Shown here: positions 1 to 64,000 of the stretch, piece by piece
Position numbering within the stretch: position 1 is the stretch's first letter
Layout: each line of letters starts with the position of its first letter
NCBI GenBank assembly: GCA_965113315.1
Contig: OZ220363.1
From: Podarcis vaucheri
Lineage: Eukaryota
DNA: 64,000 bases
Direction: 5' to 3' (one strand)
Translations under genes and position numbers: made by a program
The notes under the pieces: model-generated
Database searches by the model: none
Seen by the model: the letters and a program-made list of their open reading frames with translations, nothing else
What the model was told of the DNA's origin: nothing

Positions 1-405
1 TTCTGACCCAATTCTTGGTCATATAATTTGTATAACATTATGCCAACTGACCATAAATTTACATTTTCTTGCATATTTCTTTTTTCATGCATGATTTTGC
101 GACTTAGGATTATTCAGCTACCTCCTGCCAGTCTTAGGTTAATCAGCCCAGTTTGCACGTTTGGGTCACCCTGCTGGGTACACTCTGCTCGTCTTAAAGA
201 ATGCTCTGCAGGGCTAAAAGGGGGAGGGACTTTGCGCAGAGCGCATTGCGCACAGAAACCCGTGGCTGTTTGTGGGCTGCTAATGCAATTCCAATGCCTG
301 TTTGTGGAGGAGGACTGAATCAAGTAGCCTCTCCTTCCTCTTGTTCCCAACAGATGCTCAACTCTGACACAGAGCTGGTACTTTCAAATTGATCTTGGTT
401 ACCTA

Positions 406-826
406 CCGTATTTTTCGCTCTGTAAGACGCACTTTTCCCCTCCTAAAAAGTAAGGGGAAATGTGTGTGTATCTTATGAAGCGAATGCAGGCGGGAGGCTC
501 TGCTAAGCCCTCCCTTTAAAGAGCCGCGTGGAGCGTGTGTGCGGCTCTTCGGGGCTTTTCCCATAAGCCAGGGCAGCCAGTGGGATCACTGCGCTGCGAT
601 CCTGCTGGCTGCCCTGGCTTCTTGCTTAGCTGCGCGCAGCCTCCCCTGCCCGGGAGAGGCCGCACATGGCTATCCCATAAGCCAGGGCAGCCAGCGGGAT
701 CGTTGCACTGCGATCCCACTGGCTGTCCTGGCTTCTGGGATTCAGAATATTTTTTTTTCTTGTTTTCCGCTTCCAAAAACTAGGTGTGTTTTATGGTCTG
801 GTGCGTCTTGTAGCGTGAAAATATGG
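406..826 (+). mobile_element. TcMar-Tc2/pogo-like MITE with two internal hairpin units
   Basis: TA|CCGTATTTTTCGC...GTGAAAATATGG|TA termini with TA TSD; related copies at 1896, 9659 and 46483. Confidence 0.85.
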
Positions 827-852
827 TATAAGGCCTTCTCTTAAGGTCCCAA

Positions 853-915
853 TAGAATCATAGGATTGTAGGGACCATGAAGAGTCATCTAGTCCAACCC
901 CTTGCAGTGCAGGAA
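853..915 (-). mobile_element. CR1-type 3' tail fragment (CR1 LINE or CR1-tailed SINE)
   Basis: atagaatcatag...ggga...catctagtccaacccc is the reverse complement of the CR1 3' end seen at 41660-41729 and in the SINEs at 22888 and 59941. Confidence 0.65.
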
Positions 916-1465
916 CAAATACAGTAACTTAGTCCTTAATTCAATAACCTGTCTGTGTTCAGCTCCATATGGATTTTGTGTGTGTACTGTGCACAAAATT
1001 TGAACCTCAGCAATTTAATCTTCCCCTCTTGTATCTGAGAGGATATACCTTTCAGGTAACTTGCTGTAAAAAAATAAATTAATTAAAATGTCACTTACTA
1101 TTCTGTGACTTGTGCTTTGATCAGGAAACATGCTAAAAAAAATTCACATAAAAATATTGGAACTTGACCATAATAGATATATTTATCACTATAATCCACC
1201 ACTTTTCTAAGGAGCTTAAGGTGGTGTACAAGGTATACCCCAGACAAATACATGGTTGTAACAACCCTGTGAGGTGGGTTAGGCCAAGACATAGAGACTG
1301 ACCCAAGAGGGTTTCATGAATGATTGGGATTTTACCTTATCTTACAGTCTTAACCATCATACCACATTGAATTTCAAGTTTCAGTTGACTTTGGTGGAGT
1401 TGCAAGCTCCCCAAAATTGTTTGGCCATTTCTGGGACCAAGCAAAGGCGTAGTACTAAGGAATTT

Positions 1466-1600
1466 GTAGCTCAGCTGTAAAAGAAATACGTGAATGTGGA
1501 AGGCCCAGGTTCAGTCCCTGACATTTCTGCTTGGCAAATCATCTCAGGTAGCAGAGCTTCATCAGGCCTTCTGTCAGCCTGATACCTTGGGGACTATGAC
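1466..1600 (+). mobile_element. old tRNA-derived SINE
   Basis: gtagctcag...gaaggcccaggttcagtccctgaca A/B-box head shared with 32637 and 49775. Confidence 0.5.
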
Positions 1601-1895
1601 ACCTATGATACCACTTTAAGAGGCCCGGCTTCCCCCAAAGAACGGTTGGAGTTGTAATTTGTTAAGAGACCCCCTATCTCCCTCACAGAGCCACAATACC
1701 CAGAGTTCCCTTCAAAGAGGGATTGATTTTTAAACCACTCTGAGAATGGTAGCTGTGTCTTTCCTAACAACACTCTGCACCCTGAACAAACTACCACTGC
1801 CAGGATTCTTAAGGATGCTTTTAATGTAGAGTGCAGATGTGGCCAATGCTAAGCTATACAGACCTGTTTGCCTGTAACTTCTCTTTAAGTAACTA

Positions 1896-2154
1896 CCGTA
1901 TTTTTTGCTCTATAAGACTTACTTTTTTCCTCCTAAAAAGTAAGGGGAAATGTGTGTGCGTCTTATGGAGTGAATGCAGGCTGCGTAGCTATCACAGAAG
2001 CCAGAACAGCAAGAGGGATTGCTGCTTTCACTGCGCAGCGATCCCTCTTGCTGTTCTGGCTTCTGAGATTCAGATTATTTTTTTTCTTGTTTTCCTCCTC
2101 CAAAAACTATGTGCATCTTGTGGTCTGGTGCGTCTTATAGAGCGAAAAATACGG
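1896..2154 (+). mobile_element. TcMar-Tc2/pogo-like MITE
   Basis: TA|CCGTATTTTTTGCTCTATAAGAC...GTCTTATAGAGCGAAAAATACGG|TA terminal inverted repeats. Confidence 0.88.
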
Positions 2155-2877
2155 TACCTGCTTCGGATGAGTAAAAAAATGGATGCAGGCAACTAAGTAA
2201 GTTCAAACACGTGGACCAGTAAATGTTTCTGTGGCTATTTGTGAGTTTGGAGCTGTGACCGAGGAAACAACCAGCACCAGTTTCCGTTCATTAATCACTG
2301 AAGGACAAGTAAAGCAAATGAATGAATGACTGTAGCAAGGCTTGCAGTGTTGTGCTTGAGGAGTTTGAAACATTGTGTTGCAAAAGTGATCCGGGAGCTC
2401 TTAATCCACTCCATATGCACTACTTGTTGCCTTGGAGACAAATGTAATCAAAGGGCTCTTCCTTCCCACCCCTTTCCTCACTTTTTATCATAAGATTCTG
2501 TTGAATTACGGCTTTCAAAGTGTGGTGGAGTATCATGCGAAATGTTGGAAAGATGGAAATTCAATCACTGAGGGATTGGTCTAAACTCCATTGATTTGGA
2601 AAAGTGAAGGGTTGTTTTTATCCTTCCTGAAGAACCACACAAGGTGTTCTTCACATCTTTTCCATATCAAATAAAATATTGTCAGTGTCTGCTTTAAAAA
2701 AAACCTTTAGCATTTCACAACTCACATGAAATCATTCTGCTAGTGGGATAAGGATACTTCAACCTGGAACTTAGCTCACTGACAGCTCTCAACTGAAAAA
2801 GGCTGTAACATCGAGCAAACTTTCTCTTTCTTGGAACTTCTGGTATGTGATCAGCCTTTTTTGGCTGCTTCACATTT

Positions 2878-3105
2878 TCATAGAATCATAGAATTGTAAA
2901 GTTGGAAGGGACCCTGGGGGTCATCTAGTCCAACTCTCTGCAATGCAGCTCATAGTTTGCCAACTTATCCACAAGAATACCATGGGAGACTTTGTCAAAA
3001 GTCTTACTGAAATCAAGATGCACTGCATCCGTGCATTCCCTTGATCCACCAAGCTTGTAACTCTATCGAAAAGAAATGAGTTTCATCTGGCACGGCTTAT
3101 TTTAG
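2878..3105 (-). mobile_element. CR1 fragment: 3' tail juxtaposed to reverse-transcriptase region
   Basis: 2878-2948 is a CR1-type 3' end. 2950-3105 on the minus strand encodes decayed DRVTSLVDQGNA...LDFSKTFDKVSHGILVDKL, a CR1 RT motif. Confidence 0.75.
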
Positions 3106-3487
3106 AGCAGAGCTTTCCAAACTGTGTGTCGCGACGTGTGTCAGCTGCAGTGTGTAAGTGTGTCACATGAACATTGCCCGTGCTCCTCCCAGGGCAGGAA
3201 AGGGGTTGGTTTAAACTTCAGTTTGCTAGTAAAACTAAATTACTGTGTCATGAAATGATGCTCAGTTGAAAGTGATTAGGATTTTTCTCCATGTAAGTAC
3301 AGAGACCCAAAAAGGCTGTGAGTTAATTTCTCATCTTGTTAGCTTCCTTTTTAAACAAGGGCCTTTTCTACCATTGTAAGGTGCTCCTCACGGAGCTTAT
3401 TTCTTTTGGAATCTTAAATCTCTTTATCATTAAAACCTTATTGTTCACTTAAATAAAATCTCTCTCATATATATATTAATGGCTATA

Positions 3488-3719
3488 CAGTCATACCTCG
3501 GGTTAGGAATGCTGAGGGTTGTGCGTTTTCGGGTTGCGGACCGCACCGAAGTACCGGAATGGGTTACTTCTGGGTTTCGGCGCTCGCTCAGAAGCGCGAA
3601 ATGACGTCACGCACATGCACAGAAGTGCCGAATCGCGCCACGCGCGTGCGCAGACGCAGCGCTGCGGGTTGCGAACGTGCCTCCTGCACAGATCACGTTC
3701 GCAACCCGAGGTATGACTG
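3488..3719. mobile_element. TcMar-Tigger-like MITE (CpG-rich variant)
   Basis: TA|CAGTCATACCTCGGGTT...AACCCGAGGTATGACTG|TA, a perfect 17-bp TIR with TA TSD. Confidence 0.88.
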
Positions 3720-5719
3720 TAAGTTGTTTTGCTTTCCCTTCTTCATGTAAGCCTCCTACCTATGTGAGTGTATATATGTAGGCATTATTATAAATTCCTT
3801 TAAAATACTTTTTAAATCTGTGCTTTTATTAGTGGTTCTGAGAGGCTTTAATACTGTCTCCTCTCCTGAATATTCCCATCCATATTGGTCATTAGAACAA
3901 CTTGTAACTAAGGGTGTGAACCCAGTTTCACTTCTTTCCTCCTTCTCAATCCATTTTCCTTTTGTGCCGTGTCTTTTTATTGTAAGCCAGGGGACACAGG
4001 CTGACTTGACTTTATTGTGTTGTATTGCATTGCACTGCATTGCATTGCATTGCATTGTGGTTATTTGTAAGCTGCTTTGGGAGCCTTTTATCAATCCTCC
4101 TGACATAGCAAAACCTACCACAGTTGCCTGCTATATTTCTGTGTTAATTCATGCCAAATATTTAATAGACAAGCTGCTGAAGCTGTACAAGAAACCAGGC
4201 TACTGTACCATTCTAGGCGTTCCTCCTCACCAAATCACATCTACCCTGGATGCATCTTGGAATTTTCACCAGCTATATTGTTTGTATGATATCACAAAAA
4301 AGAATGGCTATAGTAGCTCTTACTTGTGAACTGTAAGAGGAACGGCTAAGATTTGCTCATTTCTAGTTCACATGGCCATTGAGTCCGCAGCCCATCGTTT
4401 CAGGTTATTCTAGTTTCACTCTAGTTTTCTTGTAGTAAAGTGGTGCTCTTTAAGTACTGTTTCGAACATAGGTTTAATAGCAATGCCCTGAGCCATTACC
4501 TGTAGTGGAATGCTTGGATGGTTGCCTTGCCAAAGTAAGATAGTGTCATCTCTATGAATTGTAATTGGATTTGGGGATGGAAGGGAAACATTCCCTATGC
4601 AAACCTTCCTGACTGACCTGATCTGGGAGTCCCTGAAAAGTTGTAATTCCTTCTAATAACGGGGGCACATTCCCAGTAGTGTAATAAATGGGGATAGGAT
4701 GTGTTGTCCATCCTGGTATTTTTTTTATTGTGCCCCTCGGAGAAGATTAGGGCAATGAGCACAGACCCCGTTGTGCAAGCAGAAGTCCTTGCACTAACAG
4801 GAGGTGGACTTCATGGGATACAACCCACTGTGCTTGGTTCCTGAATCAGTGTTGCTTCTGCCACTCAAGAGTGCATTTTTTTCTGTTAGTGCAAGGACTT
4901 CCACTTGCACAACAGAATTCCCCCTCCTTGCCTTCTTCCACATATAGTTCTGCTCTCAAGTTCTGCTTGCACTGACAAGGACAAGTTGGTTGAATTCCAC
5001 CCATTATTACCAGTTGCAAGGGAATAGGAGTGGAATCCTCTGAGCTTGAAAATAACTAGTAAATTTTGTTTAAGCCTTACCTGTTGCAGGCAAGCTAAAC
5101 TGATTACGATTCTCTCAGGCTAAAACTGAAATTCTAGATCTCCCAAACAGAAACCTAGGCTTCGTATATTCAGATTTATTTTAATTATTACACTTGGTGT
5201 GAACCAGACAGTAGGTGGAGTTGAGGGATTAAGTTTTTTGTGGTAAGGTGGCACTCATGCTTTCTGGTATTGGGAACACTTAGTTTTTAAAATAAGTTGC
5301 TTAGGGAGCTCAAGTCCACCTTCCTCCAAGTTTCTTTTACAACACCCAGAAGAGAATAACAGTTTTATTTTCTTGTCTGCGAAGCTTATTTATCTTCCAA
5401 CTTGGCCGTGAAGAATAACTATGATATTTCAATATGTGGTATGTGTGCTGCATTGACAGAGAGGGAGAGAGAATTTCCAGAAAACTGCTGAACAGAGCAC
5501 AGTAGTAGCTATTTTCACAGTTTACATACAATATCAGACTGCCCCAATTCCTTCTTAAACATCAAAACTGAAATACTGCTGCACCTAAACTAGCATTTGT
5601 AGCAGAAAAATGAGATCTGTTGTTCTTCATAAGCAGGAAGGAATATTCTCGGTTTTCTGAAAAACTTAGAGATACACTTACGTCATTTAAAATGATATTT
5701 TTTTTATCCTCCTTTGCAG

Positions 5720-5856
5720 AGTATTGGGAAAGGGTCTTTATGGTGTATAGACCCAGAATATAGACAAAATCTTATCCAGGCTTTGAAAAAGACCCCCTAT
5801 CACCCATATTCGCATGTGTTCAGCACCCCTCCAGCGTCTCCTCAGGCATATCAAAG
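5720..5856 (+). CDS. FOXN3: FOXN3 internal coding exon (end of forkhead domain and following segment)
   Basis: Pyrimidine tract plus AG (5718-5719) and GTAAG donor (5857). The 137 nt translate in phase 0 as [45 protein letters not shown](S), matching vertebrate FOXN3/CHES1 as I recall it. Not in the ORF track. Confidence 0.96.
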
Positions 5857-7402
5857 GTAAGAAAACTTGAATATAATTTTAACATGGGCAGTTGCTTTTG
5901 TCTTGTCTCAAATACTGGATCAGGCAAAGTCTAGAAATCGGGGAGGGCTGCTAACAACATTATGTAGTCTAGCTTTTACTAGAATTCCACTGCTTGATGG
6001 GCTAGCAAAGGCGATTACTGCGCTTATCACAAATTAGTTGTACTTTAACTGTTGAAAGATCCAAAGTATGCACTCTTGGTATGTAAATTTAGCTCTAATT
6101 GTGCATATTTGGGATCTTTTAAGGCACAACTAATTGTGATAAGCGATCCCAGGTATGTAATCTCGCTTAACAGGCCAGGATGCACCTTTGCTGGTTTAAA
6201 CCAAAACCCACCTAATTCACTGTTTTTTTGCAAGAAACACAGCAACCTGTTAGCTCTCAGTGGCCCGCTGGAAACTCATTGGTGGCCCAGTGGAGAGAAA
6301 TTAGACCACAGTCTGTCTTCTGCCCACTCCCTGCCATAAAGGACTACAGCAGCTGCAGAAAGCATGGTAGTTCCCTAAACTTATTGGTACTTAAATCGTC
6401 GGTTAGAGCCGCAGTATGTCTTACCGGTTTTGGAGGAACCGACCTGTTCATTTGCAGTTTGTCATTGTAAGTTTCCAGAGCTCCTTTGGATGTTTCTGAA
6501 AAACATTCTAGCTGCTTGTGCTCAGGGCCATAGCTGGAGTTTTAAAAGGGAAAGGAAACCGTCTGGGTTTTCCTCTTTGCTTGCATGAATAAATGTGTAC
6601 CTCTTTGGAAGCAGGTCGCTGGTGCTTTTTGTCCTCCTAGCTCCCTACTTGGTAGATCGCTTTGTCAACGCAGCTATATAAACTTTTGCTTCTAGGTAAC
6701 AGGAAGCTTCCCTTGCTGTTGTGGTTACCTGTTCTGTGAGGCGAGTGTGTCTGTGCATGGTTATGCCTAGTTGCCATAGCTCACTCCTGTTCATCTTGTA
6801 AAAAAGGTGAACCCAGGACTGGTGACTTTGAAATGTCATTGGAGGGGGGAAATGGAAGCACTTGAATAGTGATTGTTTGTTTCTTGTTTGTCCTACTCAG
6901 GGGAAAGTATGAGATAATTACGGGGTATCAAACCGCCTGCTTTTCATAACAACCATTCGGGAAATGAATTATTTGTTTCTAGAAACGGAGGATCAAATCA
7001 CATCTGCACGTAGGACAACAATAGGCAAATTTATAAATAATAATAATTTAGAAACTTGTGTAACCTGTTGCACAAATTAGATCTAAGCTACACCCTACCT
7101 GGCTGCAGATATATATGTCTGTTGCCCATGTTAAAAGCCAATAAGGAATTTTAAATATGTATTTAGATGGGGATTTTGGGGGTGGTGCAATACTCTTCTG
7201 CCCCCCCCTCAAGTTATATCACTTCTTCCCTGCTTTTAAGAAGCCAGCAACATGCAAAGTAATTTCGTTCTGGTAACGTTAATGAGGTTCTCGTGCATCT
7301 GTGTTGATCCGCGCGTTCCGTCACATGACCCAGACAATCAATCTTCAGGCAGAGATTGGGAGGAACAGCTGGGCTTTTGCAGGAGACGGCTGTATGTCTG
7401 CC

Positions 7403-7573
7403 CTTGCTAGGCGATTAGCGTGATGGTAACCATAGCGACTAGAACGTCTCCATAGCAACGCATAGCTGAGACAGGTGCAGTTGCATCACGAGGCTGTTGC
7501 CTGGCAAAAGGACAGGCCATTAGTACTAAGATATACGCTGTTGCCTTGGTAACGGATAACCCTACATAGCAAC
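7403..7573. promoter_or_regulatory. cluster of RFX X-box motifs (putative intronic enhancer)
   Basis: GTAACCATAGCGAC (7426), GTCTCCATAGCAAC (7446), GTTGCCTGGCAAA (7496), GTTGCCTTGGTAAC (7540), plus weaker sites at 7403 and 7561; non-repetitive, CpG-retaining context. Confidence 0.65.
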
Positions 7574-7880
7574 TACAGTGGACTTGCAGCATTTTTACCC
7601 TCCTGATTAAAGAAAATAATAATAATAAGAGACATTCTACCAGGTTGTTGTTGTTGTTGTTGTTTTAATCTATGATCAGCAGCACCGGGAGCTCTCACTG
7701 CCAGGGTATCTGTTGCTAAAAGGTGTACTGAATGTGAGATTGAGCACTGATGACAGAAGGAGGTGAAGAGCTGCGCCTAAGGAATTGATACTAGCTGTAG
7801 CAAGTTGAATATTGGAGGTTAAGGCATGTTTGCCACCATTGAACTTAATGAGGTTTATGCCTTGGTAGACATTATTAGTT

Positions 7881-8236
7881 GGGATGTGGGTGGCGCTATG
7901 GGTTAAACCACAGAGCCTAGGACTTGCCGATCAGAAGGTCGGCGGTTCGAATCCCTGTGACGGGGTGAGCTCCCGTTGCTCGGTCCCTGCTCCTGCCAAC
8001 CTAGCAGTTCAAAAGCACGTCAAGTGCAAGTAAATAAATAGGTACCGCTCCAGCGGGAAGGTAAACGGCGTTTCCGTGCGTTGCTCTGGTTCGCCAGAAG
8101 TGGCTTAGTCATGCTGGCCACATGATCCGGAAGCTGTATGCCGGCTCCCTCGGCCAGTAAAGCGAGATGAGCGCCGCAACCGCAGAGTCGGTCACGACTG
8201 GACCTAATAATGGTCAGGAGTCCCTTTACCTTTACC
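7881..8236 (+). mobile_element. Sauria SINE, full length
   Basis: tRNA-like head (GGTGGCGC...GGTTCGAATCCC), BovB-like 3' region, (ACCTTT)n tail and 14-bp TSD TAGACATTATTAGT (7866-7879/8237-8250). Confidence 0.92.
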
Positions 8237-8445
8237 TAGACATTATTAGTAGCAGCAGCAATAGTGAGAACAAGCATTTTTGCCCTGCTCTTTAGTAAAA
8301 GGTTTCCAGAGTTCCAGAGGTCTGTGCTCAGGCTTACATTCTAAAATACATGACATACAAGGGGAAAGGGATGGAGAGGGAGAAGGAAAAAGGCAAGTTA
8401 GGGCACTAGTTCTTGACAACCACCTGGGAAGGAAACAGTTTAGGG

Positions 8446-8926
8446 CAGAGGTTTTCAACCTTTTTGAATCCATGGCTCCCTGGACCAACTACATTATTTC
8501 TGCGGCAACCCTGTGAGGCTCAGGAGCCCAGTTATATCCCCCCTTGCCCTCTTCCAAACACCTTCCCTTGTGGAGTGTTCCCTCAGCCTCCTCTCCTCTC
8601 CCCTCTCTTGGGGAGTCCTCTGGGCTGTTGGAACTGCCGCTTCTGGTCTCTGAGCTGCCCCCTCTACCCCCAAAGAGAGCTGCCTCCTTACACAGGGGCC
8701 TGGGAAGCACCCCCTGGCCAGCCCCAGAGGCACCATTCGCCTGGGGAGCTTGTAGCCAGGGCTGCTGCAACAAACAGCTGTGCAAGCCTTTGGGAGGCAG
8801 AGATGTGAGAGGGCATCAGAGGAGGGAGAGAAGGAAAGAAGGCCGGAGGCCAGTGTTGCCCATAGCACATCCTAACCATCATTCAAGGCACCCAGGGTGT
8901 CACGGCACACTGGTTGAAAACCTCTG
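8446..8926. mobile_element. hAT MITE
   Basis: TIR CAGAGGTTTTCAACC/GGTTGAAAACCTCTG; 8-bp TSD GTTTAGGG/GATTAGGG; related copy at 61781. Confidence 0.85.
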
Positions 8927-8968
8927 GATTAGGGAGCCTGAGGGTGGAATGGCTGCAGTTAGGTGATA

Positions 8969-9159
8969 CAGTGGTACCTCGGGTTAAGGACTTAATTCGT
9001 TCTGGAGGTCCGTTCTTAACCTGAAACTGTTCTTAACCTGAAGCACCACTTTAGCTAATGGGGCCTCCTGCTGTCGCCGCGCCGCCGGAGCACGATTTCT
9101 GTTCTCATCCTGAAGCAAAGTTCTGTAACCTGAAGCATATGTAGCCCGAGGTACCACTT
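8969..9159 (-). mobile_element. Tigger-like MITE, internally deleted, inverted relative to neighbour
   Basis: CAGTGGTACCTCGGGTTA TIR with TA TSD; internal sequence is the reverse complement of the 9259-9484 copy. Confidence 0.85.
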
Positions 9160-9258
9160 TAGTTGGAGGGGGGACCCAAAGGCAACTGGTGTCTGCAGAG
9201 GCAATGGAACAGTGCTGGTTCCCATCTCTACTCTGTCCTGCAGCCTGATGGAGATGTA

Positions 9259-9484
9259 CAGTGGTACCTCGGGTTACAGACGCTCCAGGTTACAGACTCC
9301 CCTAACCCAGAAATATTACCTCGGGTTAAGAACTTTGCTTCAGGATGAGAACAGAAATTGTGCTCTGGCGGCATGGTGGCAGCGGGAGGCCCCATTAGCT
9401 AAAGCGGCGCTTCAGGTTAAGAACAGTTTCAGGTTAAGAACGGACCTCCGGAACGAATTAAGTACTTAACCTGAGGTACCACTG
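9259..9484 (+). mobile_element. Tigger-like MITE
   Basis: TA|CAGTGGTACCTCGGGTTA...TAACCTGAGGTACCACTG|TA. Confidence 0.9.
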
Positions 9485-9658
9485 TATATGGGTTTGTTTA
9501 CACTGGCATATATAAAATTGTGTTGTTAATACCTGCTTTATCCTCCCAAACGTGCCCCCCTCCCCAGTAAATTCCACAATAGTCTCTTTGATGTTTGTGT
9601 TTTCCCCCTGTATCCCTCCCTGAATTAGTCACCAATCTGCTCTGGCCCAAAGTAACTA

Positions 9659-9827
9659 CCGTATTTTTCGCTCTATAACACGCACCCGACCATAACACGC
9701 ACGTAGTTTTTAGAGGAGGAAAATCCGTAGGCATGCCACCCGTAGGCATTCCCTCCATAACACGCACAGACATTTCCCCTTACTTTCTAGGAGGAAAAAA
9801 GTGAGTGTTATGGTGCAAAAAATACGG
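9659..9827 (-). mobile_element. TcMar-Tc2-like MITE (short variant)
   Basis: TA|CCGTATTTTTCG...AAAAAATACGG|TA; subterminal motifs reversed relative to the 406 and 1896 copies. Confidence 0.85.
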
Positions 9828-10102
9828 TAAATGTTTTGTAGCCTGACCTTATAGAGCCACAACAGTACAAGCCAAGACCTACGCTACAGCAGAACAACAG
9901 CAATATCTTATCTCTGCCATGCATAGCTCGACCCTAAGTGGCACTCACAGTTTGGGAGGGCAGGAGAGAACTGTCAGGGACAAAGGCATTTAAGAGGGTG
10001 CATGGATGGGTCCGAATTTTATCCACACCAACTCGGCACATGAAGCTGCTGCAGGGCTTGGCTATGGTGTCATTTACTGGCATAGTAGTTGTTTGTTTAG
10101 AA

Positions 10103-10238
10103 CAGGCATCCCCAAACTGTGTCCCTCCAGATGTTTTGGCCTACAACTCCCATGATCCCTAGTTAACAGGACCAGTGGTCAGGGATGATGGGAATTGTAG
10201 TCCAAAACATCTGGAGGGCCGAAGGTTGGGGATGCCTG
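10103..10238. mobile_element. hAT foldback MITE (~135 bp)
   Basis: CAGGCATCCCCAA...TTGGGGATGCCTG; perfect 8-bp TSD GTTTAGAA; almost fully palindromic. Confidence 0.9.
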
Positions 10239-10967
10239 GTTTAGAACTAGTTGACTGTGAGATGGGAAGATCCCAGCTCCCTTATGGGAAGGACTCCTGG
10301 TGATCCTGGTTATAACAAAATCTTGTCCCTGTGACTTTATTGATGTCCTTTTGTTATTTGTAAATCACCATGGAATTTGTAATCAATTAACATTCCCTCC
10401 ACCTCCTCAAGTTGCTGTCAAGGCTTTTTTTAAGCCAGAACTAAGTTCCGGCACCTCTCAGGTGGGTGCCATTGCCACTCTCGGAGAACATGGGAGGTGT
10501 TCATGAAGAGTTCTGGCCCCTCTTTTTCTAGAAAAATAGCATTGGTTGCCAATGTTATATAGATAACTGGACCACATGATTTCAAAGGTGCCCTTCTATG
10601 GAGGCCTTTGCAGAGCTTGTGTTAAGATCGGGGTGGGAATTTTGTTAGAATAAAGTTATAAAGTGAAACAAAAAAGTAGCCAGTCCCTGGCCCCTTACAC
10701 ACCTGCTTTCATGGATAGAAGGTGCTTTTGGAGCCCTCCATTAATGGAAGAGATGGTGGTTTTCACTTATTTCCCCCTTTTCCACCAGTGTTAGAAACTG
10801 GGATAGAAAAGCTAGGAGCCAAATGCCTCCTGGGACCTGGGTTGTGGGCGCCAAAACAGAGTGTCTAGTTGCCATTGGGGGGTGGGGTTCGGCAACACTT
10901 TCTATTTATTACTTCGATATTACACAATTCACATAAGTGACACAGTATCACAGTTTTAAGAGAAGTT

Positions 10968-11151
10968 ACAGATAGGTAGCCGTGTTGGTCTGCCATAGTC
11001 AAAATAAAAAAATTCTTTCCAGTAGCACCTTAAAGACCAACTAAGTTAGTTCTTGGTTCAGTGTATCTGAAGAAGTGTGCATGCACACGAAAGCTCATAC
11101 CAAGAACTAACTTAGTTGGTCTTTAAGGTGCTACTGGAAGGAATTTTTTTA
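10968..11151. mobile_element. Penelope-like element remnant with inverted pseudo-LTR segment
   Basis: About 54-bp inverted repeat (11003-11056 vs 11100-11153), hammerhead motif between the arms, 12-bp TSD TTAAGAGAAGTT (10956-10967/11152-11163). Confidence 0.8.
11063..11100 (+). ncRNA. minimal type I hammerhead ribozyme motif (Penelope-associated)
   Basis: GUAU-CUGAAGA-A-GUGUG(CAUG)CACAC-GAAA-GC-UC^-AUAC: conserved core boxes, stem II hairpin, stem I GUAU:AUAC, and palindromic AGCU in place of stem III. Confidence 0.75.
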
Positions 11152-11754
11152 TTAAGAGAAGTTGTTAATCCATGTTTAATTTGGAGTTTACAGTAAAAAA
11201 ATATTGGTACTGTACTTCAGTTTTCAAAACACTCTACCCTTTATTGTTAAACTCCTTAACGTATTGTCTATCCTTAACATATACTTCAAGGCTTCAAAGC
11301 ACATACATTTCAGTAATCCTTGAGTGTCAGCCAGGCACAAAAAAATTGCACCCAGACTTTTTTAGGTGCTCTCAAATGGAGAATCTTTAGGTGCAAAAAG
11401 CACCTGGCGCCCTGCTAATTTCTAACCCTGCTTTCCACACCCTTGCTGTTCTGGATTTATTTATTTTTTCATGATGGGTAGGGGAGAACGCCTTTGTAGA
11501 GGTTACCCTGAGCTCCTCGGAGGAAGGGCAGAATAAAAATGCAATAAAAGTATGTACAGCGCCCCCACGCCACCCCTGCGACCGCAATCCCTCATGCTTG
11601 GGTCGGGTCTAAAACATTTATTGCCAGGTAGAAGCTTAAAGCAGAATGTGTGCCATAAACATCAACCACTGCTAGAACCTTCTCTTCGGCTGCCAAATCC
11701 AGGCCAAAGGGAGGAAGGAGTCTGGATAATGTTTCCAAATGTGCGTCTGGCAAT

Positions 11755-12207
11755 TTGGGACCAGGTTACCTAAAGATCATCTGCCCCTGTATAGACCTGT
11801 AAGACCACTTACATTATCTGGGGGAAATTCTGTTCATGGCATTGCACCCCACTGAATGCCATACAGCAGTGACCCCCCAAACCAGGCGTTTTCTGTTATT
11901 GTCCCTGTGTTATTCTGTTATTGTCCCTTCCCTCTGCCATATGTGAAGGAACAACCATCAGTTGCATCAGACATCTTGTAAAGACTTCTTTTTTAGCCCA
12001 GACTTTCCCTCACCCGTAAGGTCAGACTCTATTTTATGTGTTTGAATCCCCTGAATGCCTATTTTATTTGTTTTTAATATGCTTTTATGCTGTTGTTTAA
12101 TTGGTCTTGGGTTGTATTTTTGTTTTAATAGTTTTGTTTTGAAATGCACACCACGTAAGAAAATTTACAAACACCAAGCGGTTTACAAATGCTTTTAACT
12201 AAACTAA
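11755..12207 (+). mobile_element. decayed L2-like LINE 3' end
   Basis: GPGYLKDHLPLYRPVRPL-like residual reading, AT-rich 3' UTR and aagcggtttacaaat...taaa tail. Confidence 0.55.
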
Positions 12208-13507
12208 GTCAGTCATTGGGAGAAGCACCTCTGGGTGCCGTTGCTGCCTGGCCCCTTAATTTTCCGCGTGAAATCAGATTGAAGAGGAGGTTTCTGAAGG
12301 ACAATTCATTTTTAGGCTTTATAGGAACTGCCGTCTGCTATACCTGTCTTGGCAACTTCTCAGCTTTTTTATTTGAATGCTGTGAACTGTCCTTGGGGTG
12401 TACTTGAAGGCTGCTCAGAAACATCACCAGGTGCCAAATTCTTCCTGCAGTGAATACACTAATTATTTATGTATGTGTTTATTTCAGGTGCTTATATTCC
12501 ACTTTTTGTCAAGCAGTGACCAAAGCAGTCTCCAATTTATTAAGCCAGAACACCGTAATTTGAAAATTTATAAAATGCCACTAAAATCACCAACAATTTA
12601 ATTTATAATAAAAATAACTATTGCAGAACAACCCCCTCCCCCTCAACTCAGAGCAATCCAAATCTTACTTCAGACTAGCACTGAAGGAATTTCAGTGGCT
12701 GATGCCCAGACACAACTTGAGGAAGTGCATTTGACCTTCCCAAAGCCCTAACAAGCTTAGATTGGGCAGATTTTTGAGCTTATCTGCTCCCATGTGAACC
12801 TCCTCGTGATCTTCTGGTGATGCTTTGTTGGTTGTTCCATGTGCCACCTCCTCCGATTGGGCCGATAGCGTCCCTGCACGAAGTTTTCAAGAAAAAAGAT
12901 GGGATATGAGTCTAAATAACTAGTCGCCGGAGAACAATAGCAGCTAGTTGCCCGTTGTGGGAAATGGAATGCCAGACTCAACAAGGCAGATGTGGGGAAC
13001 GTTTGGCCCTCCAGATGTTGCCAAACTACAATTCCCATTGGCCATGCTTGTGAAGCCGATACAGGTTGTAGTACAGCAACATCTGGAAGGCCAGAGGTTC
13101 CTCACACCCGCAGTAGGCCTCTTATCCACCAGGAATCTTAGATAATTTCAACCAACAGCTGGAGTGACCTTGAGTGGAGTTAACGGTAGAAACGAGAGCT
13201 CATGCTTTGCACATGTAAGTTTCTAGGTTCAGTCCGTGACATCCACAGTTAAAAAGGATCTTAGGAACATGAGAAGCTTGTCAGTGCCTTGTACTGAATC
13301 TGACCATTGGGCTGGCTTTCCTACCCTTACCTGGAGATGCCACAGAGTTAACCCAGGACCCTTTCTGTGCAAAACTTCTGCTCTACCATTAAGCTGTAGG
13401 TTCTGCTATAACATGGAAGAGTCTTTGCCAATCAGGCTTGCTGTTGCTAAATTGGCCAGTGGCTTGACTTTGTGTTAAGCCAGCTACTTATTTGAATCAT
13501 GCCATTC

Positions 13508-13564
<57 letters not shown>

Positions 13565-13665
13565 TTATTTATTTGTACCCCACCCATCTGGCTGGGTTTC
13601 CCCAGCCACTCTGGGCAGCCTCCAACAAAGATTAAAAATACATTAAAATGTCACACATTAAAAAA
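13508..13665 (-). mobile_element. L2-like 3' end with (AAT)19 microsatellite tail
   Basis: (AAT)n at 13508-13564 followed by cccatctggctgggtttccccagccactctggg, which recurs at about 28590-28625. Confidence 0.7.
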
Positions 13666-14442
13666 ATTCCAAGGAGTTTGAAACCGTTGGAACTGGGTTT
13701 CCTTTGGGCTTGGGTTTCATTAGTATTTCCTCCCTCCCTCCCTCCCTCTGTAACTGATCCAACCTCCTCAGAGGGGTCTGGAAGGGTCTGAGTTAGAATT
13801 GATTAACGGATCTGATACTCTCTCATCAACAAGCTATAGGAGTGGCTTTCTCAGCACTGAAAGTAACTTTCCCACTTTAGATGGTTAAATTAACAAAGCA
13901 AGGAAGATAGCGTTATACCCAGGGGCTGTGGGTATCAGCCCCGCCCCGCTCTGATTAGATCTTGTACTTTTCTTTTAGAATTGTGGGTGGTGAACCTAGA
14001 CCTATGTCTTGCTGTTTGTTTGTTTTATGGTCCCTCTGAATATTCAGTTCCTACCTCCCCCTTGTTTTCTCTCTCTGTATGTGCCAGAGGTGGGGAACCA
14101 GGTACCAAACGCTGGCCTTCAGTACTCTCCTCAGGCCACACACCCCTCCCCAACCACACCTCAAACTAACCATGCTTCACACCTTTCTTGCATGTCTTTG
14201 CCTGGCTAGAATGTGCCCTTAAACTTTGGATAATGATTTTTGCTGACCGGCTGGAGCATGGAAATGGGTGTGTGCAGAAACTTGGCTTCTGGACAAAATG
14301 TACATTCATAGCTCTGCCTGCTCTGGCCTCTGATCCCACACACCACTCACAAGTTGCTCAGAAAGGAGTGTGTCTGAAAACAGGGTCCCTGCTCCTACTG
14401 TACTCATTTAAATAGCTGCACCATGTATCCTAGAAAATAGAC

Positions 14443-14575
14443 CAGGCATAGGCAAACTTGGCCGTCCAGATGTTTTGGGACTACAATTCCCATCCCTGAC
14501 CACTGGTCCTGTTAGCTAGGGATGATGAGAGTTGTAGTCCCAAAGCATCTGGAGGGCTGAGTTTGCCTATGCCTG
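14443..14575. mobile_element. hAT foldback MITE
   Basis: CAGGCATAGGCAAACT...AGTTTGCCTATGCCTG; perfect 8-bp TSD AAATAGAC. Confidence 0.9.
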
Positions 14576-16103
14576 AAATAGACTCTAGTTCACACAAGTT
14601 TATGCCTGTGAAAATGCTTTTAAGATGCTACAGGCAGTCTTACTATAAGAAGGCACAATTCGTTTCTTTTAAACATTCCTATCCTGAATTTTCCTTAACT
14701 GGGCATAAAAAGAATAAATTACGAAAGGTGTTAAAAATAAAATTGTCATACTTTCCCTTCCCTCATTTGGAAAACTCGAGCAGTCCTTGGCATTTTAAGC
14801 AATTTCTAGTTAAGATTCTGGGATATTGGATTACCTCCTGATTGGTAAAGCACTTCATTTCTCGTTTACTGAAATTGCTAATGCTAGTGCCGTTGCACAA
14901 AGGGGCTTCTGGGAAGCTGTTAAAAGACGCAATTTGATGTTGAAATAATTTCACCAAATGCTGGCTGTCAGTTCTTCAATAATGGACGTGCTTATCTATA
15001 TAACTTTGTGTGTATATAGGAGAAACATTCAGCTTGTCCAAATTGTCTTGTGCTGGAAACTTGTATAACTAGTTTTCAGAAACAATTAGTGTCTCCAAAG
15101 GAGGAGCAGGCTCCCATTTGCCAGTCAGCGTTTTGTAAGAAGTTGCAAAGTGAAATTGTGGTTTTAGGTGTGCAGATGCTATCTTCAAAGGAAAGTTGTG
15201 TGGCAGCATTCCATCGCCTCCCCCAAAGCTCCGAAAGACCGACACCTTTGGCTCCAAAGCTCAGTGACTGAAATTAATAAACTACACGCAGAATAACTTT
15301 TAATTCCCCCAATATTAAGATGCCTCTAGGGGGCTGGATTAACGGAAGGAATTACAAGGTTTATACAGCTCTGCTGGCAGGATCCCGTGGAGGCAAATTG
15401 ACCCACTGTTTGTGTCTTTCAAACCTCGCAGAGAAACAAATATTGAAGTTTGTCGCCAACTGTTCCAGAGCTCATTCTGCTGAATACTTAGCTGCCATGC
15501 ATTGTTTTCTATTATAGTTTTCTGCGACATTTTGGAGCAGTGACAGCATCAGAACACAGGACTCTGCCACATGCTGGATGCTATTGAACACTATAGCTCT
15601 GCTCATGCGACAGACATCTCTGTATCCTCTCCCTCTTTGTCCCTTCCAGTGCCTCACATACCCTTAAAATCAGTTCCGTAGGGCTGCAGGATCCTTCAGA
15701 GCAGATTTGAGGGTGTGTGGGAAAAGAGTATATGAAAGTCCCATTGTTCATGTGGATTTTCAACCATGCAACATTGGATGCAAACCACTGAATTTTCCGA
15801 GTCTGGTGCCCTCCAGATGTTTTGGACTACACCTTCCATCAGCCCCATCCAGAACTCTGGTCGTCACTAACCTTTGGAAGGTACCAATTTGGGAAACTAT
15901 GGTCTAAACAAGAGGCATACAGCCTAAGGAGCACATTCCCTAGTGAGCAGCCTTCTGTGTGCCTGCATATGGGTGGTGGGAACAAGTGAGTCGCGAGCAA
16001 TGGGTGCAATTTTTGTACATTAAGCTATATTCCAGCCACCCAAATTCAGAGGTTTCTACACATAACAAACAGCACATCACCCAAAATTTGGAGACATGCT
16101 AAA

Positions 16104-16626
16104 GGTAGACCTCACCTGGAGTACTGTGTCCAGTTCTGGGCCACCACAATTCAAGAAGGACACTGACAAACTGGAACGTGTCCAGAGGAGGGCAACCAAA
16201 ATGGTCAAAGGCCTGGAAACGATGCCTTATGAGGAACGGCTAAGGGAGCTGGGCATGTTTAGCCTGGAGAAGAGGAGGTTAAGGGGTGATATGATAGCCA
16301 TGTTCAAATATATAAAAGGATGTCACATAGAGGAGGGAGAAAGGTTGTTTTCTGCTGCTCCAGAGAAGCGGACACGGAGCAATAGATCGAAACTACAAGA
16401 AAGAAGATTCCACCTAAACATTAGGAAGAACTTCCTGACAGTAAGAGCTGTTTGACAGTGGAATTTGCTGCCAAGGAGTGTGGTGGAGTCTCCTACTTTG
16501 GAGGTCTTTAAGCAGAGGCTTGACAACCATATGTCAGAAGTGCTCTGATGGTGTTTCCTGCTTGGCAGGGGGTTGGACTCGATGGCCCTTGTGGTCTCTT
16601 CCAACTCTATGATTCTGTGATTCTGT
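16104..16626 (+). mobile_element. 5'-truncated CR1 LINE (young subfamily)
   Basis: Encodes [25 protein letters not shown]...; nearly identical to 60410-60925; CGA>TGA stop at 16453; (TTCTRTGA)n tail. Confidence 0.95.
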
Positions 16627-18078
16627 AACCAAAGCAAAGTTACACAGCAGCAGCAGTAGCAAGGAATAGCTCTTGGAAAGAAAAAACCCAACGATAGGGG
16701 GGGAAATACATAACTGCAGATCTCTTGGGGAAAGAGAATGCCATCCATTGTGTGAGAACTGGAAGATGGGGGGTGTTTTTAAGTGTTGCTACCTCTCTTG
16801 AGGGGTCAGACATATTAGTTAGAATTTGAACCAATAGAACAAAAATCCACCCACATTGTCCTTCTGAACTTACACTGTAAATAAAGCAAAGTTATATGAT
16901 TGCATTTTCCTTAGCAGCTGATGCCATTGCTGAAGTCAACACTGTTTAAAGTTAACTTCTGGGAAATACACCTATTTGCAGTGTTTGTAATGTATCCCCA
17001 CAGAATGTATATCCTTCCTATAAAAAGTGTTTGCAGAGCTAAAGCAAAGCTATTGACTCACTGGCTGACTTCTCTTTGTAACTTTCTGATGTCCCAACGT
17101 TCATTTTCTTTCCTCAGAACAAATTCTTTCGGTTGTAAAAAAAAAAAGAAAAAGAAAAGAAAACATGCTTGCACTTAACAAGGAAATGGGAAAATCTTTC
17201 AAAGTAGCTTTCCTTTCAGAAAAAGAAACAGCATTTTGCACCATCCCACATAATTCAAAATATATGCTATCAAAGTAAGTGCCAATACATAATAGTTTGG
17301 GTGAAATGCACTGTATTCATCTTTTCTCATATCCGTATCATAGCTCTTAAATCTCAAAGGTTGGCTTGATGGAGACAGTAATAATAGTTGTAAAAGGCTT
17401 TCTGTGCTGAGTTTGGCAGTGCTTTCCTTTAGCCCCTTCCCACCCCACAAATCAACCAAAATGATCTTGGGGTTAGAGGACGTTCTCTTCAATTTGGCTG
17501 TTTTCGTGTGCATAGGCAAAAGGCAGCCAGGGTGGCAGACTTGACATAGATGCTTAGAAAATTAGGCATGTTGCAGTTATTTGTTTGTTTGTTTGATTGA
17601 TTGATTGATTTCTGGTTAGAGGAATGTTTCTCTCCCCCCCGCCCCCCCCCCCAATGTTTCAACTCTGAATCATCCATTTGAAACTGGTTGGCAATAGATT
17701 AAGGGCAGAAAATGTATAGCCAGCTTACAGAATTCCTTGCCACAAGATGTTGTGACAGCCGCTAGTCTTCGATAGGCTTAGGTGGAAATGTATGGAAGGC
17801 AGACCTACTAATGGGAATCTCCCAAGTCCTACTTTAGGAGACAGGATGCTGGACTGATCTAACTGGGCTGCTTTTCCTCTTCTTCTTTCAGCTTAGTTTG
17901 GAATAAAAAGCCTTTGTTTCATTTTGATGCTTTCCCCCACTCCAACTTCTGAATTTGGTGAATTGATCAGCCTCTAAGATAAAGTATTTTTAAAAAACTT
18001 CTGAGTTGATCCTTAAGCTGCTAGCTGCATTCTTGTGCTGAGTCTCAAAACCAGCTCACTCAAGATTATATCCTGTAT

Positions 18079-18214
18079 CAAGCATAGGCAAACTCAGCCC
18101 TCCAGATGTTTTGAGACTACAATTCCCATCATCCCTGACCACTGGTCCTCTTAGCTAGGAATGATGGGAGTTGTAGTCCCAAAACATCTGGAGGGCCAAG
18201 TTTGCCTATGCCTG
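18079..18214. mobile_element. hAT foldback MITE
   Basis: Same family as 14443 (CAxGCATAGGCAAACT TIR). Confidence 0.88.
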
Positions 18215-18630
18215 TCCTATGCGGATACAGGTTTTATGTTGAAAAGCCATGTGTGGAGACACAACGTTTAGTGCTGAAGACCACAATATATATGTGGTGT
18301 GTATACATACTAGGCTAGGAACATTTTTCAGCCTACAGGACACATTCCTTCATGCGCAATCTTCCAGGTGCCATGTGGTATAATAGCCTGCGTTTGAAGC
18401 ATGCAGAAGTCAGAGGTTTATACACCCTTACCTGTTCATCCTCAAATCAGGGCAAGTAAGAGGCAATGTCATAGCTCAAGGACGCATTTCTTCCTGGCAA
18501 AAGCATTAAAGGAGAGCATGTAGCAGAACTTCTGAGTGGCATGACCTCAGGAGACACTCAAGGACCAGGTCAGCTTCCAAGTGCCAAATTCGGGTCCTAC
18601 CTCTGAAGTTGCCTTCCTCTTTCCCATACA

Positions 18631-19785
18631 CAGGGCCGTCTTACCTATAGGTGCTAGGGGTGCCAGGCCAATAATCTGGGGCCCAAGAGTTGAGTCTGGG
18701 GAAGAGCCCACCCGTCTGTCGGAGCGCCGCGGTCAGCTCTTCTGCTGCAGGCGGCTCTCCGCCCCAACCCCCCGCCCTCCTGCCCAGCGTCTGATGGCGG
18801 TCATCGTCGTCAAAGTCTTTTTTTAAAAAAAGTAATATTTATTAAAATTTTACAAACAATAAAGAGTTTCAAAGTTTAAACATAAAAAATAAGAACAAAA
18901 AATAACCCTAATAAAAGAAAAAAGAGCTACAAGTATACAAAAACAAAACACGTGAAAAATGCAAAATAGAAAACAGTTAAAAAGAAGAAGAAAAAGAAAG
19001 AAATCAATATTTTCATATCTTATACTTCATTTACTAGTTTCCTGACCTCCTCACACCTCCCTTTTTGTATTCCAGTTCAGATATTTAGTTCAGCAAGTCC
19101 TTACCCTCTATCATTTATCCTTGCTCAACATCTTAACCTATTATAAATATATATTTTCCACCATTATCAATCCATATTTACATACTCTTGTTAATCTTTT
19201 TACCAATACCGCTTGTTTTCAATCCAACATCTCTTTAACATTCATTAATTTTACAGTATTTCTGCAAATAGTCTTTAAATTTTTTCCAATCTTCTTCCAC
19301 CACCTCTTCTCCCTGATCTCTGATTCTGCCAGTCATTTCTGCCAATTCCATGTAGTCCATCACCTTCATCTGCCATTCTTCCAGAGTGGGTAGATCTTGT
19401 GTCTTCCAATACTCATCGTCGTCAAAGTCTTAAGGTGTCACGGGACCAAAGCGAGTGGGGGCTCCGGGTCCCGGGACGTGCTTTCGTGAGCCGCCCACAG
19501 AGGCTTGCCACTTTCCTCCTTCCCTTTCTCTGCCTCCCAAATTTTAGGCGCCTTGCTGGAGACGGAGGGCAACATGGGAGCAGGGAGGGGAATGCAGGCG
19601 ACAAAGAAATAGGCTCGGCCATTTTATTTGATTTGTAAACCCCTCCCTGTCGCCAGCACCCGGCATCCGACTGAGCTCCAGCTTCAGCAGCTCCGTCCAG
19701 AAGGCGGGGGGTGGGGTGGGGTGGGGGTGGGACCTGCCAGGCGAATTTTTGCACCCCTGTGCCACATATGCTTAAGACAGCCCTG
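18631..19785. mobile_element. GC-rich hAT non-autonomous element interrupted by an L1
   Basis: TIR CAGGGCCGTCTTA/TAAGACAGCCCTG; 8-bp TSD CCCATACA/CCTATACA. Confidence 0.8.
18820..19412 (-). mobile_element. 5'-truncated L1-clade LINE (ORF2 C-terminus, 3' UTR, A-rich tail)
   Basis: Minus strand reads YWKTQDLPTLEEWQMKVMDYMELAEMTGRIRDQGEEVVEEDWKKFKDYLQKYCKINEC*; perfect 19-bp TSD TCATCGTCGTCAAAGTCTT; TT|AAGA endonuclease-type site. Confidence 0.85.
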
Positions 19786-20772
19786 CCTATACAAGAAGGA
19801 TATGCTAGTGGGGGGACGGGACCTATTTCACACAAAGCTCAACCTCTTGACTAAAGAACACGGGTCTTATTTACTTCTGTAGTTACCCTGTGCTTTTGAA
19901 TACATAAATAATATCACTTGCGCATTGGAAAGAGCAGTATTGTACTTGCTAATGCTTCCTTTTTATAGCACCAAGGAATGAAAAGCTATTTACTAGTAAG
20001 TTAATAGTTTAAGTGTCTGAAGGACCACCATCTGGAAATTCAGTTGGATCACATATATTTTGCAGCTTGTGGTTGTAATAATTTTCTATATAAGCAAAAT
20101 GCTTCAAAGCCTACAGGGCGAGGTGCTAATTTAGTCTCCACTATTGGTTATAATTTTGAAAGTGGGTGTAATTTACACCCTCTCTTTTTAGAACATTTAT
20201 CCTGCTTTTTCAGTTGAGGGCACCGGTCAAAATATGTTGTTTTTCTGGCTTCAATAAAGTTAATGGATTTTAACTGTGACATTTTCCTTGCTTGAAGTGT
20301 TGCTGTGGGACTGAAATTCTTAGAACAACCCCCAAGATCATCACTACGGTAACTGGTGTGTGTACCAAAGAAACAAACAGTTCTGTTATTTTTCCCAAAA
20401 TCCTAGTCCCATGAAGAACACAACTATGAATTATTATTTTATTTATTTTTCTTTGTATCCCTTCATACCACACAAATGGGCTTACAGAGCAGCTTTCCAC
20501 AGTTAGCTGTATGAACAAAACCCATTTAAACAAAAATATGTGTCAATTAAATATCTATATTACATAGCAATATTAAATAATATATTAAATATTTTTCAAA
20601 TGCCAAAGGTACACAGAAGTTGAGATTAAGGGACTTTCTGCATTTATAGTGGAACCGTTGCTGTTTTTTCCAAGTTTTTTGGGCATGTTGCCAGACAAGT
20701 CCAGTATCGTTCAGCTAGTATTCGGGAATAATGTATTCAAAAATGTTTTGGGAGCTTGTAATCAAATGGGCA

Positions 20773-21128
20773 GGGACGCGGGTGGCGCTGTGGGCAAAAC
20801 CTCAGCGCCTAGGACTTGCCGATCGTCAGGTCGGCAGTTTGAATCCCCGCGGCGGGGTGCGCTCCGGTTGCTCAGTCCCAGCGCCTGCCAACCTAGCAGT
20901 TTGAAAGCACCCCCGGGTGCAAGTAGATAAATAGGGACCGCTTACTAGCGGGAAGGTAAATGGCGTTTCTGTGTGCTGCGCTGGCTCGCCAGATGCAGCT
21001 TGTCATGCTGGCCATGTGACCCGGAAGTGTCTGCGGACAGCGCTGGCCCCCGGCCTCTGAAGTGAGATGGGCGCACAACCCTAGAGTCGGACACGACTGG
21101 CCCGTACGGGCAGGGGTACCTTTACCTT
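20773..21128 (+). mobile_element. Sauria SINE (different subfamily, CpG-rich)
   Basis: GGGACGCGGGTGGCGCTG head, AGAGTCGGACACGACT shared with the BovB 3' end, (ACCTTT)n tail, 14-bp TSD TAATCAAATGGGCA. Confidence 0.92.
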
Positions 21129-21588
21129 TAATCAAATGGGCAGCCCGTTTTTGCACTAATGAAGTTATTGAGCAGCCTTCAGCATGAAAGAAAACCATTT
21201 ACAACAGTGATCAATAATGAAATACTTAACAACATGTGGGTTTGTGTTTCAAACTGCAAAAGTACAGAGCGAATTACTGACGTCCAGCCTGGAGGTTACC
21301 AAACCCCTTTTGTGTCAGGGGACCAGGCTGTCATCACCTTGGAGTGGCCAGAGCTGGTACTAAATGTTAGTGGCTGCTCCTTGAGACTCCTGGAGTAATG
21401 CTGAGTTGAGCAGTTGCCTCAGGTTTAGGCACCACCCAGAACCAGGGGAGCAGACCAAGCACACACACATGCACCTCTGCTTCTTGTCTGAATTGAACTT
21501 GACCGTTATTAATTCAGTCTAATCCAATTCACCACTGTCCCTCAGGCACTTCTTGAGAGTTTCCATTGTTTCGTTGGATCGTGTAGAA

Positions 21589-21904
21589 CAGGGGACGGCA
21601 AAGTTTTCGTGGCTTGGGCTGGTTCACGGTCCCGCAGACGCTGCGGTGGGCCGGAGTGTGCGCACACATGCACAAACGCTATTTCTGGCGTGAAGGAGGC
21701 GTGCGCAGCTTCCCATTGGCTACAGGAGCTTCCTGCAGCCAAGGGGAAGCCGGCCAGTGTCGCGGAAGGCGGTCCCCACTCTGCTACGAGCCGGTTTAGC
21801 GCAGCACATGGGAGCCGACTGAGCAGGCGGCGAGGGTCCACGGGTCGGTTAAATAACCCCCATGGGCTGCTTGTGGCCCATGGGCCTTAGGTTGCCGACC
21901 CCTG
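21589..21904. mobile_element. hAT MITE
   Basis: CAGGGGACGGCAA...TTGCCGACCCCTG; TSD GTGTAGAA/GGGTAGAA. Confidence 0.85.
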
Positions 21905-22253
21905 GGGTAGAAACTTAAAATACTACAAGCGTGGTGTTGGCTCCTCACCTCAGATTTGGCTCTCCCTGGTTTTAGTCAGAAGCTCCAACCCAGGCAGTTG
22001 AAACCTTTGGTCCACAGTTTAACGTGGCCTCTCAATCCAGCTCCCGGCCCTCTCCCTAGATCCCTCCATTCTGAAGTAAGCTGGCCATGTAGGAAGATTG
22101 AATCTTCCTTCTTTTCCTGTCTGGCCAGATCATTGCGTTCCCTGTCTGTGCTCACTTGAGAGAGTGGTGCCCAGAAGGGGGGGAAGGGGGGGCGGGTTGT
22201 AGTCTCGGAGGGGGCCTTGCCCTCTTTGGGCTCACCTGCTGCTATTATGTAGT

Positions 22254-22630
22254 GCGGGTGGTGCTGTGGTCTAAACCACTGAGCCTCTTAGGCTTGCCAA
22301 TCAAAAAGTCGGTGGTTCAAATCTCTACGACAGGGTGAGCTCCCGTTACACTGTCCCAGGTCCTGCCAACCTAGCAGTTGAAAGCACACCAGTCCAAGTA
22401 GATAAATAGGTAACTCTGCAGCGGGAAGGTAAACAACGTTTCTGTGCGCTCTGGTTTCCATCACAGTATTCTATTGCGCCAGAAGCGGTTTAGTCATGCT
22501 GGCCACATGACCTGGAAAGCTGCCTCTGGAAAAACGCCGGCTCCCTTGGCCTGAAGCAAGATGAGCCCCACATCCCATAGGTGCCTTTGACTGAACTTAA
22601 CCGTCCAGGGGTCCTTTAGCTTTACTTTTT
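22254..22630 (+). mobile_element. Sauria SINE (older copy)
   Basis: Homologous to 7881 with CpG decay; 11-bp TSD TATTATGTAGT. Confidence 0.88.
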
Positions 22631-22835
22631 TATTATGTAGTAACTTGAGCCATTTTCTCCTGAAAGAATTTGACACTTGGGGCGGGGTTTCCCACCCCTG
22701 TTCTAACCACTGCACAGAGATGTTTTCACAGCGGGTAGGATATACCCTTCTCTGAAGGGAGAGACTTTGATCATCCCTTTGCCAATACTGGCTGTCCATT
22801 TTGGGTTTCCCTTTGAGCACTAGTAGCTAGTGCCA

Positions 22836-23145
22836 GTCTGGGACTGGAGAGGTCCAAGTTGAAATTCCCCACTCAGCCATGAAGCCGTAGAACCCTAGAA
22901 CTGTAGAATTGGAAGGGACCCCAAGGGCCATCTAGTCCAACCACCTGCAGTGCAGAAATATTCTTGCCCAACGTCGGAATCAAACCCGCAGCCCTCAGAT
23001 TAAGAGCCTCATGTTCCATCCCAGCACCAGTCACTGTTGTCTTCAATCTAGCCTACCTCTTAGGGTTGTTATAAGTGGGGAGAAATGTGAACACGGCTTG
23101 CTGTTTTTGGAGGAAAGGCAGGATATTAAATGTAATGAATAAATA
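22836..23145 (+). mobile_element. old MIR/SINE2-like element split by a younger SINE
   Basis: B-box-like gttgaaattcccc...gccatgaagc (22836-22886) resumes at about 23025 with gcctacctc..agggttgtt and ends in an aataaata tail; similar split element at 30050-30495. Confidence 0.5.
22888..23020 (-). mobile_element. tRNA-Lys-derived SINE with CR1 3' tail
   Basis: Minus strand: gctcttaatctgagggctgcgggtttgattccgacgttgggc (tRNA-Lys-CTT-like) followed by ttggactagatggcccttggggtcccttccaa (CR1 tail). Confidence 0.75.
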
Positions 23146-23198
23146 GCTGAAAGAAGGATATGCTATGAGTTCTTTAAAAAATGAGTTCTTTAAAAAAT

Positions 23199-23236
23199 GT
23201 ATCTGAAGAAGTGTGCATGCACACGAAAGCTTATAC
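23199..23236 (+). ncRNA. minimal type I hammerhead ribozyme motif, second copy
   Basis: GUAU-CUGAAGA-A-GUGUGCAUGCACAC-GAAA-GCUU-AUAC; one substitution (C>U at the cleavage position) versus the 11063 copy. Confidence 0.72.
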
Positions 23237-23288
23237 CAAGAACTAACTTAGTTGGTCTTTAAGGTGCTACAGGAAGGAATTTTTTTAT
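23199..23288 (+). mobile_element. short Penelope-like remnant
   Basis: Near-identical to 11063-11153; flanked by TTTAAAAAATG direct repeats (23189-23199/23289-23299). Confidence 0.8.
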
Positions 23289-24746
23289 TTTAAAAAATGA
23301 ACACCATAAAACCCCAAATAGATTAACTTATTTGTAACGTCTCCTTTCTCCATTTCCTTAAAAATGTTCCCATTTTTCCTCCCTCAACTTGTTGCATTGA
23401 GATCTTAAAGGTTTGCTGGATTCAGCTGCTGTTTTTATCTCTTGAGAAGCAAAAGAAGTGGAAAAGCAAACTTTAAAATGCCTGCCTCTGTTAATAAAAC
23501 TAAACTGCCTTAACATCCTGTGCAGGCAAATAGCTGAAATCTCCTCTTTGCTCCCAACCCCACACCCTTAATTGACAGTGAAGCCTGCCTCTGTAAAATC
23601 TTGGTGCTCAAACTGTGAGACTTAATAATTGGCGAAAAGAGTTCTGGTGGGGTTCTTTTTTTTAAAAAAATTACACCCCCAGGGCAGAGGACCCCCCTGC
23701 TTTGGCACCCTGATCTTCTGAGCACCTAAATAATATTAGAAAAGGAGGAAGGGAAGGAGGGTGGAAATGGCAAGAGGCTGGAATTCTGGCACCAATTAGT
23801 CTTGAGATTACTTAAAGAGGATTGCAATTTCAAGGCAAAAAAGAGTAGGGAGTGGGGTAAAGGGATTTGAAATGAGATTATGGGACCTAAAAGTGCCTTT
23901 CTTTTGTTAAGGAAATAATTCAACAGTTTTGTTCAAGCTGCTGCTGCGACAATCCAGTTTAGAAAACTTGTAAGTGTGAGATCAGCATCCTGTGGCTTTG
24001 GAGATGCAGCTGATCCCATTTTTCGTTTCTTTGAAAAAAAACAAAACCCCAACAGTTCTCCCACCTCCTCCAGCAGCTAAGCAAGCTATCCTAAAAGACT
24101 AGTGCCTTAATTAAAGGCTTTGTTCTTTTTCATTTAAGGAAAGGGGTTTTTTTTATCTGAAGTGGGAAGATGGGAAACGATATCTGGACCTCGCCTGCCC
24201 TGTTGCTTCATTTTCTTGCAGGTGTCCGGTTTGGGTCTCACCCTTCCCCCACCAACCAAACGTTTTAAAAACATGTCCTTGAGTCCTTAAAACTGTGTTT
24301 GGTGTAAATATTTTGTCCCACCCGAAGATCCACGATGGACAGCTTTCAGCTTCTAGTTCAGCAGTAGTGTTTGTAATCCTTATCTCAGCACCGAGGGCTA
24401 AGCTTGAGTCTTAAAAAAAAACAAAACCTAAAGCCAGACAAAAATACAGGATCAGCAGATGAGAAATCAAAAGTGTTTATCTGGATAATCTGCGTCTGAA
24501 CCTCTCTACTTGTTTTAAGGTCACACGAGGACTCTTCAAGACTTCTTTTTTAAAAAAAAAAGAAAGAAAAGAAAACTTTTAATTACTATAACGTGTTTCT
24601 CAACCCAAGATGAGTTACGATTAAAATGCACAAAAAGGTACCATATAATTAATTAGGGATATGTTGCAGGTGTGTGCATGATTGTGTATGTGAGTGATTT
24701 CTTGAGACTTACAGTCCAGGCCAGGAGTTTGTGTGAGTGTCTTAAG

Positions 24747-24915
24747 CAGGGGTCAGCAAACTTTTTCAGCAGGGGGCCAGTCCACTGTCCCTCAGACCTT
24801 GTGGAGGGCTGGACTATACTTTGAAAAGAAAAAAATGAATGAATTCCTATTCCCCACAAATAACCCAGAGATGCATTTTAAATAAAAGCACACATTCAAG
24901 TCATGTAAAAACACC
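24747..24915 (+). mobile_element. hAT MITE, 3'-truncated
   Basis: CAGGGGTCAGCAAAC start; homologous to 51412-51668 and (inverted) 30124-30376. Confidence 0.8.
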
Positions 24916-26508
24916 CTTCGAGAAGATGATTGGGGAATCCCTTTTCACAAGGTTAGCTGTTACCTTATGATGCTTGCAAGTAGGTGCTGGAAGGTATTTT
25001 CAAGGCCACTGCACGCATGTGGCACATCTTTTGGGAGAGAGAGAGGAAGAGAGAGATGTGGATTGGATGAGGTGTTTGCGTGCTGTGCAGCGTGATCCCC
25101 TTTTTCCCTTTTGGTAATTTGCTAATCAGTCATCTGAAGAATTTTGGGCAACTGAGAGGAAGTTGACCCCTTCTGCATAAATTGTGGAAAGGTCACCGCT
25201 GTTTAATGAATGGCGGCCTTACCTGCGTGATTAGTGTCATTTGTCTTGGGGAAAGTATTAAAGTGTTATGAAGTTAGTAGCGAAATAGACTTTTAGCATT
25301 CTCAGCCGGCTGACGGCAGGTTTGAGAACTGCGGTGAATACGAATGAAACCTGCACACTAAAGAGGGGGTGGCCTTAGTTTTAAAAGTGAGACAAGTCCT
25401 GCCATTAGTCTAGCAAACCCAAAAGATAAGACACAGAAGAGGGAAAGGGGGAGAGGAGGGTTAAGGTGGAAACAAGCTTTTAAAGTCCAGAAGAAAGTGT
25501 TGAGCTGCACGCATATTCTATCTAGTTCAGGCCAGGCTGATCTTCCCAGACTGATTGTTCTCCTTTGAAGAGCAGTTGGTGGGTGGGAGTTCTCCCTTTG
25601 GCCTTTCCCCTTGCCTTCTGCACTCCCAAGGGCAACTGGCAGTTAGAGACTTCCAGGCAGAGAGGAGGAAAGGACGGAGCTGTAGCTCTTTTGGCTGATG
25701 GATGGGGCCACAACGATCTTCCTGTTTTTGTCAGGCTCCTGGTGGTCCTTCATTCCCTGATAGATGTCAGAGGCCAGACAGTGCTTGCCCTTCAGCTCTG
25801 AAGTCCCAAGGCTGCAGTCATGTAAATTTACTGCATTCATTTCAAATTGCCAGGTGCAGGTGATGGTCGCTTGTGAGTAACCAGGCAGGACTCTGACTTC
25901 TCTTTTACAGGTTTTATTGTGCAAACTATTTACAGTGCAGAACCACAAAGTACATGTCCGTCTTAGTCACCTGCAGAATCTGGGAGTGTCCCCTTTCGGC
26001 TTCTCCCCCAGCATAAGAACTTCGGTACCCCAAGTCTCCACCTCCCCTCTTTTCGTTTCACCCCTCTGCGCAAGCTGGGCGACAGAAGTGGCCTGCGTCC
26101 CTCCTGCCCAGCCTGGCTAAGTGAGGCGCTGGGGCTCTCAGCCCTTTCCTCGCTTGGCTGGCCCCTTCCCTTTCTTCTCCACTGGAGGTGTGTTTTTTTC
26201 CACTGCTGGAGGAGGAACTGCTCCTCAGGAATTTTGGAGGCTCCCTGTATCCCTGCGGGCCCCCTGCCTCCCTCCCCTGTTCCGATGGCAGTCCCCTGAC
26301 ACAAATATTATAGGGGTGGAAATCCAGCCTGGTCATTTGTGTTACTTACGAATGCAGCGATCAGATCTAAATGAAATTCTCTTCAAAAAAAACAGCCAAA
26401 CCCAGCTTAAAATAGTTCACAAGAAACTTCAGCCCATTAACATCTGCTTTTATGCACTTGCTTCTTGAAATGAACAAACGGAGGCCACTGTCTGAGCTAC
26501 CTAATAAT

Positions 26509-27001
26509 GTTGTTGTCGTTTAGTCGTTACCGACTCTTCGTGACCCCATGGACCAGAGCACACCAGGCACTCTTGTCTTCCACTGCCTCCCGCAGTTTGG
26601 TCAAACTCATGTTGGTAGCTTCCATAACACTATCCAACAATCTCGTCCTCTGTCGTCCCGTTCTCCTTGTGCCCTCCATCTTTCCCAGCATCAGGGTCTT
26701 TTCCAGTGAGTCTTCTCTTCTCATGAGGTGGCCAAAGTATTGGAGCCTCAGCTTCACGATCTGTCCTTCCAGTGAGCACTCAGGGCTGATTTCCTTCAGA
26801 ATGGAGAGCTTTGATCTTCTTGCAGTCCATGGGACTCTCAAGAGTCTCCTCCAGCACCATAATTCAAAAGCATCAATTCTTCGGCGATCAGCCTTCTTAA
26901 TGGTCCAGCTCTCACTTCCATACATCACTACTGGGAAAACCATGGCTTTAACTATACATACCTTTGTTGGCAAGGTGATGTCTCTGCTTTTTAAGATGCT
27001 G
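26509..27001 (-). mobile_element. BovB (RTE clade) LINE 3' fragment
   Basis: ORF 26527-26973 (-): VKAMVFPVVMYGSESWTIKKADRRRIDAFELWCWRRLLRVPWTARRS..., typical of BovB; (CAA)n tail; 11-bp TSD TACCTAATAAT. Confidence 0.95.
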
Positions 27002-27014
27002 TACCTAATAATAG

Positions 27015-27898
27015 CTGAACATAAGAAGCTCCTGCTGGATCAGCCCAATGGCCCACCTAGTCCACCATCAAACAGTTGCCTGTGGGAAGTTCTCAAGCAG
27101 GACCTGAACACAAGGCCATTCTCCCCTCCTGCACTTTCTAGCAGCTGGTGCTCAGAAGCGTTACTGCCTCCAGCCATGGAGGTAGAGCCTCATGACTAGT
27201 AGCCATCAATAGCCCTCTCCTCCATGAACTTGTCCAAACCTCTTTTAAAGCCATCACTGCCTCCTGTGGCAGTGAGTTCCATAGTTTATGCGCTGCATGA
27301 GGAAGTGCTTGATTTTATTAGCCCTGAACCTTCCCAACATTCTGCTTCATTGGATGTGCCGAAATGTTATGAGCACTTGTTCTTTAGATGTCCCTTTTAT
27401 GAAGAGGCACGTAGTGAGACCATTGAATCCCCTGCTGGTGAGGCTAGCAGACCTCCAGGAAAAGCAAAAATTTGACCTTTTCCTGTTAGGCAAAGATCAT
27501 AAAACGACCCGGATGGTCGCCAGATTCTGTGTACAGGTCTGTAGGCGCAGACCATCCCCCGACCCAAACTAGTTCGTTAAGAAAATCCCCAAACTCGGTT
27601 TCATGGGTGACTCTGGGTCATCTCTCTGTGGTAGCTTATCTTAAAGTTTTAAGTGTCTATACACTTATCACATTTATAAATTTTAAATTTATCGTTGCAC
27701 ATTGTTTTAAATGTTTGTTTTCCTTCTGGGATTGTACCCCCAAGTGTGTTTTATAAGCTGGTCTCCGACCATAATAAGTCTAAGTCTAAGTGTTATGAGG
27801 GAGGGAGGGAGGGAGGGAGGGAGAGAGGGAGAAAAAAACCCTTTTCCTATCCACTTTCTGTGTGCCATGCATAATTTTATAAGCTTCTACCATATCAC
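27015..27898 (-). mobile_element. old CR1 3' region, interrupted at 27374-27790
   Basis: gaacataagaa...ctgctggatcag...ggccca.ctagtcca 3' end and ctcctgtggcagtgagttcca; homology resumes after 27800. Confidence 0.65.
27374..27790 (+). mobile_element. 3' end of an unclassified non-LTR retrotransposon (possibly RTE-X-like)
   Basis: EHLFFRCPFYEEAR zinc-knuckle-like C-terminal motif, frameshifted to ...PLL...LLGKDHKTTRMVARFC; (TAAGTC)n tail; 9-bp TSD TGTTATGAG. Confidence 0.7.
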
Positions 27899-28552
27899 CA
27901 AGAGCATCTTCCCTCACCCCTGGAATGCTTTGGATTTGAGCCATTGGCCTTCAGATGACTCTTCCCTGCCAGGCTTACGAACTCCTGTGTTCTCTTTAAA
28001 ATAGGATAAACTTTTCTGGCTGTCCTTAAAAAAAAAATAAACACAGCAGATTTTTTTTATTAGTTATTATTTAATGGGTAATGTCTACGCTTTATTGCTA
28101 AACATGGCCTTCTGATAGTTTTTGTAGATTGCAGGGCAGAGGCTGGTACTTTGCCCCCTGCCACCTCAGGGCCTCCTGGAATAGGGAAAAAAATGGATTG
28201 GTAGCACTTATCATAAGTAGCTGTCACCATGGTTATGCATACCATCACTGTAACATGATACAAAGCATGTGTCTGTGAAATATAAACAGAACACAAGCTG
28301 CTCCGCTAGTAAGCTCTGTGGAAGTTTGGAGGACCTGAGCAATGCAGTAGCAGAAGAGAAGAGAAACCACTTCTTAGCTCTGCACGACAAAAAGTTTCTC
28401 GCTTTGCAGCAGCTACCTTCTTTCTTGAATATGCATGGTTTGATAGTGTAGTGGTTGCTTAGGTCATGATTAAAGAAAACTCTGTGCACTTAACATACAT
28501 CCAGATTTCCAAGATTAACTGTAAATATATAGGGGCTGTGGCTAGGTCTAGA

Positions 28553-28695
28553 TTATTATTATTATTGCGCACGCACACACACAAACACACTGCCCATTTG
28601 GCTGGGTTTCCCCAGCCACTCTGGGTGGTTTACAGCATGTCTAAAAACATAATAAAAACATCAAGCATTAAAAACCTGCCTTCAGATGTCTTCTA
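28553..28695 (-). mobile_element. L2-like 3' end
   Basis: (ATT)n followed by the same conserved segment as 13580-13665 and ctgccttcagatgtcttcta. Confidence 0.65.
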
Positions 28696-28821
28696 GGAGT
28701 AGGTGTGAGCAGAAGATCTTGTGGTATGGTTTGTTCATGATGTCAAATTTTGGAGGTTAAGTCAGTGTATATATAATGAATAAATAGATCCAGGGTGTTT
28801 GAGCCCATGCTACCTTGATAA

Positions 28822-29250
28822 CAGTGTCAAAAACCGAGATAGAAAAGCTAGGAGCCAAATGGGACTAGGGTTGTGGGTGCCAAAACAGGATGTCTAGTCT
28901 GGGGCGGCAACACTTTTTCTTTACTGTTTTGGTAAGCATGAATTAATATGCAATTCATCTAAATGATACATTTTTAGCAGAAATGGTCAATACACATTTA
29001 ATTTGGCCTTTACAATAAAAAAGATAGGTACCATACTTCAGTTTTCAAAACACTCTATTCTTTATTGTTGAACTCCTTAACATATTGTCTATCCTTGACC
29101 TATACTTCAAGGCTTCAAAGCACATACATTTCAGTAATCCTTGAGTGTCAGCCAGGCACAAAAAATGGCACCCAGACTTCTGGAGGTGCTTGCAAATGGA
29201 GAATCTTTAGGCACAAAATGCGCCTGGTGCCCTGCTAATTTCGAACCCTG
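28822..29250. mobile_element. hAT-type element, copy without the Penelope insertion
   Basis: Colinear with 10786-11430; TSD CTTGATAA/CGTGAGAA. Confidence 0.8.
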
Positions 29251-29815
29251 CGTGAGAATTACCATGGCATAGGTGTTGTAGCCTGTTGAAGCAAAAACAA
29301 TTAAGACTTCTGGCACATTAAGGACAAACAAATTCAGTAGGACATTTTGTGGACTACAGTGCTGGACGAAGTGGTCTTTTAGTTGCCTTAGGATCTTCCA
29401 GTTACTGTTGTGGTTCAAAGTATTGCCTGACTTGGACTTGTACGCTCTGTCTTCTAGTTCAAACAGCGGTTTCCAATTCTGCTTTGAAGGCAGACTGATT
29501 AGTGCAACGATCTTTTTGCCCATTCAGGATGTAACAGAAATGTGATAGTTGGTGCAGATCAGCAAGTAGCAGAGAGAACTGGAGCCTGTGTTCTTATCTG
29601 GTGGAGGAACTGACAGGGCAAACCACAGGTCTCTGGCTGCAGCCCCAAGGAGTTGCACGATCCTAGCTTCCACCTTCAGTGATAGCTAACCACATACCTT
29701 AGGACAACTCAGAAGAAGGGCACAATTGGACATAGCCATCCCATGATACTGTTCCCAGCGACTGATAATCAAAGGTACACAACTTCTGAACAGAGAAGTT
29801 CAATGATTAGTTGTA

Positions 29816-30030
29816 CAGTGGTACCTCGGGTAACAGACGCTTCAGGTTACAGACTGCGCTAACCCAGAAATAGTTCCTTGGGTTAAGAACTTTGCTTCAG
29901 GATGAGAACAGAAATTGCACAGCGGCAGTGGGAGGCCCCATTAGCTAAAGTGGTGCTTCAGGTTAAGAACAGTTTCAGGTTAAGAATGGACCTCCAGAAT
30001 GAATTAAGATCTTAACCCAAGGTACCACTG
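29816..30030 (+). mobile_element. Tigger-like MITE
   Basis: CAGTGGTACC TIRs with TA TSD. Confidence 0.9.
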
Positions 30031-30123
30031 TAATGGCTAGTAACCATGAGCCACGGGAGACCCAGATTCAAATCCTCATCCAGTTCACTGGATGTCCTTG
30101 ATCCAATTGCTATCTGTTTAGGC

Positions 30124-30376
30124 CAAGTGTAGGCAGACTTAGGCCTGAGGGCCAGATCCGGCCCAATCGCCTTCTAAATCTGGCCCGCAGACGGTCCGGA
30201 AATCAGCATGTTTTCACATGAGTAGAATGTGCCCTTTTATTTAAAATGCATCTCTGGGTTATTTGTGGGGCATAGGAATTCGTTCATTTTTTCCTCCTTC
30301 AAAATATAGTCTGGCCCCCCACAAGGTCTGAGGGACAGTGGACTGGCCCCCTGCTGAAGTAGTTTGCTGACCCCAG
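30124..30376 (-). mobile_element. hAT MITE nested in an old SINE
   Basis: Reverse complement of 51412-51668; TSD GTTTAGGC/TATTAGGC. Confidence 0.85.
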
Positions 30377-32636
30377 TATTAGGCTAAATTACCTCCTGGT
30401 AGTGTTGTGAGAATAAGATGGGGTTTGGGAATAAGCCCCTTGCATCCTGCTGTGAGGGCTGGTGGGATTTTTTTAAAAAAGAATTAATAAAATAATAGAT
30501 TTTTTTGTACAATGGATTTATCTAAGTTGTCTTAAAAGATACTTGTGCTAGAGGCCATGTGGCAATGAATTAGGCAAGTTAATTGCTTGCTGTGTTGAAG
30601 AAGTGCTTCTTTTGTTTGACTCAAACCGGCTGACAGTCAATTTATGCGTGCGACTCGGATTCTAGTGTTTTGGGAGAAGGGATTTATCCGTGTTCACTTT
30701 CTCTGCACTGATCTTAATTTTGTTAACATCTATCAGGCTCCCTCGTCCCGCTGCTCCTGCTGTCCTTAGTCGCTTTTCTAAGATATAAAAAACAAAACAA
30801 AAACCTAACAACTTTATTAATCTAACTTTATTTGCAGGGGAAATCTCCATCCCTTCCTGATAATTACACTGAGCTTCGTGGATGGGGGAAGGGTGCTTTC
30901 TTTGCGATTTTGGCAGCAGTTTTGAACTATTCCAGTCTCTTTCCTGTGTAATTGCTAAAGTTAAATGTATGCCCTTTGCGGGGAAGGGGCTAGGCTGGGA
31001 GAGACCCAGTTCTGAAGTCTTGGAGAGCCTCTACCAGTCAGGCCCATTACTTGTGAGCACATTTGTGCACAAATTACGGGCTGCTGTTTTCTTTTTTTAA
31101 AAAAAAATTGTCTGCAGAAGGAAACATTTTTAAACATTGTTTCATTAACCCACAGCTTTATTGAACATGTCTGGCATCCTAATTTTCCCTTGGCAACTTC
31201 CCTACAAATGCCACCGAAGTAAAATGTGGTGGTGGAGAAGGAGGAGGAAATGCTTTCAAAGAAATCTTAACAGCACTCTCAGAAGCAAGCAAAAAAAGAG
31301 GGAGAAGCTTTGGTCAAAATGCTTAAGTGTTTGAACTAGATAGCTTGATTTGAAAATATATTTCTCCAAAGTTATACTGGAAGTAACCCAAGAGGGACTC
31401 AGGTGTTTTCGATCCTTTGCTCACATCTTCTGAAAACTATTTTAAGAAAATGGCAACGGCTAGAACTCTGCTGCAGAACCAGAGAGTTCCGCTCTTTGCC
31501 ACTATGCCAAGTAGTATATATAAATTTGTTCTTGAAGTAAGTCGTTTCTCTGACTTCAGCAGCTTCCCGCTGATGGAACTCAAAACTAGTTAGTACTCCT
31601 GTTTGCTGTTCATGGGAAAAGAGGCATGGGCTCCTCTCAAATTTATATCGGCATGATTCCAGTAGCTTAGATCTTAGTGTGTCACCCAGCAAGATAGCTG
31701 TACAAATATGAAAATAGGAGAATTGCATGCTAACAATGGAAGGCAGTCTGTCATTGAAGAGGGGTGGAGGTGAGAAGATTTTAACTTGTTTATTTCTAAT
31801 TAGTTTATATTTCTTGAAGACGTTTCTGGGGATAATGAGAAATTGTTAACCCCAACATTAGTTTATTTTACAACGTAGTAAAAATATTATGAGCCCTATC
31901 CATCCTGAGTTCAAGCACTTTTAAATACTCAAAACAGTAGACTTTAAACGTGTTTGAACATTAGATGGATGGTGCCCTAAATGTCTTGGCATAAACACAT
32001 TAAAATATTGAAATATATTTTAATTAGTCCAGTTACTTTTCTGTTTCTTCTCTTCCTTGGCTTGTGAAGAATACTGCTAGCTGTTGCTAGGTAACACCTA
32101 ATTGTGATATTAACTGCCAGCAGCTGTCAGAAGGAGCGGTAAATTCTTTTATCTTGTTAACAAAATTTACTAAAGCGATGGCAAGACATAAATATTCATT
32201 TTTAATTTCAAAATTTTATAATGCTGCAATGTAGACTAGGCTGTGACTAGGTTTTATATATTAGTAATTCTTTGTAGAACTTCTGGCTAAAGAAACAGTC
32301 TCTAATCCTACTTCTACCTCGTTCCTGCCCTAAACGTTAGCAGATCATTGTATTGTACGTTGTTGAAGGCTGTTTTCAGATTGCCAAGTGATTATTTATC
32401 AACATAGATATGAACATTAGTAAGACCTGTTGGCGTTCACAAGTGTAAATGGATTCCTGATTGCAAATCCTTCTCTCCCGCTTTGATGACTAGCTGTGAG
32501 GACTAAGCTCCTTTCAATTCCTGCCAGTCATAAAGTATTGGGCTTGGTTTATGTTGGAACAGTAGCTGCTGTTGGGCAAGATGCAAAGAGCCCCATGCGC
32601 ACTCAGAAAGCAGTTCTGCAATCAAGATGCTGACAG

Positions 32637-32795
32637 GCTGTAACTCAGAGGTAGAGCTTTGGCTTTGCATGCCTAAGGCCCCAGATTCTACCCCTGGTAT
32701 CTCCAGGTGGGGCTACAAGGGTTCCCTGCCTGAAACCCTGGAAAGCAGCTACCAGTGGGAACTATATACTAAGCTTATTGGATTAGTGAAGTGAC
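32637..32795 (+). mobile_element. old tRNA-derived SINE
   Basis: gctgtaactcagaggtagagc..gctttgcatg..aaggcccca head and cctgcctgaaaccctgga body; relatives at 33510-33660 (-) and 49775-49870. Confidence 0.65.
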
Positions 32796-32885
32796 TTGGG
32801 TATGTAAGAGTGTGGCAATTTCCCCATATTCTGGCTGCAGTACCTTTTCAAGAGACTGCAAAGGGAAGGACTATAAGACCCCTGG

Positions 32886-33501
32886 TGTCAAACACAAGTG
32901 GCTTCCTTACCCAAGTCAGATAGCTTTCAGGGCTGGAGTTGGGTAGGTCAGCAACCAAACAATAAATCACCATAGGCCAGTGAAGTTAACTCTTTATTCA
33001 AGGAAGCAAACCACAGCTGGAGGTCTTCCCCCAATGAGGCATTTGCGAGGACTGAAGGTCCCTCCCCACTAGATCTCCTCCTCTCCAAGGTCTTTCTTGT
33101 GCCGTCTCAGCCTGCATCTGCACGCAACCTACCCTTGATCTGGCCGTTTCATTACTCTTGTGTGTTCTAGGAGACCAGGGTGGAGGGAAGCTGGTCGCAG
33201 CAGGAGGGGGAGACTCCCTGGTTTCTTCTGCAGCCGGCCTCCCTCCCTCCTGGCCCTACTCCTCCCCAGCCCCGCTTCTGCCTCGGTGTCTGGACTGTTC
33301 CCTGCTGCAACATCTTCCTGTTCACTAAACCCTGTCACTATTTCTGCTTCCAACACCGACGCCTCCTCCTAGCCTGCTCCTTCTCTCTCTGACCACTCAT
33401 CACCATCCCACCACCAATCCTCTGGCTCTGAGCCTTCTTCCCCAGGGGGGTTCCCTAGCTGGTGCCTCCCACCACTCTTCTGCATACAGCCAGTCCATGA
33501 C
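32886..33501 (-). mobile_element. probable solo LTR
   Basis: TGTCA...TGAC termini (terminal A missing), 5-bp TSD CCTGG, minus-strand AATAAA near the inferred 3' end, purine-skewed body. Confidence 0.6.
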
Positions 33502-34681
33502 CCTGGCATAGTATCATCTGCATTGACTGTTGGTGGCTCCCCGGGTTTCAGGCAAGGGTCTTTCTCAGCCATATCTGAGGGGTGGGGAGGTGGGAGAGAC
33601 AAGGATTGAACCTTGGACCCTTCGTGTGCAAAGAATGTGCTCTTATCATTGAACGTTGGCCCCTTAAACCCCCTGCCAATATACAAAAAAACATACAGGA
33701 TAATCTGCAAGACTTCGAGTAATCAGAATGCCTTGGACTATGTATGTACTGGGGTTTTTCCTCCCTTTTGGTGAAATACCTAAAGTTTGATTCCACTCTG
33801 AACCACTCCTCCTCCTCCTCAAGCAGTAGTTAGCCCTGTTGAGGCATTCTGTCTCCCATGGATGGAAATTATTTGGGGCATGACACCAGGATCTGCCCCA
33901 AAATGGTTGCTTTGCTAGCCTTGCCCAGTGCCATCTTGTGCTAGACCTTGTGACTCCTGTACGAACAACTATGAAACATTGGGTGCTTTGCCAATGCGCA
34001 GGGAATTCAGAGAACTCTGGGTTAGCAGGGGTGGGGTTTAGGTTTCTTGGAAAGGGGTTGATTGTTCTTGGTGGCTCAGTTTCTCCCCCTCGTGACTCAG
34101 ATAAAAACCTGTTTTGCATGAGTGCTGCCAATATTGTATTTACTTTTGTCATTTCCCTTGAATGCCCTCAGTTCACTGCCCCACCCCCTTAAATCACAAA
34201 TAGATTTGTTGAGGTTTGGGCCATGTTAGATGTTCGTATTACTGCCTTAAGAGTGGAAAAAATCAGGAAGTATCCGAAGTGCCTGTTTATTTTTATGATT
34301 TTACAACCTATTTAAGAGGTGAAAGTTGAAAAAGACCATATGATCACTAAAACCATTATTGGTTTTAACATGCATTGGCTTTAATATGTCAATAATATGC
34401 CATCACTTGTAATGGATAGAAAAATTAACTTTTCAACTCTGCAGTGGGCCTGTGTATCTTGTGTGAAGTTTAAGAGGCATGTCATTAAAATGATGACATC
34501 ATCAGGCCCCTTTTTTCAACACGGAAACAGTTTGTGCTGTACTTGAAAGTTTTTGCTTCTCCTTGAGTAGATGCAAATAATAACTGAAATTAAAACCTAA
34601 TTTTAAGGAGAAATAGTGATGACTTGGATAAATGGAGGCTTACAAAAAAGAGGCTTCTGTTCTCACATTATTAGCTTAGTA

Positions 34682-34923
34682 CAGTGGTACCTCGGGTTAC
34701 ATATGCTTCAGGTTGCATTCACTTCAGGTTACAGACTCCGCTAACCCAGAATTAGTACCTCGGGTTAAGAACTTTGCTTCAGGATGAGAACAGAAATCGT
34801 GCTCCAGCAGTGCAGCGGCAGCAGGAGGCCCCATTAGCTAAAGTGGTGCTTCAGGTTAAGAACAGTTTCAGGTTAAGAACGGACCTCCGGAACGAATTAA
34901 GTACTTAACCCGAGGTACCATTG
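34682..34923 (+). mobile_element. Tigger-like MITE
   Basis: CAGTGGTACCTCGGGTTA TIR with TA TSD. Confidence 0.9.
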
Positions 34924-36995
34924 TATGTCACTTGAATGTTGCAAGACACCCAACTGCAGTGACCAAGTGTGTGCATGTATGTAAAATCTTTCTTGTGTAA
35001 CTAGTTGTGGTCAGGCACTAATAGCCTTTTCCTTCTCTTCTTTTTTCTAAATTGAATTCATTTTCCTGGAAGGGAAATACTCACCCTTCTATATTTAGGT
35101 AGAAGATGCATCCCATTTAAGGGAATATTTTTGAGTCTGTTTTGAAAGATCTTGATTCTAATGGATGCTTTCTTCTCTTTCCTTTCCCCCTTAAGCTTAC
35201 CATTTCCAGGTTTATAAGCCTGTAGTAGACTGAAGGGAAGTCGGGACAGAACTCATTCATGAAGAATAAGGTTTCAATGGTTGCTAGCCGCAACGACTGT
35301 TCTGTTGGAGGCGGTGCCTCTGAAACCAGTCAGTGGGAAATGCAGTTGGAGAGAGTGATGTTGAGCTTAGGATCTGCTTGTTGGCTTCCCACAGGATTCT
35401 GCGTGACAGCAGTGAGGACAGAATGCAACCCAAAGCGACATACAACAATAAATAAAATAGCACACATTATTTGTTGTTGCTTTTAACAAACTAGGCAATA
35501 TGTACTTTGGCTGAAACGGTGTGATAGAAAGGATTTGGCATCTGAATATATGCAGAATGCAGTGTTTGACATGTGCAAAGCAGTTATGTTGGCTATTGTA
35601 GCGGGGGGGGGGGTCTCAGCTGTTGCTTGTAGAAGCAGCTAATCCTCTCTAATACACCTGCTATGACTATAATTAAAACCTGCCCAGCAGTGGGTATGAA
35701 GACGTGTGAAGGTTGGGCTGAATCATCAATCTAAAGGTTGTGCAAATTGGCGGTAATGTGATGATCGTTCCATAAGAAGATGATGACTGTTTGTGCCTCC
35801 CTCTATTTCCTTAGCTGCAATTTATTCTATCTATTAAGACAGAGCAGAGCAGGGATGTGGCAGATTGTAAACCTTGCCTGATTCAACTTTCAGACGTCCT
35901 TGTGTCAATGAAGTTAAGAAAATAACTGGACATAGTTCCATTTATCTATTGGATCAAATGTCTTTGGTTAGTTGATTTAGTGCTGATAGTGTGCCGCAAA
36001 CCTGAAATTAAGCTGCAAGTCTCTGCGTATCAAGAGTTGTTTCCTAGCTACAGTGATGCCATTGATGATTAGATAGGCCGCTCTCAAGTTGGCCCCAAAT
36101 CTCACAGCGTTGTGGGTGTGTGGGTGTGTTTTGCCTTTAAGCATTGTGTGATAAAATGGCTTCAGGGTTTAACCAAGAGCATCTAATATAGCTTTACAAA
36201 ACCCCTTTTCTAAGCTGAAGAGGAAATAATGTCTTTCTCCAATTCTGATACCCCAAAGCCTTTGAATTGGAGAAAATTGTTAACCTTTGTAGATTATCAT
36301 GCGATTTGACCTGTGCACATACACATTTATAGACATGATCCATCAACACACACACATACTTGTTGACAGATTTCATAGGCAGAATGCCTGTGTACAAACA
36401 TGTTGATATATACACGTGCAAAGTTCAAAATTCACACCGCCACCTGTGAAGCTTAACTTTCAGAAGATTGCACCCGGAAAGACCCACCTTTGCCACTATA
36501 AGAAGTTGTCCTCTAGGTTGCAATAAAACAGCATCTGGTTCAGGGTTGGTTTATGCAAGCAACAGATGCTACCTTTGGTTTATACTTTTTAAAATGGGAA
36601 GTGAGATCTGGCTTATAGAGTGTGAGTGTGTAAAGCATTTTTGCATTTCAGAAGTAAGCTTAATGTATGTTTTGCCAGGCTATGAATTTATTATGTTTTT
36701 TTTTAAATTGTGTGTGGGAGAAATATTTTTGTTTCTAGATTTCTCTTCCCTCCCTTCTTAAAAGTGTGTGGGCCGATATTGGGCTGAGTTTCTTCTTGTG
36801 AATAGAATGTGATAGTTAAATAATTATTTTTTTTAATGAAGAAGTAAGCCCTACTCTTTAAAAACAAAATGCTGTGTTCTTACCACAGTGAAACAGATGC
36901 CACACTTTAAAAAAGAAGGAAGAAGAAGGTATAATTATGCCAACTGCGAAATCACATAAAGATTTTCTTTACACTTCTTTTTTTATTGCCTTCAG

Positions 36996-37060
36996 CACAT
37001 CAGGTCCACCTATTTGGCCAGGAAGCACCTTTTTCAAGCGAAATGGAGCCCTTCTGCAAG
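36996..37060 (+). CDS. FOXN3: FOXN3 next coding exon (65 nt)
   Basis: tttttttattgccttcAG acceptor and GTAGGT donor. Completes the split Ser codon (AG|C) from the previous exon and reads [21 protein letters not shown], the FOXN3 sequence that follows QAYQS. Phases are consistent (137=45x3+2; 65=1+21x3+1). Confidence 0.96.
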
Positions 37061-38198
37061 GTAGGTCATATATTCCATTTTTCTTCCCTTGACATCTTCC
37101 CTTCTCCCTCCCCGTCATTAATTCTCTTGAGAATTATCATGATTTTCACAAGCTTTCTGGAAAGAAGCTGTGGTGGACTCGTGCGTTTGTGTGTGTGTGT
37201 ATACCACAGATATATAAATATATATATTTTTCTGTGCCTACCTTTATAACATGCAAAACATTTATTGGAAAAGGTTACAGTGTGTCGTGAAGGTGGCTCT
37301 TTTCTTCCTCCCCTCCATCATTGATTTTGTTATCTCCCATTTCTAGCAAAGTCAACAGAGTTTATGCAGGACATGTTCCGGTAACTTTCAATTGTGTTGA
37401 TAAAGATTTGCGCCTGTGCAAAAATAACTTGCAGCAATCGTCTGCCAGCTCTACAGCAGCAGAAGGTGATTGATATAAAGGCACAAAGTCTTCCATTTTT
37501 GAAATTTTGTTATATTCCGACAGTTTCCCCTATTCATTACTGGAGAGATGTGTATATCTGTGAGGCTTCTTTTTCCCATTCAGAATAATCTTAACTAGTA
37601 CATTATGCATTTGTAACTTGGAAATTGGATCTGATGCAACTTGGAGCATCACTTTCATGCTTGTGTGCGTGTGCCACATTCTGAATCATAATTGTAATCC
37701 GATCTAGACTCGGGTTATCTTTTGGGTATAGTATTATCAGCTGTACTTCCAGGCTGCTATTCTGTGAAATTTGATTGCACATATCAATAGATCTGCCTAT
37801 CTTTCCATAACTCTTGGGAGGCAGTAATCATAACACGTTACCAAAATCTGGCAGCCAACTATGGCTACTGCTTCATTTGCATTTAGAAAAGACAAGGAGG
37901 CTAATTTTCTAGATTAATGGAGGTACTTGTCTTTTGTGTTTTTCCATGGATTGCATTTGCTGAAAATGTCTGTAAATATCAGGTTGTAGTGATAGATTAC
38001 ATAGTACTTTATGGAGATGATGATGCTTAAATGAACTTGATGCCAAATGAAAATTTGAAGCCCAGCCTCTCACACCTGATGCAAAAGCAGCACTCAAAAC
38101 AGGGAAACAGCCATGTTTTAAGCAAGCGATTATTATCTATACATAAGGCACAGTGATCACGGTTCCATATCCAAAGTAAGATTACCATTTTGGCTTTA

Positions 38199-38429
38199 CA
38201 GTGGTACCTCGGATTACATACACTTCAGGTTACATACGCTTCAGGTTACAGACTCCGCTAACCCAGAAATATTACCTCAGGTTAAGAACTTTGCCTCAGG
38301 ATGAGAACAGAAATCATGTGGCGGCAGCAAGGGACCCCATTAGCTAAAGTGGTGCTTCAGGTTAAGAACAGTTTCAGGTTAAGAACAGACCTCCAGAACG
38401 AATTAAGTACTTAACCTGAGGTACCACTG
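38199..38429 (+). mobile_element. Tigger-like MITE
   Basis: CAGTGGTACCTC TIR with TA TSD. Confidence 0.9.
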
Positions 38430-41367
38430 TATAGCCTTGGAATGTGAACGCAAAGTCTGGGGGACTCATTAGCCACCGTTTCAGCTGTATTTTCCCCTTT
38501 AAGCTATTTATAGATTGCAGTTCATCCAAAAATACCACAGTGCTTCACAAATTTTAAAAAGCACCTAACGAAAACACCACTAAAATAATGCAAAACCATG
38601 CAAAATAAAACCCAAACAGCCGAACAATGAAGCAGCAGCAGCACATACCAAAAATAGCACGGTTGTCTAGCAATAGCTGGCCAGCATACGGCCAAGATGA
38701 CCCATGTTACAATCTGTGGCTGGGAAAGTTTTGTTTTGATATTTTCACTCTTCTAGTCCATAGAACGGACTGCCCTGAAAACACATTCAGATTTCTTGTG
38801 TGTGCCATATTACAGACTGGTTTACAAATGGCTCTCTCCTCTTGTTTTCCCCACCCCCACCCCAGCTCACCTCTCCACACCAAATTGTAAGAACTTAATA
38901 TTGTGGATTAGGAGGAAATGGAAGGTGAATCAGAGTTTGGATGCTCAATGAAATGGGTCGGTTTGAGCAGCTAGCCAGGTTGAAATTCAATAACTACTGT
39001 AGAATCCTGGGAATATGAATGTGTTAAATTAAGTACCAGGCATGTTTTCGTCATTTAGAGGAATAAGCACATCTGGGCTTTTATTAGTTTAGAATTCTAG
39101 TTCATTTGGACTAGGCTAGAGTGCAGTATCTAAAGAAGGCTGAATTTTAGCAACTGTGCCTTCCACCATCCATCATGTGGCACGTGCAGGAACAGCTGCC
39201 TAACCCAAAATTCTCACCTTAGGACAACAATAAGGGCATAAAGCCTTATTTTATAAATGAAGGCATAAAACCATTGTCTTGGCAGACATCTTGACAATCG
39301 TATTTTCAGCTATGTGCCAAAAAACTATTTTATATATTAATGATGATGGCAGTGTTCAAATGCCTCCTGTGAAAAATGCTACTCTGTGAAATTCAAGTAA
39401 CAATAAGACCTCGAGTCATAAGACCTCGAGGGCAATACGTATAAATAAAACAAATCATTCTTTAAAAAGTGTACAGCTTCTCCCACACCAATAATTATTT
39501 TTTCTAGGGATTGTGGATGAAACAACCCAAATTTGTATATATGTATGTGTGTGCATATATTTAATTTTTATTTGTATTCATTTATATTGTCTTTATTTTT
39601 TATTTTTTATTATTTTATGTTACTGAATTACATGTTCTTGCATTTATTTATTTATATACAATCTTATTTGAGCTCAGTGCTGCCTCACAGTAATTTGAGG
39701 GAGGTTCATAGCAGTGGCTGGTTATAACAAGCAGAGTCCTTGCTCATTCCAGCATGTGTGTGTGTGTGTGTGTTGAAAATATAGATCGGCAAATCAAAGC
39801 AATACAATCAGTCTTATATAGTCAGCAGCCTCAGGGTACTTCCCATTGAATATGATACATCCGTTTTTACTAGGAATTATCCAGAATCATAAACACATGG
39901 TACACACAAACACACACAAATACACACAAAAAAGAAGGAACACTGTGAAAGATTTTGAAGTCCTACAAATAGATTCCCTTGGAACGTTCATATGGTCAGT
40001 AAAACACATTAACATTGCATGTATTCTCTCCAGTTGTGTTACTGACTGCTACCACGCTTTTGCAGTCTTTTGGCAATATTTCAGACTTACAGTTCTGCAT
40101 TTTCAGTTATTGATATAAAATAATTATTGGCTGAGCATTAAATAACCAACCAGTGTCACCATCTTCCTTGTAAAGTTGCTGTTCAAAGCCCAAGTACTGA
40201 TGGAGTGATATTAAAAGAGACATTTCCAGTGTCAGCTTCATGATTAAATATTTGGTGGATTACCGGTAGTCCTGTTTTGGGTTACCATTGGAAGAGAGGT
40301 CAAAGTTTGTGTTATCCATGTCCTTGCAATGAACCTAGATTTAAACACCTCAGAAAGCTTTACTGAGACTGCACTTCTTTTCACACTTGCCTGGAAATGA
40401 ACTACAATGAGCACAGTGGGATGTGAGCAAAGCTCTGAGTAAACATGGATAGGATTGCGTTTTCCATGCATGCGTGTATGCATAAGTACATGGACTTTTG
40501 TATAGCTTGCAGTTGAATGGATGAGAGCTGTGCAGGCTGTTGAAGAGACGTGTTCCTTGTCCAATATGATTATGGTCAAAGTAGGCAGAACATAGTATCA
40601 GGAGAAGGGAAGAGTGGTGCAGCACAGCAAGAACCATGGATGGAACAAGACTCGGCTCGAACTATGATTTTCTGGTGATTAGGACAGTTCGTTCCTGTGA
40701 TAAAAATCTGCGTCTTGAGACTTTCTAACACCCGTATTCTTCTGCACATTTGGAACAGGATGAAAAGGTACAGAGGTGAACATTGAAGAAAATGTCAAGG
40801 AACGTAGAACTGGATCTGATCTGTAATACATCTAAAATAAATGTTAATAGGGCAGAGCATTTTTAATAGGTCGGTATTTTAAGTTCAGCAGTGAAGGTAG
40901 AGGTATTCTTGTTAGCACAGTAGCAGGTTTAAATATCAAAGGGATTGGCCTTGGTACAATGGTCTCTTACTTAAAAATATTTCGCTTACCCATATTCGAA
41001 TGCTAAGTTCTTACTACTAGATTGGCTGTTCATCCAGTGGCCCTAACAACATCTATTCAGGTAAGAAAACCACCAGATTCCTGTGGAGTGGCAGATTTTC
41101 ACCAAGTCTATATTACAGTGAATGTTGGTCAAAACTAATGACTGGCTACTTGTGTTTATTTCACTGTGGCTTTAGGCAGAGTGGTTGCAATTGGAGGGAT
41201 AACTTGAGCAGGCTGCACAGATCCTGCGGAAAGTTTTTGAAATAGAAATGTAATTATTTTCCTCTTGATTACGGTAATTGGATATTACATTGGTACATGG
41301 ATGAGGTGGTATTTGGTTTAAAGGGGCTTTTATTAGGTTTAAGTGATATTTTTGTGAGAAATAAAAT

Positions 41368-41729
41368 AGGAGGTTAAGGGGTGATATGATAGCCATGTTC
41401 AAATATATAAAAGGATGTCACATAGAGGAGGGAGAAAGGTTGTTTTCTGCTGCTCCGGAGAAGCGGACACGGAGCAATGGATCCAAACTACAAGAAAGAA
41501 GATTCCACCTAAACATTAGGAAGAACTTCCTGACAGTAAGAGCTGTTCGACAGTGGAATTTGCTGCCAAGGAGTGTGGTGGAGTCTCCTACTTTGGAGGT
41601 CTTTAAGCAGAGGCTTGACAACCATATGTCAGGAGTGCTCTGATGGTGTTTCCTGCTTGGCAGGGGGTTGGACTCGATGGCCCTTGTGGTCTCTTCCAAC
41701 TCTATGATTCTATGATTCTATGATTCTAT
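41368..41729 (+). mobile_element. 5'-truncated CR1 LINE (young subfamily)
   Basis: ORF 41386-41643 is identical in protein to the C-terminus of 60226-60855; (TCTATGAT)n tail. Confidence 0.95.
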
Positions 41730-44700
41730 ATGAATAGTAGTAGCATTGTGAAATACATTTCCTTGTAACCAATTTACGATTGCAGAAATTTTAAAAGGGT
41801 ACCCATTTTTTAATAAAACAATCCCGTCTTGATACTGTTTCCTTAACACCAATATAGGTGTATTCCTTCCTCATTTATTGCTTGGGATTTTTTTCTTGCT
41901 TTCAATATTTAGCATATACCACTCGAGCTACGAGTTGCTCAAAAGTAGGCCATCATTCATGTAAGTCAATAGCATCTAGATTTACAATGTATCCTGAAAT
42001 CTTTATTCTACTATAATTTTTGGTGATTATTTTTTTAAAAAACAAGAAGTTCTTGGCTGACAGCAGTGTTTCTTTTTCTTTAGCCTTTTTGCTGATTTCT
42101 CCCATAGGTTGTCACCTAGCATTTTCTTCTCTGGTCTTCTCTGTTAAAGTACAGTTTTGTTCCTTTGGTTAAAACTCTGTGCCAAAATATGTTTAAATTG
42201 TGTCTCTTTAGCAGATGCATATTAATTTAGTCTGTTAACTTTGAATCATTGATTTGCAAAACATGGTCAAGGAAGAGCACCACTGGGGCTTCACATGTAC
42301 CATCCTAAATCTTCACATAAATTACTTTGGTTCCTTGGCATGATACAGACGAAAATGTAAATATGCTAACTCATCCCAATAATTGTTTTGCCATGACAGA
42401 AAACATGGCCTCCATGGTGGAACCTCAGTTTTGAAGCTCCCTTTCTTTTGAAGATACAGCTGCCTTCTGCACTCACGATTTTTAGGCGACAACTGAGGAC
42501 GCATATTTCCCCCCACAGCCCTTTGAAGGTGGATTATGAGTCTAGCATGGCTTTGGTTTGCATCCGCTGCTGAATTATGGAATGATTTTAAGGGTATATT
42601 AACTTGATTTTAAAGTTTGTTCTTTTCTGTCCGTTGCACTGCCATCCTCCAGGATGAAGGGTAGTCTTAAAATATAATAAAATATAGGAAATGTTGTGTT
42701 GTGTTTTAACTATGGTCATTAGTAAGATGGGGCAAAATGGAAGGGGTGGCTAGGGTGGGACAGACAGTTTTCAGCAGTAGGAAGCATAATATCCTATCTG
42801 TTTTTCTGCCCTTCCTTGAGGAAGTGTGCAGTAATGTACATAGGGCTATTCCATTTTGTCTTCACAATTTCTCTTGTGAGATGCCGTAAGCTTAGATAGA
42901 ATGGTTTGCCCAAGTGAGTTTCATGCCTCCTGCAAGTTGTTTGTGGTTGTGTTCACTTTACTGTCTGGTGGAGGGTAGGCGGTAGACTCCCCCCAACCTG
43001 AGCTGTGCTCCGTGGAACTTTTGTGTTCCATGCCATCTTTTCAGCAGAATTATTGAAGGCTTCCTGTTCCGCAGCAAAGAGTGGAATGATGGGAAATTCC
43101 CCACACAGTTAAATCCAGAGGACACAGGTGTGGCCATGACAATGTGAGATGGGGGTGATTTGTCTTAGCAGAGGCAGGCTGAATTCATTGGAAAGAAAAA
43201 AGGTGACAGGACAGAATATCAGAATGCCACAAATGCATGTTTATAGGTGTGCAAATGTGATAGCTCTGCAGTCAACACACCATCCTAATACCGTTTCTTG
43301 AGGCAGCCAGTGATGCTTCTGGCGTTTACTGGGATTTTGGACAGTTTAAGAACTAGCTGCATCTTCAGGATCATAATATAGCTAAGCTGGCTACAAGGCA
43401 AAAACATTCTTCACTCATTTCAAAACTCTGTCTGAGTTTGATTTGTGTATCAGCTGACTACCGTAGCCACTTGTGAATGCCTCTGGGCAAAGTTTGCTGC
43501 CTTTGTTTACATTACCTTGACAACCGAGGGGAGTGGTTGGTACTTCAGGTCAGGTCAGGGTACACCACAAACGTTAGGTAGGGGTGTAGTTATCTTGAAG
43601 CCAGGGCTCCTGGATGAAGTGTTGAGCAGGAAAAGGAAAAGGAAAACACTAGCTTTGCTGAAATGCATGATGAAAAATAGTTTTGCTGATGACAACATTG
43701 TTCTTTGCAAGCCCTTGCCCAGCCTCTCTGATGTTGTAATCTAAAAAGGGCTGTGGGAAAGCAAATAAAAATTATATGCTTAGATCATGGGAAAGCATAA
43801 GGTAGAGCAACATCTATAGAAATCTGAAATAGGGTAATTAAATGGTTTGTTCGCTGTGGCCACATTTGGTCTAAAAGAAGTAATATGTTTGTTAACTCCT
43901 TTTCCAAGCAGGTTCACTGGTGCTAGCCATGTGTTTAAATCGGTGTGTGATTTATAACTGCATCCAAGGCATGTTCCTTCTTTATTTTTGGTGGCAGATA
44001 ATTGATGCAGTAAAACAGGTAGTTGGGCTGCCTTGTCTTTCGATTTTCCGTCCTTAACTGTGACCTGAAAAAAAATGGTGACAGCGTTCAAGCACATGCA
44101 AGCCATGCGTTTGTAGTTTCTTTTTCCTCGTTTCAAATGAACTCAGAATATTTTTCTCCCAAGGTTCGTATATGCTAAAGTCTGTGCGTTCTAAACTCTT
44201 GGTAACTGGGGCTTGCTTTATTTTTGAAACAGCACTCTCCTCACCTGTGATACCAAGCATCCGTCTCCAGAGGCATACTGCGCTGTCACTTCTAATCCTA
44301 AACATTTATGCTGGCATAGTGATGATCAAAACATATCACGATTTGCAGCGATTTACCAGTGCTGTAGTCTGAAGGCCTGATCCAATGCAAGTTACAGCAT
44401 TTGGGGTGTTTAGTGTTTTTATGAAACTTCTCTCAAGCAAGCAGTGCAACACTGTTGTTGTTTTTTAATGGACGTACAGAAAAGTTGTACTTGCATGCTC
44501 AACCTCGGGCAAAAATGCAAAAAAAAGTAGTGTATCCCATCAGTACTGTGTCTAGACAACCTGCTTATTAAGCATTCATTTTGATTTGTTTGCAGGAAGG
44601 AAATAAGACATTGCATCAAAGGAAGTGTTACCCAACACTTTCCAGTGTATTTTCCTGTCACTTATCCTTACTGCAAAAAATCCAATATTTTGGAGAAGTA

Positions 44701-46482
44701 GATTTCTTGAGAAAGAGCTCCCAGCCAGTGATAATTGTGCAACCTGAGTTTGCTGGTATATGATTGCATCCCACCCAAAAATAGCACCAGTCTGGAAGCA
44801 CCCAGGTGTAAGGAACACATGTTTGTAGAGAAAATTGTGTGGCTTTTAAATTACTTTGAAACAGCAGCCAGGAAACCGTAGCTTCTGAGTCGCCACCCTC
44901 TTTTCTTCTTCTTTGAAGGACACCTAAATCTGTGGCTTGGACCCTGATAAATTTTCTACCCCTTCCTACCCCTGCAGCTGTCTATACCATCCATGGGGCC
45001 ACTCTTGACCAATGTGAAATGACTAGGAGAGGATACTGCCAGAGGGGGAAGCTGCCCGAAATTGGATGTTGCTATTCCTGGTTTTAGGGCAATTCCCACC
45101 TTCCACAGCAGCTCTTCCATGGTCCCATTGCACAGGAGCCACCACTTCCCAGTACAATGAAGAGAGATTTTCATGGGTGCAGGTGGCTGGGGGTGGGGTG
45201 GGGTGGAGAAGGGATCAGAAAACTGTCTTTCCATTCACCATAGTTATTATGCATGGCCATCACTCCTGGTGGATTACACATGTAGATTATACTTGAGTGT
45301 GTCCACCAGACATAAAGGGAGGCCTTAATTACAGATAGATTCACTAACCATTACTTGGTTTTAGTTCATGTAGTTGAAGTGCTGTAAGTGATTTATTCCT
45401 ATCAAACAACCACCACCACAACAACAGCCAACACCAGTGAAAGATTTTCAGAGCTCTTATCTCTTGCACCAAGTAATAAAGGTGAGGAGGTTAGTTTAAC
45501 AAATGCCCTCTTTAATATCTGCATCTGAAGCCAACGCTACTTTCCTGCACCACAATTTGTTCATGGTAGACATCAGTAGAAGATAAGATCGGTGGCAGCT
45601 GCGGTAGCATAGTGGCTGAAAAACGGAGCCATAAATCTTGAAGTCTCTGGTTTGAGTCTCACCTCTGCCACAAATTCAGTAGGTAGCCTTAGGCTGGTCA
45701 TGCTCTCTCGGTTATGGGAGGTAATAATACTGCCTTGCCTTGCAGTGTTGCTGCAGCAATTGCAACCTGATAAAGCTGGTGAACCTTTTTGAACAGTCTT
45801 TGCAATATGCATTTAATGAACAGAATCAAAATTGGAAAGGATGCCCAAGGGAATTTAGTGCAACCCCTTGTTGTTATTGTTGTTCGTATTATTATACTAT
45901 TAGTATGATCTGAAAGCATATGGAGCCACCACTTGGCTGAAGCTAAGCAGTTCTGGGTCTGGTTGGTGCGTGGATGGGTTCCATGGTGGAAGGAAGATGG
46001 GACATAAATGTAAGAAGAAAAGTAAAAAAAAATGTTCACCTGAAGTTAAATAGCAGACTTGTGCCAGAGGGAAGCTGCCTCTCAAGTCATGGGACCAAAA
46101 TAATTCCAGCAAGGTTCAGTTCAGATCCTTTATGGTGATTGTTGTGTTTGTTACACTAGTTTCCATGAGACTTGGCATCACTGCACTCCTCCTCCAAAGA
46201 ACTTGCCATTTTACCTGTAACTGTTACAGTATGTAATTATAGAGTTCTAAGACAGTATTTTAGAAACTTTGCTGCTGTTGTACTGAGGAATTTATTTTAC
46301 ACTGACAACACCCAGTTGCTCTTGGTGATTATCTCTCTTTCTTTTCTCAGCAAAGACAACATCCAAACAGGGATTGCTGTTGTGTTTGTTACTGTTAAGA
46401 TATTAATATATTGCATTAATCAACCTGGACTATGTATAAAGTTTAGTGTCAAATTTGCTCTCAAATGAAAGCCTGCTGCTTA

Positions 46483-46896
46483 CCGTATTTTTCGCCCTAT
46501 AGGACGCACTTTTCCCCCTCCAAAAATGAAGGGGAAATCTGGGTGCGTCCTATGGGGCGAATACAGGCTTTCGCTAATGCTTGGAGAGCGAGAGGGGTCG
46601 GTGCGCACCAACCCCTCTCGCTCCCCAGGCTTCAGGAAGCCTGGGGAGCCCGCGGGAGTTCCCGCAGGGCTCCCCACGCTGCGGATAGCAGCCTGCCACC
46701 CGGCGCGCAGCGCGCCCTTAAGCAGAGCGCCCCTCGTGCCGGGCAGACATCCGCAGCATCAGGAGCCCTGCGGGAGTTGTTCCCCGACCTGGTTTTTTTT
46801 GGGGGGAAATAAAGGGAAATTTTTTTCCTTTATTTCCCCCCAAAAAAACTAGGTGCGTCCTATGGGACAGAGCGTTCTATGGGACGAAAAATATGG
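46483..46896 (+). mobile_element. TcMar-Tc2-like MITE with GC-rich hairpin core
   Basis: TA|CCGTATTTTTCG...CGAAAAATATGG|TA. Confidence 0.87.
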
Positions 46897-47229
46897 TACT
46901 TTATTTCTACCCTGTAGGGTGCTGCTTTGACCTTTAACATATATATATATATGAAAATCTTCTTCACTCTCGTTCCACACATTTTGTGATGGCTGGATTT
47001 TAGAACACCTTTTGGGTTCCAAGCTGAAACTGATACTATTGGCGCATTCCAGTAAACCATATTTTCCCCTCATTAGCGTTGTGTCTGAACCAGGGATCTT
47101 GATTTTTGTTCCTTAAAAAGCCACAATCAGTAAATTTAGAACAAATATTGGCTGGCAGAGAGAAGTGAACTAACTCTGATGTCCAAACACACCAAGTGGC
47201 CATATTTGCATGTAACACCATGTTTAGCA

Positions 47230-47365
47230 CAGGCATCCCCAACCTTTGGCTCTCCAGATGTTTTGGACTACAATTCCCATCATCTCTGGCCACTGGTCCT
47301 GTTAGCAAGGGATCATGGGAGTTGTAGGCGAAAACATCTGGAGGGCCGCAGGTTGGGGATGCCTG
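47230..47365. mobile_element. hAT foldback MITE
   Basis: CAGGCATCCCCAACCT...AGGTTGGGGATGCCTG; perfect TSD GTTTAGCA. Confidence 0.9.
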
Positions 47366-48023
47366 GTTTAGCAGGAACGTGCTGTCTTCCAGGGAGGAGA
47401 TCACAGCTGTGTGACTTAATCTGTCATCTGAACCTGGGGGTCGTGGTTAAGCTCTCTTCTCTCTAAGTAAGATTTGTAACTAAAGTTTGTTCTTGGCTTA
47501 GCTTCCACTCAGTGCTGAGTTATAAGGACCAAGGATGAACAAAACAAGTGTGAGCTCCTCCTTGGGAGTCAGCACATTTGTGTAGTCTCAGTAAGCCATA
47601 GTTTGTCTTACCAGGACATGTGAACCAGACCAATGTATGCAATGTTAAGAGTGCAGTCCTTTTTTTCTTTTTTCAACTTGTATATATATTGAAAGGCATA
47701 TGATACAGTTGTGGTTGTTGTTTTTTTAAAGTGGATGTGCATCTAAAATTTGGAAAATGTGGATGTATTGAATGCTACGCTATTCTAGGCATGTTACATA
47801 TGATTAAGGTTTGTGATAACTGATGCAGAAATTGAGTTCAGTGCAGAAAATGGATGCATAAATAGATTGTCCTTATTTGCAAATAATACTCTATTGATGT
47901 ATACACCTTTTTAATAATAGCACAACAGTGGGAGAGGTTTTGTACACCAAAATTAGAAGTTATCAAGACACCACAGTTATCTCTTTGATGTGCAATAGAA
48001 CCCTTTTTCCAACCACATCTTGC

Positions 48024-48103
48024 ACCAAGATATTAGAAACTTGACTCCCACCTTATATTAGGGACCAAGATATTAGAAACTTGACTCCCACCTTATATTA
48101 GGG
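48024..48103. repeat. perfect 40-bp tandem duplication
   Basis: ACCAAGATATTAGAAACTTGACTCCCACCTTATATTAGGG x2. Confidence 0.95.
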
Positions 48104-51100
48104 ATGCAGAATTTGTAGTCTAGATGATGTTGGACTGTCACTCCAGCATCCCTGACCAGTGGCCTTACTGGCTGCAGTTGGTGGCAGCTGCATTCCCACA
48201 GCATATGGAGAACTGCTGGTTCCCCATTCCCACCTCATTGTGCTTATGGTGTTGAACAGTTGCTGTATGAGTGGGGTGGGGGAGAAAGACAAGTGAAACG
48301 GGCCTCAAAGTATGTGCTGCCAATGGGAGAAAGAGCTGCAACTGGCCCTTCATTCCACCTTCCCTTCCAAGAATGACTCCATTAGGACATAATAATAAAC
48401 TATGGAAGCCTAGGCAGACCTTGGGCTTACACTCTTCTCCTCCCCATCTTCTCCTCCGAGATTGATAATTTCTGTCAGTGGCTAAAATATTTTAGGAATA
48501 TAGTCAATAAAGTCAGTTCACAGTAGAATCTGGGATCTTGCCAGACTGGAACATTAAACCCTCTTACATGCAGCTGCATAAATTCAGCCCAGGGTTTCCC
48601 TTTGCAAGGCAAACAGGAGTGTTAACATCTACTGGATTTGCTGCCGTTTTTATTTATCTAACAAATGGGAACAAGCTTTGGGAATTCTGCCTTGCATGTT
48701 ATGTAATGATGAGGGGGGTTTAGGATGGCTATGACGTCAACTGCCTGATCCTTATCTAATAAACTGATCATTAAATACAGTCCAACAATTAACTTTTGAG
48801 CTGGACACTAAGAGTAGCTTTGAAACCTTTTTAATTTAATTGCAACATCTGTCACAAGAACAGTCAGCTCTGTTCTTAATAATATGTGATTCATTTGCAT
48901 ATATTAACATTAGGATCATTGGCAATTCCCCCCTCTCCCCCTCCCACAGCATCACTTACTAATAAATGAACTTTGCTACTTTTTTTGTTTTAAACTTTTC
49001 TCCCTTTCTTTATCCTCCCCCCGACCCACACACACACCTTGGCCTTCCACGTTGTCACTGTAAATAGATTGCTGATGACCTGGCTGGAAGGTTGAATTTG
49101 CCTATGTCAAAGTGACCTGGCTTTTGAACAGCAGCAGGAGATAAAATAGGTGTATACTAAGGTTTTGGGGACTTTGGTCACCCTTTTGAAAAGAATGCAA
49201 AGTTATATTTCCGTCATAATCAGACCAAGGTTGATATTTGTGAATGACACCAGAAACTATTGCCAGCTTTAAAGCTAAGCAAAGAAAATTGCCCAGTGAC
49301 AGATAAAAGATTGATACAGAATTTACTTTGTGTTACTTCCCTGCACCTAAAATGCAGCCTGGAATTACATTGTCCGAATTGTAGCACTTCTATCTAAAAG
49401 CACAGGATTTTATAAACCACAGAAAAGACTGGTTGCCTTGGGGTGGGGAGTGGAGTGTGGTGTAAATAAATATAGGGACAGTACTGTATTTATTACTTAA
49501 CTTTTCTATCCCAGTATTCTGTACTAGGTGCAGAAGGAGGCCAACAACAAAATCTAAATTTAGAATATAATCAAGGCAGACATACCATAAATATAGCCAG
49601 AACAAAGAAAAGCATTAGCCAATTAAACTAAAACCAACAACTTAACCATTGTTACTCCAGCCGGCCAAAAGTGTACCTCAATTTACCTATTTTGGGAAGG
49701 CCTTCGGAGAAGGTGGAGACTGGTCTCCCCTAGAGAATGCAGCTGCTGAGAAACCTTTTCTCCAATGGAAAGCCTTGGCTCAGTGGTAGACAACGCACTT
49801 TACATGCAGAAGGTCCCGGGTTCAGTCCTTGGCATCTTCAGGTGAGGAAGATCTCTGTCTGAAACCCAGGAAAGGTGTGTGAGAAAGAGCTTCATGGTAG
49901 GAACAGTGCAGTCTGTGGCTGTTTGGCCCAGATGTGTCTAGTCTTCAAATGTTGGCTAAGGGAACAGGATCTAGATTCAAGGCTCTGCAAGACTATTTGC
50001 ATGTTCTTGGCCTTCTAAAGTCTAACATCCACAGTGTGTGAACTCCTCTTTGTCCAACTCCCCACGGCGTGTACCAGTTTTCACTGTGCTGAATCACATG
50101 CTGCAACTTAACCGTCCAAATGGTTCAGTGGGTATGATGACCAGTGTTTTCTATATTCCAAGAGCTAATAACTTTTTTGGTGTATGTACAAGGGAGGTTA
50201 CAGTTCACTTTTCCCTTGTGGGGTTTTGCTTCCTGCAACAGCACATTGATGAACCAATAAAGACTAAATTTAAAGTCGAAGTGTAGTCTTTGTAAACAAA
50301 GTATGGATTTATTAAAGCATTGTTCTGTTCTGTTGCTGGTGCTTGTCTGATGCTGATTTCTCTGTTTGCAAACAGAGAGACATTCCCAAATTATTATTGA
50401 CATCAGTGGAAATTGCACATTTGTTTAAAGTTTTGACAGTTTTATTGAAATTGTGAAAATCTTGGTTTGCTAGCAAAGAACAAAACCACCGATGGGATGT
50501 ACTTAACTATCTTAACGTTTCTACCAAACAGTATTTAATGGATCACTTCTTTACATGATTATTGCAGCTGCTTTATTCTGAGCATGCCACATAATATATA
50601 TTTCTTTTAAATTAATGCAACTGCAAAAGAGAGGGTTTGTCTTATTTATAAGATTATATCTGGATGCAATGAAATCCACACACATTCAGAAATTTCAGGC
50701 TACCTTGTGAACTCTGTGCATGCACAGAATTAACACCAGGTGTTGTGAGTTACGATTTCTTTAAACTCAATTCCAGTGCTCAAATGCTGGTCTGCAGCAA
50801 TAAAATGATGCACGTTTGGTGTGACTCTTCGTGGCTAATGAGCTTATTTGTGTCCTACTTTGTGGCGCAGAATGGAAACTGAGAATATACTTATTTCTCC
50901 CAATTTGTAGCTCACATTTCATCACACCACTGTGATGCCAGGACTATTGCCCAGACCTAATGACATTTTAATATGAGAGGCTGTGATCCAGGGGAGGGCA
51001 GACTTCTACTTTGTGTTTTACTAGAACCCCAAGCTCCTCCAGCTAGAACCAGGTACAAAACTTAGAATAGTTTTGTACAGGGATATGTTCTGTGTACCAT

Positions 51101-51411
51101 AACTAAGGTTAGTTTACTGTCCTTCCACATGCAAACCTAGTTACTGAAGCTTTTTTCATTTCATCTGTCTAATTAATTTAGGGGAGGGAGAGTCATTTCT
51201 ATTTTTAAGCAGTTTGGAGTTGAAAATCCTTTCTGATCTACTGCAGATCACCCAGAGACCTGCCAGCACATCTGATCTACCTCCTTCTCATTCTTGGTCT
51301 ACTTCATGCATCCAACCAAAGCAGTCTGTTGCATATGAAAGCTTGCACTAACTAGTGCTTTGTATCTTTCTGTATGAGTATACACAGAGGTGCCCAATGA
51401 AATACTTAAAG

Positions 51412-51668
51412 CAGGGGTCAGCAACCTTTTTCAGCCATGCGCCGGTCCACCGTCCCTCAGACCATGTGGTGGGCCGGACTATATTTTGAAAAAATAAATA
51501 AAAAATGATCAAATTCCTATGTCCCACAAATTACCCAGAGATGCATTTTAAATAAAGGCACACATTCTACTCATGTAAAAACACACTGATTCCCAGACCA
51601 TCTGTGGGCTGGATTGAGAAGGCGATTGGGCTACATCCGGCCCATGGCCCTTAGGTTGCCTACCCCTG
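51412..51668 (+). mobile_element. hAT MITE, complete
   Basis: CAGGGGTCAGCAACCT...AGGTTGCCTACCCCTG; perfect TSD ACTTAAAG. Confidence 0.9.
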
Positions 51669-52529
51669 ACTTAAAGTAATGCCCCGAGTTCAGAGTTCGG
51701 CTTTGATTACAGCAGGAAACATCTGCTATACAAAGAAGCAAATTTGTCGACCAGTCAATATATGTCTCGAGGTGTTTTGTGCAACATAATATAAAAACAG
51801 CCAAGCATCTTTTGTGCTGGATTTTTCTCTTAATGTAATTTCCTTCAGTAAGAGAATAGAGAGCATGTTCTTGGGATCATTTTGCTTGGCAGCACACAGA
51901 GAAGAAGAGAAGGGCTTTTTTATTACTTCTCAGCTCCTTTGCACAAAGAAATATTGTTCTGCTTTTTATTTTTTAAAAAAGCTTAGTTACAAATGCCTCC
52001 TGTCACAAGTCATAAGCATTCTGCTGTTTTGATATGGGCTGTAGTTGATACTGCAGCTTTATGAAATTATAGTACCAGACTCAATGAGCAAAAACGCCGA
52101 TCACTATAGGGCTTGTGCTTTTCTTTGTTTTTTTATTAGTTTACAGTTGTTTTCTTTGTGACATGATTTTTTAAAAAATGTCTTAGCACTATTGGGCGCT
52201 ATGGCTACAAATTACCATACATTAAAATATCTCTCCCACACCAATGGATTGGCTTTTAGTAAAGCAAACATTTGATATCATGCCTCAGGAAAGAACATAT
52301 TTTATCATGCAAGATGTGCTATAAACCTAAAGAAAACTCTCTTAATTACAAAACTGTAGCTGCCATGCTGCTGTTCACATTGCTTCACCATTTCTATTAT
52401 AAAACTACTGTGTCCATTACTTAATGCCCTCAAATTTTTGTTTTTGCTGTCATGGTTTTAAATTCAATTTGAGAATGCCATCTATTAATACAAGCACATC
52501 TCTATATGTTTGATTGAAGGTTTGAGTGT

Positions 52530-52890
52530 TGTTGTTGTTTACATTTATATACCACTCTTCAGGATGGTTCACAAGAAAAAAACACAAAATAAATAGTTAA
52601 AAACAAAAGACAATAAAACAAAAACACCTCCCACATTTAAAAGGCCACAGAATATTAATCAGCCACTGGCCTGGTTGAAGAGGAGCATTTTTCAAATGGT
52701 GCCTAAAGATGTATCATGAAGGCAGCAGACAAACCTCCCTGGAAAGAGCGTTCCACGGACAGGGGGCCACTGCAGAAAAGGCCTGTTCTAGGGTTGCCAT
52801 ACTCCAGACCTCTTGTGGCATGAAGAAGGGCCTCAAAAGATGATCTCAGGGTCTGGGTTGGTTTATATGGGGAGAGGTGGTCCTTGAGGA
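52530..52890 (-). mobile_element. L2 LINE 3' fragment
   Basis: Minus strand LKDHLSPYKPTQTLRSS...AFSAVAPCLWNAL, typical of the L2 ORF2 C-terminus, then an AT-rich tail. Confidence 0.75.
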
Positions 52891-55800
52891 GAACTGTCAG
52901 TACAGTGGACCATAAGTGTAGGTCACACATCCTTCCTAAGGGTTCTTTATCCCCTCCTCCCTTTGTTGTTGTTTTTCTAATTGATATGGGCTTGATGTCC
53001 TTGGATAACCTGCTTTGGCATCCCACTGGACCAACCTTGGCTAAGGAGTCCTGGCCCTTCTCACTGCGCTTGGCAGAACCGTCCTGATGTCACTGAAAGA
53101 CTATAGGTACCCCTTGACCTAGGTAGCTTGTGTGCCAAGAAGCTAACAAGGTAATTTATAACACAAACTCTGAAAGTGGTGAACTTCCTGTATAATCTAC
53201 GGCAGTCTCTTGGGGCTTCCAGATGAAACTCTTCTGCACAGATTGAGAATACGTTGTAAAAAACCACGCTTTTTCTGTAGCATTGTGGGGGTGTGCAGTT
53301 CAAAAGGGGGGAGAGCGAAAATTGTTACTGGACCCTTGTAACGCCTCATGTCTGCCTAAAACTGATTCACAGCCTCAAATCTAGGCCTGTATATAGTTCA
53401 TTTTCCATTACAGTCAAAAGAATCAGAATAAATGGCTGATGTGTGCGTGATTTGATGGATAGATTCTGATCAGTGGGTCGACAAGGTTTCCCCACCCTTT
53501 CAACTGCTAGATCCAAGATACTGTGCAGGGTCTTTTGTTATATGTGTTCTGACAGCAATATGGTTCTTATAGATATAATTGTCTAATAGAACATGAAGAG
53601 AGCTGTGGTGTTCATATTGGAGGGGGTGGGGTGAATCCAATTTTGCTCCTGATTGGATGGACAAAGCAGTTGTTAAAATTTGTGTGAGGGGCATCCTCTT
53701 GGATTATGTTGGTCAGGGTAGCCAATGAACACCCATCCCCCTTCCCCGAATATTGCTGAACTACAGCTCCCATCATCCCTTATTATTGGCTGTGCTAGCT
53801 TGGGCTGATGGTTGTTGAAGTCCCACAACATCTGGCGGGCAACACATTGGAGATACCTACTACAGATCTTCTCAGAAAGCAGATGGCGTAAAAGCAAAAG
53901 CTTGTGTCACAACAGCTTACACTTAAATTCTGGTAATTAGATCATGAAAGAGAACTACGGAATAGTTGTTCGTAGGTTGTGGGAAGGTGCTCAGGTTATC
54001 ACAAGCTTAGTTGAAACACATCTCTCCAGTAGAGAGATTTAGAAAAAAGCAGATAGCAGTTGAAATGCAGTGTTTTGCTCTGAGATTAGGCGAGGAATTC
54101 TGATTACCCCTAGGCAATTTTTCAGTAGACAAAAATGGATTCTCCCCCAGTTGTTGAACGGCTGTTTACAACTAGGAAAGCTAAGTGAATGTTTTATGAG
54201 CAAAGCCTTATGGGGCAGCTGCTGTTTGGAAAGGAAGGCAAAAATTACATTTTTTTTTTTTTTTTTGCAAAGCACTCGCCTTGAAGTGATTAAAGGACAT
54301 TTTGGGGTCCACAGATAAAATGTTGATCGTAAATAAAGCCACCACCGATTGCACACAAATAGCAGCATTTTACTCTAAGCCTATGTATGGGTCTCCTTCA
54401 AATTAGGTGGCTTTCTAAACGTGCCGTGTGGCATTTCCTGTTCAGCCTCTGTTTTACATGATATAGTGCTTGTGGTATGCGAAATGTTACTGGTTGCCAT
54501 AGCAACAGATAGCTGGCCTGCACTGAGGAAGGAAATGCTACCGTCAAGATGTCTTGAACTGGGAAACGGCTGAAACTGTAGCAAAGGTATCATATTATTG
54601 GCCTGTATTACACACTTTGGAGACTCTCCCCAACACATCTAGGGTGTTCATTCTAATGTCTGAATCTGGCAAGTGGTACATTAAATGTTCGTTTTTTATT
54701 ATTTTAGAGGACTGCAAGGCTTCCATGCTTCACTTCTCTGCTTTGACTTGAAAAACAAAGCTGAATTGTCAATAGGCGACATTCCTGGCATTTTCCTATT
54801 ATGTATTATTTCCTATTATTCATATATAAGAGAGAGTTGCCATGTCTTTGCAGTACACATATAATACATTTGGTCTCTTATTCCCAATAATTAATTTGCA
54901 GTAGGTCACTCTCAAGGTTAAAATCATTATTCTATTGAAGCATCCTTAATGGGCTAGGTAAGTTGTCCCTGGCTTGATTTCAGAGAGTTCAAGATACTTT
55001 TTCGTATGCAGGGAAAATTCTCTTCCACATTTTGGAGGTGCTTTGCCTCTGTATGCCAGTTGCTGCAGGGGCACAAGCAGGGAGAACCCAACAGCCCTGC
55101 TTAACCATAGTTTATTAGGCTGCCATGGCCAGGTGCTCACCAAGCTAACAAAGGCACAAGCAGATAGAAAATAATCCAAACTTTGGAGAAACAAGCTGTG
55201 GTTTGTTGGTTGGTTGGTTTGCTTATTGGTGAGATGACTTTTAATTCGTTGAACAAACCAGGGTTAAAACAAACCATGGCTTAATCAGGACCATCCATGC
55301 AGTGTCCATGGGAGCACTGGCAGAGACCTTTCCTGGCAGCCATAGGGCCCCCCCCATCCCTAAAAAAATTAGACTTAAAGGAAATATTCATCTGTAGTTA
55401 ATACAATAGATTACACTGTATTCTGGGTTGATTTGTGTAGTGGTGCCCATAAGAGTTCCTCCAGCACACAGATGGAGCAATGGCCAAAGAAGGTTGGCAT
55501 TGCCTATGTCCAGATGCATCCACTGTGTGCTATGGATTATACTGTGAAAACAGTGAAGCTAAAATATTAATTTTAAGAAAGTGCTACAATGCTATTCTTA
55601 CTGTGTGGTTTATTATATACATGTTGTCTCTGTGTTGGATTTGGTTTGTGGCATATGCTTGTTTTTAGTTTTGCCAGCACCCATTTTCTTAAAATATTTG
55701 AAAATAGCACATATAGAAATATGGCTGTACTGCTTTAGTATTCAGTCAACTATGCACAATGTTCCGTCAGCTATGAGGCCAACAAGGGTTGTATTATTAT

Positions 55801-57239
55801 TATTATTTTAATGGCATTAGTATTCCAAGCAGCAAAATCCCTGGTTGGAGAAATGTCAAAATGATGATTGCTCATTAGCAAATAGAATACAGATGTTATG
55901 TTCATTTTGCCCAACTGCTTCACATAAACACCTTCAGGAAGTGACTGGTAGAAGATGGAAAATATGATCATCTAATAGAGCACCAAACATGTCTGTACTG
56001 GTAAGTGAAAGTTTACCAGGCAGTAGTATCGTAAGCCTGGTGGGCTTTAGAATGCAGTTGGAACAAATTGTGTGCCACATCCCAAAGCTGTTGCTTGTCT
56101 AGAGAGGTTTTTTAAAGGGTACTTCCTTGCTTTGATTTTATATTAACTTTCTGCCAAAATTGTATATTGGATATGTCTAGATGCATGTTTCCCCCTAAAA
56201 ATAGGTTGGGTATTTGTTAATCGAATACTGGATGGTACCCAACTAAATACTTCCATTAGCGCTTTCATCTGTGCCATGGAACTCTCATTTCCCTTTGCCC
56301 GCCCCCATGCCCCATAATCTGTTCTTGGGTGGGGGGAGGTAACCCTCCAGAGCAGATTTATGGGGGCCACAAAGAAAGGTGAGGGCAAGGAATTTCTATT
56401 GCACAGCAAAATGTATTTGCAGAACTGTTAAGTTGGCTACTGCCCTCTGGGTTTAAAGAACTTAAAGCATAGATTTCGGGAGACCAGGGAGATGCTTAAA
56501 AATTTTGATGGAGTCATCAAACTGCTACGTGCATATATGTGAAGGGATAATCTCAAAACAGGGTGGCCATTTATGCCATATTTTGTGTAAACCCACTGTT
56601 TAAACACAATAATTCTGATCATGATCCCACGTAGATTTGTAGGCTTGTTTCAATACCACAAAATATGCACTTACATCTCAGTTGTGTACAGTTAGGCTTA
56701 GTTACCCTATATCTTGGTTATCATCTAACTAATTCTGCATATGTGTCCCATTAGTGCAGCAGCTATATAATACTGTGTAAAAAAAACCAAACCCCATACA
56801 CTGTTCTCCCCCCATATTTTTCCTTACCGCCCCTTCCTCTGTTGACCCCCCCCTGTGCCAAATTTTATGTAATAAATTTCTTGGATCAGGGACCTGTCCT
56901 CTTTTAACTTTGTAGGGCGCACTGAAACATCAAGGGGCACTTTTCATCTCACATGATTTTAAACATTTTTATGGGTTTTGCTGAAAATTTGTGCCATAAT
57001 AGCTGACATATTCAAAGCAATTCCCCATTTTTTCTGGGGTACTCTCCTTCCTACCCTAGAGATTACCTTGTGAAGCTGAAAACATTACCTCTCTGCTCCC
57101 CCTGTCCCAAAATACATAGTAGCTATTGAAGGGCTTAGAGCACACACAGGGTTTGATTCACACTTGATGGGCTGCCTGTTCAATGAACTGCTGTTGAAAA
57201 AGTATTGTGTTTGAGTTGACACTGTGTAATATGAAAGTT

Positions 57240-57709
57240 GCCAACAAAGGTCTGAATAGTTAAAGCCATGGTTTTCCCAGTAGTGATATATGGAAGTAAG
57301 AGCTGGACCATAAAGAAGGCTGATCGCCGAAGAATTGATGCTTTTGAATTATGGTGCTGGAGGAGACTCTTGAGAGTCCCATGGACTGCAAGAAGATCAA
57401 ACGTATCCATTCTTCAGGAAATCAGCCCTGAGTGCTCACTGGAAGGACAGATCCTGAAGCTGAGGCTCCAATACTTTGGCCACCTCATGAGAAGAGAAGA
57501 CTCCCTGGAAAAGACCCTAATGTTGGGAAAGATTGAGGGCACAAGGAGAAGGGGACGGCAGAGGACGAGATGGTTGGACGGTGTCCTCGAAGCTACAAAC
57601 ATGAGTCTGACCAAACTGCAGGAGGCAGTGGAAGATAGGAGTGCCTGGCGTGCTCTGGTCCATGGGGTCATGAAGAGTCGGACACGACTAAACAACTAAA
57701 CAACAACAA
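57240..57709 (+). mobile_element. BovB (RTE clade) LINE 3' fragment
   Basis: ORF 57268-57699 matches the BovB C-terminus; (CAA)n tail; 12-bp TSD AATATGAAAGTT. Confidence 0.95.
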
Positions 57710-59940
57710 AATATGAAAGTTATGTTTCTGGTGATCCGTGGTGTGTCATTTGTGCACTGAAGGTGTTTTTTGTTGCTGCTGTCGATGGATGGTCATACGT
57801 TTGTGAGCCAGCCCTTAGACCGGTGCTGAAAATTTTGACCAGCTAGATCAACACAAACTACTTGAAGAGCATCTTTCTTTTCACAGCCATGATTTGGAAT
57901 GTACACACCAGGAACCTCTTAGTCAAAGGAGCTGTTTGCTCTCTCTTTTGCCTTGCTGCAAGTGACACACAGGCAGAGTCCCAATTTGGAGTCTGTTAAA
58001 TGAACTCAAGTCACTTATTTTCTGTTTAGTTGTTGTGGCAGCAGGACCAGTGGATGTAAAAAATTTAGCCAAACAAAAGACCCAAGCCCTGCCTTGTTCA
58101 TGCTGCTCAGAAATAGTGCTTGAGGTTGCAGAATAATGGCCTTTGGAATAAAAGCTTCTGGGTGACCGGTCTTTCTGCATAGTTTCGTAGAAATAATGAG
58201 CCTTTCATTGCTGTTTAAGCCATGAACAAACTTGCAGCCTAAATAACAATAAAAGGAATAAAGGTGCTTTAACAGGATAAATTACAATCCCCCCCCCCTG
58301 AAAACCACAAAATGGTTACAGTAGGAGGCAGCTGTGGCTGTGTTGTGTTGGATGTCTTTAGGGCCCATGATTATTTTGAAAAAATGCACTAAAAGAAAGA
58401 AGACTGCATAAATATTTCCAAGGTACATCTGCCCGTGATGTTTATTTTATTATATTTATGTCCCACCTTTCTTAAATCATGTAACTCAAGGCAGCATTCA
58501 TAGGCCATATTTGTATGTAACACTAAACCATTGTTTAGTGCTACGGACATGAGCTGGCACAAACTCAAGAAAAGCATTCACTTTCAGTTTTCCAACAAAT
58601 TTCAATTTGTTGAGTGGAAATTGGGGGTTGTACTTTATCACAAATTCTGGTAAGTTCAGCAAGAACCCATGCATGGTTTGAAGTTGGCTTCGCTTTTGAA
58701 AATGGCATCCCCATCAAATTCTCCCCTAAATTTCCGCTGTAATATCAAGGAACCGTGGCAAACAGTCAATTTCCTCCCCACCAGCACCCAGTTATATGGA
58801 GCAGGGATGGGGAAGTATCCCTGCAAGCTGTCCTTAATGTCACAAGGGAGATGTGAATGTCATCTCCAGCCTCATCTTATACACTTATTGCCAGAGCTTG
58901 GTCAAATACTTGCTGGATCCAGGTAATTGTCAGTCATGCTTCTGAAACCTTTAAATTGTTCTTGCTTTGAGCCTTGATAAATGGGAGAGAGGGAGAGAGC
59001 GCTTTGCTAATATTTGAGAAATAATTTCAAATGCTGCTGGGCTGGGCTTTGTTGTAGTAGTAGTAGTTGTAAAAAATAATAATAATGAGGTACCAGTACT
59101 CATATGTACTAATTAAGTGCTGTGCATGCCAGCACAAAATGACTGTGATGGACAGCAAGAAAAGAAAAGAGGGGTGATGGTATTCCTCAGCAGTGTGTAC
59201 ACAAAAAAGCCCTGATTATAAACCTGGCCACTGCAACCCAACTGCTAGATGTGAGTGAATCACTATAGTGTCTTAATATCTGTAATACTTCTATATTTGA
59301 GCTAAATAATGTCATGGATGAACTGAGACCAGCCAAAGCAAAGAGATGACAGTAGAATGAAGATGTTGGTAGGCTTTTACCCCTTTAAGCTCTTGCATAA
59401 AGTAAGGAAGAAAAGGGCCTCTGGCAGTTCAGTGAGAGACATTATTTCCAAAGAGCACTTAGTGCTGCCTAGCAAAATATGCTGGGGTTTTCTTTTCTTT
59501 TCTTTTTCTGTTGTGCTTATAGATTAGAGAGAATAGAAGGAGGTGGGAAAGAATTGCTAGGTCATTTCCATTGGTAGTCAGATGACAGAGGGATGGGTGG
59601 GCAACACAGGAGAGGACTATTTTATATGTTTCTCTCTCTATATATATGAGATAAATGAGAAGAAAGGATTTAGGACGCTGACCTTGTGTTCAATGTGATG
59701 TCTGGAAAGGGAAGTCTGCATATGAAAGTTCCTCCTCCAGGTGTTATGCTGAACATACAGGTGTTGAGGGCAGCATTTAATATACAGATGGGAACAAGCA
59801 TCTGAATGGGCTCTTGCATGGCCGGATGGTGTGACCTAAGGTTCGTTCTCCAAAGGTCTCAGATTTTCACTGTCATGAAAATGTGAAAAGGAAACCAATG
59901 TGTAACCAACACAGTTGCCTTAACAGATCTTCCCCAACCA

Positions 59941-60065
59941 CATACAGAATCACAGACTCGTAGAGTTGGAAGCATGAGGGTCGCCTAGTCCATCCCCCTG
60001 CAATGCAGGAATATTTCACCCAATATGGGGCTCGAACCCACGGCCGTAAGAGTCTCGTGCTCTAC
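59941..60065 (-). mobile_element. tRNA-Lys-derived SINE with CR1 tail
   Basis: Minus strand gtagagcacgagactctta...cgtgggttcgagccccatattgggtg plus CR1 3' end; same family as 22888. Confidence 0.75.
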
Positions 60066-60197
60066 ACCTCCCTTTACCCTTAGCCAGCATGGCCATTTGT
60101 TGGGAATGATGGGAACGACAGCCCAAAACATCTGGAGCACGCTTGGTGGGGAAAATCTCTCCTGAAGTATGCTGAAGCTTCTGGAGGACCTCTTGTG

Positions 60198-60925
60198 AAA
60201 GGAAAATGAGAGGCACAAATACAAGATGGGTGACACCTGGCTTGAGAGCAGTACATGTGAAAAGGATCTAGGAGTCTTGGTTGACCACAAACTTGACATG
60301 AGCCAACAGTGTGACGCGGCAGCTAAAAAAGCCAATGCAATTCTGGGCTGCATCAATAGGAGTATAGCATCTAGATCAAGGGAAGTAATAGTGCCACTGT
60401 ATTCTGCTCTGGTCAGACCTCACCTGGAGTACTGTGTCCAGTTCTGGGCACCACAGTTCAAGAAGGACACTGACAAACTGGAACGTGTCCAGAGGAGGGC
60501 AACCAAAATGGTCAAAGGCCTGGAAACGATGCCTTATGAGGAACGGCTAAGGGAGCTGGGCATGTTTAGCCTGGAGAAGAGGAGGTTAAGGGGTGATATG
60601 ATAGCCATGTTCAAATATATAAAAGGATGTCACATAGAGGAGGGAGAAAGGTTGTTTTCTGCTGCTCCAGAGAAGCGGACACGGAGCAATGGATCCAAAC
60701 TACAAGAAAGAAGATTCCACCTAAACATTAGGAAGAACTTCCTGACAGTAAGAGCTGTTCGACAGTGGAATTTGCTGCCAAGGAGTGTGGTGGAGTCTCC
60801 TACTTTGGAGGTCTTTAAGCAGAGGCTTGACAACCATATGTCAGGAGTGCTCTGATGGTGTTTCCTGCTTGGCAGGGGGTTGGACTCGATGGCCCTTGTG
60901 GTCTCTTCCAACTCTATGATTCTAT
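60198..60925 (+). mobile_element. 5'-truncated CR1 LINE with uninterrupted ORF2 C-terminus
   Basis: 209-aa open frame ...[12 protein letters not shown]...[19 protein letters not shown]...WNLLP..., a CR1 hallmark; CR1 3' UTR and tail. Confidence 0.96.
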
Positions 60926-60929
60926 ATCC

Positions 60930-61290
60930 TTGTCACAACCATCCATGCCGTGGTAACCCCACACCTGGGCTACTGCAATGCACTCTATTTGAGGGTGCCC
61001 TTCAATTCAGAAGCTGCAGCTGGTGCAGAATGCTGCTGTCTGGTTATTGAACGGCACACCGTTTGAGTCATATTACACCTATTCTTAGTGATCTGCTGTG
61101 ACTGCTTATTTGTTTCTGTGCCCAGTTTAAGGTATTGCAATTGACTTAAAAAAAAATTAAATGGCTCAGGGCCCCAATACTTGACAGCATGTGCCAGCCC
61201 GGCCCTTGTGATCATCCTTTCTAGGATGCTTCTGCCAGGTGAAGCCTTCTCAGCTGTGCTGCCCTCCCTGCTCTTGAAGTCCATCTGAAA
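60930..61290 (+). mobile_element. decayed L2 ORF2 fragment
   Basis: YCNALY..QKLQLVQNAA..HITPIL..QFKVL..LNGSGPQYL residual motifs. Confidence 0.7.
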
Positions 61291-61780
61291 ACATATTTAC
61301 TCCGTTTTCGTTTGACTCCGACCTTCAAGATTTATTGAGATAGTTACTAGTTAGGCTCAGGAAAATTTGGTTTGTGAACAGTGTGGGATCATTTACTTGC
61401 TGCTGTTTTTAAGGCGGAAGATGACTTTCTAATTTTAATTTCCTCTGTTAATGCATTTGCCAGTGTTGACATGTCAAGTGCTTTGTTAGTTTTGAATTAA
61501 GAGCAGTTCATAAATGAAGGTAAACAAACAAACACCCGTACTCTTACTGCATGGTAGCCAATAGCTCATCAACCTATTACTTTACTCAGTCTGCCACAGC
61601 TTCTAACCCCAAGCCTTCCAGGCAGCTGACCAAAATTCCTGAGCGAAGCAGAACTAAGAATATTTCCCCTTGGAAAGCAAAGAAGTCAATGGTTACTTGG
61701 GATACCCAGGGACTTGCATTGGTATTTGCCAAAGCTTCCTGTCATAGACTTGCAGACTGCAACTCTGCCCAACCAGCAGG

Positions 61781-62084
61781 CAGAGGTTTTCAACCTTTTT
61801 GAGTCCACGGCTCCCTTAACCAACTACATTCTTTCTGCGGCAACCCTTTGGGACTCAGGAACCCAGTTGTGTCACCTCTTGCCTGCAGAGCTGGCAGCCT
61901 ATCACCCTTTGAAAAACACCCTCCCTAGCTGAGGCCTCCTCTCTTCTCCTTTGGGAGGCAGAGATGTGAGAGGGCATCAGAGGAGGGAGAAGGAAAGAGA
62001 GACAGAGACCAGTATTGCTGTGGCACCCCTGATCATCATTCAAGGCATCCCAGGGTGCCACGGTACATTGGTTGAAAACCACAG
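61781..62084. mobile_element. hAT MITE (deletion derivative of the 8446 family)
   Basis: Shares both ends with 8446-8926 but lacks about 180 bp internally. Confidence 0.8.
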
Positions 62085-62307
62085 CAGTAGTGGCTTCAGA
62101 TGAGTTTCCGTCTTGGAAAACAACAAACTCCACAGGCAGCACTCAGCTAGCCACAACGAATCTCAAGTGTGCCAGAGGAGCCGGTACAGTTGAGGGAAAC
62201 CATACTGCTTCCTTTGTGCCATTGGCATTGCTGCCACTTACTGTAGAGTTGCCATATTTTGAAGAGCAAAAAAGAGAATGCATTTGCTGACTTCTACTTT
62301 TAACTAT

Positions 62308-62647
62308 GGGACGCGGGTGGCACTGTGGTATAAACCACAGAGCCTAGGGCTTGCTGATCAGAAGGTCGGCGGTTCAAATCCCCGTGACGGGGTGAGCTCC
62401 CGTTGCTTGGTCTCTAGCAGTTCGAAAGCACATCAAAGTGCAAGTAGGTACCGCTCCAGCGGGAAGGTAAACGGCGTTTCTGTGTGCTGCTCTGGTTCGC
62501 CAGAAGCGGCTTAGTTATGCTGGCCACATGACCTGGAAGCTGTTTGCGGACAAACGCCGGCTCCCTCAGCCTATAGAGCGAGATGAGTGCCGCAACCCCA
62601 GCATCGTCCGCGACTGGACCTAATGGTCATGGGTACCTTTACCTTTT
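62308..62647 (+). mobile_element. Sauria SINE
   Basis: Homologous to 7881; TSD TACTTTTAACTAT(GG). Confidence 0.92.
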
Positions 62648-63911
62648 TACTTTTAACTATGGATCATTATGACAACTCTCATTTTGCACACCCATGACAA
62701 AGAGGACACATGGCAACCCTAAGTCTTCCTGGCACTGTGTGGAGGTGGGACAGGGCAGCAGTAAAGTCAGGGCTGTGTGGGCACAATGATGGGAATGCCT
62801 GCTGGCCTCCACTGATGTGCCCAACTTCTCTGTCCCCCTGCCCTCCCCCACCCTAGTATGGGGCAGCATTGCTCCTTTCAGGAGGTTGGCACTGCACCAC
62901 CATGCCTGCCACTCCTTTCCATGCTCAGATCTTTTCTATTCAATAAGCTATGCACCTGCACAACCCCCAATGTATGTCCTCTGCATTTGTTCCAGTCTCC
63001 CTACAAGGGACCAGGCAAGCCCCTCTCCCAGCCCTTACTTACAAAGGAACGGGAAGAGGTTGTGCTCCCTTTTGAAAGAGGCAACTTTAAGGGGGAATCA
63101 TTTACCATTCATTGAGCCACCCACCCACACATCCCAGCTTGGGATACCATACTTCCACTATTGCAAGGAATTGCCCTGTGCTAAAAGCTGGCAACATACC
63201 AGTAACATTGGAGCACCTCCAAATCTCTTGTAACAGTCAACCGTTGTTTGCCAAGGTTTTATTCATAACATTTCAGATGGCCAATTGTTTTACTCAGGGA
63301 ATTTGCTTACAATTTGAAAGTTAAGGGATTTAGGGGCCAAATAATGGACGTAGTGTCAGTCATCCTGCCTGTGCGCTAAGCACTGTTCGCTATCACGTCT
63401 TGGATTACGTATAGGAAAGAACAGGCATATTGCGGTGATTTTCACACTTGGATGGAAATAAACTGGTCTGAAGGAAGCATCTTCTCCTTTTCATCTATAT
63501 TTAGGTATGCAACAGACTTCTGTGGCAATTAAAAAAAAAAATTGATACAGCATCCAAAATAGAACCTTCCTTGGTTAGCACTGAAATGTGTTTTTGAGTC
63601 ATTATTTATAAACCTAAGCTGTAATTTTCGGCGACTCGTAAGGGATTTAATATTTATCCATGTTTCCATATTTGCTGAAAGTTTTCACTGAAGCTCTGAA
63701 TATTCTAATCAAAATAAACTCCCAACCTCGTAAAACAACAAACCTAAATTGCCCGGTGCTTGTTAATTTGAAGTTCATGAGCTGAAACTAGTGCACAGCT
63801 GTGCAAATCCTGTTACGTTTAAATAATGTTGCAATGTGTTGAAAATGGTCACTTTCCTAGGGCATTCTTCTCTACTTCCTAAATGGAATTTTGTGTGAGA
63901 AGGAGGGACGT

Positions 63912-63912
<1 letters not shown>

Positions 63913-63974
<62 letters not shown>
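63913..63974. repeat. compound microsatellite (GT)15(GA)16
   Basis: Direct reading. Confidence 0.95.
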
Positions 63975-63976
<2 letters not shown>

Positions 63977-64000
63977 ACAACTGCACATCTTTTCTGAGTG

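Follow-up and report, generated by a model that had tools for sequence, protein, structure and literature searches.

A minimal hammerhead motif in a FOXN3 intron of Podarcis vaucheri lies in a short, high-copy insertion that is most likely the end of a Penelope-like element

The DNA analysed here, called the window, is the whole stretch of 64,000 nucleotides from Podarcis vaucheri, and it contains part of FOXN3 (Table 1). The exon encoding the end of the forkhead domain was named by PDB, whereas Pfam and Atlas gave no clear name for it. The exon downstream of it was located by way of a FOXN3 peptide motif, and we take it to be the next FOXN3 exon. Further FOXN3 exons were looked for by short motifs only. 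The two exons join in frame, and thus both copies of the motif described below lie within the 31.1-kb intron between them. An earlier note, made from the letters of this DNA alone, had placed the motif within a FOXN3 intron, in sense orientation. The identity of the first exon and the in-frame join support this placement.

Table 1. Features of the FOXN3 locus, the insert and the hammerhead motif
Feature	Position	Strand	Remark
FOXN3 coding exon, forkhead domain end	5720..5856	+	29/29 identical to human FOXN3 (PDB 6NCE, E 1.8e-15); AG/GT ends
Host intron, 31.1 kb	5857..36995	+	GT...AG ends, in-frame exon join; both hammerhead copies inside
Putative next FOXN3 exon, 65 nt	36996..37060	+	Phase fits upstream exon
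Left target-site duplication, 12 bp	10956..10967	+	Exact repeat at 11152-11163
PLE-type optional tail, 35 bp (39 with 10964-10967)	10968..11002	-	Inverted arm only
Inverted, 5'-truncated copy of element end	11003..11057	-	Stops at base matching 11099
Sense, 5'-truncated, tail-less copy of element end	11057..11153	+	97.8% to copy 2
Minimal type I hammerhead	11063-11100	+	Predicted cut after C11096
Stem I, 5' strand GUAU	11063-11066	+	Sequence
C3-A9 core box	11067-11073	+	Sequence
Extra A after core box	11074	+	Sequence
Stem II	11075-11088	+	5 bp and CAUG loop; 14-mer is a perfect palindrome
GAAA box	11089-11092	+	Sequence
G-C	11093-11094	+	Sequence
U16.1	11095	+	
C17	11096	+	
Stem I, 3' strand AUAC	11097-11100	+	
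Older repeat hosting copy 1	11149..11431	+	87% identical paralogue 28971-29251 without insert (alignment)
Right target-site duplication	11152..11163	+	Exact repeat of 10956-10967
Copy 2 of element end, 92 bp	23198..23289	+	blastn 97.8%; hammerhead 23199-23236

The motif was found with exactly the letters and coordinates given in the earlier note, and hammerhead numbering assigns C17 to position 11096, in agreement with the scissile bond predicted there. The two core boxes alone occur in the window at chance level (4 matches against 4.18 expected). A full descriptor consisting of the boxes, a stem II of at least 4 bp, a palindromic helix III, UH and a stem I of at least 4 bp found two sites in the window (11067 and 23203, both on the plus strand), while every one of 300 dinucleotide shuffles came out empty, which rules out a chance motif. 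A check by covariance models or a descriptor had been proposed; the descriptor gave the two sites, whereas no hammerhead match was obtained from Rfam, either at the gathering score over the whole window or, for 10900-11250, with the E limit relaxed to 10. The motif has the features of the minimal hammerhead (min-HHR) consensus: the CUGANGA and GAAA boxes, an extra nucleotide that separates position 9 from 10.1, G10.1-C11.1, a helix II of 5 bp (4-8 required), a short helix I of 4 bp, a palindromic 15.2-16.2 G-C without a loop, and U-C at U16.1-H17 (U-U in copy 2). An ATG at 11081 in loop II opens a frame that closes after 9 codons.

The min-HHRs of Penelope-like elements (PLEs), including that of Chrysemys picta bellii, share with our motif the core boxes, the extra nucleotide after A9, G10.1-C11.1, a palindromic G-C replacing helix III and a 4-bp helix I (Cervera and De la Pena 2014, PMC4209133). 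The turtle row in Fig. S3 of that paper reads GCAU/AUGC and GUGGG/CCCAC against GUAU/AUAC and GUGUG/CACAC here, and these are compensatory pair changes in stems I and II; the row itself carries no mark of PLE or ORF association. The fit to the consensus and to the turtle row supports the earlier claim of a minimal, Penelope-type hammerhead of type I. Our motif differs from the min-HHRs of that paper in its 4-nt palindromic loop II, in C17 of copy 1 and in being enclosed by its own inverted arm, and the lizard family is not among the supplement entries compared.

The motif lies in an insert of 184 bp (10968-11151), whose two arms meet head to head and share 1 nt, at 11057. The motif is part of this repeat insert and not a feature of FOXN3. 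The last 3-4 nt of the left target-site duplication match the family's own end, so that 8-12 bp are truly duplicated. The inverted arm stops 2 nt 3' of the predicted cut and carries a tail that neither the sense arm nor copy 2 has, and the sense arm begins with an initiator-like TTCAGT (11057-11062). An inverted repeat of ~54 bp with the motif as its loop had been described before. The repeat is real (55 bp, 98% complementary, 11003-11057/11099-11153), but it pairs 11099-11100 with 11057-11056 and thereby occupies half of the four nucleotides of stem I. Copy 2, to which the earlier note makes no reference, lies about 12.1 kb from copy 1, in the same intron and in the same sense orientation. 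It has U at position 17, lacks both the inverted arm and the tail, is flanked by an 11-bp duplication (23189-23199/23289-23299), and ends at the tail-less position of copy 1. Both window copies are solitary and neither belongs to a tandem array; no other piece of the tail or of the sequence that the family has upstream was found in the 64 kb. Immediately before copy 2, a 16-bp unit occurs twice in tandem (23165-23196).

The family was surveyed by comparing 10500-11800 with genomic contigs of three related genomes and with an RNA run. Between 8,942 and 12,896 contigs matched per genomic set (3/3 runs). The summed contig depth over the motif was ~1.4-1.8 x 10^5 times that of the single-copy flank in 3/3 runs, a ratio that is not a copy number; dividing it by up to 31 overlapping contigs would still leave several thousand copies. 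The presence of two copies within 64 kb points the same way. We infer that the family numbers thousands of copies or more, and as one of them the insert is of little importance as a FOXN3 feature. No paper linking FOXN3 to a hammerhead was found in the literature searched, which reflects one insertion among very many, and a literature search with the motif sequence string gave unrelated papers only.

Two related species (organisms B and E) have flanks ~97% identical to the window. In both, contigs of single-copy depth follow the left flank as far as 10955 and then continue for 92 and 88 letters, respectively, that do not enter the insert, and in organism B the contig depth of 9.94 reappears at 11195. 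From these contig ends and depths, the site is apparently empty in 2/2 related species; the joint itself is not among the 15 of 191 joints listed. The run most like the window (X1) has no contig across the 10955 breakpoint. Thus conservation at the orthologous site, which is expected of a domesticated hammerhead, was not seen in these two species. The second copy in the window, the very high copy number of the family and the apparently empty site together speak against the idea that the motif is special to FOXN3.

Among the 24 of 1,091 rows listed, the loose ends of family members pile at 10964-10965, 11150-11153 and 11057, and for organism B also at 11063. None of the ends listed is at 11096/11097. 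The RNA run (X23) showed no pile of ends, with 12% of it read, from a species that seems to be without the insert and from a library that shows such ends poorly. The family continues upstream of 11057 in 4/4 runs (44-47 contigs; 284 RNA reads), and therefore longer copies exist. Other family copies form near-spacerless palindromes with joints mapping to 11041-11051/11107-11124, both arms of which terminate at a distance of 8-27 nt on the 3' side of the predicted cut; these could have come from templates that had been cut, from deletions in a hairpin or from local switching of the template. Scans of viral, metagenome and prokaryote collections revealed no RT or GIY-YIG ORF linked to the family. 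There were 0 matches in viral contigs, 0 in prokaryote genomes and 1 among metagenome contigs (L001), in vertebrate-like DNA with no PLE ORF evident. Its degenerate hammerhead-like motif of the same pattern (3995-4035) is possibly an old relic or due to chance.

Taken together, it is very probable that the locus holds a minimal hammerhead within a short, recent, high-copy insertion, most likely the end of a Penelope pseudo-LTR (pLTR), and that the motif is carried in the FOXN3 intron as a passenger likely to misfold. The insertions have the layout of EN+ PLEs: short duplications of an AT-rich target site (12 bp and 11 bp), a head-to-head, inverted, 5'-truncated copy at the 5' end, and an optional tail at one end (35-39 bp, inverted arm only). 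Published EN+ PLE insertions likewise show 5' truncation, begin with a truncated copy in inverted orientation, carry a tail of 30-40 bp on one side and duplicate 8-10 bp of the target site, whereas the insert here is only ~190 bp and has no ORF remnant (Arkhipova 2013, PMC3846280; Craig 2021, PMC8557442). Among the closest known systems is Poseidon PAc of Anolis carolinensis, a lizard PLE with a min-HHR and with two alternative ends that lie 30-40 bp from each other (Frangieh et al. 2024, PMC11167929). The tail of PAc corresponds to the sequence between two internal sites at which RT starts, nicking and extension take place on both DNA strands, the targets are AT-rich, and the RNA template is uncut, as we propose here (PMC11167929). 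The two groups of family ends in our survey (10964-10965 and 11150-11153) are the ends predicted from two RT start sites. PAc differs in its hammerhead sequence and in that its ORF starts in stem II, as opposed to the 9-codon ATG frame here (PMC11167929). The FOXN3 insert is a lizard addition to the known minimal PLE hammerheads, and similar motifs have been published from turtles, snakes and Anolis.

The insertion may have arisen as follows. The GIY-YIG nuclease of the element would have nicked both strands of the AT-rich site, 8-12 nt apart, and RT would have primed one cDNA at each nick, using two internal start sites, one at the tail end and the other at the tail-less end. Both arms copy the same 55 nt, which argues that probably two RNA templates were used. 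As the scissile bond lies within the sense arm, the template of this arm would have been uncut. The two cDNAs would finally have been joined at the 1-nt overlap.

It had been suggested that the inverted repeat would extend or clamp stem I. Folding prediction gave the opposite picture. In two-dimensional prediction, which takes no account of Mg2+, of tertiary contacts in the core, of proteins or of the order of folding during transcription, the pair probability of stem I was at most 0.001, the core nucleotides C3-A6 were paired to 11058-11061, and the active-like fold of copy 1 was +6.85 kcal/mol uphill. The clamp reading was rejected, since the predicted fold has the repeat blocking stem I. 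By the same kind of prediction, the element's own 3' sequence would still capture the core by 3.6-8.1 kcal/mol without the repeat, and the core of copy 2 would be captured by 3.3-4.5 kcal/mol. In the pre-mRNA, the 55-bp repeat would thus take two stem I bases while the core would pair with 11058-11061, and a ribozyme without its own helix III would need a partner or the element's protein. The motif is therefore predicted to misfold and would likely cut rarely if ever, and cutting of the FOXN3 intron by it is unlikely. The hammerhead 5' strand and core in the element's RNA can pair ~50-75 nt downstream (11057-11140; z ~0.6, not significant). It is possible that pairing of the core with downstream sequence would serve as a built-in off state.

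Published assays are consistent with rare cutting. Cleavage of single min-HHRs was not detectable and that of multimers (dimers, trimers) was low (PMC4209133). The PAc hammerhead cuts only with protein, RNA-seq ends at its site are reported as absent, and it is dispensable for insertion in vitro (PMC11167929). Dimers of Xenopus retrozymes gave no product in 8/9 cases (bioRxiv 10.64898/2026.07.22.740005). Two observations speak against a misfolding passenger. The core is fully intact in both copies, both of which are in sense orientation (chance probability 0.25). Furthermore, only 2 nt separate the end of the inverted arm from the predicted cut, which is what copying of a cleaved template would produce and is an estimated ~1-in-20 coincidence; the other inverted arms listed end elsewhere. 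Introns that are cut co-transcriptionally are often still spliced, so some cutting might matter little.

Upstream of 11057, the family has in 4/4 runs a TATA-like box ~28-31 nt before the initiator-like TTCAGT, and this upstream sequence is represented by 284 RNA reads with an agreement of 0.93. TATA and initiator-like motifs in pLTRs have already been described for EN+ PLEs (PMC3846280, PMC8557442), as has a promoter within the pLTR (PMC2377424). Position 11063, the first base of stem I, is a top start point in organism B (46 contigs), copy 2 starts within 1 nt of its equivalent, and in run X1 a G directly precedes 11063 in 4/5 joints listed. We tentatively propose, at slightly less than even confidence, that the many short copies in which an extra G precedes a start at 11063 represent 'strong-stop'-like cDNAs made off the capped 5' end of uncut RNA. 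RT would then prime inside the 5' pLTR and run off the capped uncut RNA. The extra G may instead be a sequence variant at 11062. Alternatively, the AG at 11060-11061 could act as a splice acceptor, in line with the D. virilis Penelope intron that ends at helix I (PMC4209133). No paper on a cap-derived extra G in PLE copies was found among the papers listed or in a term search of PMC11167929. If the proposal is true, starts at 11063 would map the start site of the element and show from genome data alone that the hammerhead is uncut during transposition.

The family might be a non-autonomous SINE- or retrozyme-like derivative of ~90-130 nt that is amplified in trans, and not a truncated autonomous PLE. 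This would fit the starts of both window copies within 11057-11064, the frequent start at 11063 in organism B (46 contigs), the head-to-tail joints from 11143 and from 11152 to 11063 that exist in the family, and the average of 176 bp for reptile retrozyme consensus sequences (bioRxiv 10.64898/2026.07.22.740005). Animal non-LTR retrozymes are likewise short, PLE-related repeats bearing type I hammerheads, and their monomers are common in introns (42-44% of Xenopus copies), but here there is no tandem array, the ribozyme is minimal and not canonical, and an inverted arm and tail are present (bioRxiv 10.64898/2026.07.22.740005). We consider such a derivative rather unlikely, as the family extends beyond 11057 in all four runs, neither window copy stands in a tandem array, and the inverted arm and optional tail are marks of PLEs. 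It is also unlikely that any effect of the insert on FOXN3 is due to its near-perfect 55-bp RNA hairpin, through ADAR editing or small-RNA processing, and not to the ribozyme. The hairpin is indeed predicted to be very stable (-105.8 kcal/mol, z -16.6), and the sub-threshold Rfam matches are all to generic long-hairpin models; a microRNA identity from Rfam was rejected, being below the gathering score and reflecting the long hairpin. In X23, there were 19 T>C and 19 A>G places, against 10 and 15 in a DNA run with the same species label, but this uncontrolled comparison mixes thousands of paralogues and different individuals. Moreover, 97% of the matching RNA reads continue into dissimilar sequence, while the depth over the unique flank 11468-11800 is zero, so nothing is shown by them for the FOXN3 locus. 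The T>C/A>G excess in X23 is in itself a possible sign of editing of family hairpins.

A direct effect of the ribozyme would require that the copies at 11063 and 23199 form a double hammerhead via their AGCU palindromes, or are activated by protein, and cut the FOXN3 pre-mRNA often enough to change its splicing or the output of the gene. Both copies have an intact core and lie in sense orientation, the U17 of copy 2 fits NUH, dimers and trimers of min-HHRs cleave at a low level in vitro (PMC4209133), and the PAc hammerhead cuts with protein (PMC11167929). However, the intermolecular helix III contributes only -2.5 kcal/mol at an ideal-coil effective concentration of 0.2-0.5 uM, the active-like folds of the two copies are +6.85 and +3.3 kcal/mol, and the insert is apparently absent from two related species. 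The cofold of minimum free energy, in which stems II and III are shared between the copies, looks geometrically implausible. We therefore regard this as very unlikely. A still bolder version, in which the two young sense copies cut the pre-mRNA as a double or protein-switched hammerhead and form a species-specific, transposon-dependent brake on FOXN3, possibly with a 12-kb intronic circle, is highly improbable. The chance that the motif is a domesticated, conserved intronic hammerhead is close to nil. It shares with those of RECK, CTCL and DTNB its intronic sense position, its type I architecture and its amniote host, but those are orthologous and canonical, whereas the FOXN3 copy is young, repeated and minimal (PMC6155905). 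Its target-site duplication is intact, it has a 97.8% identical paralogue and no helix III, and it is apparently absent from close relatives with ~97% identical flanks.

As the end of a young and abundant PLE family, the insert makes the question of the in vivo role of PLE hammerheads addressable by counting. Comparison of sense with antisense intron copies would tell whether PLE hammerheads cut host pre-mRNAs. A histogram of 5' ends would distinguish two kinds of template: a peak at 11063 would indicate capped uncut templates, and a peak at 11097 ribozyme-cut ones.

The window also contains other repeats. Three LINE 3' fragments with open frames (16107-16624, 41365-41719 and 60415-60925), which we take to be CR1-like, are 98-99% identical and are young copies. 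Two further LINE fragments with open frames (26508-26973 and 57238-57705) are 92.5% identical and presumably RTE/BovB-like. MITE-like inverted-repeat elements were found at 9000-9453, 10098-10243, 12986-13111, 14438-14593, 18078-18220 and 47221-47371, with further copies across the window.
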